52,942 nt of DNA from a virus (lineage: Duplodnaviria; Caudoviricetes): IMG/VR virus record IMGVR_UViG_3300033141_002397, positions 1 to 52,942 of that record; one strand, written 5' to 3'. The notes below the pieces were generated by a model that ran no database searches, was not told where the DNA came from, and saw nothing but the letters and a program-made list of their open reading frames with translations. A program made the position numbers and the translations under genes. Position 1 is the first letter of the stretch. Each line of letters begins with the position of its first letter. Of the stretch, positions 1-52,942 are shown piece after piece.

Positions 1-114
1 TGAATCGGCTTATACACATGCGACTGGAAACGGTTCTGATCATAGCGATGTTGCTTTAAATACAACACACAGAACAAGTAATGGCTCAGATCATAGTTTT
101 ATAGATCAAGATGT
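1..114. repeat. Terminal direct repeat (circular assembly overlap), copy 1
   Basis: 1-114 is identical to 52829-52942; the reading frame is continuous across the join. Confidence 0.95.
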
Positions 115-2614
115 AACTTCAGGTAGTGCGCCTACTTTTTTAGCAACTAATTTAGCTGATGGAGGTACTAACGCAATAATTACATTAACGCAAGAAACTA
201 ATTTTGAAACTGCGTATACTCATTCACAAGGTGACGGATCAGATCATGCAGATGTCGCAACTAATAGCGCTCATGTAGCTGCGAATTCGGGTGTACATGG
301 TATTACTGGTTCGGTTGTTGGTACATCTGATTCACAAGAATTAACAAATAAAAAAATCGGTACTGGCACAAGCGATCATAGTGTTACTGGTGCAAGTGAT
401 TTATTTATTACTGGAAAGCTTGAAGTAGATAGCACTGGATATTTCGATAGTGGGCTTCAAACCGCATCATCAACATATTCGACATTTAATGGTAGCTTGA
501 AAGTTACAGATACGCGAAACGTTTATGGTTTGGTATTAAATGATAATGTGAAATTACATTTTGGGACTAATGGTTCTGCACGTGGTAGATTATATTATAA
601 TACAGTCCAAAATCCAAATACGCTTACTTTAGGCGTACCAACTGGCAGTATGGGTTTAGTTGTTTGTAAATCTGGTGATGAACTATCTTATAATTATACA
701 CACGCATTACAAACTAATCCTACTTTGTTTGTTCATTCCGCAAATCAAGCTACGGATGAATGGATTTCATTAACTCATGACCAAACTGATGGGAAAATCG
801 AATCTGGTAAAGGGACAATCAAATTCGTTTCAGTAACAGATAGCACCGTAACACTTACGCAATTGAAAAGTGCTTATACACACATAAGCAATGATGGTTC
901 TGACCATAGTTTTATTAACCAAAACGTAACAACCACAGGCACACCACAATTTGCGCAAATGTTTATAGACGATGCAAATACATATATAGATAAAGACGGC
1001 TCTAATAATATGACTTTTACTGACGCAGTGACAGGCACTAAAACACTTGCTGAATTAGCAACAAGTACGTCATCGTTTACTTTGACTGCCGATTCTGGTA
1101 GTGATCAAACAATATCTTCTGGAGATACTTTAACAATTGAAGGTGGAACTGGTATAGATACGGTTGTTGGGGCTACTGATAAAGTAACTGTTAGCATAGA
1201 TTCGACTGTTGTAACTTTAACAGATTCTCAAACATTAACTAACAAAACTTTTTCGAATGCTGGCTTTAAGATGGTCGATTCAAGTGGTGGTCAAGAATAT
1301 ACTATAGTGCCAGGTGATATTGATTCTAATTATAGTTTAGTTCTACCGCCAATAACTGGCACGGATACAATATTATCTGCAAATGCGGATCAAGATGTGC
1401 AAGATAAAACATTTACTGCAAATTGTACTTTTAAAGATTCAGCATTATTTATTAATGAATCTGGAGATGCAGGTAATACTTACCAGTTAATACCTTCTAC
1501 GTTAACTGCAAATAGAACCATAACATTGCCAGCTTTGGCAGCAAATGATGTATTTGTTTTTGAAGCTCAAACACAAACTTTAACTAATAAAACTTTAACA
1601 ACACCAACAATAGGAGATTTCACTAATGCAACACACGATCATTCAAATGCAGCCAATGGCGACGCATTAGCTGCAAGTGCAGTGACGGCTCATGAAGGGT
1701 CTATTGATCACAATAATCTTTTAAATGCACATAATCTTACTACTGATATAGACCATGATTCGTTAACAAACTTTGTTACAGATGAACACGTAGCTCATAG
1801 TGGAATTACACTAACTGCGGGAACTGGTTTATCTGGCGGTGGAGATATTAGTGCAAACCGAACATTTTCATTATCGCATTTAGGGATTGAATCTCTTACT
1901 GACCCAAACGATGATCGTATTTTATTTTGGGATGACGGTGCTGGTGCGACCGCTTGGTTAGATCTTGGCGATTTCTTAGAAATAAGCGGGACAACATTTA
2001 ATTGCACTGCATTAGATCAATGGATGATTATCGCTAACTATCCTGAATTTTTATCTGAAAACTTTACTGAAACACTTGGCGGTACTGGTTCATCAGATGT
2101 AGCAAACGGCGAAGCAATACTTAGCGCATCTGGCGGTGCGAGTAATGACGTAACTGAAGAACAAGATTCTCATATTACGCCAACGGCTGGCGAAATCTGG
2201 AACATCTATTTTGATGACCTTGAAGTAAATTATTCAGATGGCGAATTAGCAACCGCATCAGATACATTAGTATTTGGATTACGTGATAACAATAATGTTA
2301 CAGAACAAATTATTTTTATTAAACAAACTGGAAATAGTAATGATAAAATCGGTACAAGAACAAGAACTGGCGCAAATATAACTGATAACGCAGATGCTGG
2401 AACTCTTACACGCGCAACTAAATATAATTGTAGAATCAGAATAAATGGTACAAGTGAAGTTAAATTTTATATCAACGATACAGTAATACAAACACATACT
2501 ACTAATATAACAACTAATGAGCTTGGAATTCTTATGAGTATAAAACGTTCTGCAAGTGAATCTTCAGCTGGTAATTTAAAAGTAAGTAGAATACGAATTA
2601 AAAAAGGTGATTAA
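1..2614 (+). CDS. Tail fibre / adhesin, 3' part of a ~1220-aa ORF starting at 51780 and crossing the junction
   Basis: Frame from base 2 (GAA TCG GCT...) is open and in frame with 497..2614; Thr/Asp/Ser-rich with QTLTNKT and DH repeats typical of fibres; beta-rich C-terminal domain. Confidence 0.85.
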   Translation, partial: ESAYTHATGNGSDHSDVALNTTHRTSNGSDHSFIDQDVTSGSAPTFLATNLADGGTNAIITLTQETNFETAYTHSQGDGSDHADVATNSAHVAANSGVHGITGSVVGTSDSQELTNKKIGTGTSDHSVTGASDLFITGKLEVDSTGYFDSGLQTASSTYSTFNGSLKVTDTRNVYGLVLNDNVKLHFGTNGSARGRLYYNTVQNPNTLTLGVPTGSMGLVVCKSGDELSYNYTHALQTNPTLFVHSANQATDEWISLTHDQTDGKIESGKGTIKFVSVTDSTVTLTQLKSAYTHISNDGSDHSFINQNVTTTGTPQFAQMFIDDANTYIDKDGSNNMTFTDAVTGTKTLAELATSTSSFTLTADSGSDQTISSGDTLTIEGGTGIDTVVGATDKVTVSIDSTVVTLTDSQTLTNKTFSNAGFKMVDSSGGQEYTIVPGDIDSNYSLVLPPITGTDTILSANADQDVQDKTFTANCTFKDSALFINESGDAGNTYQLIPSTLTANRTITLPALAANDVFVFEAQTQTLTNKTLTTPTIGDFTNATHDHSNAANGDALAASAVTAHEGSIDHNNLLNAHNLTTDIDHDSLTNFVTDEHVAHSGITLTAGTGLSGGGDISANRTFSLSHLGIESLTDPNDDRILFWDDGAGATAWLDLGDFLEISGTTFNCTALDQWMIIANYPEFLSENFTETLGGTGSSDVANGEAILSASGGASNDVTEEQDSHITPTAGEIWNIYFDDLEVNYSDGELATASDTLVFGLRDNNNVTEQIIFIKQTGNSNDKIGTRTRTGANITDNADAGTLTRATKYNCRIRINGTSEVKFYINDTVIQTHTTNITTNELGILMSIKRSASESSAGNLKVSRIRIKKGD

Positions 2615-2616
2615 TT

Positions 2617-2835
2617 ATGAAAAGCAGGATTAATAAAATAAGGGATAATATTGCTGAATTGTTGAACATTCAATCTGCACAATTAGCGATTGCGATTAGT
2701 AACGAAAACGAATTTGAAGTTAAGTATCTCAATGGCGATTCGCTAACGTCAGAACAAATAGATTCAATTAAATCAGAATACCCTAATTTCAAATATAAAC
2801 TTGGCTTAATAAAATTTAATGGCATTAACGACTAA
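2617..2835 (+). CDS. Hypothetical protein (possible fibre-associated protein)
   Basis: AGGTGA SD, 72-aa ORF directly after the fibre gene. Confidence 0.7.
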   Translation: MKSRINKIRDNIAELLNIQSAQLAIAISNENEFEVKYLNGDSLTSEQIDSIKSEYPNFKYKLGLIKFNGIND

Positions 2836-2847
2836 AGGTGTAAAAAA

Positions 2848-5451
2848 CTGGCAACTGAATACGTAGACGCAAATATGAATTATGCCGCTGGGGCAGGAAA
2901 TAATAATTTCTTTTCTATTTCAGTGTTTTATAATAATTCATGGTTAAATATTACCGATAATATTTCTACATGGACGCTTGAAGACCCGTTAAATGAAGTC
3001 GGGACTTTAACTATTGAATTATATGATGTTGGTTCTACTGAACGCAATTATATCACTAACAATTCTTTAATAATGGTTTTGTCAGGTGTTAATCTACCTA
3101 TTTGGATTGGACGCATAAACTCCACAGAATACTCTACCGACGAGTTCGCAAAAATCGTTGCTTACGATATAATGATAGACCTCAATAAATATAAAGTAGT
3201 ATACCCCAGCTCAATAGATTCCGATACGAGCGATTATTATCGTGTAAAATACATTAATACATCTAATACAACTGTATTTAATGAATTATGTTCAACTAAC
3301 GAAGACGGCTCGTCACCATGGCTTTTACAACCAGATACAAATGATACATATGGCGCAATAACAATCAGATTAGAAAATGTATCGCGATTAGATGCTTTAA
3401 TGGCATTACGAAAATCGCTCAGCTATGATTTATACTCAAGCATCAATACCAGTGATTTAACGCCACGGATTAATTTTGATGACCATAAAGGAAGCAATAC
3501 GTCAGTTGCTACATACGAAATTGATGGCACAGACCAAAATATTGATATTGTTAGTATCGAAGAAGACGAAAACGAATATGCGTCTGGGGTTGTTTTTTTA
3601 GGTTATGGTAACGGCAAAACGCAATTAAAAACATCTTTTTATGCTATCCATGAAACATACTCGACGCTAAACGAATCTTTATTCAGTTATCATGATATTG
3701 TTGCCGCGAATCATATTCCTGCATCTGGAGACGATTGGGTTGAAATCGAAGGCGATTATACTGATTATTTTGCAAATGGCGATACGTTTGTAATTGAAAA
3801 CTCAACAGCAAATAACGGCACATGGACAGTTAGTTCAGTTTCATATCAAACTGCAACACAACGAACACGTATATTCGTAACGGGTAGTTTAGTAGATAGT
3901 ACTGGCAACGGCAATCTATTCGAAGACCAAATTGATTTAGTTGATGCATCCTCATTTACTTCATCCGGTTATGTGCTTATTGGCGAAGAGTTAATACAAT
4001 ATACGGGCATATCTTCCAATACCTTAACGGGTTGTACCCGCGGTGTTGATTTGACCAGTCCAGATAACGTTACAACTGTCGCATCAACACACGGAAAAGG
4101 TGCGTTGGTTTTTCAATACGATAATACAACAAGTAACTCAATAAAAACTAACCTTGGCGATTTAGAATATACTGCCAATAGCCCAATAGGTACAAACGGT
4201 TTTAAAGAAGATGTTATATTAGATCAATCTATATCGAATAACGATGTTGCTGAACAAAGGGCGTCTGCGTTTTTATTAGATCGAATGAATAAATATTATA
4301 CTATTGAGTTTTCAGTTAGCGAACCTATAACTGCTATGAAAACTGGTAACGGCGCCAGCACACCACTTGAAACTGGTGACGTTATAACTTTAACAGATAC
4401 ATCTTGCGGAATAACTTCAACAGAATATAGAATCCAGAAAATAGTGTGTGGTAGTGATGATAATGGTGAATATTGTAATATTACTGCTTCAAATAAACCG
4501 TCTGGGTTAGTATCTGCTATCGCTGAAGAAGTGAAACAGTTCAAAATGAGCACTTCATTTGACCAGGGTTATGTTAATATAATCGAACTTAACGAACGCG
4601 ATAATACTAAAGGTTTAAATTATCCGCTTAAATTAGAATGGTATTATCCAAATAAAACTGTTGAAGTTGGTAAGACATTTATTTCATTTTATTTATCTGA
4701 TTTTAGAGCTTATTCAAAAGCCACATCTACATCAGAAACACCTACAACAACATCAACAGATTTTGCAGATAACACTGCGGTTGCAACATCAGGGGCATTA
4801 AAACCATCAACTACTACAAGTGCAGAATTGGTTGGTAAAGTTAAAATGCCTCAAATTGGTAGCAGTTCATCTACTTTCGAAACAGTAAGAGCACATTCAT
4901 CATATCAAAATCTTAGTGGCGCATCTATTACGGGTTATTTTGTTTATGAGAATCTAACTAACGCATGGACACCAGCAACAAGATCTTCATCATCAATAAC
5001 TATTGCAGATGATACATCTGAGCCAGTTAATACTGATTTACCCGCTACTTATAGTGGTGAAATAACTAAAATGAATGATTATATAACTGTTAAATTTGTT
5101 GTAACATCTGGAACACCATCTGAGTTTGATGTGGTAACTACAACAATTGTTGGATTTAATAAAACAAGCCATTCTCATACAGTTACTGCACATTCTCATG
5201 ATATAGACGCAGATATATACGAAGTTTCAGCACCAGCAAGCCCATCAATAAAAATAAAAATTGATGGAACTGATCAAACAACTGCATTGGGCGGGCCATG
5301 GTCTTCCGATGTAAGTGATTTAGATATAACTACTTATATCTCTGGGTCTGGATCACATAATATTATATTATATGACAGTAACACTGAACTCATTAGAATA
5401 CGTGCAGTATTATATTCTGAGTTCTTTATAAGGAGTGGAAAAAATGTCTGA
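2848..5451 (+). CDS. Minor tail / tail-tip (hub-like) protein; start CTG 2848 or ATG 2875
   Basis: 858+ aa; tail-tip-like N-terminus (IWIGRI, GYGNG, GDVITLTD..YRIQKI); position in the tail module. Confidence 0.75.
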   Translation: MATEYVDANMNYAAGAGNNNFFSISVFYNNSWLNITDNISTWTLEDPLNEVGTLTIELYDVGSTERNYITNNSLIMVLSGVNLPIWIGRINSTEYSTDEFAKIVAYDIMIDLNKYKVVYPSSIDSDTSDYYRVKYINTSNTTVFNELCSTNEDGSSPWLLQPDTNDTYGAITIRLENVSRLDALMALRKSLSYDLYSSINTSDLTPRINFDDHKGSNTSVATYEIDGTDQNIDIVSIEEDENEYASGVVFLGYGNGKTQLKTSFYAIHETYSTLNESLFSYHDIVAANHIPASGDDWVEIEGDYTDYFANGDTFVIENSTANNGTWTVSSVSYQTATQRTRIFVTGSLVDSTGNGNLFEDQIDLVDASSFTSSGYVLIGEELIQYTGISSNTLTGCTRGVDLTSPDNVTTVASTHGKGALVFQYDNTTSNSIKTNLGDLEYTANSPIGTNGFKEDVILDQSISNNDVAEQRASAFLLDRMNKYYTIEFSVSEPITAMKTGNGASTPLETGDVITLTDTSCGITSTEYRIQKIVCGSDDNGEYCNITASNKPSGLVSAIAEEVKQFKMSTSFDQGYVNIIELNERDNTKGLNYPLKLEWYYPNKTVEVGKTFISFYLSDFRAYSKATSTSETPTTTSTDFADNTAVATSGALKPSTTTSAELVGKVKMPQIGSSSSTFETVRAHSSYQNLSGASITGYFVYENLTNAWTPATRSSSSITIADDTSEPVNTDLPATYSGEITKMNDYITVKFVVTSGTPSEFDVVTTTIVGFNKTSHSHTVTAHSHDIDADIYEVSAPASPSIKIKIDGTDQTTALGGPWSSDVSDLDITTYISGSGSHNIILYDSNTELIRIRAVLYSEFFIRSGKNV

Positions 5452-5989
5452 TTTAAGAGTAAGATTTCTATGGATTAAAGACACATCTGATGGTAAAGTA
5501 TCACCAGGGCCTGACGCATCAAGTTTAGGTGCAGTTGCACCTGATACTAATAGAGGTCATGATTTAGGTAAAAGTCTATTTAGATGGGACGATTGTTATT
5601 TTTATAATGTAGATGTAAGTAACGATTTGGATGTATCTGGAACTAAAAACTTCAAGATTACACATCCCTCTGATGCTGATAAATGGTTACGTCATTCTTC
5701 ACTTGAAGGGCCTTTTGTTGGCACAGTTTATAAAGGCCAATCAACACTTTCGAATGGTTCAGTTACAATAACATTACCTGACTATTTTTGGGCCCTAAAC
5801 AAACATACTGGTTTTTCATATTCTTTAACACCGATTGGTAATTATTCAAAACTTTATATTTCAAAAGAACCCGACGAATCAAATACATTTGAAGTCTCGG
5901 GCGATGTTGATGTGACTTTTTCGTGGATACTTATTGGCGAACGTGACAATGCAACTTTAATAATCGAAGAGAACAAAGAAGAAATTTAA
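5444..5989 (+). CDS. Tail-fibre-type C-terminal / chaperone-like domain protein
   Basis: KNFKITHP...LRHSSLEGP...LPDYF...LTPIG...GERD motif string common at fibre C-termini; SD AGGAGTG before ATG 5444. Confidence 0.7.
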   Translation: MSDLRVRFLWIKDTSDGKVSPGPDASSLGAVAPDTNRGHDLGKSLFRWDDCYFYNVDVSNDLDVSGTKNFKITHPSDADKWLRHSSLEGPFVGTVYKGQSTLSNGSVTITLPDYFWALNKHTGFSYSLTPIGNYSKLYISKEPDESNTFEVSGDVDVTFSWILIGERDNATLIIEENKEEI

Positions 5990-6034
5990 ATTTAAATCGA
6001 ATTATTTATAAGAATAGAATAAGGTATATATTAT

Positions 6035-6607
6035 ATGGACAATAATGAACTTAAACAAATTCGTAACATAGAGGATCATCCTGATGCTATCGACCTCGCT
6101 AAAAGATTAGCTGCATCTGGCAATTCGTTACGTGATATTGCAGAAATAATCGGTATGAAACTTAAACTCAAATGTTCTCACACTTGTGTTAATAAAATGA
6201 TACAGTATACGGGCTCGCGCTCAAAATTCAATAGAGAGCTACAAAAAGGCGACCTCAGTTTAATTTCAATGCCTAATAACGTTCTGCGTGTAAATTCAGA
6301 ACTCTGGAACATGTACGAAACAGTTACAAACGATACCCCAAAAAAGATAAAAGATCGGTTAGCTATTTTAACTGCCATTTCAAAGCAAACTGAAGTCATA
6401 ATGAAACTCGGTGTAGAGCTAAAGAAACACAAAGATAAGATGGAAGAAAAACAAGACGAAAAAATTGATTTAATAGCTAACGCAATGCAACAAGCTGAAA
6501 ATCTTAAGAAATTAGAAGACGCGGGACTCATAAAAATACTCAAAAAGCCAAAACTCAATAAAATCATAAACATAACCGAAACAGAAGTTATCGAACCTGA
6601 AGAATAA
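6035..6607 (+). CDS. HTH + coiled-coil protein, candidate terminase small subunit
   Basis: N-terminal HTH (GNSLRDIAEII...SHTCVNK), helical middle; own TATA at ~6004, leaderless. Confidence 0.45.
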   Translation: MDNNELKQIRNIEDHPDAIDLAKRLAASGNSLRDIAEIIGMKLKLKCSHTCVNKMIQYTGSRSKFNRELQKGDLSLISMPNNVLRVNSELWNMYETVTNDTPKKIKDRLAILTAISKQTEVIMKLGVELKKHKDKMEEKQDEKIDLIANAMQQAENLKKLEDAGLIKILKKPKLNKIINITETEVIEPEE

Positions 6608-6690
6608 TCTTTTTCTTTTTTTAATTTTAAAATAATAAATTTTATAAATAATTAATGTATTATATTAGTATTCGCGCTATTTAGCGTTCA

Positions 6691-6708
6691 ACCAAAAACT
6701 TTAAATAG
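6691..6708 (+). promoter_or_regulatory. Archaeal BRE-TATA promoter (ACCAAAA-N-TTTAAATA)
   Basis: Similar motif at 12631, 13349, ~34796, ~42987 and on the minus strand at ~27265. Confidence 0.7.
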
Positions 6709-6776
6709 ATGCATTCTGTAATATTTTCGAAAAGATTAATCGAAAAGATTAAAAAAATAAACGGAGGTAATAAAAT

Positions 6777-7421
6777 ATGGCAAGTTTAATTGTGGGAAAA
6801 CCACCAACAACTGCTGGTGAGATAGTAGATATATCTATTATCGATAGCAAATATGAATCAGCAGATAAACAGCTCTACGTTGAGGTATCCAACGTATATA
6901 ATGACGGAGGTTTTAAAGTCTGGTATTCAATCAAATATAAGCGAATCGATGGTCAAATTACAGATGTTATTTCACCGTTTTGTTTTGCAGGTAAGTTTCT
7001 AACCCGGCTTGGTAAAATTGGAGTCAAAGCTAAAGATACCGAAAGCCTTATTGGTACTAAACTCGAATGGCTTAACGAAGAAGTCAAATTTGGTAAAGAC
7101 ATAACTGTAACTAAATGGATGCCACAGAAGATCCATAAAAGCACAGAACAGTCTTCAGAAACAGCAACAACTTCAACAGAAGCACCTAAATCTGTTAATC
7201 CAGAGCCTATCCTTGAAACCAATGTTGATTTAGAAAACATAATCAAAACGGTTCTTAGTGAACATAACGGTACGTTGGGGTTGACTGAATTGCTTGAAAC
7301 TATTCCATTGAAAGATTCGTCATATAAACCTAAAGATATTATGAGAACTACAACTGCGATGGTTTCATCTGGTGTACTTGTAGAAGACGTGAAAGCAGAT
7401 ACTATTTCGCTTCCACTTTAA
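6777..7421 (+). CDS. Putative ssDNA-binding protein (beta/OB-like N-domain, linker, winged-helix C-domain)
   Basis: GGAGGT SD; beta-rich N-half, Thr/Ser/Glu linker, wHTH-like C-end; first gene of the replication operon. Confidence 0.5.
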   Translation: MASLIVGKPPTTAGEIVDISIIDSKYESADKQLYVEVSNVYNDGGFKVWYSIKYKRIDGQITDVISPFCFAGKFLTRLGKIGVKAKDTESLIGTKLEWLNEEVKFGKDITVTKWMPQKIHKSTEQSSETATTSTEAPKSVNPEPILETNVDLENIIKTVLSEHNGTLGLTELLETIPLKDSSYKPKDIMRTTTAMVSSGVLVEDVKADTISLPL

Positions 7422-7458
7422 TTTATTTTTTTATTATTAGTTTTTTGAGGTGATTATT

Positions 7459-8331
7459 TTGAGTAGATATGATTTTCAAAATAGAGTTCCATACATCAAA
7501 TTCGATGATTTAAATTCATTGAATCGCGCAATACAAAATAGAATAAGAAGCAAACCTCAGCATATGGCGAGGTTCAGAACTGGTATAAAAGATTTCAGAA
7601 AAGTCTTTGGTGATTTACCTAAAGGTCTTACACTCTTTTCAGGCGGTAGTGGTACGGGTAAATCTAATATGGCTAAATTTATTGCCAAATCAGTCGCTGA
7701 ACAAGGTTTCAAAGTTATTTATGCTTATAGCGAATCAGGAACTGATCGAGTTTTTAACGAGAATATAATAAACATGGATTATACGTCTTGGTTACCTAAC
7801 TGGCAAAAGGCAATAAACCAAGTATTCTTTGCAGTAAGCCAATTAGATGCAGATTTGTTAGTTATTGATAGCATTACTAACTTTCTTAGCTCAACCCGTA
7901 AAGCAGTAAGTGAAGCTGAAATTAGAGGTGGTATTTTTGATATTAGTAAAATATGTCAATACCAAATACCTGTTATAGCGACCTCTCAGATTCGAGGATC
8001 AGGAAACTTTTCACAATGTGCTGGTGGTCGAGGTGTAGATCATGCCCCAGACTTATTTTTATGGTTCGATAAAGTCCGAATAACAACCAAGTTCTTAGCT
8101 GACGATTATGACGCACGGGTTGGCGAAATCGTATGGATCATTCATGCCGAAAAAGACCGACAAGGCTTATCTGATCAAGGTTCAATGTATAAAGTAGTCT
8201 ACGAAAACGATAACAAAGAACTAAAATTCTACGATTTACAAGAACTCCGCATAGCGCGATATAAAGCCAAAATAGAACAAGAACAAAAGAACGAACTGAA
8301 GTTCACCGATTCAAAAGCCACAAAACACTGA
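7459..8331 (+). CDS. RecA-superfamily ATPase (RadB/KaiC/DnaB-like)
   Basis: Walker A GGSGTGKS, Walker B LLVIDS, ATSQ, HAPD and EKDRQG motifs; GAGGTGA SD then TTG 7459. Confidence 0.85.
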   Translation: MSRYDFQNRVPYIKFDDLNSLNRAIQNRIRSKPQHMARFRTGIKDFRKVFGDLPKGLTLFSGGSGTGKSNMAKFIAKSVAEQGFKVIYAYSESGTDRVFNENIINMDYTSWLPNWQKAINQVFFAVSQLDADLLVIDSITNFLSSTRKAVSEAEIRGGIFDISKICQYQIPVIATSQIRGSGNFSQCAGGRGVDHAPDLFLWFDKVRITTKFLADDYDARVGEIVWIIHAEKDRQGLSDQGSMYKVVYENDNKELKFYDLQELRIARYKAKIEQEQKNELKFTDSKATKH

Positions 8332-8338
8332 AACATAG

Positions 8339-9712
8339 ATGATATTAATGGCATTACTTAACTTTAGACAATTAGAAGAAATCAACCCAATCGAAGAAGC
8401 TAAATGGTTAGGAAAACAAGTATACAAACATATTGGTGCTTTAGCGTTCCCCGAGCTTGAAATGTCGTTCCTTTTAGGTGCAATGAAACGCCAAACTTAC
8501 ACAGGTAATAAATATATGCGCCTGCGTAAGCATTTGCTTTTATACTGGGAACGAGGCTTTTTTAAAACGTCCAGTATCCATTTTTTTCTTGACGAATGTT
8601 GTGGTGCAGTAGATATTGGTAAACGCCACGATTACCCAAATTCTGCAACTTATATGAAAGTTAGCAAAGATTTCTCAATGGCTAAGCTAAGAGGTTCTTG
8701 TGAAGGCTCTAAAATCCAGTTACCTCAAATCCAACTACCTAACTTTTTGGTATCTGGCGAGCTTATGACATTCCTCGGCTCTGAATCAACCCAATTTAGG
8801 ACTATGGTAAACTATCTTAACGAAGTATTAGAAGAAGGCGTTGGCCGAGTATCGTTAGTAAAAATGGCTAATGTCAAACTCAGTGACGATGATTTAGTCC
8901 GCATGGAAAACCGTAACATTTTTTTTGATGAAGAAGAGGGGCTTATGCTTTATCCAGTTGCCAATACACTTATTGCTGGTTCGAGGATACTCGATGAGCG
9001 ATTATTCCAAACTTTAGAAATGTCGGGGTTCTTAGACCGATTCGGAGTAATCACTTGGAACTATACGAAAAACGAATTCAATGAACAATGGCGACACGTA
9101 CCAAGAACTAAAGTATATGTTGATGAGCTTATGCTTTTCAATACCAAGCTCTGGAATACCCACATACAAAAAATCCAAGAGCCTCCAGTCGATTATGTCA
9201 ATAGAATCAAAGATAGCCTCTCAAAATACTACCAAGAGCTCGAAGAAGAGTCTCAAGTGCCTTACCACTTGATCAAATCCGCACGAGATAACCTAAACAT
9301 AAACCATCTCATGACCGCACATGCGATCGCCAACATATTCACACGACGCGGCATCGGTAAAGTATACAAAGAATTGAAATACGAACGCGAAGATTTTATA
9401 TTCGCAATGAATCATATGGAACAATATGCACGCAATCGCTTTTTATGTATTGCAGAATCGCCCCGTTACAAAAAGAGTGTAGATATGTGGCGGACGTATA
9501 CAGAATTACGTGACCAGTTTGGCGCGGATGCTATAGTCCCTATCAAAGACGCTATAAACTCTGTAAAAGAAATCCATGGCGGTATTAGTGAACGACAAGC
9601 ACGCCGTATAATCAATGAATTTAACGTTAAAACGTGGCTAATTAAAAAACCAAGCCCGAGTATAGACGGAAAAAAAGGACGTCGTTCTAATCAGATTATA
9701 TTTATGCGGTGA
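8339..9712 (+). CDS. MCM-like AAA+ ATPase with degenerate Walker motifs and C-terminal winged helix
   Basis: RKHLLLYWERGFFKT (Walker A position), LVSGE (Walker B), NEVLEEG..VSLVK (presensor-1), FLDRF (Arg finger), SARD (sensor 2). Confidence 0.6.
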   Translation: MILMALLNFRQLEEINPIEEAKWLGKQVYKHIGALAFPELEMSFLLGAMKRQTYTGNKYMRLRKHLLLYWERGFFKTSSIHFFLDECCGAVDIGKRHDYPNSATYMKVSKDFSMAKLRGSCEGSKIQLPQIQLPNFLVSGELMTFLGSESTQFRTMVNYLNEVLEEGVGRVSLVKMANVKLSDDDLVRMENRNIFFDEEEGLMLYPVANTLIAGSRILDERLFQTLEMSGFLDRFGVITWNYTKNEFNEQWRHVPRTKVYVDELMLFNTKLWNTHIQKIQEPPVDYVNRIKDSLSKYYQELEEESQVPYHLIKSARDNLNINHLMTAHAIANIFTRRGIGKVYKELKYEREDFIFAMNHMEQYARNRFLCIAESPRYKKSVDMWRTYTELRDQFGADAIVPIKDAINSVKEIHGGISERQARRIINEFNVKTWLIKKPSPSIDGKKGRRSNQIIFMR

Positions 9713-9754
9713 ATCAATATGCGCAAAAGTAACAACACAGCTCATCCTGATCGA

Positions 9755-9989
9755 ATTATTGACATTATTGACATTATTGACATGCACTTCGGTAAAAAAA
9801 GGCAGAAGTATATATGGTATATACCTACCCAACCCGTATACCCCTATACCCCATGTCAAAAATGTCAAAAATGCCGAAATTCAATTATTGACATGAATTT
9901 ATGTCAAAAATTGCTAAAAAATGACCAAAAACACAACTTTTCGACATTTTTTAACACGAACATGTTAAAAAATCACGATGTCAATAATT
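9755..9989. repeat. Iteron array / candidate replication origin
   Basis: (ATTATTGAC)x3 at 9755-9781; inverted (ATGTCAAAA)x2+1 at 9853-9879; further TTGACAT/ATGTCAA copies at ~9888, 9901 and 9978. Confidence 0.7.
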
Positions 9990-10070
9990 CAAATAAATTT
10001 CAGGCTTTTTCTTTACCGATTTGTGTTGTTCCGCGTGGTGTTGAGCACCCAAAACTTAATGGTGATATAC

Positions 10071-10334
10071 ATGACTAAAAAATTTGAATTTGAATTTGAA
10101 GATTTAACTAAATATGATATAAATACCTTAAGAGACCTATATCTTAAGACCAAAAAACAGTTGAAAAATACGATAGTCGTAGGAAACAACTTCAAGGAAC
10201 AGTTTAACAGCATACCTCATACTATTGAACAAGAGATAGTATATACATCTATACTGTTAAACAAACTCAAAAATTTAATTAAAGAAAAACTACCTGATGA
10301 AACATTCACAATACAAAACTATTTAAAGATATAA
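10071..10334 (+). CDS. Hypothetical helical protein
   Basis: GGTGA SD before ATG 10071 (MTKKFEF...). Confidence 0.7.
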   Translation: MTKKFEFEFEDLTKYDINTLRDLYLKTKKQLKNTIVVGNNFKEQFNSIPHTIEQEIVYTSILLNKLKNLIKEKLPDETFTIQNYLKI

Positions 10335-10357
10335 TTAAAAAAAATAAGGTGATTAAA

Positions 10358-10894
10358 ATGGAAGAAAGACTCAAAAACTTAACCAAAGAAGAATTAATTG
10401 AAAAAATTAAGTCAGAAACTAATCTAAGTGATGCTGATTTGCGTGGTGTAGATTTGAGCCATGCTAATTTAAATGGTGTTGATTTGAACCGTGCTAATTT
10501 GAGCAGTGCTGATTTGCGTAATGCTAATTTTTCGGATTCTAAAAATGTTTTTAATCCAACAAAATTTATTGAAAATAATTTCAAATTCTGTAAAAAAGGA
10601 TTAATTGTATATAAAGCGTTTGGAAATACTCCAAACAATTCTATGAAGTGGGGGACTCCAAAACCGAATAAAATTATCAAAGAAGTTGTTAACCCGTGTG
10701 TAACGACTGAATGTGGTTCTGGAATCAATGTAGCTACTTTAGGATGGATTAAGCATAACTTATATGGTAATTTTGAAATTTGGGAATGTGTAATTCCTTA
10801 CAAACACTTATTAGGTGTTGTAGTGCCCTATAACTCTGACGGAAAAATTAGATGTAATTATCTTAAATTAATAAAAAAAATAGAGGTGAACTAA
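10358..10894 (+). CDS. Pentapeptide-repeat protein
   Basis: ADLRG/VDLSH/ANLNG/ANLSS repeats, then ECGSGI and DGKIRC C-terminal motifs. Confidence 0.85.
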   Translation: MEERLKNLTKEELIEKIKSETNLSDADLRGVDLSHANLNGVDLNRANLSSADLRNANFSDSKNVFNPTKFIENNFKFCKKGLIVYKAFGNTPNNSMKWGTPKPNKIIKEVVNPCVTTECGSGINVATLGWIKHNLYGNFEIWECVIPYKHLLGVVVPYNSDGKIRCNYLKLIKKIEVN

Positions 10895-10895
10895 C

Positions 10896-11759
10896 ATGCA
10901 AGAAGAAAAAATAAAATGTCCAAAACAAAGTAAACTCAATCCGTGGGTTTCTATTTCTAAATGCAAAACATGTTTAGAATGCATTTCATTAGAGGAATAT
11001 AATAAACTAACACAAGACGAATCGAAACGTGACGAAAACCAAAAATATGGTAAACATAACGCATTTGGCACATCTGCATTAACAAAATGTTTACGACAAC
11101 AATATTTTAGACGAAAATTAGGTAGCCGATTAGACTGGGAAACAAAAAAGAAATTCTTTATTGGAACTGAAGCCCATAACTTTTTACAAGATTTGATAGG
11201 CTCGCAAGTCAATATTGAAGACCGATTTTGTAACAAATTAGAAGACAATCGTGATTGGGCCAGCACGGGTTTTATTGATATTAATAATAAAGGTAACGAA
11301 ATCATAGAATTAAAATGTTTAGCTACTACACGTTTCGTTCCGCAAACGCCTTATGATTCACATATCGAGCAAGTCAAAGTATACTGTATTAACGAAGGCG
11401 TAACTAAAGCAAAGATTATCTATTTTAAAGTCTTTGATTTAGAGTTTGATCAAAAAGAATTGGCTGAATTTAAAGCAGATATGATTAAACAAGGCGATAT
11501 ATTATATTCTTCATTGAAAAATAATGAAATCCCGCTTGCAACTGCATGCAAGGTTTGGGAATGTAATTATTGCCAATATCGGCAAGAATGTGAGAACATT
11601 GATTCTTATAGTGCAGATTTAGAACATAAAGAAAACGAAGCAAAACTAACACTCAAAGCCAAAAAAAACAAAAAGAAAAAACAAGCAATCGCCAACACTG
11701 AAAAAATGAAAGCTAAAAGTGAAGAAATAAAAAATAAAATAAAAACTGGAGGTAATTAA
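10896..11759 (+). CDS. cas4: Cas4-like PD-(D/E)xK exonuclease with Fe-S cysteines
   Basis: KCLRQQYF, GTEAH, GFID, IIELK, QVKVY and C-terminal ECNYC..REC. Confidence 0.8.
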   Translation: MQEEKIKCPKQSKLNPWVSISKCKTCLECISLEEYNKLTQDESKRDENQKYGKHNAFGTSALTKCLRQQYFRRKLGSRLDWETKKKFFIGTEAHNFLQDLIGSQVNIEDRFCNKLEDNRDWASTGFIDINNKGNEIIELKCLATTRFVPQTPYDSHIEQVKVYCINEGVTKAKIIYFKVFDLEFDQKELAEFKADMIKQGDILYSSLKNNEIPLATACKVWECNYCQYRQECENIDSYSADLEHKENEAKLTLKAKKNKKKKQAIANTEKMKAKSEEIKNKIKTGGN

Positions 11760-11761
11760 AA

Positions 11762-11866
11762 ATGGAAACTTGTGAAAACTGTGAAAATTATAATAAATCG
11801 TTTATCTGGGACGTAAAAGATAATTCCTCACTTGAGGAAAAATTTAGGATTGGAGGTATTTTATAA
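11762..11866 (+). CDS. 34-aa microprotein (METCENCEN...)
   Basis: GGAGGT SD; stop overlaps next ATG; not in ORF track. Confidence 0.5.
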   Translation: METCENCENYNKSFIWDVKDNSSLEEKFRIGGIL

Positions 11867-12363
11867 TGTTAACCGAAAACCAGGAAAAAATAGAAAAACT
11901 AATTGAACAAATGAAATCGCATGGCGATTTAGTCGAAATCGAATATAAAATTAGTTTAGACCCTAAATCACTTAAGTTGATCAATTCCATGCCTGAACAA
12001 GAGCAGTTTATTGCTCAAACTATAGGCATCGGCATCCATGAGATCTTTAATATAAACTCAACTGCAACCATTACGCTTGAAGAAATATTTTATTTATGGT
12101 GTTCTGAACAACCTAAACACTCAATTCAATCTGGTAAAGGTTATATTCCTGCCACTACTTGGGAAATTTATAACCAAATTATAGCTCTAATTAAAACTAA
12201 ATCTGATCGTAATTTAACTAAAATTACAATAGATACGCTTTTATTTCAGTTAGGTTTGACTAAATTTTATCAAGATATGAAATCTGGACGATTACAAACC
12301 AATGCTAAGAAAATTACAAATAATGTAGATCAGTTCTTAAACTATTATCATCAAACCGATTAA
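11866..12363 (+). CDS. Hypothetical protein
   Basis: GGAGGT SD, 165-aa ORF. Confidence 0.7.
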   Translation: MLTENQEKIEKLIEQMKSHGDLVEIEYKISLDPKSLKLINSMPEQEQFIAQTIGIGIHEIFNINSTATITLEEIFYLWCSEQPKHSIQSGKGYIPATTWEIYNQIIALIKTKSDRNLTKITIDTLLFQLGLTKFYQDMKSGRLQTNAKKITNNVDQFLNYYHQTD

Positions 12364-12388
12364 TTCTAACCTATTTTTTTATTATTTT

Positions 12389-12408
12389 TATATAGCAACA
12401 TTTATATA
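12389..12408 (+). promoter_or_regulatory. Promoter TATATAGCAACATTTATA
   Basis: 18-bp exact copy on the minus strand at 33253-33270; variants near 27195 and 31555 (minus). Confidence 0.65.
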
Positions 12409-12574
12409 TCTCCATGTTATACTATTCTTAAGTCAATTTATTTCAACCCTCTCGACCTTCCCTCCCCCCACTTTTTTTTAACTTCAATTAAACTTAATAA
12501 ATTTAATTTTAACTACAAAAAACATAAAACTTAAATAGTTCTATACCATTTATTTTATACCTTTTAATTATATA

Positions 12575-12625
12575 GCCAGGTGAGGTTTTTTCTATTTTTC
12601 CTCATCTGGCATCTCCCCTTTTTTT
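12575..12625 (+). ncRNA. Candidate small hairpin RNA with own TATA and oligo-T end
   Basis: GCCAGGTGAGG pairs with CCTCATCTGGC (one G-U), 14-nt loop; TTAAATA at 12531; T7 at 12619. Confidence 0.35.
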
Positions 12626-12668
12626 ACAAAACCAAAACGTTTAAATAGTTAGACTACATTCGATAACC

Positions 12669-13349
12669 ATGACCAAGACGAAATCAAAAAAAATAAAAGA
12701 AAAAATAAAACAAATAAGAATTAAGCATTTAGAATATTTGCTTAAAAAAGAGATATATCTAACTTCATATCATCTCGCAAAAGGATATTTTAATAAGAAA
12801 CATATTATGATTTTAAGCACAAACCAGCTTAGATCTATCTTAAATAAAATAACCGACATTAATTTAGATAGCGCAACTTATTCAATTATCCAAAAAGAAT
12901 TAGGGATCAATATACGTGCAATGACACAAACATTACTTAACAACATGCAAACTTATGACAAAGACTATATCAATTTCGTTTTAGAATACGTTAAGAACCT
13001 TTTAAGCCAGAATCCTCAGATCTCATTGACGGAATTACAACAACAAACATTTAAAAACATAGCAATGTTTCTTAAGAAATATTGTAACACAACTTACAGC
13101 CAGCTAAAAAAAGAATTATATCCTGACATTTATTTAGGTAACGGAAACACTAATTGGGACTATCGGAAACTCGCTAATTTCATAATTGAAACAATAAACA
13201 CTGATAATAACATCAGCTTAAAAGAAATATCAACCTTAACGGGCATCAATTATCATCAATTTTGTCGTATTACGCAGCTTATCTTTAGAGGCATGCCTTT
13301 TAAAACTATTAAACAAAAGGTATTGAATAACGAACTTGTTAAGATTTAA
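12669..13349 (+). CDS. Multi-HTH DNA-binding protein (AraC-like helices)
   Basis: ISLTELQ.. and ISLKEISTLTGINYHQFCRI segments; leaderless after the promoter at 12631. Confidence 0.55.
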   Translation: MTKTKSKKIKEKIKQIRIKHLEYLLKKEIYLTSYHLAKGYFNKKHIMILSTNQLRSILNKITDINLDSATYSIIQKELGINIRAMTQTLLNNMQTYDKDYINFVLEYVKNLLSQNPQISLTELQQQTFKNIAMFLKKYCNTTYSQLKKELYPDIYLGNGNTNWDYRKLANFIIETINTDNNISLKEISTLTGINYHQFCRITQLIFRGMPFKTIKQKVLNNELVKI

Positions 13350-13409
13350 CCAAAACATTTATTAATATGTATAACATACAACTAACAATAAAAAAAAAGG
13401 TAATGAAAA

Positions 13410-13700
13410 ATGAAAATAAAAGAAAAAATAGAAATAAAAATAGACAAAAAAAGAATAATAAATACATTACGTGAAGAAACACAAACTGATTCAGATTTTA
13501 AAATTACTGATAAACTAATAAATGATATTTATAAAACTATAATACATATGTGTCAAGTTGAATGGAAAGAAGAATTAAATGATTTAATAGATGAAATAAT
13601 ATTTAGTGCGGTATGGGAAAATTTAGATAAAATAGAAAAAAAAAAAGAAGAAATAAAAACTTATCTAAGATTAAAAAAAAAATTCGAAAAAGGTGAATAA
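13410..13700 (+). CDS. Hypothetical protein
   Basis: AGGT SD, ORF track. Confidence 0.7.
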   Translation: MKIKEKIEIKIDKKRIINTLREETQTDSDFKITDKLINDIYKTIIHMCQVEWKEELNDLIDEIIFSAVWENLDKIEKKKEEIKTYLRLKKKFEKGE

Positions 13701-13702
13701 AA

Positions 13703-13918
13703 ATGAAAACAAAAAACATTATAATTGATGCAGGTGAATATACCATAACAGATTTCAAAGATGAGAGTTTGAAATTCGTATGTAAAAAAACAATAAACGC
13801 AGATTGGTTTATCTTTTCAATTTATAAGATAATTGACAAAAAGAAAATAGATATTGCTTATAAATTTATATATATGTCTAATTTTAAATATCTTTTTAAT
13901 TCGCTTGAGGTGAACTAA
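13703..13918 (+). CDS. Hypothetical protein
   Basis: AGGTGA SD. Confidence 0.65.
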   Translation: MKTKNIIIDAGEYTITDFKDESLKFVCKKTINADWFIFSIYKIIDKKKIDIAYKFIYMSNFKYLFNSLEVN

Positions 13919-14335
13919 ATGGGTTTAGATATTTGGGCAGTTAGCACGCAACAGCGAATATACAATGAAAGTTACTCTCAACTTCATAGTATTAGATATT
14001 TAGCAATGAAACTAAGTGGGTTTCGTGGAGACTGGCAAGCTGCAATACGTTTTGAAAAAGAAGGCAAACCCTGGAAAGAATTCCCTGAATTTTATCAATT
14101 ATTACATTTTAGTGATTGCGAAGGCATATTACTTAAAGAAACGTTTTTAACTGATATTGATATTTCAAATTCATTTGAAGTGGGTAATTTAAATAAATTT
14201 TACAATGAATTAAAAACATTAAATAAAGCACTAAAAAATTCTCAATATGAATATGAAGCAAAACTTGTTAAAAACCTTGTTGAAGGTATATATGATGAAT
14301 TAACATATGGAGAAGGGATTATATTATTTCAATAA
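13919..14335 (+). CDS. Hypothetical phage protein (MGLDI... HFSDCEG)
   Basis: GAGGTGA SD; motif seen in phage hypotheticals. Confidence 0.7.
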   Translation: MGLDIWAVSTQQRIYNESYSQLHSIRYLAMKLSGFRGDWQAAIRFEKEGKPWKEFPEFYQLLHFSDCEGILLKETFLTDIDISNSFEVGNLNKFYNELKTLNKALKNSQYEYEAKLVKNLVEGIYDELTYGEGIILFQ

Positions 14336-14349
14336 ACGGATGTATAAAC

Positions 14350-14877
14350 ATGAAACCTAAAGTATTTGTTACATCTGATACGCACTTTAATCATAAAGAA
14401 ATAATTAACTTAGCTAATAGACCTTTTACTGACGTAGATGACATGAACGATACATTAATATACAAATGGAACAAAACAGTATCAACTAACGATATTGTAT
14501 TCCATTTAGGTGATATTGCATTCAATAAAAAGCGAATCAAAGCAGATTATTGGCTCAATCAACTAAACGGCAACATTATCAGTATTAAAGGTAACCACGA
14601 AAAACATAATAAATGCTCAAGTATTCAATACTTACAAAGCTGTATAATTAAATTTAGAAGTATAGATTTCTTTTTAGTGCATAATCCTTTGAACGTGCCT
14701 AAATATTGGGCAAATAAATGGGTTTTACACGGTCACAGTCATAATAACACACCATTTTTAGATGTTGAATCTAAACGAATAAACGTATCAGTAGAGAATA
14801 CAAACTATAAACCGATCATGCTAAAAACGATTGTAAAATACATACACAAAAAAGAGAATATTAAAAAGGTGAATTAA
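14350..14877 (+). CDS. Calcineurin-like metallophosphoesterase
   Basis: SDTHFNH, LGD, GNHE, HGHSH motifs. Confidence 0.9.
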   Translation: MKPKVFVTSDTHFNHKEIINLANRPFTDVDDMNDTLIYKWNKTVSTNDIVFHLGDIAFNKKRIKADYWLNQLNGNIISIKGNHEKHNKCSSIQYLQSCIIKFRSIDFFLVHNPLNVPKYWANKWVLHGHSHNNTPFLDVESKRINVSVENTNYKPIMLKTIVKYIHKKENIKKVN

Positions 14878-14878
14878 A

Positions 14879-15013
14879 TTGGGAATTTGTTTATACTGTA
14901 ACTGGTTTGTTAAATGTGCTGGAAATAGCTTGTGTAGACTACACAAAACAACAATAGACTACTATACGCATAGTTGTAATGACTATAAACATAAAGGTGA
15001 TTCAGATGGTTAA
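14879..15013 (+). CDS. 44-aa Cys/His microprotein
   Basis: AGGTGA SD, TTG start, CLYC...CRLH...C; not in ORF track. Confidence 0.55.
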   Translation: MGICLYCNWFVKCAGNSLCRLHKTTIDYYTHSCNDYKHKGDSDG

Positions 15014-15971
15014 AAACAGCAACCAACCTGACTTATTTCATAAATACGGGCACACTGATAGTTTAAACAAAATGTCATCTATTTTAGATTGCAAATATGT
15101 AATCTGCACTGAAAAACTACACGGGACAAACATGCGATTCGGAATAATTAACGGCAAGTTCAGAATCGGCAGCCGAAACCAAGAATGGGACGCTAACACC
15201 ACAAACGACGGCTTTGGGTTCCTGAAATGGTCAGAGTCAAATATAGACAAAACCAAACTGCGTTATCTTTATAATTTATATGGCAATATTATCTTTTATG
15301 GCGAATTTATCGGTAAGGGCATTGGCAAAGGCATTACTTATTTTGCTGACGATACTAAAGATTATCGAGTCTTCGCAGTCCGAATAAACGGCAAATTCCA
15401 AGACTTTTATACTGTGATGCAATTAGCATCAATATTAGGATTGCGAACAGTCCCGTTACTGTTTGTTGGTCATCCTGAAATCGACAAATTCAAAGCTATT
15501 TACGACAGAATCTCAACAGAAGCAACCCAAAACGGCATCGAATTAACAAACAATATCTGCGAAGGAATCGTAATCTATTCTTACCCGCTTATCGAAAACA
15601 AACGCGGTGATCTCGTTATCGCTAAATTCAAAAACGACAAATTCTCCGAAAAGGCACACCAACCAAAACACCCGCGCAACTCTAATAAAAACACTACTTT
15701 GCCCGCTAAATGTAAAGAATTTATCGATTCTTTTATTACCGAGACCCGTTTAGAGCACGTAGTGTTGCCGATCCAGGCTGACCATTCCGAGCCGCTGTCC
15801 ATGTCTGAAATGGGCGAAATACTTAAAAATATGATGGCAGATATTGAACGTGAATGTGCAGATGAGCTTAACAGTTTGCAATTAAATAACCAGGACTACA
15901 AACAATTAAAACGGCATATAATAGCCAAAACTAAAACATTATATAAAGCATATCTCAATGCTAAACTATAA
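15006..15971 (+). CDS. rnl2: RNA ligase, Rnl2 family
   Basis: Motif I EKLHGTN, III YGEF, IIIa VFAV, IV EGIVI, V KFKNDKFSE; helical C-domain with ITETRL; AGGTGA SD. Confidence 0.85.
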   Translation: MVKNSNQPDLFHKYGHTDSLNKMSSILDCKYVICTEKLHGTNMRFGIINGKFRIGSRNQEWDANTTNDGFGFLKWSESNIDKTKLRYLYNLYGNIIFYGEFIGKGIGKGITYFADDTKDYRVFAVRINGKFQDFYTVMQLASILGLRTVPLLFVGHPEIDKFKAIYDRISTEATQNGIELTNNICEGIVIYSYPLIENKRGDLVIAKFKNDKFSEKAHQPKHPRNSNKNTTLPAKCKEFIDSFITETRLEHVVLPIQADHSEPLSMSEMGEILKNMMADIERECADELNSLQLNNQDYKQLKRHIIAKTKTLYKAYLNAKL

Positions 15972-16027
15972 CACACCGAAATGTATATAAATATCGATAA
16001 CATGAAAATTGCAAGGAGTTGATATAA

Positions 16028-16315
16028 ATGAGATTATATGACAAATATATAATAGAATTTAAAGACGAATATTGCCGAAAAGAATTTGATATGCTCAATT
16101 TAGGCAAACGCACGTTCTTTGATTATGAATATAGATCTGATTTCGAAAAGCGGATAGCTAACCTTAACGGTAAGGTATCGTTTTACGCACATAGCTTACC
16201 ACTCAGCATAATCGATTTACCTAAAGACTGTGCTAAAGAGCTATATAAGATAGACTATATTTATCATGTTGATTTTGATACGGGCGTTAATTTACCAATG
16301 CCGTTAAAGAAGTGA
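16028..16315 (+). CDS. Hypothetical protein
   Basis: AGGAG SD; upstream TATA at ~15983. Confidence 0.65.
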   Translation: MRLYDKYIIEFKDEYCRKEFDMLNLGKRTFFDYEYRSDFEKRIANLNGKVSFYAHSLPLSIIDLPKDCAKELYKIDYIYHVDFDTGVNLPMPLKK

Positions 16316-16319
16316 TAAA

Positions 16320-16505
16320 ATGAAAGTGATAATGTTGGCAACTATAATTCTTGAAACAGAATTTTCAGATGACACCTCACGAGAAGAAATAGAGAAAGAA
16401 TTATACGAACAACTCAAAAACGAAATCTGCAAAGACAAAGAAATTGACTATATCGAATATGTAGTCAGACTTGAAGGAGACAAAGACTGGGATGATCAAT
16501 TATGA
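16320..16505 (+). CDS. Hypothetical acidic protein
   Basis: ORF track, operon packing. Confidence 0.6.
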   Translation: MKVIMLATIILETEFSDDTSREEIEKELYEQLKNEICKDKEIDYIEYVVRLEGDKDWDDQL

Positions 16506-16612
16506 GCACAAAAGAAAAACTTGAATGGGAATATCGAAACATGACTGACGAAGAAAGAGACGAAGTCAGAATTATGAACTGGGGAACTTATGAATATTTC
16601 TGTGGTGAGTAG
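16502..16612 (+). CDS. 36-aa microprotein (MSTKEKLEW...)
   Basis: ATGA overlap, fills the gap exactly; not in ORF track. Confidence 0.5.
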   Translation: MSTKEKLEWEYRNMTDEERDEVRIMNWGTYEYFCGE

Positions 16613-16816
16613 ATGAACAGTGCAGGTAGAAAAAAACGGACACGACGATTCGTATGTAGTTGTTGCGGAAAATGTTTCCAAGATACAGAACCATATCCTG
16701 ACAATGAAGGATGTGCTTGCCCTGACTGTATGCAGAAATTTTATGATTTAGTCTGTCAAAACTGCGGGAAATTAAGAATAGATTGCGAATGCGATTTAGA
16801 CTCAGAAGGAGATTAA
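16613..16816 (+). CDS. Cys-rich zinc-finger protein
   Basis: CSCC, CACPDC, CQNC, CEC; GGTGA SD. Confidence 0.7.
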   Translation: MNSAGRKKRTRRFVCSCCGKCFQDTEPYPDNEGCACPDCMQKFYDLVCQNCGKLRIDCECDLDSEGD

Positions 16817-16817
16817 A

Positions 16818-17186
16818 ATGGACACTTGGGAAAAAATAGAGTTAAAAAAAATAAAAAATAAATTAGAAATAACAGATAATGGCTTAACAACCCAATTTTG
16901 TGAAAATTGTAATACTTGCAATGATAAATGTGCAGTGCATAGTCTTACTGGCATCATACACACCATGCGCGATTTACTCGCCGAAACAGAAAACAATTTC
17001 GAGATTCATTCAGTTAGCTTTGATGATATAGACTATATTATGTATTTAGAATGTATAGATAGCGAGTTAACTAACAACCAAAAAAAAGCAATAATTAACA
17101 TCTATACCTGCAATTTTTTACATAACTTGAATGTCTTAAAGGACTTAAAACATGCAATTTTAGAATATCTGGAGCGTGAATACTAA
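16818..17186 (+). CDS. Hypothetical protein with CxxCxxC motif
   Basis: AGGAG SD. Confidence 0.65.
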   Translation: MDTWEKIELKKIKNKLEITDNGLTTQFCENCNTCNDKCAVHSLTGIIHTMRDLLAETENNFEIHSVSFDDIDYIMYLECIDSELTNNQKKAIINIYTCNFLHNLNVLKDLKHAILEYLEREY

Positions 17187-17312
17187 ATGGCACATTGTTA
17201 TCGCTGCGATGCAAAACTAACCGACGAGGAAATAATAGACCAAAACCGTACATACGAAAACGAGCTATTGTGTTATTCGTGCTGGGAATTACATCTAATT
17301 GAAGATGAATAA
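17187..17312 (+). CDS. 41-aa zinc-finger microprotein
   Basis: CYRC...CYSC; abuts the previous stop; not in ORF track. Confidence 0.6.
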   Translation: MAHCYRCDAKLTDEEIIDQNRTYENELLCYSCWELHLIEDE

Positions 17313-17341
17313 CAATAAATTATTATTAAATAGTGATTAAA

Positions 17342-17647
17342 ATGAAAAAAATAGAAAATAAATGTATAAGAAATAATAAAACTTATAAAGCTGAAGATTG
17401 TAAAATAATTGTAATTTGGGATGTAATAAAAATGATGGATTTAAATATACATAACGTGAAGAATATAAAAATAAGACACAAAAAAGTTAATAAAAAAAGT
17501 AAAAACTGGTTTTATATAACTGATATTATTGTTAACTATTTAGACAATAATGGCGAAAAACAAAAGTTTAATATATCTTTATTCAACAATAAAGATAAAG
17601 AAAAAATTAAAATAACTATTGAAGAAGAAAAACGAGGTGAACAATAA
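17342..17647 (+). CDS. Hypothetical protein
   Basis: GTGATTAAAATG start cassette. Confidence 0.6.
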   Translation: MKKIENKCIRNNKTYKAEDCKIIVIWDVIKMMDLNIHNVKNIKIRHKKVNKKSKNWFYITDIIVNYLDNNGEKQKFNISLFNNKDKEKIKITIEEEKRGEQ

Positions 17648-17886
17648 TGTTTAATATAGATGAATTATTATTTTTATTATTATTTTGCGTGTTGATGATA
17701 GTTACTCTATTAGCAATTTTATCGTTTATATTGCCAAATTTTTATATTACTCCGCGCGAACGTATGGAATTTCAATTAAGACAAAACATGATCGAAGCAT
17801 GGAAATATCGCAGTTGTAACTCTACGCAAGATAACCAAATATTTAATCAATTAATTGGCTATAATTACGCTAAAAAGAATATATAA
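17647..17886 (+). CDS. Single-TM membrane protein
   Basis: Hydrophobic N-terminal stretch; GAGGTGA SD. Confidence 0.65.
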   Translation: MFNIDELLFLLLFCVLMIVTLLAILSFILPNFYITPRERMEFQLRQNMIEAWKYRSCNSTQDNQIFNQLIGYNYAKKNI

Positions 17887-17901
17887 AAACTGAAAAGTAA
17901 A

Positions 17902-18699
17902 ATGGATGAAAATATATTAAATAAACTGTATTGCGAAGAATGTATTTCATTTATGTCTAAACTTGATTCTGAAAGCATAGACATAATAATTACATCTCCG
18001 CCTTATAATCTTAATATAAACTATAATACTTATAAAGACAATAAACCCTTCGAAAACTATCTGTGTTGGTTAGATGATGTAGCCCAATCATGTAAAAGAA
18101 TACTAAAACCGAAGGGGTCTTTCTTCTTAAACTTAGGTAACCGCGTTTCTGATAGCAGTAAACCATTCCAGATAATCTTAAAACTACTCAACCATTTCGA
18201 GTTACAGAACACAATACACTGGATTAAATCAATTGCCGTGCCCGAACATGATATTAATTTAGGGCATTTTAAACCCGTGAATAGTTATAGGTATATGAAC
18301 AATTGCCATGAATATATTTTTCACTTAACTAAACATAATAATATAAGAATAGATAAACTCGCTATCGGAGTGCCATTCAAAGACAAATCAAACATAACTC
18401 GCTGGACTTCAAATAAACGCGATTGTAGAGACCGAGGTAACGTTTGGTATATACCTTACAAAACCGTTAACAATTCAAAACAACACCCTGCATCATTTCC
18501 AGTTAACTTGCCTGAGATGTGTATAAAACTACACGGCTATCAAAAGGACTTAATAGTATTCGATCCGTTTATTGGAATAGGCACAACCGCGTTAGCATGT
18601 CAAAATCTGGGTTGTAATTATCTCGGCTGCGATATAGATGCAAAATATATTGCAATTGCCAACAAAAACTTAGCCCCCGAAAAACGCAATTCACTTTGA
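17902..18699 (+). CDS. DNA amino-methyltransferase, beta class (m4C/m6A), orphan
   Basis: TSPPYN (motif IV) before HPASFP and DPFIGIGTT (motif I). Confidence 0.9.
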   Translation: MDENILNKLYCEECISFMSKLDSESIDIIITSPPYNLNINYNTYKDNKPFENYLCWLDDVAQSCKRILKPKGSFFLNLGNRVSDSSKPFQIILKLLNHFELQNTIHWIKSIAVPEHDINLGHFKPVNSYRYMNNCHEYIFHLTKHNNIRIDKLAIGVPFKDKSNITRWTSNKRDCRDRGNVWYIPYKTVNNSKQHPASFPVNLPEMCIKLHGYQKDLIVFDPFIGIGTTALACQNLGCNYLGCDIDAKYIAIANKNLAPEKRNSL

Positions 18700-18883
18700 G
18701 ATTTTCGAAGGCCCTTTTTTTAAAAAAACGTTTTCCCGTTACAAAAAATATGTTACTAACCAGTAACGTTATTTCAATATTTTACGCATAGTGATTTAAT
18801 AAAAAACACTGCAACGCATAAGAATTTAATCGCCGCTAATAGTTGATAATAGTTGCCGGTTGTTTCTTTGTTTATTACTGACC

Positions 18884-18913
18884 CGTGGTGTGAAACGCCG
18901 CGACCTTTTTTTT
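18884..18913 (+). terminator. GC-rich hairpin followed by a T-run
   Basis: CGTGGTGT-GAA-ACGCCGCG (G-U pairs), then ACC and T8. Confidence 0.4.
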
Positions 18914-18987
18914 AACAAAAAAATGCTTTAATAGGCAACCCAGGTTGCGATTTTTTGAAACTACTTTTTTTCACTTTTTTTGACTTT

Positions 18988-19067
18988 AAAGTGAATTTTT
19001 TTCACTTTTAGATCAGTTAATTTCATTTTTGAATTTCTAGGATCATAAAGTGAAATAATTTCACTTT
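18988..19067. promoter_or_regulatory. Twin palindromic operators AAAGTGAA-N5-TTCACTTT
   Basis: Copies at 18988-19008 and 19047-19067; half-site at 18970. Confidence 0.6.
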
Positions 19068-19367
19068 GCAGTAAAATTATGTTATTGATCAATAAATATT
19101 TATCGGTTTTTAGTGTTTTTTTGGGTTAATTCAATCACAAAAAAATTCAGGAAAAACAGAAAAAAAATGATGTATAAATATAAGTACAATATATTTTTCT
19201 AATATGTTCCTGCACATGCCAAAAACCAGGAAAAAAAATAGAAAACTATATAATATTACTTAGTATTACTATTACAATGTCCAAGAAATTTTTTTATTTG
19301 TTTTGCAGATTCTACGAGTCTTAAAACTAATAGAAAAAACAGTTTTGGAAATAAAAAGGTAATTAAA

Positions 19368-20225
19368 ATGGAAAAAATGGAAAATAAAAAAAATATAGAA
19401 AAAATAGAAAGTGAGATTGAAGACAATCTCAGAAAAAACGAATACACCGTGAAAAAAATAGATGTTTTATGTAAATATGATTTTTACGGTGATTTAACTA
19501 AAACCGAAACAAAAGAAGTGACTTTTTGGGGTAAAGACTTCGATGGTAATTTTTTAGGTTATTTTGAGTCATGGAGTGGTTCTAATTGGACAATAACTAA
19601 AGTAATACTCGATACGTCTAAAACTAATGTCTGTAAGGTTGTCACTGATGAAAATACAAACAAAGGAAAAATAGAATCTGAAAATGTCGATTTTTCGAGT
19701 GTTGTTATGCGAAATACAAAAGAAGAATTAGATGCAATACTTGAAGAATTAGCAGATCATGTTTTTTGTGGATGTTTTCGTTTTGGTTACAACATAGAGT
19801 TTTTCTACGATCCAGAAGACGGTAAAATTAAATCTGGTATCTGGATGGGTAATAAAGGTTATTCTATGCGAGGAAATATTACAATAACACTTAAAACTAT
19901 GACTCAAAATTACGAGTCTTATATAATAGATTTTAATAACACGTTACAATATATAGACTTATCTCTGTTCGATGATGAAGAAAAAACCGATTTTTTCAAA
20001 CAATTAAGAGAATACAATAAAGAATTAACAGATAAATTCATTAAAGAAGAATATAATGACATAGACTTAAGTGAAATTGACAATAGACTTGTCTACGACA
20101 ATAATGCGCAAGAATTATATATATGTACTAATGAAATTGTAATTAATAGCTTTATAGAATGTTTTTCTGACTTAGATGAAGTTATTTATGCAATTGAAAC
20201 ATTTAAAAACAGGCTGGCGATTTAA
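19368..20225 (+). CDS. Hypothetical protein
   Basis: AGGT SD, 285 aa. Confidence 0.7.
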   Translation: MEKMENKKNIEKIESEIEDNLRKNEYTVKKIDVLCKYDFYGDLTKTETKEVTFWGKDFDGNFLGYFESWSGSNWTITKVILDTSKTNVCKVVTDENTNKGKIESENVDFSSVVMRNTKEELDAILEELADHVFCGCFRFGYNIEFFYDPEDGKIKSGIWMGNKGYSMRGNITITLKTMTQNYESYIIDFNNTLQYIDLSLFDDEEKTDFFKQLREYNKELTDKFIKEEYNDIDLSEIDNRLVYDNNAQELYICTNEIVINSFIECFSDLDEVIYAIETFKNRLAI

Positions 20226-20435
20226 ATGTATTATAATGTCGATGCAGTAGATTGTAAGTTTAATACAGTCGTTTTAACAAATATAGATGATGAAAACGAC
20301 AGTATAAAGATTTTAAATGTCGCAGTAGATAGCATAATGAATTTAAGCAGTGGAGAATTATTAGAATTTGCTAATCTTAACGAAATATTTGATTATTTTG
20401 AATCTGACGAATTTATTAAATTTGGTGGTAATTAA
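20226..20435 (+). CDS. Hypothetical acidic protein
   Basis: ORF track, packing. Confidence 0.6.
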   Translation: MYYNVDAVDCKFNTVVLTNIDDENDSIKILNVAVDSIMNLSSGELLEFANLNEIFDYFESDEFIKFGGN

Positions 20436-20436
20436 A

Positions 20437-20601
20437 ATGAGTATTAAATACTTAAGACAGCAAATATTAAAAATAAGAAATTTATATGATCCAATTTTGG
20501 ATAAAAAAATGTTAGAAAAATTGAAACAAAGTTTAGAAACAAAAAAAATAACAAAAGACGAATATGATTATTTATTTTTATTATTGCTAAATGAAAACTA
20601 A
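20437..20601 (+). CDS. Hypothetical protein (MSIKYLRQ...)
   Basis: GGTGGT SD before ATG 20437. Confidence 0.55.
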   Translation: MSIKYLRQQILKIRNLYDPILDKKMLEKLKQSLETKKITKDEYDYLFLLLLNEN

Positions 20602-20627
20602 AAAAAAATAAAAAAAAGGTAATAAAA

Positions 20628-21170
20628 ATGGATATAATAAAAGAAATTATAGTAAAAGAAAAAAATAATAAAAAAATTGTTGTTCGTATTTTTTATGACG
20701 ATAACCCTGAAAATCCACGCAGTTGGGATAATTTAGGCACAATTTGGGCGCCTAAATACTATTTTGGGTATGAAAATGAAGTTAAACCAGATTTAGAGAC
20801 ATTTAAAGGTGTTATATTACCTATTTTCGCATATGAACATGGAAATATAAAATTAAAGACTTCTTCTTTTTGCGATTCGTGGGATTCTGGACAAATTGGT
20901 TTTATTTTTGTTTCTGACGAAAAAATTAAAGAAGAAAACATAAACAAAGCAAAAGCAGAAGAAATATTAAAAAATGAAATAAAATATCTTAATAAATTTC
21001 TCAACAATGAAGTATATGCGTTTTCTGTAATTCTAATAGAAAAATGTTCTAAATGTGCACATGAATTTGAAACTGTTTTAAATTCGTGTTTTGGATTCTA
21101 TGAAGAAGAATATGCAGAAAAAGAAGGTTTAAATTACGTAAAATTAGAAATAGCACAGGAGGGAATATAA
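20628..21170 (+). CDS. Conserved phage/MGE hypothetical (NPRSWDNLG...YEHG...WDSGQIGF)
   Basis: Recognisable motif string, AGGT SD. Confidence 0.75.
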   Translation: MDIIKEIIVKEKNNKKIVVRIFYDDNPENPRSWDNLGTIWAPKYYFGYENEVKPDLETFKGVILPIFAYEHGNIKLKTSSFCDSWDSGQIGFIFVSDEKIKEENINKAKAEEILKNEIKYLNKFLNNEVYAFSVILIEKCSKCAHEFETVLNSCFGFYEEEYAEKEGLNYVKLEIAQEGI

Positions 21171-21623
21171 GTGATAAATGCGTTATTTTACGGTGATAAA
21201 AAACTACTTAAAACTCTTAATATTAAACGTAATGACAACTTAGTTTTCAGTTTAGATTCTATTGATGAAAATATGATTGAAAAAACATTAAAATCATTTA
21301 GAGTATTTAAAAAGTACTCAAAACATATTGCAAGATGTAACACTTTAGAAAAAACAAACAATAAAAACAAATATGCAATAACTCATGCTTTTGACTTATT
21401 CGAGTTAAATAGCGAATTTAAAATATTTATAAAAGCTGTAAATTTAACTGGAATTGAAAATTATGATTTAAATAGTGAGACTGTGCTTTTATACTGCGAT
21501 TTAATATCTGACAGTTATAGAAACGTTAAATATTCGTTTATTCTCTTAACTAACTTTGAAGATGGAGTTTTATATTGTTCAGAATTATTAAATAAATTTT
21601 CAAAAGGTAAAAGTTATATTTAA
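21171..21623 (+). CDS. Hypothetical protein
   Basis: GGAGG SD, GTG start. Confidence 0.6.
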   Translation: MINALFYGDKKLLKTLNIKRNDNLVFSLDSIDENMIEKTLKSFRVFKKYSKHIARCNTLEKTNNKNKYAITHAFDLFELNSEFKIFIKAVNLTGIENYDLNSETVLLYCDLISDSYRNVKYSFILLTNFEDGVLYCSELLNKFSKGKSYI

Positions 21624-21632
21624 GTGGTTAAA

Positions 21633-21791
21633 ATGAAAAATACAAATTGGACAGAGGAAGAATTTGAACAATTCAAAAATGGTGATCTAACTTGTCAAGC
21701 AGATAGACGTGGTTTAGAAGATAGAAAAGAAAAAAATGAAATTTGTGAAGGCTGTATATATATACATGATTGTGAAAAGTTTTATAAATAA
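21633..21791 (+). CDS. 52-aa Cys-containing microprotein
   Basis: MKNTNW...CEGC...DC; not in ORF track. Confidence 0.55.
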   Translation: MKNTNWTEEEFEQFKNGDLTCQADRRGLEDRKEKNEICEGCIYIHDCEKFYK

Positions 21792-21807
21792 AATAGAAGT
21801 GATATAA

Positions 21808-22197
21808 ATGAAAATTGAAGATTTTTTCAATGTTGAAAACATTAAAAATGAAATATTGAACATAATAGATCATATAAGTGATTATCAACACTGTTATGAC
21901 GAATTCAATAAATTATATCGTATTAGACTTAATGATATTGGTTCCGGTGCAGCTGGACAATTTCAAGTCTTAGAAATTGCAGAAAAAATAAGTATAACTT
22001 ATTCTGCGAACAAAACTATTGAAGAAAAAGAAGAATTATGGGATTTAATCGATAATTTCTTTTATGACGCATGTAGTTATCTTGAAGAAGAATTAAAACC
22101 TTCTTTACACGATAAAATAAAAAATTATCGGTTTTTTTGTGAAACTGCAGAATCTGACAATACGTATTGTCTTAATGTAATTCTTCAATTTTTTTAA
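21808..22197 (+). CDS. Hypothetical protein
   Basis: ORF track; oligo-T after stop. Confidence 0.65.
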   Translation: MKIEDFFNVENIKNEILNIIDHISDYQHCYDEFNKLYRIRLNDIGSGAAGQFQVLEIAEKISITYSANKTIEEKEELWDLIDNFFYDACSYLEEELKPSLHDKIKNYRFFCETAESDNTYCLNVILQFF

Positions 22198-22285
22198 TTT
22201 TTTTCCTGCAAGACTTGATCACTATTTAAAGTTTTCCGTAAAGTTTATATTCTACAAATGTTATATTATATATGAGGTGGATAAA

Positions 22286-22471
22286 ATGAAAATAAAAGAA
22301 AAAATAGAAAAATTTAAGAAGATCAATAATCAAGATCTTCTTAGACTTCAAAAAAGTCTACAATCACTTGTAGACTTAGACGAGTCATTTTTTGACTTGT
22401 CGATTGAAGAAGTCTTGAATCTCGCTGAGACTGAGATTTCAGTGAGAGTAGAGAATTTTTTAAGAAAATAA
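22286..22471 (+). CDS. Hypothetical protein
   Basis: GAGGTGG SD; TATA at ~22244. Confidence 0.6.
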   Translation: MKIKEKIEKFKKINNQDLLRLQKSLQSLVDLDESFFDLSIEEVLNLAETEISVRVENFLRK

Positions 22472-22574
22472 CTTATTTTTTTTCTTACCTGAATTTTTTT
22501 TCATGATCTGTTTTTAACATAAACATGTTAAGAAAAAACAATAAGCTTAAATAAATGTATTACTTAGACAAAAC

Positions 22575-23015
22575 ATGAAAAATATTTTCGAAGAATTGAA
22601 AAAAGAAAATTTAAAAAATTTTCTTAAACAAAATAGAAACATTTTATGTTTCATTAAAAAATCGAGATTTATTAAGCAGGATAATATTTATATTTATAAA
22701 TTTCGAGTTTTTCCAAGATTTAGGACACTCGTAATTCATGAAAAGGATTATGAAAAAATAAATGATGATCTAACAAACATTGATGTTAGATCATCAAAAT
22801 CTAACAAAAGCTTTATAATTAAAGCAGGAAATAAAGCTTTAGTTTATTTCTTAACCAATTATATACAGCTTATTTCTAAATGTAAGGCATTAGAGCATGT
22901 TTCAATGCCTTATGTGGGTTATGATTTATGTGCTATATCTATTGATGTTAAAGCATTTAAGCATAAGCACATTATGTTTAGCTTAAACGATTATTTTAAG
23001 TATAACAACACTTAA
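22575..23015 (+). CDS. Hypothetical protein, leaderless
   Basis: ACAATAAGCTTAAATAAATGTA promoter just upstream. Confidence 0.6.
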   Translation: MKNIFEELKKENLKNFLKQNRNILCFIKKSRFIKQDNIYIYKFRVFPRFRTLVIHEKDYEKINDDLTNIDVRSSKSNKSFIIKAGNKALVYFLTNYIQLISKCKALEHVSMPYVGYDLCAISIDVKAFKHKHIMFSLNDYFKYNNT

Positions 23016-23097
23016 TTTTTTTTATGTTTTATTTTTATACACAATCGTATTAAAATAAAACAATAAGCTTATATAAATGTAATGTCTTTTTTCTGTT

Positions 23098-23295
23098 ATG
23101 AACATCGAAATAGACAATTTCGATGCGCGTATTCTTTCAGAACGCGCGTCGAATATGCGACTTCGACAAATTGCAGATGATATATTATCATTCTGCGATG
23201 AACGAGAAATTGACACGGTTCACTGCCGTGTCAGCCAAGTAATTTCGGTCAATTCGTCAGAATTGACTGAATTGGAGAAAATTCTCCAGTTTTAA
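23098..23295 (+). CDS. Hypothetical protein, leaderless
   Basis: ACAATAAGCTTATATAAATGTA promoter upstream; oligo-T after stop. Confidence 0.6.
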   Translation: MNIEIDNFDARILSERASNMRLRQIADDILSFCDEREIDTVHCRVSQVISVNSSELTELEKILQF

Positions 23296-24487
23296 TTTTT
23301 TTTATACTCATTCTACCCTCTCACCAAACCCTTTTTTTTTTGCTTTGTTTTCTGCTTAGCTTAAGCTTTTTTCTATGTTATTCACTATTTCCTGTTTGTT
23401 GTCAGTGAGATAAACAATTAAAAGTGTGTGGATCATAGTGTAGTATAAATTTCTATGTCCTATAATCCTGAGTTATGCTTGCCGTTCCAATATCTATATT
23501 CAACCTGACATTCGCCATGACCTGCAGAAATTATAATTATTGTGTTTTGCGTGTGCGCTGTTTACATTTATTACAATATTAGTATTAGAGTATTCTCTCT
23601 CTATAGAAGAAGAATTAACATATTATTCTTCTTTAGTAAGAATAACTAACTCTAATAGTTTATAATTGTTGTAACTATGTTCTACACTAATATTAATTAT
23701 GTTTTAATTTTTATATTATTAGTACTATTACTAGTACTAGTAATAGTACTAATATAGTACTCTTATATTACATCATTACCTCAATTATAGTATAACATAT
23801 AGTACTAATAGCTACAGCGCTATACTATAGCTAATAATATATTATACTCGTTATATACGTAGACTAAGCTAATACAATACACCATTTTCAGGCATATTAT
23901 ATATTATATATACTATACTCTGCATTATATACTATACTAATTAGTATTAGTACTAAGCTTTATTATATGCGCTGCATAGTTATATTATATCTATATACTA
24001 CTTAATCCATCATGGTCATATTATATATCGTATCCTATTTGTATATACTTATATCTCTTAGCTATTATTATCAGCTAATACTCTATTAGCCAGCATTATA
24101 ATGCGTATTACTTATCCTACTACGTTTAAGAACCATATACCTATACATACTATATTCTCTCTGCGTATATACTCTTATCCTCAATCCTTACCTTAGTATC
24201 ATTATTATGTAACTATCTCTATCTCATTATTATAACTATTTAATCTCTATAACTCTATGTATAACAATAATATACTGTATAACTCTTTATAATCCATTAT
24301 TAGCTTATTATTCCTGCCATATCAACTCAATAGCTTATAACATCCACGATTCACGAGTATTAGCCTGGAAAAAGCATCGGTCACATTCACACTCTAACCA
24401 TACATCGGACACACTAACCAACGGCACAAGCCAAATAATAAAGAAAAGAAGAACGCGCAACGCCATAATTACTATAGCGGTTATAAT
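23296..24487. other. Non-coding low-complexity TA-step-rich convergence zone
   Basis: No ORF in the track; + block ends on the left and - block ends on the right; AGTACT x6; several small palindromes. Confidence 0.8.
23717..23754. repeat. 38-bp perfect palindrome TATTAGTACTATTACTAGT|ACTAGTAATAGTACTAATA
   Basis: 19 consecutive complementary pairs around 23735/23736. Confidence 0.95.
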
Positions 24488-24751
24488 CTAAGCCAACCGA
24501 TTAATTTCAAATTGCACGGCATTAGCCACCAATCGAATAACGTCCACGTCACTATTTTTAATAAGCGTATAGGGCACTGCAACATCAAATTCCACTGCGC
24601 GCCCACCAACCATAATTTGCACTATTAACTCACACACATTCGGGCCATGGTTTATTCTTATTACTTGGCCGGCGTTGCCCGTAGTATTGATGGCGTGTTT
24701 CACGGCCGATTTAAGTTGTTGTTCTACCAGGTTTATAATCATGCGGGTCAC
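24488..24751 (-). CDS. Hypothetical protein
   Basis: ORF track, ATGA overlap; higher GC than its neighbours. Confidence 0.6.
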   Translation of the reverse strand: MTRMIINLVEQQLKSAVKHAINTTGNAGQVIRINHGPNVCELIVQIMVGGRAVEFDVAVPYTLIKNSDVDVIRLVANAVQFEINRLA

Positions 24752-24957
24752 TTAGTGCAGCCCAGTTCGTGGGCAATGGCAGCCAGGTCTTCTTCGGGCA
24801 TATTAACATTAGCGTGTAGCATAATGCTTTTGAATATAATAAACATGTCTTCGGGCGGTATTGTTACGTTACTGCCGTCGCAGTTAATTACTACTATACC
24901 ATATTCGCTTGGGTATGCGTAGGTTTGGCTTTCTTCATTAAATCTTATATATGACAT
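24748..24957 (-). CDS. Hypothetical protein
   Basis: GTGATTAAAAATG start cassette. Confidence 0.6.
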   Translation of the reverse strand: MSYIRFNEESQTYAYPSEYGIVVINCDGSNVTIPPEDMFIIFKSIMLHANVNMPEEDLAAIAHELGCTK

Positions 24958-25015
24958 TTTTAATCACTTAATTTCTATTGTTAGTTTAGTAATCTAATTT
25001 ATTACATATAATCTA

Positions 25016-25294
25016 TTATTTTATTTGCCCATATTCTGTATTTATTGCTCTATAACATTCTTCACATAAGTATATTATTTCATTTCCATTCAGCAAATGA
25101 CTTGAAATATACTTTTCACATTGATAACATTTCTTCTCAGGAATGCTCTGAGTTTCATCTGCAAATCTTACATATCTATCTGCTTCTTTCTTGAAAAAAC
25201 TTATAATTTTATATATTTCCTTCCCTGATTTTTCTTTTATCAAATCCAAAACACTATTAATAACTGTTTCATTTTTTTCTTTATCTTCAATCAA
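25016..25294 (-). CDS. Zinc-finger-containing hypothetical
   Basis: CYQC...CEEC; GAGGTGA SD then TTG. Confidence 0.6.
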   Translation of the reverse strand: MIEDKEKNETVINSVLDLIKEKSGKEIYKIISFFKKEADRYVRFADETQSIPEKKCYQCEKYISSHLLNGNEIIYLCEECYRAINTEYGQIK

Positions 25295-25312
25295 GTCTTT
25301 CACCTCTTAAAA

Positions 25313-25636
25313 TCACGCAAACTCAAGCACTATCTCATCTTTTCTTTCACGAACATGTCTAAATCTTGCAAATAACTTTATTAAAACTAAAATAATTTTG
25401 ATATGTTCTTCCTCAACATACATCATGCTTGTTAATGATTCGTTCCAATACCGTTCTATTTTACCATTAAAATAAAATCTTGTTGTTAGTTCTTCCCATT
25501 TAATTACAACAAAATCTTTATTCTCATAGCTATTTAAGTCTCTTATATCATCAAAATCAGTTACTAATGAACTATAATCATTTTTTATTTCTATTTCATG
25601 ATAATATTTCATTTGTTTGATTTTTACTTTTAACAT
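25313..25636 (-). CDS. Hypothetical protein
   Basis: AGGT SD. Confidence 0.65.
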   Translation of the reverse strand: MLKVKIKQMKYYHEIEIKNDYSSLVTDFDDIRDLNSYENKDFVVIKWEELTTRFYFNGKIERYWNESLTSMMYVEEEHIKIILVLIKLFARFRHVRERKDEIVLEFA

Positions 25637-25663
25637 TTCATTTACCTTTAAATTCTATTTTTA

Positions 25664-26128
25664 TTATGAAAATCCACTATTGTTCATTTCTGCATCGAAT
25701 TTATCCTTATTCTTATAAATATGAGCATGATACAAATTAAGTATGTGAACTTCAAAACCTTTACTAATTAGCAATTGATATAGTTTGTTTAACCTAATTG
25801 TGAATTCTTCGAAATTGTCATTTGAAAAATCCAATAATATTATACTATTAAACTGAAATTCCAATAAATATTTTCTATGTTCAGCCGGTGAACTACCCAC
25901 ACCTAAAGGAATGGGCTTCTCGGCAACATTAGTTAAGACAAATATTTTAGCTTCATCATTTATTTTAAAATCTAATTCACTTAATATCAATTTAAAATGT
26001 TCAACACGGCGACTTATAAGTTTTTTTTCTTCATCCCAACTTAAACATTGTTTTTGACATTTTATTGCTTCTTCTTCTACTCTATACAATCTTTTACATA
26101 TTTCACATTCAAATGCTTCAGTTTTCAT
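25664..26128 (-). CDS. Hypothetical protein with N-terminal CxxC finger
   Basis: MKTEAFECEICK; GTGATTAAAATG cassette. Confidence 0.65.
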   Translation of the reverse strand: MKTEAFECEICKRLYRVEEEAIKCQKQCLSWDEEKKLISRRVEHFKLILSELDFKINDEAKIFVLTNVAEKPIPLGVGSSPAEHRKYLLEFQFNSIILLDFSNDNFEEFTIRLNKLYQLLISKGFEVHILNLYHAHIYKNKDKFDAEMNNSGFS

Positions 26129-26197
26129 TTTAATCACATTTAAATGGACCAATGCAAAGATCACACGGGTTTTTTGTGCCTATATCAATTTTCATTT

Positions 26198-26437
26198 TTA
26201 ATCACTCTTTAGATCATATGTACGAACAACAAGTTTGCACTTTTCACCTGGTCCGTGATCACTGCTATCAAACTCGTTATCTTCAATCAAGTCTTTTGCG
26301 TCGTCTATAGGCACGAAATTACATCCATCAGTCCACACACCACACGTATAACACGGATGACCTTCAAGCCGAGCATCTTTTGTCTTTAAAGAAATCTCTC
26401 TTATCTTACACAACTTACAAACTTCATGTTGCATCAT
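26198..26437 (-). CDS. Cys-rich hypothetical
   Basis: CKLC, CYTC; GGTGA SD. Confidence 0.6.
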   Translation of the reverse strand: MMQHEVCKLCKIREISLKTKDARLEGHPCYTCGVWTDGCNFVPIDDAKDLIEDNEFDSSDHGPGEKCKLVVRTYDLKSD

Positions 26438-26446
26438 TAATCACCT

Positions 26447-26587
26447 TTAATCTAAGTTAAAAATATCATATATTACATCACCTAGGATACATCCAAATAA
26501 AATACCTGTTCCTATATCAAGATTATTGTGTATAATAAAAATTGCACTTAAAATCAAAACAACAATTCTATGTAATATCCACAACAT
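26447..26587 (-). CDS. 46-aa membrane microprotein
   Basis: MLWILHRIVVLILSAIFII...; not in ORF track. Confidence 0.5.
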   Translation of the reverse strand: MLWILHRIVVLILSAIFIIHNNLDIGTGILFGCILGDVIYDIFNLD

Positions 26588-26588
26588 T

Positions 26589-26741
26589 TTAATCATCTAT
26601 AGTTTCATTCCAAATACTGCTAATATTTATTGATACATCATTTATTAATACATTTCTAAGACATTTAATACAATTATCTGAATTATCTTTATATGTACAA
26701 TTTTTTTCTAAACATTCTATTTCAAATAAAAATTTTGTCAT
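26589..26741 (-). CDS. 50-aa Cys microprotein
   Basis: MTKFLFEIEC...C...CIKC; not in ORF track. Confidence 0.5.
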   Translation of the reverse strand: MTKFLFEIECLEKNCTYKDNSDNCIKCLRNVLINDVSINISSIWNETIDD

Positions 26742-26747
26742 TTCATT

Positions 26748-27032
26748 TCACCATTCGATTAATTTTCTTTTATCAAGTTCAAATTTATCACAATCATCAT
26801 ATAAAAATCTATGCATTATATTGCAATCTAATTCTTCAATTCTAACGTTTTCTTTAGCTTTACTTAATTTAATACAATATTGACATTGTTTAAGACCAAT
26901 TTCAAGTAGTGTTTTTATCCTGTCTATCGTGTCGAAATCTGTGGATTCATATGATTCATTAATTAGCTTGTCTCTTAATGTGGATATCATTTTATAAATT
27001 TGTATAATCAAATGTTTATTAATTTCATCCAT
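26748..27032 (-). CDS. Hypothetical Cys-containing protein
   Basis: GGTGATTAAAATG cassette; CQYC. Confidence 0.6.
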   Translation of the reverse strand: MDEINKHLIIQIYKMISTLRDKLINESYESTDFDTIDRIKTLLEIGLKQCQYCIKLSKAKENVRIEELDCNIMHRFLYDDCDKFELDKRKLIEW

Positions 27033-27461
27033 TTTAATCACCTTTTATTATTTTCTAATAGTTTAAGTATATATTGTATTTCTAAGTCTATTTGAATAAT
27101 ATTAATAAGTTCTAAATAATATTTTAAATTAGTGCCAGTTAAATTATAATTACTTATCTTTAACATTAAAAACGTTATACTTTCAATCTTTAAATATGTT
27201 ACTATATAGTTTTTATAAATTAGTTTAATTATTAGTTTTTGTTTTAATTATATATAGTTTTGGTAAATATTATTGAAAATTATTAATGTTTATTAAATGG
27301 TGTAGCTTAAGTGATAGTAAATATGTTAAGTTGAGTGAGGTATATTGTTTAAGGTTAAGGTGTGTGTTTAAATACGTTATGAAAAATATATTTGATGGTG
27401 TTAAACATTAGTCTATATGCGCTAAAACATAACATAAAAAAATAGTTTGGTTAAGCTTAAC

Positions 27462-27713
27462 TTAACAGCCGTATTCAAAATACCAATTTGAAGTGCCTAT
27501 ATTAATATTATAATGTATGTTCATGTTATTTTTAATATCTATGTTATCACGTGTTATGACTTTTAGTTCAGGTATAGGTTGCAGTTCTAAAATAGTTGCA
27601 GTAGCGTTCTTTTTCGGGTTTGGTAATATGTCTTGAATATTACTATACTTATATTCTTCTGAAACACCCTTATAACCTAAATCGTATTTAATATACCACC
27701 AGCATTTTTTCAT
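27462..27713 (-). CDS. Hypothetical protein
   Basis: ORF track. Confidence 0.55.
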   Translation of the reverse strand: MKKCWWYIKYDLGYKGVSEEYKYSNIQDILPNPKKNATATILELQPIPELKVITRDNIDIKNNMNIHYNINIGTSNWYFEYGC

Positions 27714-27718
27714 TTACA

Positions 27719-27901
27719 TCACTTAAGTTTATAATGATAATGCGCAAATATACCTAATCGCCATACAGTTAATGTAAATTGACATTCTATCTTGCGTGGT
27801 TTACCTAAACAGATTCTAAAATCAAATAAACCACTTGAAATGGTATTTATTCCTATATTTAATTTATGGTTAAATTTATTTATTTTCAGTTCTATTCTCA
27901 T
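27719..27901 (-). CDS. Hypothetical protein
   Basis: ORF track. Confidence 0.5.
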   Translation of the reverse strand: MRIELKINKFNHKLNIGINTISSGLFDFRICLGKPRKIECQFTLTVWRLGIFAHYHYKLK

Positions 27902-28184
27902 ATTCTACACCATCTAAATTTTCAGTTACAAATTCTTTATTTGGAATATAATGGTTATGCCCACTATTAATACACTGTGTTCGCCTTGCATCATCACATA
28001 CCTTGAAATCAATACAAGTCTCACAGCTTATCATTTCAGGCGGGCAATGTAATATCCATCTGCTAATTAGTTCATCATATTCGATAATTAACCCTGTAAG
28101 TTTCTTCTTAAGGCGTTCTTTATTAAATTGCATTAATAACTTTTCAGGATATTTTTTAAATATTAGTTTCATGTGATGCCTCAT
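27876..28184 (-). CDS. Hypothetical Cys-containing protein
   Basis: CETC..C..C; ORF track. Confidence 0.55.
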   Translation of the reverse strand: MRHHMKLIFKKYPEKLLMQFNKERLKKKLTGLIIEYDELISRWILHCPPEMISCETCIDFKVCDDARRTQCINSGHNHYIPNKEFVTENLDGVEYENRTENK

Positions 28185-28196
28185 ATATTATTATTT

Positions 28197-28544
28197 TTAT
28201 CCCCATTGATTAGCCATGGCTTCGGCAATTCCTTTAAAAGTTTTACTTCTTATTTTAGTTCTTTCTTTTTTTGGAAATTTTGGATGAGGTCTACGTTGCA
28301 TGATTGGTAAATGTTTATCGTTAGGATGATAAAACCATTTGTTACCAGTAACAGTTAAATAAGTGCATGGCGGGTGTGCTATCATCATATCCCAGCCGTC
28401 ATTAAGAATTTCAAAAACATCACCCTTAATGTGGTTTCCTTTAATTTCAGTTTCTAAAATGTCACAACTCCATACATCATGACCTTTTCTTTTAAATGCT
28501 TCCCTTACAATACCAGAAAATTCACATGCCACTAATATTCGCAT
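28197..28544 (-). pseudogene. Phage C5-methyltransferase-like protein with apparent in-frame internal deletion
   Basis: LVACEFSG, HPPCTYL and terminal RSKTFKGIAEAMANQWG present, central ENP-containing region absent; only 115 aa. Confidence 0.55.
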
Positions 28545-28548
28545 TCTA

Positions 28549-28917
28549 TCACCGAGTTATCCAATCAATTTCAAACCATCTTATTTTTCCGTCTAATCTT
28601 ACAATTCGCTCTAAAACTATCTTAGATTTCCTACCTTCTTTTCTCAGATATGCTCTGAACGGTATAAATCCAAATTCATATTCTAATTCAAGAAGTTTTT
28701 CTTGTTCTTCTTTAGATAGGTGTTTGTTCCACTTACACTCTACAACTATTGCTACAGTATGTAAAGACATATCAGTTGAGTCTTTGAACTGTCTGACTGC
28801 AATCAAGTCAGGAAATCGCGATTTATACTGTCTGACTACGAACCAACCTTTTTCTTCGAGAAATTTCTTGACTCGTCCTTCAAACCTTCGTCCTTTAATG
28901 TAAGATTTATTTAGCAT
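28549..28917 (-). CDS. hjc: Archaeal-type Holliday junction resolvase
   Basis: KGRRFE..V...LEEKGWFVVR...PDLIA...VECK. Confidence 0.85.
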   Translation of the reverse strand: MLNKSYIKGRRFEGRVKKFLEEKGWFVVRQYKSRFPDLIAVRQFKDSTDMSLHTVAIVVECKWNKHLSKEEQEKLLELEYEFGFIPFRAYLRKEGRKSKIVLERIVRLDGKIRWFEIDWITR

Positions 28918-28921
28918 ATAG

Positions 28922-29062
28922 TTATCTCCTTGTATAGAATACATTTATGTCATGATCTCTTCCACAGAGTCTACACACATCTACTTCTATTGTTATTCTT
29001 GAATCTATCTTATATTCATCGAAGTATTCTAAATACGAATTACAGTATTTGCAATGGCTCAT
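28922..29062 (-). CDS. 46-aa zinc-ribbon microprotein
   Basis: CKYC...CRLC; not in ORF track. Confidence 0.55.
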   Translation of the reverse strand: MSHCKYCNSYLEYFDEYKIDSRITIEVDVCRLCGRDHDINVFYTRR

Positions 29063-29064
29063 GC

Positions 29065-29376
29065 TCATTTCATCACGAAATCTATTCTATATGCTTCAAT
29101 ACATCCTTTGTTTGTATTTAGACAGCACCTGATCGACAGAAAATGTGTTTTAGGTACATCATCATACACGACACAAGAATGCGGTATCATATCAAAATAA
29201 TATGCTTGGCACATCTGTATATAACTCCATCTATCAGTTTTGAATAAGTCATGACTGGGCAAAACCGCCAGTTCTTCTTTCTCATTATTTACCATAAACT
29301 TTAACATGTCAATAATTTCATTCGGAGTATCCCTTTTCAGTTTCACATTTAAATGAAATTCTGTATATGTTCCCAT
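29065..29376 (-). CDS. Phage hypothetical (MGTYTE...)
   Basis: GTGATTAAAATG cassette. Confidence 0.65.
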   Translation of the reverse strand: MGTYTEFHLNVKLKRDTPNEIIDMLKFMVNNEKEELAVLPSHDLFKTDRWSYIQMCQAYYFDMIPHSCVVYDDVPKTHFLSIRCCLNTNKGCIEAYRIDFVMK

Positions 29377-29377
29377 T

Positions 29378-29833
29378 TTAATCACTATTAATATTATGTG
29401 CTTTTAAATCTTCTTTTAATGATGAAATATGAAAAACAAACCCTAAACAATATTTATTATCATTTTCTATGATTTCAAATGTTTTTATATCTGAAATATC
29501 GGTCTCATATTTCCATGTATATTCACCGCCGCACCAGATCGCCCGAATAAATTTTAGCGGTTTGTTTTTTCTTCTGAAATAATTTTCCATCTTCTTTTCG
29601 TTATCATGATCTAAATATTCAAAATCGGGTAAAATACCATGTTCATCGATTAAGAAATAACCGCCATCATAACAATCTCCTTCGTCTTCGATAGCGCCCC
29701 TGATTTCGATCAGGTCATCAGAAGCGCCGTAAACGATTACGAAACCATTCTCTCGGGCGGTTTGTATTTCTTCTTCTGATAAGATCATTGGATATTTTCT
29801 ATTCAATTTTGCCGCAAATTCTTTTAATGTCAT
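29378..29833 (-). CDS. Conserved phage hypothetical (VYGASDDLIE)
   Basis: GAGGT SD; familiar phage motif. Confidence 0.75.
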   Translation of the reverse strand: MTLKEFAAKLNRKYPMILSEEEIQTARENGFVIVYGASDDLIEIRGAIEDEGDCYDGGYFLIDEHGILPDFEYLDHDNEKKMENYFRRKNKPLKFIRAIWCGGEYTWKYETDISDIKTFEIIENDNKYCLGFVFHISSLKEDLKAHNINSD

Positions 29834-29850
29834 TTTATTACCTCAAATGT

Positions 29851-29997
29851 TTATTTTATTATTATTGTTTTACTTCGGCCAGTTGGTTTCGCCTTTTCGC
29901 CGCAGTTGATGTGTGGTAACGTGCCTTCATATGTCCATTCAGTTCTAAGATGGTTACCTTCTAAGTCTGTAACTTCAAATTCTATTTGTTCTATCAT
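29851..29997 (-). CDS. 48-aa microprotein (MIEQIEFEV...)
   Basis: AGGAGA SD; not in ORF track. Confidence 0.5.
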   Translation of the reverse strand: MIEQIEFEVTDLEGNHLRTEWTYEGTLPHINCGEKAKPTGRSKTIIIK

Positions 29998-30008
29998 TTT
30001 ATATCTCC

Positions 30009-30302
30009 TTATGCTATTTTATTTCCGTGTCTATATGTACGTAATTTATTTTTGTTATGTTTTGTTTCGATAGCACTTAAAATATCAACATCAAATGCAA
30101 CCGCAAGATCAAATATGCGTATCACTGCATCAGCTAATTCTTCACCGAAGTTATCTATCGAGCCATTTCGATATGATTCAAGTGCTTCGGATATTTCGCT
30201 ATGCACAAGACAAAGACTTTCTGGGATTCCTCGGTTTGTATCCCACCAGCCTTTGCTTTTCGCCAGTTCATGAATTTCAACAGGATCTATTATATTTGCC
30301 AT
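30009..30302 (-). CDS. MazG-like nucleotide pyrophosphohydrolase
   Basis: HSEISEALE...EELADAVIRIFD. Confidence 0.85.
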   Translation of the reverse strand: MANIIDPVEIHELAKSKGWWDTNRGIPESLCLVHSEISEALESYRNGSIDNFGEELADAVIRIFDLAVAFDVDILSAIETKHNKNKLRTYRHGNKIA

Positions 30303-30317
30303 TTAGTTCACATCCAT

Positions 30318-31013
30318 TTAATTATCAAACCAAAATACAATTCGGATTTCTTTGTCAGTTAAATTATTAGTATGTTTTAAATTTTCTAATTGTGGTAATA
30401 CGTGTTCAAAAAAACGATTTACACTATCGTAAAGACAACTTCGCCATTCAATACGCGTAAAATAGTATAAATTTTCTTTTTTTAAAGTAGGATTATCAAT
30501 TAACTTTTGCATTTCATTATTTGAAATAAAAACTATTTTACTTCCAATTATATCAGACCACCATTCTTTAGGACAACCATCTCTTTTGAATTCTTTAAAG
30601 CCTTTTATATCAACAGCGCCTCTTTTAACAAGAGTCATATTTTTAGAATCTTCACAGCCTTTTTTAAGTTCAGATAAATCTAAATAGCTTATGCTATGTG
30701 CATTTAAACCCCAACTATCTATATCTTGTATTATATCTTCAGAAACATTTAATGGTATTCCTTTAGGAAATGAGATAGGCACTATTATATTACCAGTATC
30801 ACGACCAGCGAAACCTTTACCATTACGAACATTAGCTAAAAATGCAAATAAAACATAATTGCGAGTATTATAAATACGTTCTCCATTTCTAAACTTTTCT
30901 TTAGAGAAATAATCATTATTAGGATTATAACGCTCGCTTCTTAATCCTTTTTTAACTTTTTCCCATTTACCATTTTTTTTAATTTCTACATATAAATGTA
31001 TATCAGTTCCCAT
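30318..31013 (-). CDS. Conserved phage hypothetical (MGTDIH...RNY.LF..LANVRN...RIVFWFDN)
   Basis: Recognisable family motifs; GAGGT SD. Confidence 0.8.
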   Translation of the reverse strand: MGTDIHLYVEIKKNGKWEKVKKGLRSERYNPNNDYFSKEKFRNGERIYNTRNYVLFAFLANVRNGKGFAGRDTGNIIVPISFPKGIPLNVSEDIIQDIDSWGLNAHSISYLDLSELKKGCEDSKNMTLVKRGAVDIKGFKEFKRDGCPKEWWSDIIGSKIVFISNNEMQKLIDNPTLKKENLYYFTRIEWRSCLYDSVNRFFEHVLPQLENLKHTNNLTDKEIRIVFWFDN

Positions 31014-31034
31014 TTATATTACCTCTTTTTGGAA

Positions 31035-31526
31035 TCATAATTTTATTTCAACAGTAACAAGTGTATCGTTATGACTGCCTCCATGTGATACAACTAATAG
31101 CTCAATTAATTTAAACCCGCGTGTTTTACCTATACCGTTACTATTCCAGCCACAACAGATCGCATATCCGCCTTTTCGTAAGATACGCTTTGTCTGGTCG
31201 CGTATAACGGTCATGCCCTGGACACGTTTCGTACCGTAACCTTGATAGTTGCGTACCACCTGGTTAACTGAAAACGGCGGGTCAATTAAGATACCATCTA
31301 TAGTTTCGTCATTAAACATACATTGTAAGAATTCAAACGCATCTAAATGACTTTGTGCGGTAGTGGCTGGGTTAATATCGTTTGTAAATGTGGCTAAATT
31401 ACTATTTCGAGCGAATGGATCTACCCATACATCAAACGGGTTTTGATATTTTAATATTAATTCTCTAATCGGTTTAATATTAAATGTTTCTGTGTTAGGC
31501 ATTGCCCAAATGCGGTTAATTATCAT
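31035..31526 (-). CDS. Small phage adenine-methyltransferase-like protein
   Basis: WAMPN..TF.IKPI, VDPFA, DPPFS, HGGSHND. Confidence 0.7.
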   Translation of the reverse strand: MIINRIWAMPNTETFNIKPIRELILKYQNPFDVWVDPFARNSNLATFTNDINPATTAQSHLDAFEFLQCMFNDETIDGILIDPPFSVNQVVRNYQGYGTKRVQGMTVIRDQTKRILRKGGYAICCGWNSNGIGKTRGFKLIELLVVSHGGSHNDTLVTVEIKL

Positions 31527-31633
31527 AAAAGTATAACATTATCGATCTTTAAATAGTTTGCTATATAAATTTATTATTTGTTACCCAAATAATTAAAAAG
31601 ATACAATGTATATATTAATATGAGGTAATAAGT

Positions 31634-31807
31634 GTGACAAGTGATGACACGGTTGAAACTGAGTTAGACGAAACTATAAAACAAATCTCTAAAATTAAAG
31701 GGACTGCAATTTTAATGTTTTGTAACGAAGTATTGTATCAATACGAATACGTTAGTCATCCAGAAGACTTTGATTATCTCGAAGTTGAAGAGCTGGAATG
31801 CAACTAA
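31634..31807 (+). CDS. 57-aa acidic microprotein, lone + strand gene in the - block
   Basis: GAGGT SD, GTG start; not in ORF track. Confidence 0.55.
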   Translation: MTSDDTVETELDETIKQISKIKGTAILMFCNEVLYQYEYVSHPEDFDYLEVEELECN

Positions 31808-31891
31808 TCTTTAATGTATAATATAACAAATAGCAAAAATAAAAAAATAGCAAACCCGATTATCATATCAATCATATGTATCATTAAACTT

Positions 31892-32062
31892 TTAAGAATA
31901 TACGTTATTAAATTCATTCAAATCATCGATTAAATTAAGAATATAATCAAAAAAGATTAAACTTAATCGCAAATGCGATTCGTATTCAGTACCTTTTAAT
32001 TCTTTTATAAGAGTAATTCTATCTTCATATAATCTATGTTTAAGTAAATTTAATTTGTTCAT
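31892..32062 (-). CDS. 56-aa microprotein (MNKLNLLKH...)
   Basis: Follows the phosphoesterase stop by 1 nt. Confidence 0.5.
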   Translation of the reverse strand: MNKLNLLKHRLYEDRITLIKELKGTEYESHLRLSLIFFDYILNLIDDLNEFNNVYS

Positions 32063-32063
32063 T

Positions 32064-32831
32064 TTAATCATAAAATCCAGTAGGCTTAGGAAAAAATACG
32101 CGGATGTCCTTTACGCGACCGTCTAAAGTAATTACTGGATACGATGGCAAATCAATTTGTAAATTCATTTTATCTGCATAAGAGTTTTTCCAGTTTAGAA
32201 AATGACCTGTAAGCACATAATGGCGTGTCCCTACTTTGATTTCACTACCAGTACTATATATGTAGTCTTGGGTAGTCCACGCGCGGGTATGGACGTGGCC
32301 CATTAAGAAAAGATCTGCTGTGTTCCATTCGGAAAATTTGTTTATTACGCGTAGTTTACTTAATGAGATTTTTGCACCCGAGCTGCCGTGGGTACTATAA
32401 ATTAAGTATTCTATGCCGTTAACTATAATTTTGTTATAGGTGCTATATCTAAAATAAGGCACGTTTAAATGTGCGGCTAAATCTTGTCCTACATCAAAAC
32501 CATGTTCTTTAAATAATCGCTCTTCGTGGTTGCCTTGGTGTAAGCCGATTATTTTGTTTTTTATTGGTTTCAGAAGTTCAACAGCTAAAAGTAAAGCGTC
32601 GCTTGTCGTCATGGTTTGTTTATGGACTGCTCCACCTACCTTTTTGCTTGGGCATTCTAAAATATCGCCCATTAAAATACATAGTGCGTTACTGTTTTTG
32701 CGTATGGTGCGAATCGCTTTTTCAAATAAATCCATATCAATGTCCGCACCTAAATGAACATCGCCTATCGGAATTAATTTAAGATGTTTGTTCGTATTTA
32801 TTTTTATAACATTCAGTTTTTCACCTTTCAT
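32064..32831 (-). CDS. Second calcineurin-like metallophosphoesterase
   Basis: GDVHLG, MGD, GNHE, THG, GHVH; AGGAGA SD. Confidence 0.85.
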   Translation of the reverse strand: MKGEKLNVIKINTNKHLKLIPIGDVHLGADIDMDLFEKAIRTIRKNSNALCILMGDILECPSKKVGGAVHKQTMTTSDALLLAVELLKPIKNKIIGLHQGNHEERLFKEHGFDVGQDLAAHLNVPYFRYSTYNKIIVNGIEYLIYSTHGSSGAKISLSKLRVINKFSEWNTADLFLMGHVHTRAWTTQDYIYSTGSEIKVGTRHYVLTGHFLNWKNSYADKMNLQIDLPSYPVITLDGRVKDIRVFFPKPTGFYD

Positions 32832-32868
32832 GTTTTTTATCTCCTTATATACTATAAACATTATATAT

Positions 32869-33222
32869 TTATATTATTTTCTTTAAGTTTGCAGCATATT
32901 TATATAAATGTTGCGTAATTTCGTCATGTGTAGGTGGCGATGCAATATACGGTTTCGGGATTGGGATGCTTGTTGTGTTAGGTCGTTTATTGAATTCCAT
33001 AAACCATTTAATGTTAGCGTCACTGTCGTCTACAGGTTCGCCATAACTAATACATATAAAATCGCAATTATAAAGATGGTTAGTTTCAACACTTACCGTA
33101 AAAATAGTAAATTCGTCTTTTAATCCAAATTCATTTATACAATTTTCGAGCGCCGATAATATTATTTTGCGGTATTGCGGGTAAATAATTTCAGTAAATT
33201 TTTTAATTCTGTTGTTTTCCAT
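32869..33222 (-). CDS. Hypothetical protein, leaderless
   Basis: Promoter at 33253-33270. Confidence 0.65.
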   Translation of the reverse strand: MENNRIKKFTEIIYPQYRKIILSALENCINEFGLKDEFTIFTVSVETNHLYNCDFICISYGEPVDDSDANIKWFMEFNKRPNTTSIPIPKPYIASPPTHDEITQHLYKYAANLKKII

Positions 33223-33293
33223 GCATATCGTTATATCTACGATACGGAACTTTATAAATGTTGCTATATACCTGACTAAAATGAATAGTTAAA

Positions 33294-33337
33294 AGAGGAC
33301 GAGCATCCGTACGGAATGGCACTCATATATGCCCTCT
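33294..33337 (-). ncRNA. Candidate ~45-nt structured small RNA
   Basis: AGAGGGC/GUCCUCU outer stem plus inner stems; TTTATATT 22 nt upstream; ends in a T-run. Confidence 0.4.
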
Positions 33338-33373
33338 AAGATAATTATGGTAAAAAGTAATATAAATAAGTTT

Positions 33374-33595
33374 CTATCCGTAAACCATTTTTCCGTATTT
33401 TGGTGGTTCGTCCAATACTATTCGTTTAATTTCTTTTTTATTTGATTTGACGTTTACCCTCACCAAATGTAGCTTGTGTGTTTTACATTCAAGGCATTTG
33501 CCCGTTTTTAGCATATGTTTGATACAAATTCGTTCTTTAAAAATAGTACCACAGTTAGTGCATTCTATATATTCTTTAATTTCAAGTTCTTCCAT
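33374..33595 (-). CDS. Zinc-ribbon protein
   Basis: CTNC...CLEC. Confidence 0.7.
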   Translation of the reverse strand: MEELEIKEYIECTNCGTIFKERICIKHMLKTGKCLECKTHKLHLVRVNVKSNKKEIKRIVLDEPPKYGKMVYG

Positions 33596-33596
33596 T

Positions 33597-33833
33597 TTAA
33601 TCCTTCATCCTCAGTTGATATATACATTTTATGTGTTTTCCTAACAAAAACGTTCGTGCTACTTTTTTCCAGTCTTCTTTTATTAGTTTTATAATAAGAT
33701 CAATAAATTCGTTTAATGTTTGTGGTACTGATGTATTATACCAAATCTCTTTTATTGTCTTTCTTGTTTCGTAGTTTGATCTCCTCTGGAAATATGAACG
33801 CATTCTTATCTCGTTTTCAAATAGTTTTTTCAT
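33597..33833 (-). CDS. Hypothetical protein
   Basis: GGAGGT SD. Confidence 0.6.
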   Translation of the reverse strand: MKKLFENEIRMRSYFQRRSNYETRKTIKEIWYNTSVPQTLNEFIDLIIKLIKEDWKKVARTFLLGKHIKCIYQLRMKD

Positions 33834-33952
33834 AAATTATTACCTCCTGGCATTTCAAAAAGGTCGTATTCATATACAACACAATTTTCTATCATTAATT
33901 TTACTACAAATAATGTATCTGTTTGTTTATGTTCATCTAAGATTATATTCAT
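33830..33952 (-). CDS. 40-aa microprotein (MNIILDEH...)
   Basis: ATGA overlaps at both ends. Confidence 0.5.
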   Translation of the reverse strand: MNIILDEHKQTDTLFVVKLMIENCVVYEYDLFEMPGGNNL

Positions 33953-34119
33953 TTTTTTTCGCCTTTTTTATATTTTTGTTTAAGATAATTAAAATATTTA
34001 ATGAACTTTAATATATTTGTTCTTGAAGGATGCGTTATTGAGTTAAATAGATATAGTTCGTAATTAAATCTATCTTCTTGGTCTATTTTATCTATATTAA
34101 AATAATGTTCATTATTTAT
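33949..34119 (-). CDS. 56-aa microprotein, ATA/ATT start
   Basis: GAGGT SD; fills the gap with overlaps; no ATG/GTG/TTG available. Confidence 0.35.
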   Translation of the reverse strand: MNNEHYFNIDKIDQEDRFNYELYLFNSITHPSRTNILKFIKYFNYLKQKYKKGEKK

Positions 34120-34268
34120 AATATTACCTCTTTAAATAAATCACCATAACCGCATATAGGACATACGCCAATAAATTCAACAAAACCAAATTCATCTTTT
34201 CTTTTTTCTAATATTATTCGATTTTGTTCGTTTTTTTCACCACAAACTGGACAGATATATTTTAACGT
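34116..34268 (-). CDS. 50-aa zinc-ribbon protein, ACG start
   Basis: CPVCG...CPICG; GGTGG SD 5 nt before ACG; in-frame stop immediately upstream. Confidence 0.55.
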   Translation of the reverse strand, partial: TLKYICPVCGEKNEQNRIILEKRKDEFGFVEFIGVCPICGYGDLFKEVIL

Positions 34269-34420
34269 TCATACCACCGTTTATCCGTAAATATTGAATT
34301 ATTACAATAAGGACATACTGCATAATATGTCCATGTTTTAATTTGACAGTTTTTAATATTAATTTTTTTAAATTTAAGGTTTTTTTCAGTTAATTCTTTA
34401 TCACAAGTATTACAGAACAT
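34262..34420 (-). CDS. 52-aa zinc-ribbon protein
   Basis: MFCNTC...CPYC; start overlaps the RHH stop. Confidence 0.6.
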   Translation of the reverse strand: MFCNTCDKELTEKNLKFKKINIKNCQIKTWTYYAVCPYCNNSIFTDKRWYER

Positions 34421-34581
34421 TATAATAAACCTAACTTTTTTAAACCTTCATTAACACAATGTCTTATGAATTGTGATTTATTTTTAAAGCAATCATGTAA
34501 TTCTATTGCTTTATCAATAGCGTTTACCATAGATTTTTTATATTTGGTGTTTATTTGGATATTATATTTTTCATTCTCCAT
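34420..34581 (-). CDS. Ribbon-helix-helix (CopG/Arc-like) regulator
   Basis: IQINTKY strand, then AIDKAI..FKNKSQFIRHCV helices. Confidence 0.75.
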   Translation of the reverse strand: MENEKYNIQINTKYKKSMVNAIDKAIELHDCFKNKSQFIRHCVNEGLKKLGLL

Positions 34582-34753
34582 TTTCATCATTTTTTTGTTT
34601 ATAAACTTGTTTTGGTTTCCAATCATCACAAGCGATATAATTATGGAATGGTTTTCCACCATGTAATCTACATATACCAATTAGATATGCTTTGTGGCGT
34701 TTACTCCATTTACCTAACCAATGACCACAATTACCACATGTGTGATATACCAC
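34571..34753 (-). CDS. Cys/His microprotein
   Basis: TCGNCGHW...CRLH...CDDW. Confidence 0.6.
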   Translation of the reverse strand: MVYHTCGNCGHWLGKWSKRHKAYLIGICRLHGGKPFHNYIACDDWKPKQVYKQKNDENGE

Positions 34754-34834
34754 ATATATAAATTGCTTTCAATAGTATTTAAAATTTATTGTTATACCCA
34801 AAAATTTAAATATGACGATACTATAAATACTATT

Positions 34835-35401
34835 ATGATTGTGTGTGGAATTGATCCGTCATTAAATTGTACCAGTTTAGTTTTCATTAGTGGTGAAAAC
34901 AAAGGTTTATTTGGTAATAATGACTTAAAAATAAAAAAAGTACAGCCTAAAGACTTACGTGGTGGAAAAAGATTAAGATTTATATATGAACGACTTTACG
35001 ATGCGTTTAATGATGAACCTCGAATGGATATGATTTTTGTTGAAGGTTATTCGTATGGTTCTACTAATCGCGCGTTTAAAATAGGTGAATTAGGGGGTAT
35101 AATTAAAGAATTCTTTTTCTGTATTGAACAAGATATAATTATTATCCCGCCTGCAATGTGGAAAAAAGCTATATTAAATAACGGGCATGCAACTAAAGAA
35201 GAAATAAAAAAATTTGTTGAAACAAATTATAATATTGAATTTACGAAACAAGATGATTATGATGCTTATTGTTTAGCGCTATTTGCTAAAATATATACCG
35301 AATATAAAAATAACACAATATCAAATGAAGATTTAGTTAAATATCGAAACTCGTTATTTAAATTAGATGATTATATAAAAGAAAATAGTAAAGATTGGTA
35401 A
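34835..35401 (+). CDS. ruvC: RuvC-like Holliday junction resolvase
   Basis: GIDPS, VEG, ELGG, P..WKK...G.ATK, DDYDA; leaderless after TTTAAATA at 34805. Confidence 0.85.
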   Translation: MIVCGIDPSLNCTSLVFISGENKGLFGNNDLKIKKVQPKDLRGGKRLRFIYERLYDAFNDEPRMDMIFVEGYSYGSTNRAFKIGELGGIIKEFFFCIEQDIIIIPPAMWKKAILNNGHATKEEIKKFVETNYNIEFTKQDDYDAYCLALFAKIYTEYKNNTISNEDLVKYRNSLFKLDDYIKENSKDW

Positions 35402-35402
35402 T

Positions 35403-36893
35403 ATGCCAACAAAAAGATACATTAAAAAAACAGAAAAGAAAGGTAGAGTTTGGGATTTAGAAACTAATCCACTTCCTGATTATATTCTCAAAAATATGGC
35501 TGATCCTTATTTTAATATGCGTTGTTCGATTGATTTTAAGTTCTTTTATGATAACCAAGTAGGGCCTTTTCTGCCTATTAAAAAAGGTAGTATCTATCAT
35601 CCATTGAAACCGTTCCATATGGAATGGATTAATTTAATGCAAAAGCATACTAATCTGGCATTAGAAGCACCAAGAGGCCATGCTAAAACATCAGTTTTAG
35701 GTATAGGGTATCCATTATGGCGTATAAAACATATTGGTGGCTTCAAAGCGATGGGTATTGCATATGATTTAAAAGACCAAGCTTGGAAAAACTTAGCTGA
35801 ATTAGAACATGTAGTTGATCATTCACCGTATCTTTATAGCTTAAAACCAGAAGGTAAAAAACCTAAAGATTGGAATAAAGGTCATTTAAAGTTTGTTAAT
35901 GGCAGTATGTATTTTTGTAGGGCCTATACGCCAGGTGCAGTAGGTGTACATGTCGATTATTTGTTTTGTGATGAAATGCCTAAATATATTGACCATTCTA
36001 TATTTTTTAATGATATATTTCCTACGGCTCAAACCAATGCAGGGCATATTTGCGGAATAGGAACTCCCGCACATGAATTAGATTTATTAGCTAAATTATC
36101 TAAGAACCCAGAATTCTATTATAAACGATATACTGCTTTAGATGAAGAAACAAGAACAATTCCATTATGGCCTGAAAGATTTCCATTAGAAAAATTAAGG
36201 TCAATTGAACGCGGTATGCGTTTAGAACCAGGCGCATTTGAAAAACAATATATGTGTAATAGAGTTTCATCTGACGATTCTTATTATCCGTGGCATATTA
36301 TCAAAGACTGTTTTGATGAAGATGCACGATTTAGTGATACTATAATAGGTAATTGTTTTATTACATGTGATTTTGCATTATCTCAAGAAGGCGATTATTC
36401 AGTATTTATTATATGGGATTATTATGATGGTATATTATATTTACGAAAAGCATATCGGTTTAGAGGTATGCATGAAGATGAACAAATAAGATTATTAAAA
36501 GAAATTAATGAGATTTATAGACCTTCATTATTTTTCATTGATGAGACTAATATAGGACAAATGTTTAAGAATCGATTACTTCTTAACGGATTACCAATAG
36601 AAGGCACTCATTTTGAATCAAGACGAAGACATTCGATGCTTGTATCATTAAGACAAACATTTGTTTCAAAACGCATATCTATACCAATGAGCAAAGATGA
36701 TCCAGATTGTTTAAATTTTGCACAAAGATTAGTAAAAGAACTAATATCAGCTAAAAAACAAAAAACACAACATGGTTTAGATACTATTTATTTTAGAAGT
36801 GCACATGATGATTGTGGAATTACTACCGCAATGGGTGCATTTAAAGCCGCAACGTTACAACCATCTAATTTCTTTGCAGTAACATTAAAATAG
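35403..36893 (+). CDS. terL: Terminase large subunit
   Basis: Walker A APRGHAKT, Walker B LFCDE, IGTP, LWPE; nuclease CDFA..GDYS and HDD. Confidence 0.92.
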   Translation: MPTKRYIKKTEKKGRVWDLETNPLPDYILKNMADPYFNMRCSIDFKFFYDNQVGPFLPIKKGSIYHPLKPFHMEWINLMQKHTNLALEAPRGHAKTSVLGIGYPLWRIKHIGGFKAMGIAYDLKDQAWKNLAELEHVVDHSPYLYSLKPEGKKPKDWNKGHLKFVNGSMYFCRAYTPGAVGVHVDYLFCDEMPKYIDHSIFFNDIFPTAQTNAGHICGIGTPAHELDLLAKLSKNPEFYYKRYTALDEETRTIPLWPERFPLEKLRSIERGMRLEPGAFEKQYMCNRVSSDDSYYPWHIIKDCFDEDARFSDTIIGNCFITCDFALSQEGDYSVFIIWDYYDGILYLRKAYRFRGMHEDEQIRLLKEINEIYRPSLFFIDETNIGQMFKNRLLLNGLPIEGTHFESRRRHSMLVSLRQTFVSKRISIPMSKDDPDCLNFAQRLVKELISAKKQKTQHGLDTIYFRSAHDDCGITTAMGAFKAATLQPSNFFAVTLK

Positions 36894-36937
36894 TAACATT
36901 TATTTATCACGTTTTTTATTTATATTTATTGATAATA

Positions 36938-38143
36938 ATGTCATGGTTAGGTAAATTACATAAAGTTGTTTTTGATTTAGGGGCGATAACAGGATTTTCT
37001 GCTGTATCAAAAAAATCAATAAAGAATACATTAATCGCTAAAGGGGTAACACCAGCTCAATTAGAAGATATGTATATCCAAAATCAAATAGTTAGAGGTA
37101 TGGTTGATGTTTATCGAGATTTGATTGGTTCATCTGAAATTTCATTTGTTGGAACGCCTAAATCAGTTGCGTGGGCTAATGCATTTAGACAAACAGCGGA
37201 TTTAGATTTTATTTATGATCAATTATTAAGAGACTTTTTAATTTTTGGCAGAAGTGCTTTTGAATTACTTTATGATAATCGTACTGGTAAAAAATTAGCT
37301 GGGGCAGAACATTTATCAGTTCAAACTTGGGATTATATTAAAGAAGGAAGTACTTACGGTGCTGGACGAATATTATTAGATGAATTTAATAAACCAAAAG
37401 GGATATATCAGCGCATAACTACTGGAGGATATGCAAATAAAGTAGTAACTTGGAATTTAGATGAAATATTTCTTGGGATTTATAATCCAATACGTAACGG
37501 ATTATATGGTTTAGGTTTAGTAGAAACATCTTATTATGACGCATTATATTTACAAAGATTAAAATCTGATTTCGCAGATTCAAGCAAAAGATCATTATTC
37601 ACTAAATTTTTAGTTAAGGTCGGTGATGCATTACATAATCCAACTAAAGACCAAGTTGAAACTTTAATTAAACAAATAGGCGATGTTAATGGTAATTCAA
37701 CTATTGGAGTTCCTTATTATGTTAACGTCGATATGTTAGAAAATAAATATCCTGAAAAACAAGTTGAAGTCTTGCGATTCTTCTTAAAGAACATAATGGC
37801 AGGTTCTGGCGTATCAGATCCTTTAGTATTTGGTGGTGAAGCAATTAATAGATCTACATTAAACATACAAATACGTATTATGATCGCACGCGCTACGCGA
37901 ATGAGACAATTATTAGATAGAGAAATTCAAAGACAGTTACTATGGCCTGCTGCCGATCAATGGGGTGTCGATAGACCTTTCATTAATAGATCGCCAATTG
38001 AATTACAAGACATGAACGATTTCGCATTAAGAATGAAAAGATACAATGATTCAAATCTATTTGAATTATTATCTGAAGAACAGAAAAAGGAATTATTGAG
38101 AATTATATTCGAGATGGAAAACCTTAAGGGTTTAATTATTTAA
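36938..38143 (+). CDS. Portal protein
   Basis: Follows TerL; ~400 aa; IFGRSAFEL and LYGLG motifs. Confidence 0.85.
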   Translation: MSWLGKLHKVVFDLGAITGFSAVSKKSIKNTLIAKGVTPAQLEDMYIQNQIVRGMVDVYRDLIGSSEISFVGTPKSVAWANAFRQTADLDFIYDQLLRDFLIFGRSAFELLYDNRTGKKLAGAEHLSVQTWDYIKEGSTYGAGRILLDEFNKPKGIYQRITTGGYANKVVTWNLDEIFLGIYNPIRNGLYGLGLVETSYYDALYLQRLKSDFADSSKRSLFTKFLVKVGDALHNPTKDQVETLIKQIGDVNGNSTIGVPYYVNVDMLENKYPEKQVEVLRFFLKNIMAGSGVSDPLVFGGEAINRSTLNIQIRIMIARATRMRQLLDREIQRQLLWPAADQWGVDRPFINRSPIELQDMNDFALRMKRYNDSNLFELLSEEQKKELLRIIFEMENLKGLII

Positions 38144-38160
38144 AGTATTGAGGTGATTTT

Positions 38161-39570
38161 ATTATCCTCAATAAATCTTTTGATGCAAATTTATCTTCTT
38201 TTGAGGATAAAATTAAACTTTTTAGATTTTTTTATCCTCTCGTGCCTTTAGAAGGCAAAAATCAAAATGAATATTATACTATACCCGTACTATTTAGAAC
38301 CTTAAAAACTATAGGTAAATGTAATTTAAAAAAGAATGGTGTATATGTTGAACTAAAACCCATTGGCACTGAATATCAAATCCACAAAAAGAAAAATAAA
38401 ATATTAATTTATGATCAACTTGGTAACGAAATAAAGAATAAGAAACTTGAAAAGCAATTATTAACCTACAAAGATAATTTCATCATAATCGGTAATTTAT
38501 CTTTAAATAATATATTTACTGTAACCGATTGCGTTTATTATAATAAAGACATTCATAATCTAAAATACTTTGAACGCAGAAAAATATATCAAAAGCTCTT
38601 TAAAGACCACAAAACAATTAAATGTATAGAATCAATATATAATTACCCTAACCAGGACATTAAGCAAACAATAGATATATTTCATAATAAACTCAAAAAC
38701 TGTACACTCATAATAAAAATGGGCAATATGCTTTATAATTTAAATTCAACAACAAATCAAATGTTTATTTATAAGCCTGAATATGCACTAAGTTTCAAAA
38801 TATTAAATAAAGAACTATTCAATAAACCAAACGAGTTTATTTACAGTATAGCTATTAACAATATATATTGCGGTAAAACCAATCCTACAACTTTAAATTT
38901 AACAATTAATACTTATGCAACAATATCATTTTCAAATTTAGAACGATATTATGATCCAATTAAACGCAAAGACTGGTTCACACTACGTAACGCAAAGGTA
39001 TTATCGAAAAGTAAATCAGAATCATTAAAAGATCAATTGTATGAGATTATAACCACACACAATCTTAACCCTATCCAAAAAATTATGGATAAAGATATTA
39101 TTGATACTTGTAATTTTAATAAACAGTTTGCGAAATCTCAACAAAAAATAATAAATACTATATTTGATTTAAATAAATCAGATCATAACTTTAATTTACA
39201 ATTTAAACCACTAAATTCTTATGAAAAACCAATACAACTTAAATTCAAAAAGAAACCGCCACTATTAAATAAAAAAGATTCTGGCATTGCACATATACTC
39301 GAAAAAACACATAATAAACTAAAAATAATGTTTAAAGGAAAAAAACTTCGTGGATTACTTGAATTTAAAATTAATGGCAATTCAAACACAATTACTTCAG
39401 TTTCTTTATTACCGTTGCCACGCCCCAATCAAACCCAGCTTACCGAACGCCAGTTAGAAATGATATTTGACCTATCTTGTGATGGCAAAAATAGACCATA
39501 CATTGCACGAAAAGTAGGTGTATGTAGCACGACAGTATACTTATACCAGAAATACTATTATTTTGTATAA
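38161..39570 (+). CDS. Degenerate ATP-dependent DNA-ligase-fold protein with C-terminal HTH (start ATT 38161 or GTG 38242)
   Basis: VELKPIG..YQIHK, IIGN, VTDCVY..KD....YFERR, LIIK...Y, FIYK follow ligase motif order; C-terminal LTERQ..IARKVGVCSTTV. Confidence 0.6.
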   Translation: MILNKSFDANLSSFEDKIKLFRFFYPLVPLEGKNQNEYYTIPVLFRTLKTIGKCNLKKNGVYVELKPIGTEYQIHKKKNKILIYDQLGNEIKNKKLEKQLLTYKDNFIIIGNLSLNNIFTVTDCVYYNKDIHNLKYFERRKIYQKLFKDHKTIKCIESIYNYPNQDIKQTIDIFHNKLKNCTLIIKMGNMLYNLNSTTNQMFIYKPEYALSFKILNKELFNKPNEFIYSIAINNIYCGKTNPTTLNLTINTYATISFSNLERYYDPIKRKDWFTLRNAKVLSKSKSESLKDQLYEIITTHNLNPIQKIMDKDIIDTCNFNKQFAKSQQKIINTIFDLNKSDHNFNLQFKPLNSYEKPIQLKFKKKPPLLNKKDSGIAHILEKTHNKLKIMFKGKKLRGLLEFKINGNSNTITSVSLLPLPRPNQTQLTERQLEMIFDLSCDGKNRPYIARKVGVCSTTVYLYQKYYYFV

Positions 39571-39645
39571 TTGATGTAGCCCATTTATAAATACATTTAA
39601 TTTTTTCAAAAAATTATTTAAATAGATTCTTCTATTTTTTAATTT

Positions 39646-40977
39646 ATGAATTCTCAAGATAAGAATGTAACTATTAATAATCCTACCACTTACATTATAC
39701 AAGACGGAGATGAATCTTATGACATTAATAACTTAAAATTACCAGTTATTTTTAAAAATAAGATTTTATTTACGTCTGGGCGATTTCATGGTTGGAATTA
39801 TTCACGAGAATCAATTCTGGATGCTATTGAATCTACAGATTGGAATGATGGCAAAAGTAATGAACTTATTATGGATCATTTAAATGGCATGGCATCAGGG
39901 TTTGTAGGTCATGTTAAAAATCAACACTGGGACGGCCAATATTTACGCGGCGATCTTTATGTATATGATAAAGACAAAGCCATTAAAATGTTAGTTGCTA
40001 AATGGGGTATATCGCCACGAACTGATGGTTGGGCACGTGGCAATGATATGATAAAATTTAAATTTGATAATTTTTCAGTAGTTTCTTCACCAGAATGCAA
40101 AGCCACATGGTTGCATAGTTCACATCAAAATATTGTAATTGGCGATATTGCACATGTTATCAATGAAATGGTTTTTGAAGAAAAAGAAAAAGAATTTTGG
40201 GCACGAATCAAAGATTCTAATTTATTTGACCCAAAAACATTTCGTAGAAAAAATATCGGTGGGGGTGTAACATTAATACTTGCTAAACTTAAAGGCAAGG
40301 CAAATAAAGACGATCCAATGGTCGTTCAGTCTGTGCGTTTAGCTAAAAGCAAGTTTAATGAATCAGAAGCAAAAAACTGGGTTGAAAAACATAGAGATGA
40401 CTTAAAAAATAAAAAACAAGGTAATGAAATGTCAGAAGAAAATCAAAACCCAGAAAATTTACCAACTGAACAGATTCCTTCAGTTGAAAATAATAATGTA
40501 GAAAAACCATCTACACAAAACGGGCCGGTAGAACCACCTAAAATTCCGGAACCGCCAATAAATAATAAACCCGCTGAGGTGAACACTTTGTCTAAAGAGC
40601 AAAGTATAGAAGAATTACAAGAACTATTATTAAAAACCGCAAACAAAATCAAAGCCAAAAAAGATGCCGAAGCGAATAAATTTCCTGAAGTTAATGCATT
40701 AAAAGAAAAAAATAGCGAATTAGAAAAGCAATTAAAAGAAATGAAAGAATCTTTTGAAAATCAACAGAAACAATTAAAAGAATTTCAAGAAAAAATTACT
40801 AAAGAATTAATGAAACCAGGCGCAGGGAACTCAAAACCACAAGCTAATATGACTGATGAAGAACAGAGAAAAGCTAAACAAGATTTTATTAATCGTCTTG
40901 TTAAAGATAAAGATGTAGATAAGGATTTTGTTAAATATCTAAAAAACCAGCAACCTAAAAGCGGTTTTAATTTATAA
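39646..40977 (+). CDS. Prohead protease fused to scaffold
   Basis: MDH..FVG, GISP, FSVVSSP protease motifs; Pro-rich linker; C-terminal coiled coil. Confidence 0.8.
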   Translation: MNSQDKNVTINNPTTYIIQDGDESYDINNLKLPVIFKNKILFTSGRFHGWNYSRESILDAIESTDWNDGKSNELIMDHLNGMASGFVGHVKNQHWDGQYLRGDLYVYDKDKAIKMLVAKWGISPRTDGWARGNDMIKFKFDNFSVVSSPECKATWLHSSHQNIVIGDIAHVINEMVFEEKEKEFWARIKDSNLFDPKTFRRKNIGGGVTLILAKLKGKANKDDPMVVQSVRLAKSKFNESEAKNWVEKHRDDLKNKKQGNEMSEENQNPENLPTEQIPSVENNNVEKPSTQNGPVEPPKIPEPPINNKPAEVNTLSKEQSIEELQELLLKTANKIKAKKDAEANKFPEVNALKEKNSELEKQLKEMKESFENQQKQLKEFQEKITKELMKPGAGNSKPQANMTDEEQRKAKQDFINRLVKDKDVDKDFVKYLKNQQPKSGFNL

Positions 40978-41013
40978 TCGTTTAAAAAAACTAAAAAACT
41001 AAAAGTGATACAA

Positions 41014-42048
41014 ATGGGTATATATAAAGAATATGCGGATATGCTTTTGAGTAATTACCGCAAAAATCTAACAGTCGAGATGGCTGATAAAGACATAAGC
41101 AAAGTAATCAACGAAATGGCAACAGGAACTACTTCCAGCTCAGATTTCGGATCTAATCAGGCTGGCGAAAGATGGTTTGCAGAAGTTCTTTACAGAGCTG
41201 AAGAGCAGATGATGTTTGCACAGTTTGCAATGCGACAAGATGTAGAATCTGGTGAAAAAACTGTTTATTTGCCAATTGAAAATGCAGATCTGTCTTTCAC
41301 AGATACTACAACTGAAGGTTCAGAACGAACTATGACTAAAATTGATAATCTTACAATGGTGCCTTTGTCACCTTCGTTACATAGAGCTGGTGTTGAAATA
41401 TCAAAAACTGCAGTTGCTCAGTCAGCAGTTCCACTTGCTGCAATGGCAAGACGCAAACTCGCGTGGTGGGCTGCACAGATAGTAGATCAAGCAATCGTCA
41501 CAGCTATAGCTGGCGAATCTTCCCCCGCAGCAACACTTTACGGCGGAGATGCAACAGGCACAGATAGTCTCGAAGCTGGAGATATTTTTACTCCTGAACT
41601 TATTGCAGATGCAATTATCGAACTCGAAGAAGAAGGATGGCCTTCACCTGGTCAGAGCCCAGATTATCAATATGTTTTGTTTATTCATCCTAAACAGAAA
41701 AAACCACTTATCAAAGATGGCCAGTTCGTTAACGCAAGCGAATATGGTAACAACGAAGTCGTAATGAACGGTGAAATCGGTAAATATCTCGGTGTTAAAG
41801 TTGTAGTCTCAGTAAATTGTACTGCTGCAGCTGATTGGGGTGCAGGTAACAATCTTAAAGGACACAAATCGTTCCTTTGTATTTCGCCAATCGCATACGG
41901 ACTTGCTTATCACAAAGACATGCTTCCTTCACTGGTTACTCAATACAAGCCCGACGAAGCAACACATAAGATCATGATGGACGTTGGTTACGCCTCCGAT
42001 TCATTACAAGGCCAAGCTATTGTAATAATCAACACCTTGGATGCATAA
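41014..42048 (+). CDS. Major capsid protein (HK97 fold)
   Basis: Position; TEG, VLFIHPKQ, GEIGKYLGVKVV motifs. Confidence 0.9.
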   Translation: MGIYKEYADMLLSNYRKNLTVEMADKDISKVINEMATGTTSSSDFGSNQAGERWFAEVLYRAEEQMMFAQFAMRQDVESGEKTVYLPIENADLSFTDTTTEGSERTMTKIDNLTMVPLSPSLHRAGVEISKTAVAQSAVPLAAMARRKLAWWAAQIVDQAIVTAIAGESSPAATLYGGDATGTDSLEAGDIFTPELIADAIIELEEEGWPSPGQSPDYQYVLFIHPKQKKPLIKDGQFVNASEYGNNEVVMNGEIGKYLGVKVVVSVNCTAAADWGAGNNLKGHKSFLCISPIAYGLAYHKDMLPSLVTQYKPDEATHKIMMDVGYASDSLQGQAIVIINTLDA

Positions 42049-42085
42049 GCATCCAATTTTTTTCAATTAAATTTTGGTGTAAAAA

Positions 42086-42778
42086 ATGGCAACAATTATA
42101 AGAATTAAGAAAAAAGGCGGTAAGTTAGTTGGTGTTGATAGTAACGGTATCGAACACGATTTCCTAATGGAAGGAGAAAGCGATACTTATTATAACGATA
42201 CTAAACTTCAATTTAGGGATTCTGGATTGTATATTAATTCGTCTCAAGATGGCCAATTAGATATAGTTGCAGATACGACTGTTGCAATATCTGGCGCAGT
42301 TACTTTTGATGATACTGTTTCATTAGCCGATGATAAAAAACTTTATTTCGGTGCTGATAGCGATTTTGCGATGGAATATGACGAAGATGGCAATGATTTT
42401 CTGTCTATTACTGGCGCCGATATGTTAATCGAAGGCAATTCTGGCGCACAAAAACTCCAGTTTAGAGATAGTGGGTTATATATCAATTCAAGTGCCGATG
42501 GACAGTTAGACATTGTATCTGATACAACCGTAGCTATTAGTGGCGCTGTAACTATGGATTCAACATTAGGTCTTAGCGGAATATTAACATTAAGTGGCGC
42601 AGATGCAAATAATACAATAACATTTACTGGAACTAATACTGCAGCAACTCCAGCACTGAAATTCCCTGACGATACGTATATCGCAGATGCTGATGGTGCA
42701 TTAGGTGCAGCCGCAGGATTTATCGTTGTAGATATTGGCGGGACTAACTATAAAATACAAACCTATGCAATGTCTTAA
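42086..42778 (+). CDS. Capsid decoration / head fibre with 36-aa internal duplication
   Basis: KLQFRDSGLYINSSxDGQLDIVxDTTVAISGAVTxD at 42203-42310 and 42452-42559. Confidence 0.65.
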   Translation: MATIIRIKKKGGKLVGVDSNGIEHDFLMEGESDTYYNDTKLQFRDSGLYINSSQDGQLDIVADTTVAISGAVTFDDTVSLADDKKLYFGADSDFAMEYDEDGNDFLSITGADMLIEGNSGAQKLQFRDSGLYINSSADGQLDIVSDTTVAISGAVTMDSTLGLSGILTLSGADANNTITFTGTNTAATPALKFPDDTYIADADGALGAAAGFIVVDIGGTNYKIQTYAMS

Positions 42779-42823
42779 TTGCATAACTATTCTTTTTTTT
42801 ATTTTAAATAGGTGTATGATTAT

Positions 42824-42979
42824 ATGGCAGAAAAATGTCCTTATTGTAATAATGAATTTAAACAATTAAATAGACATCTTAAATTTTGTAAAAGTCGAGT
42901 TCAGCAAAATTCTGAACCTGAAAATAATATACATACTGGGGTGACTACATCTAAAGATATATTCAAAATCAGAACATAA
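42824..42979 (+). CDS. 51-aa C2HC zinc-finger microprotein
   Basis: CPYC...RHLKFC; AGGTG SD. Confidence 0.6.
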   Translation: MAEKCPYCNNEFKQLNRHLKFCKSRVQQNSEPENNIHTGVTTSKDIFKIRT

Positions 42980-43047
42980 TCTTAAAACCAAAATGTTTTT
43001 ATATTTTGATTTCCAATATAATATATAACAAAAAATGAGGTTATATC

Positions 43048-43407
43048 ATGAAATTATATGAATTGGTGCAAGCAAAACCGGTATTAGAAAAACTATTTAA
43101 TACCGATTTGGGTGTAAAAACAGGCTGGAAATTACTTAAAAACCTAAAAAAAGTTAATGAATATTATAAACTTTTTGAAATAAATAAACATAAATTAGTT
43201 GTTAAATACGGTAAACCTACCGAAGACAATCCAGATATGATTAAAGTAACTAAAGAAAACCAAAATGCATATTATAAAGACTTCGAAGATCTTTTAAACG
43301 AAGAAATAAATACTGTATTTGGTAAAGTTTCATTAAACGAAATAAACAACGCATCTTTAACAACTTTAGAATTATCTTCAATAGAGTTTTTAATAAAAGA
43401 TAAGTGA
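43048..43407 (+). CDS. DUF1617-like phage protein
   Basis: L.VKTGWKL.KN.K.V....KYG pattern; GAGGT SD. Confidence 0.65.
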   Translation: MKLYELVQAKPVLEKLFNTDLGVKTGWKLLKNLKKVNEYYKLFEINKHKLVVKYGKPTEDNPDMIKVTKENQNAYYKDFEDLLNEEINTVFGKVSLNEINNASLTTLELSSIEFLIKDK

Positions 43408-43412
43408 TTATA

Positions 43413-43580
43413 ATGGCAGTAACAAAAACTTCTTCAACAACAAGTGGATATATAGCATATACGGGCACATTATCAGAAGTAATAAACGCATTAGCTGCTG
43501 ATAAAGTACCTATACGTAACGTAATAATATATTATAACGGCACGAATATAACAGCAGTAGCTCAAAAGGGTGTATTGTAA
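43413..43580 (+). CDS. 55-aa putative virion microprotein (MAVTKTSS...)
   Basis: GTGA SD; not in ORF track. Confidence 0.55.
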   Translation: MAVTKTSSTTSGYIAYTGTLSEVINALAADKVPIRNVIIYYNGTNITAVAQKGVL

Positions 43581-43616
43581 CACCAACATTTTTATTTTAC
43601 AAATGCGGTAATTATT

Positions 43617-43730
43617 ATGGATAATACTGATATAGAACAACTTAAAGAACAAATGAACATCTTTAAAAAGAACTGTAAAGATGTATTCAATTCTTTAAAG
43701 GTTAATTATATCAATATCGATTCTAATTAA
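43617..43730 (+). CDS. 37-aa microprotein
   Basis: ORF after a TATA-like element. Confidence 0.35.
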   Translation: MDNTDIEQLKEQMNIFKKNCKDVFNSLKVNYINIDSN

Positions 43731-43748
43731 TAATTTCCGTGATTATTT

Positions 43749-44066
43749 ATGAACAAAACTGAAAAAGCAATTCAAGAACTTATTAAAGATTTTATCGAAT
43801 TGAACTCTAATTTTAAATATTTAAAAGAGAACTTAAAAGACAAAAACATAGTTACAGAAGAAGAATGCGAATTAAAACTCTTAAAATTGGAGACTAAAAT
43901 AATCGACTTAGAAAAGCGAATAAATAATTTAGAACTATTAAAAACCAAAACCATTAAATTTATAAGGATAATAACCATAATAATATTAAGTATAATATTA
44001 TATAAATTTGGATTAGATATAAAATTTATAATTCAAACTCTATTAAAATATATAGGAGGTATATAG
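43749..44066 (+). CDS. Coiled-coil plus C-terminal TM protein (lysis-associated candidate)
   Basis: Heptad region followed by FIRIITIIILSIILY. Confidence 0.6.
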   Translation: MNKTEKAIQELIKDFIELNSNFKYLKENLKDKNIVTEEECELKLLKLETKIIDLEKRINNLELLKTKTIKFIRIITIIILSIILYKFGLDIKFIIQTLLKYIGGI

Positions 44067-44330
44067 ATGGACTTTATTATGTCACTTTTGGAGAGATCAA
44101 TTGTTAATGCTTTACTTGGTTCAGCGTATTGTATTGCGGGCTTAGTAGAAGCATACCGTAAAGGAGAAACTCCAGATATGGATAAGTTTTTCAGCACGAT
44201 ATTACTTGCAGGTATATCTGGGTTTATAGTTCCTATAGAAAACTTAACAGTTGACCAACAGATAACATGTGTATCTGGTATTACAATGTTAATACACAAA
44301 GGATTAAAAGCTTTAACTTCAAAAAGGTAA
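44067..44330 (+). CDS. Holin-like small membrane protein
   Basis: 87 aa, 2-3 hydrophobic segments, basic C-end; GGAGGT SD. Confidence 0.55.
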   Translation: MDFIMSLLERSIVNALLGSAYCIAGLVEAYRKGETPDMDKFFSTILLAGISGFIVPIENLTVDQQITCVSGITMLIHKGLKALTSKR

Positions 44331-44362
44331 AGTATTTTAATTACTTCTTTTTATTATTAATT

Positions 44363-45022
44363 ATGGCATATATAGACTCAACAATAATTAGGACATTAAC
44401 GGACATAACTTCTGATCAACTGTCTGATACAGATATAACCGCATTAATTGCTGCATTAACACCGCTTTTTAATGATGCGGTATTAACAACAATAGAAGAC
44501 GAGCTTATTGCATATATAGACGACGAACGCGAAAATACAATCGATGGTTCTAACACTACATTTTATGTAAGACGCCCGTGCATTGGCGATCGAGATAACG
44601 ACGGAGATGTAGACACCAGCGATCTATTAGTATACTCATTAGATTCTGACGGCACAAGAACAATCTTAACCGTTTCATCAATAGACGACGATGAATTAGG
44701 TAAATTTACATTAAATAGCGCCCCTACAACAGATGTTACAGTTTATGTTTCTTACCGGTCTTGTCCAGTGCCGTTTGATAACGCCCAGTTCCAGAACTGT
44801 TTCGCTTTGATGGCCATTGCTTACGCGTATTTGAAGATAACGCCGCTCGATGTAAAAAAAGTTGGCGATTTAATGTTAACTAACTCAAGTTTTGAGAAAT
44901 ATAATATGATGTATCAAAACGAATTAGCTAAACTGATAATTAAACCAAAATCCAGATTTGTTCATACTAAATCAGATGCAGATGCTAAATCAAAATGGGA
45001 TGAATATGGTAAACTTAGATAA
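44363..45022 (+). CDS. Head-tail adaptor
   Basis: MAYIDS start, helical ends with a beta insertion; position. Confidence 0.7.
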   Translation: MAYIDSTIIRTLTDITSDQLSDTDITALIAALTPLFNDAVLTTIEDELIAYIDDERENTIDGSNTTFYVRRPCIGDRDNDGDVDTSDLLVYSLDSDGTRTILTVSSIDDDELGKFTLNSAPTTDVTVYVSYRSCPVPFDNAQFQNCFALMAIAYAYLKITPLDVKKVGDLMLTNSSFEKYNMMYQNELAKLIIKPKSRFVHTKSDADAKSKWDEYGKLR

Positions 45023-45356
45023 TTCAATCCAAAGCGGTGGCGATTCGGTAACTATCCACGATATTTCTAAAGTAACTTATAAAAAACGTGGCGATGCAAC
45101 CGAAACTGATACAGATATATCTACCGTAGCAATAATTTTTATTTTGAGTTATAAAGACAAAATGGGTATTGAAGGTATAATTAGAGACGCTGATGCATTA
45201 GGTAGATTCCAAGTAAAAGATGCTACGTATTTAACACAAGATAATTATGTTACCCACAATAATATTAAATATCGTATGACTAATATAATCCCTAAACGCA
45301 CTGTAAATCAATCTATATTATATTATGAAGTGCTTATGAAAAAAGTAGAAGAATAA
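45006..45356 (+). CDS. Head closure (stopper) protein
   Basis: ~115 aa, beta-rich; position. Confidence 0.6.
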   Translation: MVNLDNSIQSGGDSVTIHDISKVTYKKRGDATETDTDISTVAIIFILSYKDKMGIEGIIRDADALGRFQVKDATYLTQDNYVTHNNIKYRMTNIIPKRTVNQSILYYEVLMKKVEE

Positions 45357-45496
45357 GCATTTTTATTTTATTTATAAATACACCTTTTTTTTAAGATAAA
45401 TATTATAAATAGTTTTGATAAGTAATTTATATAATCTATCTATAGAGTAGGCTGAGCCTCGACTAATAGTATGCAGATGGATGGACGTGATTTAAT

Positions 45497-46060
45497 TTGA
45501 GTCTTATAACCGCAGTTTATGGTAGCGCTATTTATGATACTTCTCAATACGGTATTATAATTGTTGATCGCTCAATTGATTTTGATATAGATATTTTTAA
45601 TGCAATTTCAAATCCGTATATATCTGAGATTTTATGGGATAATTTTTTTAATATACTTAAACGAGTTGAAGATACACAAAGCACCGCACGAACTGCACGC
45701 TGGTTATTTGGTGCGTTTCCAGATAGAATCGCTAAAAAGAAAACTGATTATCCTATAATGATTTTGAAACCTATCGATATTACGGAATTACCTTTAACAC
45801 CGCGCTTAACGCGTGTGATTATAAGCGTTAAAATTGAAGTATACGCTACTAAAGCATATGACCTTGATTTATTAACTCAACGTATTTATAATAAATTTGA
45901 TTACTGGAATTCTCGATTGAGAGAACATAATATTCAACCTTTAAGTACGCCGTTCACTATAACGGGCAATTTAGTGCATAGTGGTATAAGATTACATTAT
46001 AGGCGACTTGAATATAGATTTGAGTTCATAAAAAACAGGTCAGAATACGATGGTAGTTAA
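45497..46060 (+). CDS. Tail terminator-like protein
   Basis: FP...YPIMIL..., IEVYATK..DLD.L pattern. Confidence 0.6.
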   Translation: MSLITAVYGSAIYDTSQYGIIIVDRSIDFDIDIFNAISNPYISEILWDNFFNILKRVEDTQSTARTARWLFGAFPDRIAKKKTDYPIMILKPIDITELPLTPRLTRVIISVKIEVYATKAYDLDLLTQRIYNKFDYWNSRLREHNIQPLSTPFTITGNLVHSGIRLHYRRLEYRFEFIKNRSEYDGS

Positions 46061-46580
46061 TATAACTGCAACGTTAAAAGTAAACAAAAATCTTAGATCT
46101 GATAGAAAAGTTAGATCAACGATACATAAACTTATTAACGAATTTGGCGAAGAAGCTGCGGATTTATTAGTTGCTACTCTTACCAGCGCTTTAATTAGTA
46201 ATAGATTAGGTTTTCCAGATATGGTTCGAACTTTAGCGTTATTTGAGTCTATCCATCATGAAAAAATCAAACCTAAAGAATATATAATTTTCGGCAAAAG
46301 CTACGGTAAAATTTTAGATGTTGGTGCTAAACCTTATAAAATTCCAGCTACGCCTGAAAATGCACCTGATTTATTGGCATGGGCTACTGAAAAGTTTAAT
46401 TTAGATCCTCATTCAGCTTATTATGTTTTAAGGAATATTATTATGAAACGCGGCTTACAAGCCCGCGGTTGGATTCATCACGGGATAACTATGTTTTATG
46501 CTGATTTACTTATTTTACAAGATAAGTATATGAAACGAATTAAACGACAATTTAGAGATAAATTATATGAAAAATTATGA
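46050..46580 (+). CDS. Tail completion / HK97-gp10-like neck protein
   Basis: LFESI, YGKILDVGAKP, IIMKRGLQAR. Confidence 0.6.
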   Translation: MVVNITATLKVNKNLRSDRKVRSTIHKLINEFGEEAADLLVATLTSALISNRLGFPDMVRTLALFESIHHEKIKPKEYIIFGKSYGKILDVGAKPYKIPATPENAPDLLAWATEKFNLDPHSAYYVLRNIIMKRGLQARGWIHHGITMFYADLLILQDKYMKRIKRQFRDKLYEKL

Positions 46581-46595
46581 GGATGGTGTATAATA

Positions 46596-47195
46596 ATGGC
46601 AGGAATTACGGATTCATATCCGGATGCATGGAGACAAGAAGTATTAATTTCAATAGGTAAAATGGCTTCTGGCGAGTCATTTCAAGAATTTAGAACCCAA
46701 ACAGAATCGGTTGAGATCTCTTTACCAAATAAAGATGTTGAAGCGATTCCTTGTATTGGCGGGAATAGGTTAGTTAAATATATCCCTGCTGAAATGGCAG
46801 AAATATCTTTTGAGGCTTATTTAGTCTCGACTGAAGAAGATTATATACCTGAATGGTTTGCTGGGACTACAGATTCAAATGGCGATTCTGATGAATATGA
46901 ATTTAAATTTGGTTCTAACCGACATTTGTTTCATATAGTTTTAACATGGACTAATGATTATAATAACACTTCAGCTGCATCTACCGTAGCCGATCATTAT
47001 GCTGCATTTAGATACGAGTTCAAACATGCATATTTAATATCATGTAACGGTAAATGGGAAGATAATATGCTTAAATTCACATTTAAATTTAAAGTAGCGC
47101 CATTTGATAACAATGGTAACTCAAATATTAATACTTCATCAAGTAAAAACGGATTAAGTGCTATATCATTAGATACTACCCCGTATATAACATAA
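46596..47195 (+). CDS. Major tail tube protein
   Basis: Position, ~200 aa beta-rich. Confidence 0.7.
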   Translation: MAGITDSYPDAWRQEVLISIGKMASGESFQEFRTQTESVEISLPNKDVEAIPCIGGNRLVKYIPAEMAEISFEAYLVSTEEDYIPEWFAGTTDSNGDSDEYEFKFGSNRHLFHIVLTWTNDYNNTSAASTVADHYAAFRYEFKHAYLISCNGKWEDNMLKFTFKFKVAPFDNNGNSNINTSSSKNGLSAISLDTTPYIT

Positions 47196-47207
47196 TGGTG
47201 ATTAAAA

Positions 47208-48089
47208 ATGACTGTCGAAGAAAAAATAAATGTTTGGTCTGAATTAGGATTTTTATCGATTAAAAATGCAGGTGTGTTTCCAGTATCTGCAATAGACGGT
47301 ACTGCTGAAACTATAACATTAATTGGAGATTATTATTCTACATTTAAATCAGTAAGTACAGTCCAATGTAAAAACAGTGCAGAAGCTGATAATAATGGCA
47401 CAGATTTAACATTAACAGCAGTATCTTACAATAGCGGTAATACTTTACTAACAAGTTCAGCCGATCTTAAAACTGATTCTGGCGGTTGTGATGTAGAAAT
47501 CGCATCTTGGACTGATTTCCATTTTAAAACCGAAAGTATATCTATATCATTGCCTGAAAAAGGTGCATCATCTATACATAATGTTGCTGGTTGGACTCTT
47601 TGGAAATTCGATCCACTTTCAGAAGCTACTATTACTGTTGAAGCCTATCCGCTTACACTCGTTGAAGACGAAAAATCAATGATGCAATACGTATTTGGCT
47701 CTGAAGATATTGCACAAGACATATATTATGATGAATTTGTTTTCCATAGACGACATCAAGAATTTGATGTTCTTGTGTTATTTACCAGTGATACGACATT
47801 TTATGGCGGTTCTAAAGGCGCTGATGAAGCCACCGCTCAAGACGAAGCCGCATTCAGGTATATATTTCGCCGTTGTGTTATGACCAAATGTGATGTAGAC
47901 TATGGCGATAAAGTAATGAAAGTAACTTTTGAATTTAAATGTAAACCATACACAAAAGACGGGAAATTTAACATAATTTGTCAAAGTATAGATTATAACG
48001 GCAACGATGCAAATGCACATTTACCTGCAATTAATTTATCTGCATTACATGCTTTTGATACTAATAACATAGATAATAATTCGTGGTGA
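47208..48089 (+). CDS. Second tail-tube paralogue with inserted beta domain
   Basis: TESISISLP, EAY, AAFRY.F and F.FK..P motifs shared with 46596..47195. Confidence 0.7.
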   Translation: MTVEEKINVWSELGFLSIKNAGVFPVSAIDGTAETITLIGDYYSTFKSVSTVQCKNSAEADNNGTDLTLTAVSYNSGNTLLTSSADLKTDSGGCDVEIASWTDFHFKTESISISLPEKGASSIHNVAGWTLWKFDPLSEATITVEAYPLTLVEDEKSMMQYVFGSEDIAQDIYYDEFVFHRRHQEFDVLVLFTSDTTFYGGSKGADEATAQDEAAFRYIFRRCVMTKCDVDYGDKVMKVTFEFKCKPYTKDGKFNIICQSIDYNGNDANAHLPAINLSALHAFDTNNIDNNSW

Positions 48090-48094
48090 TTTAA

Positions 48095-48541
48095 ATGAGT
48101 TTAGAGAAATTTAAAATGCATCGCGGTGGAACTAAATCATTTAAATTATATAATGTAGACGGTATAGAAGAAGAATTTAAATTCTATCCGCTAAGAGTTA
48201 AGGATATACCTTTATTCTTTACTTCTTTGCTTTCAGTAATTAAAATCGATAAACAAGGTAATTATGATCTAAATTTAAACGGTTTAAATAACGAAGTCAT
48301 AAACGATTTAATAGAAATAATGCGTGAAACAGTAAAACGTGCATATCCACGTGGCGAACAAGAAGACAAAGAAGATTATAATAAAGCAATAGACGACTTC
48401 TGTGCATTTCATTTCGTTGATTTATTACAGATACTTATTGAACTATCAGGTATAACTATGCGCACGTCACGCGAAGATAAACTCAAACAATCAATTAAAC
48501 ATCAGCGCGAATTAATGAAACAAAAAGAAGCGAATAAATAA
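48095..48541 (+). CDS. Tail assembly chaperone
   Basis: Between tube and tape measure genes. Confidence 0.65.
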   Translation: MSLEKFKMHRGGTKSFKLYNVDGIEEEFKFYPLRVKDIPLFFTSLLSVIKIDKQGNYDLNLNGLNNEVINDLIEIMRETVKRAYPRGEQEDKEDYNKAIDDFCAFHFVDLLQILIELSGITMRTSREDKLKQSIKHQRELMKQKEANK

Positions 48542-48777
48542 TGGCTGCGCCACACGAGCTCTGGTTAAAAAAGCAAACTCGATTTGAAAAACCAGATTTC
48601 GAAGAGATAATAATTGAAATGCACGATGCATTAATGGCGGAATATGGTTGGATTCCTTTTGAGGAATTCTTTAATTTACCGTTTATAACTGTATTAAATC
48701 TTGCAGAAAAGATCGAAAAACGTAACAAAAAAATGGCTAAAGCATTAAAAGAAATCAATAATAAATTTAAAGGTTAA
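48541..48777 (+). CDS. Second tail assembly chaperone part
   Basis: EYGWIPFEEFFNLP motif; position. Confidence 0.6.
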   Translation: MAAPHELWLKKQTRFEKPDFEEIIIEMHDALMAEYGWIPFEEFFNLPFITVLNLAEKIEKRNKKMAKALKEINNKFKG

Positions 48778-48781
48778 TAAA

Positions 48782-50137
48782 ATGGCAGCAGATAATGAGG
48801 TTCCATTAGCAACTCTTTCAATTAAATTTAAAGCCGAAGACGAAAAAAAACTGAAAAAAGCACTTAAAGATGTTGCTAAAGACATAGATTTAGTAAATAC
48901 AAAAATAACTAAATCCGGAACTCAAACAAATAAAACTGGTCGAAGAATTACGGGTGCGTTATTATCAACCATGTTTCTCGTACGTTCGTTATCTATGTCA
49001 TTTAGTCAAATAACCAATCGAGTAATTGAACAATCTGGTGCTTTAGAATATTTTACAACCGTTTTAGAAGATATAGTTAGACCAGTTTTACAACCGTTTA
49101 TCGATATGTTTTATGATTTAACTGACGAATTAGATAATTCAAATGAAGGTTTTAAATCTATAGTTGGCGTTATTTTTGTATTTGGTTGGGCATTAGCAAC
49201 TATTTTAGCCGTCCTTATTCCATTTTTATTAGTATTAATGGGTGTAGATGCAATAATGAAAAGTGCATTAGTTATGAAATTTTTTGCATTAGCATCTGGA
49301 GTTATTGCTACAATAGCCCCATTTTTGATACTACTTGCGGCATTCACAGCTTTTTGGTTATTATTAGAAGACTTTACTTGGGATAATTTTTTTTGGGGCT
49401 TAAAAGAACTCGCCAAACCTTTAACAGATCCAATTAATAAATTAGGAAAAAAAATACATAAAATATTAGAAATGACTTATTGGCGAGCTCGTAAATTTTT
49501 TAGACTCGTAGGCAGAGCGACTTCAACTTATTTATCTTCTGTGGGTTCTAATACTAAAACTAAACTAAAAAATATATATAAATTCTTAACAACAGTAGGT
49601 AAAAAAGTAATAAAAAAGGCTAAAACAATATTTAAAAAACTAAAAAAACTGATTAAATCATTTTTTAAAGACGTTAAAGAAAAAGGTTTAAAAGTAGCCT
49701 TACAAAATATATATAAAAAATTAAAAAGTTTCATAAAAAAACTAAAAACAAAAATAGAAAAATGGATAAAACCAATAACTGATTCTATTAAAAATATTTG
49801 GAAAAAGATATTCCCTTCAAAAAAAGAAGAAAAAGATTTAGATAAAGCCGATGTTAAAGAAAAAAAAGGTGGTATACGTAGCTTAATTTCAAATTTATTA
49901 TCTAAATTCGGCAAAGTATTGGGTGGAGAACAATACGGCGGGTTTATACCTATCACTGGTTTATATAAATTACATGCTGGAGAACGTGTAGTTAACAATC
50001 ATTATTATAACACACAACGAATAGATATGAATAATAATGTAGCATCACATATGGATATTTCAAAAATAGCTTATGAATTAGAACGTTATTGGGGTTCGAG
50101 ATTCAGAGGTTTAGGTCGTACTGGAGAGTGGCGATAA
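48782..50137 (+). CDS. Tape measure protein (short)
   Basis: Helical, TM segments, GGFIPITGLYKLHAGERV C-terminal motif. Confidence 0.85.
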   Translation: MAADNEVPLATLSIKFKAEDEKKLKKALKDVAKDIDLVNTKITKSGTQTNKTGRRITGALLSTMFLVRSLSMSFSQITNRVIEQSGALEYFTTVLEDIVRPVLQPFIDMFYDLTDELDNSNEGFKSIVGVIFVFGWALATILAVLIPFLLVLMGVDAIMKSALVMKFFALASGVIATIAPFLILLAAFTAFWLLLEDFTWDNFFWGLKELAKPLTDPINKLGKKIHKILEMTYWRARKFFRLVGRATSTYLSSVGSNTKTKLKNIYKFLTTVGKKVIKKAKTIFKKLKKLIKSFFKDVKEKGLKVALQNIYKKLKSFIKKLKTKIEKWIKPITDSIKNIWKKIFPSKKEEKDLDKADVKEKKGGIRSLISNLLSKFGKVLGGEQYGGFIPITGLYKLHAGERVVNNHYYNTQRIDMNNNVASHMDISKIAYELERYWGSRFRGLGRTGEWR

Positions 50138-50599
50138 ATGGCAGATATAGTCAGAATAGAAAACGATGATGGAGATTTAATTAATATATATGCTGAAGAA
50201 GTAGTATATTCATTAAAGAAACGATTTGTAAGTATTAAATATACACCAAAACAAAAAAAGCACCAACCTCGAAATGGCGGAACTGCACATGAAGCTAAAA
50301 TCAAAGACAATCTCCAAATCGCAGAACAAATTACAATAAGAGGTTATTTAGAAAACGAATCTGATATAGTAAGCTTAAAAGAAGGCATGACTGAAGGCGG
50401 CCCATTACCTGCATTTACATGGCGTGACATAGTTAACGAAGCAGATTTGTGGTGGATTGAAGACTTGACATTTCGAGATATACCTAAAGACAAAGGCTCA
50501 AGTAACCAAGTTAATCGCGGTTATGGCGATGCCGTAAGCAACAAAGGCGAAAGTATAATCGAAATAAGTATCACATTAATAAGAGGTATAGAACGCTAA
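50138..50599 (+). CDS. Distal tail / hub-like protein
   Basis: Follows the tape measure gene; QITIRGYL. Confidence 0.55.
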   Translation: MADIVRIENDDGDLINIYAEEVVYSLKKRFVSIKYTPKQKKHQPRNGGTAHEAKIKDNLQIAEQITIRGYLENESDIVSLKEGMTEGGPLPAFTWRDIVNEADLWWIEDLTFRDIPKDKGSSNQVNRGYGDAVSNKGESIIEISITLIRGIER

Positions 50600-51177
50600 T
50601 GGTAGTCCCTATTGAAATTTATATTAATGTCGGAACTGATGCAAGCCCAGAGTATGTTCTTTTATCTGATCAGGATGGCACGTATAAAAAACTCTGGCTT
50701 TGTGGTGCGGGCTCTACCAAAAGCAGCCGCGTAGTTCCTGAAATACCTGGCTCTGGATCTACTATTGTGCCTGAACTTTGGGTTGCTGATGACCCATATG
50801 CCAACGGTCAGAAAGTTAATAATTATGACGGTACTGTAAATACTAACCAGTATATATTAAAAATAGTAGTAGGCTCATGTATTGCGTGTGTATTAGCAGT
50901 ATATGACGATAATACACATGGTTCTGCAACGGCGGATATGTTAATTGGGACTACAACATCAAGTAATACTTCGTTGTTCAAAGCAATCGATACAACATCT
51001 GGAGCGCCTGGTGCTGGGTGGACATCGGTAACCGATTCAACAACACAGCTACGGGACGGTAATGAATTAACACTTACGCCAAATACAACAAATTATCTTA
51101 ATTTTGTTGTATATCTCGTTAATGAACTTGATACAGTTAATGATGATGTTGTGCTTACTATGAAAATTACAACGTGA
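50599..51177 (+). CDS. Minor tail protein A
   Basis: Paralogue of the next gene. Confidence 0.65.
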   Translation: MVVPIEIYINVGTDASPEYVLLSDQDGTYKKLWLCGAGSTKSSRVVPEIPGSGSTIVPELWVADDPYANGQKVNNYDGTVNTNQYILKIVVGSCIACVLAVYDDNTHGSATADMLIGTTTSSNTSLFKAIDTTSGAPGAGWTSVTDSTTQLRDGNELTLTPNTTNYLNFVVYLVNELDTVNDDVVLTMKITT

Positions 51178-51182
51178 TATTA

Positions 51183-51767
51183 ATGGCTATAACTATATTT
51201 GTTAATGTTGGTACGGAAACTTCGCCGAGTTGGGTTGAGTTAACGTCATCAAAGAAGCTTTATATCTGTGACGAAAATAGCAATTCATCTTTGAGAAAAG
51301 TGCCTGACATTCCGCCAGAAGAGCAAAACGATATAGTTGTGCCTGAGTTGTGGATTGCCGATTCTACGGGTTGGACTAATGCGCAACAGATTGGTACCTA
51401 CGACGGCACAGTTAATACTAATCAATATATGTTTAAAGTGGTTTTAGATCAAGATTATAGCTCGGTTAAACTAAGTGTTTTCGATGATACTATACATGAT
51501 ACGCCTGCAACAAAACAAGCTTTAATAGGTACTTCGAGTTCAAACAATACTTCATTAATAAAAGCAATCGAAACTACTTCAGGTGCGCCTTCAGAGGATT
51601 GGACTTCTGTTACTGATGACATTTATGATTTAGAATCTGAAAATAATATGTTAACTATCGCAGATCCGACTTCTGGCGATAAATATTTAAATTTAGTTGT
51701 TTATTTGGTTGATGATCTTACGTATGTTGAAGATACATTTACGATAAGTATAATTGCAGAAATTTGA
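51183..51767 (+). CDS. Minor tail protein B
   Basis: Shares NVGT..SP, IVPELW.AD, YDGTVNTNQY, TSL.KAI.TTSGAP with A. Confidence 0.65.
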   Translation: MAITIFVNVGTETSPSWVELTSSKKLYICDENSNSSLRKVPDIPPEEQNDIVVPELWIADSTGWTNAQQIGTYDGTVNTNQYMFKVVLDQDYSSVKLSVFDDTIHDTPATKQALIGTSSSNNTSLIKAIETTSGAPSEDWTSVTDDIYDLESENNMLTIADPTSGDKYLNLVVYLVDDLTYVEDTFTISIIAEI

Positions 51768-51779
51768 TGGTGATAAAAA

Positions 51780-52942
51780 ATGACAAGCTATGATAACTCA
51801 AACGATATAGCAAATTCCGGTACAGTTATAGCTACTGGAGATAAAATATTATATACTCATGTATTGACACCAGTACAGAAAATTCAAGGTGAAGATGCAC
51901 TTGGGATTAATCCTGCACTTTTGTCTATTAATGATACTATAGTTATTACTAATTCACGAGTGCTTCAAGATGTTACTGCGGATACGTCTATAATTACATC
52001 TGGCACATTTGCAGATGCACGTATAAGCGAAACTTCAGTAACTCAACATCAAACTGCATTAAGTATCGCAACAACTCAACTTAAGGGTGACATGCCTGAT
52101 GCACGAATAGTTGTTACGAATGTTACTCAGCACGTTGCGTCAATTGATCATGATTCGTTACTTAATTTTTCTGCGGACGAACATTTTACTCAAGCCAATA
52201 TAACTACGGTTGGAATTATAAGCACTGGGACTTGGCAAGCGGATGTCATTGACCAAACTTATTTAGATACTGATTTAGTTTTAAAAGATGGTAGTCGAGC
52301 TTTTACTGGCACCGTTGCAGGTGTGACACCAACTTCAGGTAGCCATTTAGCGACCAAATCTTATGTTGATTCTATTGCGCAAGGTTTAGAATGGCAAGAT
52401 TCTGTATTAGACAGATATGATCCTAATGGCGGATTGCCTGGCACTCCATCAACTGGCGATAGATATATTTCAACTGCGACTGCTAATGGTTGGACTGATG
52501 AATATATTTATGAATATAATGGATCTTCGTGGGACGAGACTGTTCCAAACGAAGGCTATGCGTGTTGGGTTGAAGACGAAGACGTTTTATATGTTTATAA
52601 TGGCTCAAATAATTGGGTTAAATTTGGGGCTACAATTGATCACGATAATTTAATTAATGTTGGCACGAATACACATACGCAAATAGATTCACATATTTCA
52701 GGCACTGGCGCAGATCATTCATATATAGACCAAGATGTGACATCTGGTTCAGCACCTACATTTACCGCAGATAATTTCAGTGACGGTGGAACTAATGCAA
52801 TAATTACAACTACTCAAGAGACTAATTTTGAATCGGCTTATACACATGCGACTGGAAACGGTTCTGATCATAGCGATGTTGCTTTAAATACAACACACAG
52901 AACAAGTAATGGCTCAGATCATAGTTTTATAGATCAAGATGT
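51780..52942 (+). CDS. Tail fibre 5' part (continues through the junction), with DUF2793-like domain
   Basis: GGTGA SD; open frame to the window end; ATKSYVD..GLEWQDSV..PSTGDRYI...W...PNEG..CWVEDE; missed by the ORF track. Confidence 0.85.
   Translation, partial: MTSYDNSNDIANSGTVIATGDKILYTHVLTPVQKIQGEDALGINPALLSINDTIVITNSRVLQDVTADTSIITSGTFADARISETSVTQHQTALSIATTQLKGDMPDARIVVTNVTQHVASIDHDSLLNFSADEHFTQANITTVGIISTGTWQADVIDQTYLDTDLVLKDGSRAFTGTVAGVTPTSGSHLATKSYVDSIAQGLEWQDSVLDRYDPNGGLPGTPSTGDRYISTATANGWTDEYIYEYNGSSWDETVPNEGYACWVEDEDVLYVYNGSNNWVKFGATIDHDNLINVGTNTHTQIDSHISGTGADHSYIDQDVTSGSAPTFTADNFSDGGTNAIITTTQETNFESAYTHATGNGSDHSDVALNTTHRTSNGSDHSFIDQD
52829..52942. repeat. Terminal direct repeat, copy 2
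   Basis: Exact match to 1-114. Confidence 0.95.

Follow-up and report, generated by a model that had tools for sequence, protein, structure and literature searches.

What could keep every AAA out of a long, AT-rich stretch of non-coding DNA, in a viral genome where that trinucleotide is otherwise abundant, is the question raised by the locus described here (Table 1). The window analyzed is the complete genome of a tailed virus, 52.9 kb (52,942 bases) in length, which carries 3062 AAA in total, or 58 AAA/kb. Its ends are identical over 114 bp, and the metagenome-style assembly is either circular or terminally redundant. The archaeal setting implied by a preliminary description of this DNA is plausible, the host being probably an uncultivated archaeon of the DPANN type. 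As also described there, the zone lies where the two transcription blocks converge, between the last rightward gene (23098-23295) and the last leftward gene (24488-24751), and it has no ORF: none of at least 60 aa is present, stop codons recur closely in every one of the six frames, and no open run exceeds 52 codons. Coding with reassigned TAA or TAG was considered and rejected, given the gene ends elsewhere (49 TAA, 15 TGA, and four TAG). TGA is absent from the + strand of the zone, where only 2.7 would be expected, and a tRNA scan returned no genes.

The ORFs neighboring the zone encode 65-166 aa, and the proteins that flank it belong to no family in Pfam, NCBIfam or PHROGs. The 65-aa product of the last rightward gene, which is preceded by a TTATATAA box ~29 nt 5' of its ATG, had no Pfam match at E values up to 5. 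Its AlphaFold model is helical (mean pLDDT of 77.8) and had no Foldseek match in the PDB at E <= 0.001, while an Atlas search with the protein retrieved only unnamed clusters.

Table 1. Features of the AAA-free zone and its surroundings, with positions in the 52,942-base window.
Feature	Position	Strand	Source
AAA-free, TpA-rich, non-coding zone, 75% A+T	23531-24368	not assigned	sequence counts
Left sub-zone, 11 TTT; T4 (23545), T4 (23702) and T5 (23708) on the + strand	23531-23713	not assigned	
Imperfect hairpin GAAGAAGAAT...ATTCTTCTT in the left sub-zone	around 23605-23636		inverted-repeat search
Perfect palindrome, 38 bp, no spacer, longest in the genome	23717-23754		inverted-repeat search
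Five palindromic TAGTACTA boxes	23720-23955 (starts 23720, 23732, 23744, 23800, 23948)		
Right sub-zone, TA-rich, C>G and T>A on the + strand, only 7 TTT	23772-24368		
Rightward terminator cluster: hairpin (23269-23292), then T4, T8, T10, T4, T6 (T runs at 23290, 23296, 23332, 23348, 23367)	23269-23372	+	
Likely termination signals of the minus block: T5 (24373-24369), T-rich run with T4 (24447-24444)	24369-24455	-	
Last gene of the plus block, 65 aa, no known family	23098-23295	+	ORF list
Last gene of the minus block, 87 aa, no known family, locally G+C-richer island	24488-24751	-	ORF list, composition

The absence of AAA is genuine. One copy lies at 23528 and the next at 24369, so that positions 23531-24368, for which the absence had been claimed, are exactly the bases between. 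The resulting AAA-free gap spans 841 bp, whereas no other in the genome exceeds 254 bp, and all other 838-bp windows contain at least 10 AAA (median, 41). The depletion likewise holds against shuffled controls, bearing in mind that the zone was chosen post hoc as the extreme of its genome: mononucleotide shuffles averaged 30.4 AAA (minimum, 12) and dinucleotide-preserving shuffles 7.5 (minimum, 1), and in neither set did any of 5000 shuffles reach zero. Each part adds to the depletion: when the two were taken separately, 4.2 AAA were expected in 23531-23713 (zero in 1 of 1000 shuffles) and 3.7 in 23772-24368 (zero in 20 of 1000). Of 2514 possible single substitutions in the zone, 137 (about 5%) would create an AAA, and by arithmetic one AAA should arise after some 18 random changes.

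Other intergenic regions carry 1.0-11.5 AAA and 2.5-12.5 TTT per 100 bp; the one exception is the right flank of 119 bp (24369-24487), where TTT is missing. Since intergenic DNA elsewhere is rich in A and T runs, the zone's composition is not the neutral composition of the genome. It had been suggested that selection acts here on the physical properties of DNA or RNA; a zone unlike every other intergenic region does call either for some such constraint or for a recent origin.

The zone is composed of 347 T, 278 A, 140 C, and 73 G. TA steps, of which it had been said to be built, number 188, where the genome rate would give 89, and purine/pyrimidine alternation reaches 0.61-0.63 versus 0.50 genome-wide. 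AA falls to 46 from 120 at the genome rate, TT is depleted as well, and TTT is halved (18 versus 36); in the core, 23720-24368, only 7 TTT are found where base composition predicts 40.8. Most of the signal resides at the dinucleotide level. Because AA, TT, and TTT are depleted along with AAA, it is for the most part nearly strand-symmetric, as expected of a property of the duplex. A first-order Markov model predicts 7.6 AAA against none observed and 23.3 TTT against 18, and with TTT low too, the strand-specific part of the signal is real but modest. A property of the duplex alone does not account for that residual asymmetry between AAA and TTT. The C-over-G skew noted previously in the right part was also recovered (C minus G of +5 to +19 per 100 bp over 23750-24300); the skew of the right sub-zone is that of the minus gene block, and the G-C skew here simply tracks gene direction. 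The hexamer GCGCTG/CAGCGC is found three times in the zone and was judged unconvincing.

By nearest-neighbor energies from published table values, the zone ranks second among the least stable duplex segments of the genome in windows of 200-800 bp. It had been called easily melted, which is only partly right: the intergenic region at 27.0-27.4 kb is equally or even less stable. TpA steps are the most flexible in DNA and A-tracts the most rigid (PMC4466236).

The main landmark of the zone, a palindrome made of TAGTACTA boxes, is not mentioned in the preliminary description. Its arm of 19 compares with 11 for the next longest palindrome genome-wide, and it holds two of the four CTAG sites in the genome. 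The box itself occurs five times genome-wide, always inside the same 236 bp of the zone, against 0.33 copies expected from 300 dinucleotide shuffles, and the first three copies, 12 bp apart, make up the 38-bp palindrome. Folded as a DNA hairpin, the palindrome yields -12.5/-12.8 kcal/mol (z of -3.9/-3.6), and palindromes with arms of at least 7 are enriched across the zone as a whole (13 versus 3.5 +/- 2.4 in 200 shuffles). Tandem Repeats Finder (TRF) reports arrays of period 6/12 at 23714-23771, and a (TAGTAC)n tandem array may have produced the palindrome incidentally, a possibility that counts against assigning it to a DNA element. A MITE or other insertion element was tried as an identity for the locus and rejected, there being no terminal inverted repeats at its borders and no copies elsewhere.

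It is tempting to suggest that the zone is a DNA element, flexible, easily opened, and quiet in transcription, that carries a site for protein binding or cruciform formation and probably functions in replication or resolution. Drawn from one sequence, this reading is favored only tentatively and with less than even confidence. Its observed basis is the zone's composition and uniqueness, its palindrome and box array, its position, and its lack of coding capacity or of any known RNA. With runs of A or T kept out and TpA doubled, the duplex would be maximally flexible and weakly stacked over ~0.8 kb. A DNA-binding protein acting as a dimer, encoded by the virus or its host, could sit on the TAGTACTA boxes and/or the palindrome could extrude as a cruciform under negative supercoiling, with the easily opened TA-rich flanks aiding extrusion. 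Bound boxes or the cruciform would conceivably nucleate local DNA opening or cutting, which might serve to initiate replication or, where replication depends on recombination, to start or resolve it. Archaeal TATA boxes (TTTAWATA-like) and oligo-T terminators both need T or A runs, and an AT-rich element devoid of them, perhaps through selection against promoter and terminator words, would also stay transcriptionally quiet, above all in the leftward direction, and the oligo-T runs found on both sides could insulate it. Among the enzymes encoded by the virus are RecA/KaiC-like, Cas4-like, Mre11-like, and RuvC-like proteins.

Several known systems bear comparison with such a DNA element. Archaeal oriC, with its unwinding element and origin-recognition boxes, invites comparison with a zone that is AT-rich and non-coding, lies at a strand and skew switch, is among the least stable duplex segments of its genome, and holds a cluster of a repeated palindromic word; the five TAGTACTA boxes would correspond to the cluster of repeated candidate binding sites expected of an origin. 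A 1.4-kb AT-rich intergenic region is reportedly the putative origin of the Sulfolobus virus STSV1. Unlike these, the zone has no initiator gene nearby, and its junction is convergent rather than divergent. The junction also lies near the maximum of the cumulative G-C curve (23277, just left of the zone, at the gene-strand switch), which by bacterial convention marks the terminus side, and both points count against an origin. As a candidate origin, the region at 18.7-19.4 kb, with inverted repeats of its own, is just as good. Origins are not known to exclude A-tracts completely, and the unwinding elements known to us need no lack of them. Scans of PHROGs, Pfam, and NCBIfam (covering 47, 34+7, and 25 ORFs, respectively) detected no Orc1/Cdc6, Rep, or similar initiator gene, and no partition protein, integrase, or protelomerase gene, beside the zone or elsewhere; since many ORFs have no family at all, an initiator of an undescribed family may yet be encoded.

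Extrusion of the ColE1 type (“C-type”) is promoted by AT-rich flanks, and the 38-bp palindrome is similarly placed, with TA-rich, weakly stacked DNA around it for several hundred bp, although its arms are themselves AT-rich, its hairpin is worth only about -12.5 kcal/mol, and its extrusion is a prediction. The A+T-rich control region of insect mitochondria, with its [TA(A)]n-like stretches, is comparable in being non-coding and TA-repeat-like, with stem-loops and a strand switch; in contrast to the zone, it contains long poly-T stretches, and the two systems are unrelated. With respect to protein binding, MvaT prefers adjacent TpA steps, tolerates interspersed G/C, and disfavors rigid A-tracts, and the zone is of the same sequence type as the DNA preferred by TpA-reading nucleoid proteins such as MvaT and H-NS (PMC4466236). 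Those proteins are bacterial, however, and no such gene was found in the virus. We know of no archaeal counterpart of either.

Should the zone be a working DNA element, its unique box array, its palindrome, and its distinctive composition rule would together provide a handle on how replication starts or is resolved in a tailed virus whose hosts are uncultivated archaea, probably of the DPANN type, a subject on which, to our knowledge, almost nothing has been established.

The best-surviving rival holds that the zone is unselected spacer, i.e., dispensable DNA between two convergent terminators, for which the b region of phage lambda is an example. Such a spacer could have arisen through slippage of TAGTAC, TATAC, and TATTA units or through recent capture, with the absence of AAA inherited from the seed units. 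This account is somewhat less likely than a DNA element but is still a live rival. TRF detected weak short-period arrays (periods 6/12, 7, 9, 5, and 8; scores of 31-61), but these span only ~130 of the 838 bp. The zone contains 487 distinct 6-mers versus 531 +/- 10 in dinucleotide shuffles, and its 5-6-mer diversity is reduced (z of about -3) even without the TAGTAC array; on the other hand, the repeats are short and only 71-88% identical, and 8-mer diversity is normal outside that array, which argues against a fresh expansion. After such divergence, AAA-making substitutions at the frequency given above should have produced several AAA. The low AA count does reduce the number to be explained to the 7.5 AAA of the dinucleotide shuffles, yet everywhere else in this genome intergenic DNA drifts toward A/T-run richness. 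A spacer would be in keeping with a genome that has several other sizeable intergenic gaps, and so is not extremely compact, and with a zone that is conserved in no relative examined. Against this, a 38-bp perfect palindrome would be unlikely to persist unused, and the zone's skews, being those of the adjacent gene block, suggest long residence. If mere spacer, the zone would be a curiosity of one genome.

A non-coding RNA is the next candidate, an unlikely one but still a live rival. Such an RNA could run leftward from the minus strand, unterminated for want of U-runs, or rightward from a TTATATTA box on the + strand, as a transcript that enters the minus block antisense at its 3' end. The leftward version had been proposed because the minus strand has no TTT, and indeed that strand carries no T run of at least 4 between 24369 and 23423, and has G>C and A>T as in the transcribed genes of the minus block; the leftover asymmetry between AAA and TTT also speaks for an RNA. 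However, a leftward polymerase would meet T5 and T4 runs on the minus strand just upstream of the zone, and dodging termination requires only that long T runs be missing, not every TTT. The TATA-like box types of this genome, derived from only ~10 upstream regions, occur three times on the + strand of the zone (TTATATTA at 23711, 23763, and 23980) and never on its minus strand. Rightward transcription would find those three boxes and no T run of at least 4 on the + strand from 23889 to 24554. RNA folds outperform shuffles (20 each) to the same degree on both strands (z of -3.1 and -2.9), which points to DNA palindromes rather than strand-specific RNA structure. Rfam had no match at the gathering score in the whole genome, and within 23200-24600 it gave, at E <= 10, only chance-level hairpins (E of 0.07-8). 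The zone is also of low complexity and lacks homologues, and the specific idea of a long minus-strand RNA is not supported. With so few TATA-like words, the zone was rejected both as a promoter cluster and as a sink that would hold the TATA-binding protein of archaea.

It is conceivable, if distinctly improbable, that the zone is a deliberately “transcription-proof” AT-rich element of an archaeal virus: having to be AT-rich, flexible, and meltable, it could keep silent and still be read only if AAA and TTT were left out. Were this true, AT-richness without A or T runs would be a simple, searchable signature of DNA-level elements in archaeal genomes and replicons, in which such runs make up promoters and terminators alike. 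As the sole A-tract-free patch in an A-tract-saturated genome, the zone could also be the only place where histones or other host chromatin proteins wrap the viral DNA. TpA steps in the zone show no helical periodicity of 10-11 bp, only 2-3 bp structure, and a histone-type phasing signal is thus not supported.

It is very unlikely that the zone is a packaging start, a genome end, or a telomere-resolution site, at which a terminase or a hairpin-forming resolvase would cut the zone or its palindrome. The long perfect palindrome does recall protelomerase targets and concatemer junctions, and like telRL of phage N15 it is non-coding and placed mid-map in a tailed virus; it is shorter than telRL, however, and is composed of boxes phased at 12 bp, and no protelomerase or tyrosine recombinase was found in the genome. 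The true ends may differ from those of the circular or terminally redundant assembly, and a RuvC-like resolvase gene adjoins the terminase gene, but the latter (35403-36893) lies 11 kb from the zone, whereas a pac or cos site would be expected next to it. T4-like phages, which package by headful without a fixed site, are among the nearest named phage matches of the terminase. Finally, a mis-joined or collapsed low-complexity stretch is extremely improbable, even though the assembly is of the metagenome style, with ends that overlap by 114 bp, and TA-rich DNA of this kind is hard to assemble, as the zone is not a simple repeat and has no graph-tangling one, has no word longer than 15 bases in common with other parts of the genome (two overlapping pairs of 14-mer matches are all there is), and is crossed smoothly by both skew and gene layout.

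Comparisons with other viruses were limited by the isolation of this genome. The best non-self match of its terminase was 33% identical in a search of 5.8 billion proteins (at most 35% overall), and no close relative was found among viral contigs by the terminase and the neighboring 166-aa protein. No homologue of the zone was found, and a DNA similarity search with 23300-24500 produced no match among 50,697 phage records. The 18-nt core of the palindrome was located at three loci in viral contigs, which were read as chance matches in unrelated contigs, and the phased box pattern (at most two mismatches) was seen in none of five related records. Literature searches, mainly at the level of abstracts, turned up no archaeal virus described as having an AT-rich zone free of A runs. 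Across 114 loci (1.52 Mb), the longest gap free of AAA or TTT at an A+T content of at least 0.70 was 355 bp. A zone comparable to this one is present in none of six related contigs retrieved in full. Two distant relatives carry weaker TA-rich non-coding zones, of 1.5-1.7 kb, at strand-switch junctions. One of these (L022) contains dispersed imperfect repeats only, while the other (L008) has the palindromic word TATAACATTGTTATA twice exactly and once with a single mismatch.

The zone at 23531-24368 (838 bp, AT-rich and non-coding) lies within an 841-bp gap between an AAA at 23528 and the next one at 24369, the runner-up gap in the genome being 254 bp. The genome holds 3062 AAA in total, with at least 10 in every other 838-bp window. 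For the zone, 30.4 are expected from base-composition shuffles and 7.5 from dinucleotide-preserving shuffles; none is observed, and zero was reached in 0 of 5000 shuffles of each type. AAA is also missing from the left 183 bp and from the right 597 bp when each is taken alone, which 1 and 20 of 1000 shuffles, respectively, reproduced. The depletion claimed in the preliminary description is thus upheld against shuffled controls. Likewise borne out are the lack of an ORF, stop codons being dense in all six frames, and the position where two transcription blocks converge: the zone sits inside a 1.2-kb gap between a rightward block (34721, across the contig ends, to 23295) and a leftward block (34680 to 24488).

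The missing AAA belong to a wider compositional bias that is largely symmetric between the strands. The zone has 188 TpA steps, twice the 89 predicted at the genome rate, and only 46 AA instead of 120. In the core at 23720-24368, with base composition as the expectation, 30 AA (73 expected), 54 TT (103), 0 AAA (24.6), and 7 TTT (40.8) are observed. Purine/pyrimidine alternation occurs at 61-63% of steps in the zone vs 50% genome-wide; a 10-11 bp periodicity was looked for in the zone, and none was found. The TA/(AA+TT) ratio is 2.14, the genome maximum outside 23.4-24.5 kb being 0.77. Remaining intergenic regions carry 1.0-11.5 AAA and 2.5-12.5 TTT per 100 bp, the exception being the 119-bp right flank (24369-24487), with no TTT. 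The zone is unlike every other intergenic region of the genome, and AT-richness without A-tracts is its unique property there. The strand-specific remainder is modest, with a first-order Markov expectation of 7.6 AAA (0 observed) and 23.3 TTT (18 observed). On the + strand, C is in excess over G, as had been claimed, and T over A; calculated from base counts, the skews (G-C -0.31, A-T -0.11) match those of the neighbouring leftward block.

Tentatively, and on sequence grounds, the zone may act in cis at the level of DNA, as a flexible spacer that opens easily, is quiet in transcription and bears a candidate box array for protein binding or cruciform formation. Its most likely role would be in replication initiation, or in starting or resolving recombination-dependent replication. 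According to PMC4466236, DNA is most flexible at TpA steps and most rigid in A-tracts. By nearest-neighbour stacking energies, the zone ranks second among the least stable duplexes of the genome in windows of 200-800 bp. The earlier suggestion of an easily melted element holds to that extent, but easy melting is not peculiar to the zone, since intergenic DNA at 27.0-27.4 kb is equally or less stable.

The candidate boxes are copies of the palindromic 8-mer TAGTACTA, all five genomic copies of which fall within 23720-23955, with 0.33 expected from dinucleotide shuffles of the zone. The first three, spaced at 12 bp, form with their complementary linkers a 38-bp perfect palindrome (23717-23754) whose arm of 19 far exceeds that of the runner-up in the genome (11). 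Palindromes with arms of at least 7 number 13 in the zone vs 3.5 +/- 2.4 in shuffles. Moreover, CTAG has only four genomic sites (19037, 23731, 23737, and 26482) vs 93 expected, and two of them lie inside the 38-bp palindrome. All four map outside ORFs of at least 50 aa, and CTAGGAT is common to the two outside the palindrome. CCGG (13 vs 39 expected), GGCC (26 vs 51), and, outside the zone, GTAC (55 vs 100) are also low, and the zone holds 6 of 61 GTAC and 6 of 10 AGTACT sites. Together, these scarcities and the sites retained in the zone suggest strong restriction pressure on the genome, from which the zone would be exempt or protected. Against a replication-type element stand the convergent gene junction, the region at 18.7-19.4 kb, a competing candidate origin that has TTTCACTTT/AAAGTGAAA inverted repeats, the failure to find an initiator gene, and the lack of conservation of the zone in the relatives examined.

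Another possible, though doubtful, reading is an unselected spacer derived from short-unit slippage or capture. Of 2514 possible single substitutions, 137 create AAA, so that about 18 random changes (~2% divergence) would be enough for one. Repeats inside the zone are short, with identities of 71-88%, and beyond the TAGTAC array (a short-period tandem array at 23714-23771) the diversity of 8-mers is normal. Both facts argue against a fresh expansion and favour maintenance; the argument is only suggestive, because such weak repeats could be chance similarity in biased sequence.

A non-coding RNA from either strand is unlikely. RNA folding of the zone is about 3 sd better than shuffles, equally on both strands, so the signal stems from palindromes in the DNA rather than from an RNA of one strand. 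The rightward block closes with a hairpin (23269-23292), after which T4, T8, T10, T4, and T6 runs extend as far as 23372, and a leftward polymerase meets T4 (24447-24444) and T5 (24373-24369) just ahead of the zone, which thus appears fenced by putative termination signals on both sides. Promoter-like words drawn from this genome's gene upstreams occur three times on the + strand of the zone (TTATATTA at 23711, 23763, and 23980) and not at all on its minus strand, leaving nothing to start a leftward RNA. The long minus-strand RNA proposed at first is weakened by these signals and by an Rfam search without a match in the zone, where a tRNA scan also found none; a rightward antisense RNA is possible.

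A packaging, end or telomere site is quite improbable. An assembly artefact is scarcely credible, as no word of more than 15 bases is common to the zone and the rest of the genome.

The record is a complete genome in a single contig of 52,942 bases. An exact 114-bp direct terminal repeat (1-114 = 52829-52942) shows the assembly to be either circular or terminally redundant. The contig ends are not at an obvious non-coding boundary, the record having been opened at an arbitrary point.

Close relatives are lacking, the best non-self terminase being 33-35% identical. The comparison covered 114 loci, six related contigs in full among them (1.52 Mb, partly overlapping), and the search for similarly biased zones was answered in part: weaker TA-rich zones of 1.5-1.7 kb occur in two loci, L008 and L022, but no gap free of AAA or TTT at A+T of at least 0.70 exceeds 355 bp. 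Of 80 loci, only 5 reach a TA/(AA+TT) ratio above 1.1 in any 300-bp window (maximum 1.56), L008 and L022 being two of these 5. L008 holds two exact copies of the palindromic word TATAACATTGTTATA and one with one mismatch, L022 only dispersed imperfect repeats, and the TAGTACTA box pattern occurs in none of five related records searched. The likeness is best regarded as a loose analogy, not homology.

Features of the genome and of two related loci (L008 and L022 in locus coordinates)
Feature	Coordinates	Remarks
Large terminase	35403-36893	
Portal-like protein		
Major capsid protein	41005-42048	
Tape-measure protein	48782-50137	
RecA/KaiC-like ATPase		
Cas4-like nuclease		phrog_1706
Mre11-like exonuclease		
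RuvC-like resolvase		
RNA ligase and phosphoesterase	14350-15971	phosphoesterase (phrog_547) adjoins ligase (phrog_548)
DNA methyltransferases		at least two
Intergenic region, + block	18700-19367	668 bp; inverted repeats TTTCACTTT/AAAGTGAAA, several copies; T runs after three G+C-rich hairpins; one of four CTAG sites; may be an origin, an operator array or a small-RNA locus
Intergenic region	27042-27461	81% A+T; least stable duplex of genome at 200-800 bp scales; rich in A/T runs, unlike the zone
L008 TA-rich non-coding zone (same contig as G005)	2903-4619	divergent gene junction
L022 TA-rich non-coding zone	7277-8759	divergent gene junction

The virus is, by its predicted genes, tailed, since large terminase, portal-like, major capsid, and tape-measure genes are present. 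An archaeal host is likely. Among species genomes, the terminase and capsid proteins come closest to those on a 58.7-kb contig that was binned into a 'Candidatus Nanoarchaeia' MAG (33% and 38% identity, respectively); among records of isolated or named phages, the capsid is best matched by an 'Altiarchaeum virus'. The ATPase is similar to archaeal KaiC/RadB proteins. In addition, a TTTAAATA- or TTATATAA-like box lies 27-33 nt 5' of the start codon in about 10 genes, and T runs lie 3' of many genes. Against such a host, Bacteroides phages give weak terminase matches (~23% identity).

Adjoining the zone, 24369-24960 has an A+T content of 0.56-0.61 per 100 bp vs 0.69 for the genome and contains small leftward ORFs of 87 and 69 aa, with a 91-aa ORF overlapping them in the rightward direction; a family search placed these three in no known family, and the region may be an acquired cassette. 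The phosphoesterase/RNA ligase pair recalls phage tRNA-repair modules, which counter anticodon nucleases. At 10349-11759, a pentapeptide-repeat protein (PF00805) is encoded immediately upstream of the Cas4-like nuclease, its repeats being visible in the DNA as 15/30-bp tandem repeats (10444-10530). Finally, the related contigs G002, G003, G005, and G006 (loci L098-L111) show extreme palindrome avoidance of their own: GATC is absent from three related contigs vs 88-137 expected, and G006 has 0 CTAG (67 expected), 0 GTAC (35), and 1 GATC (107).
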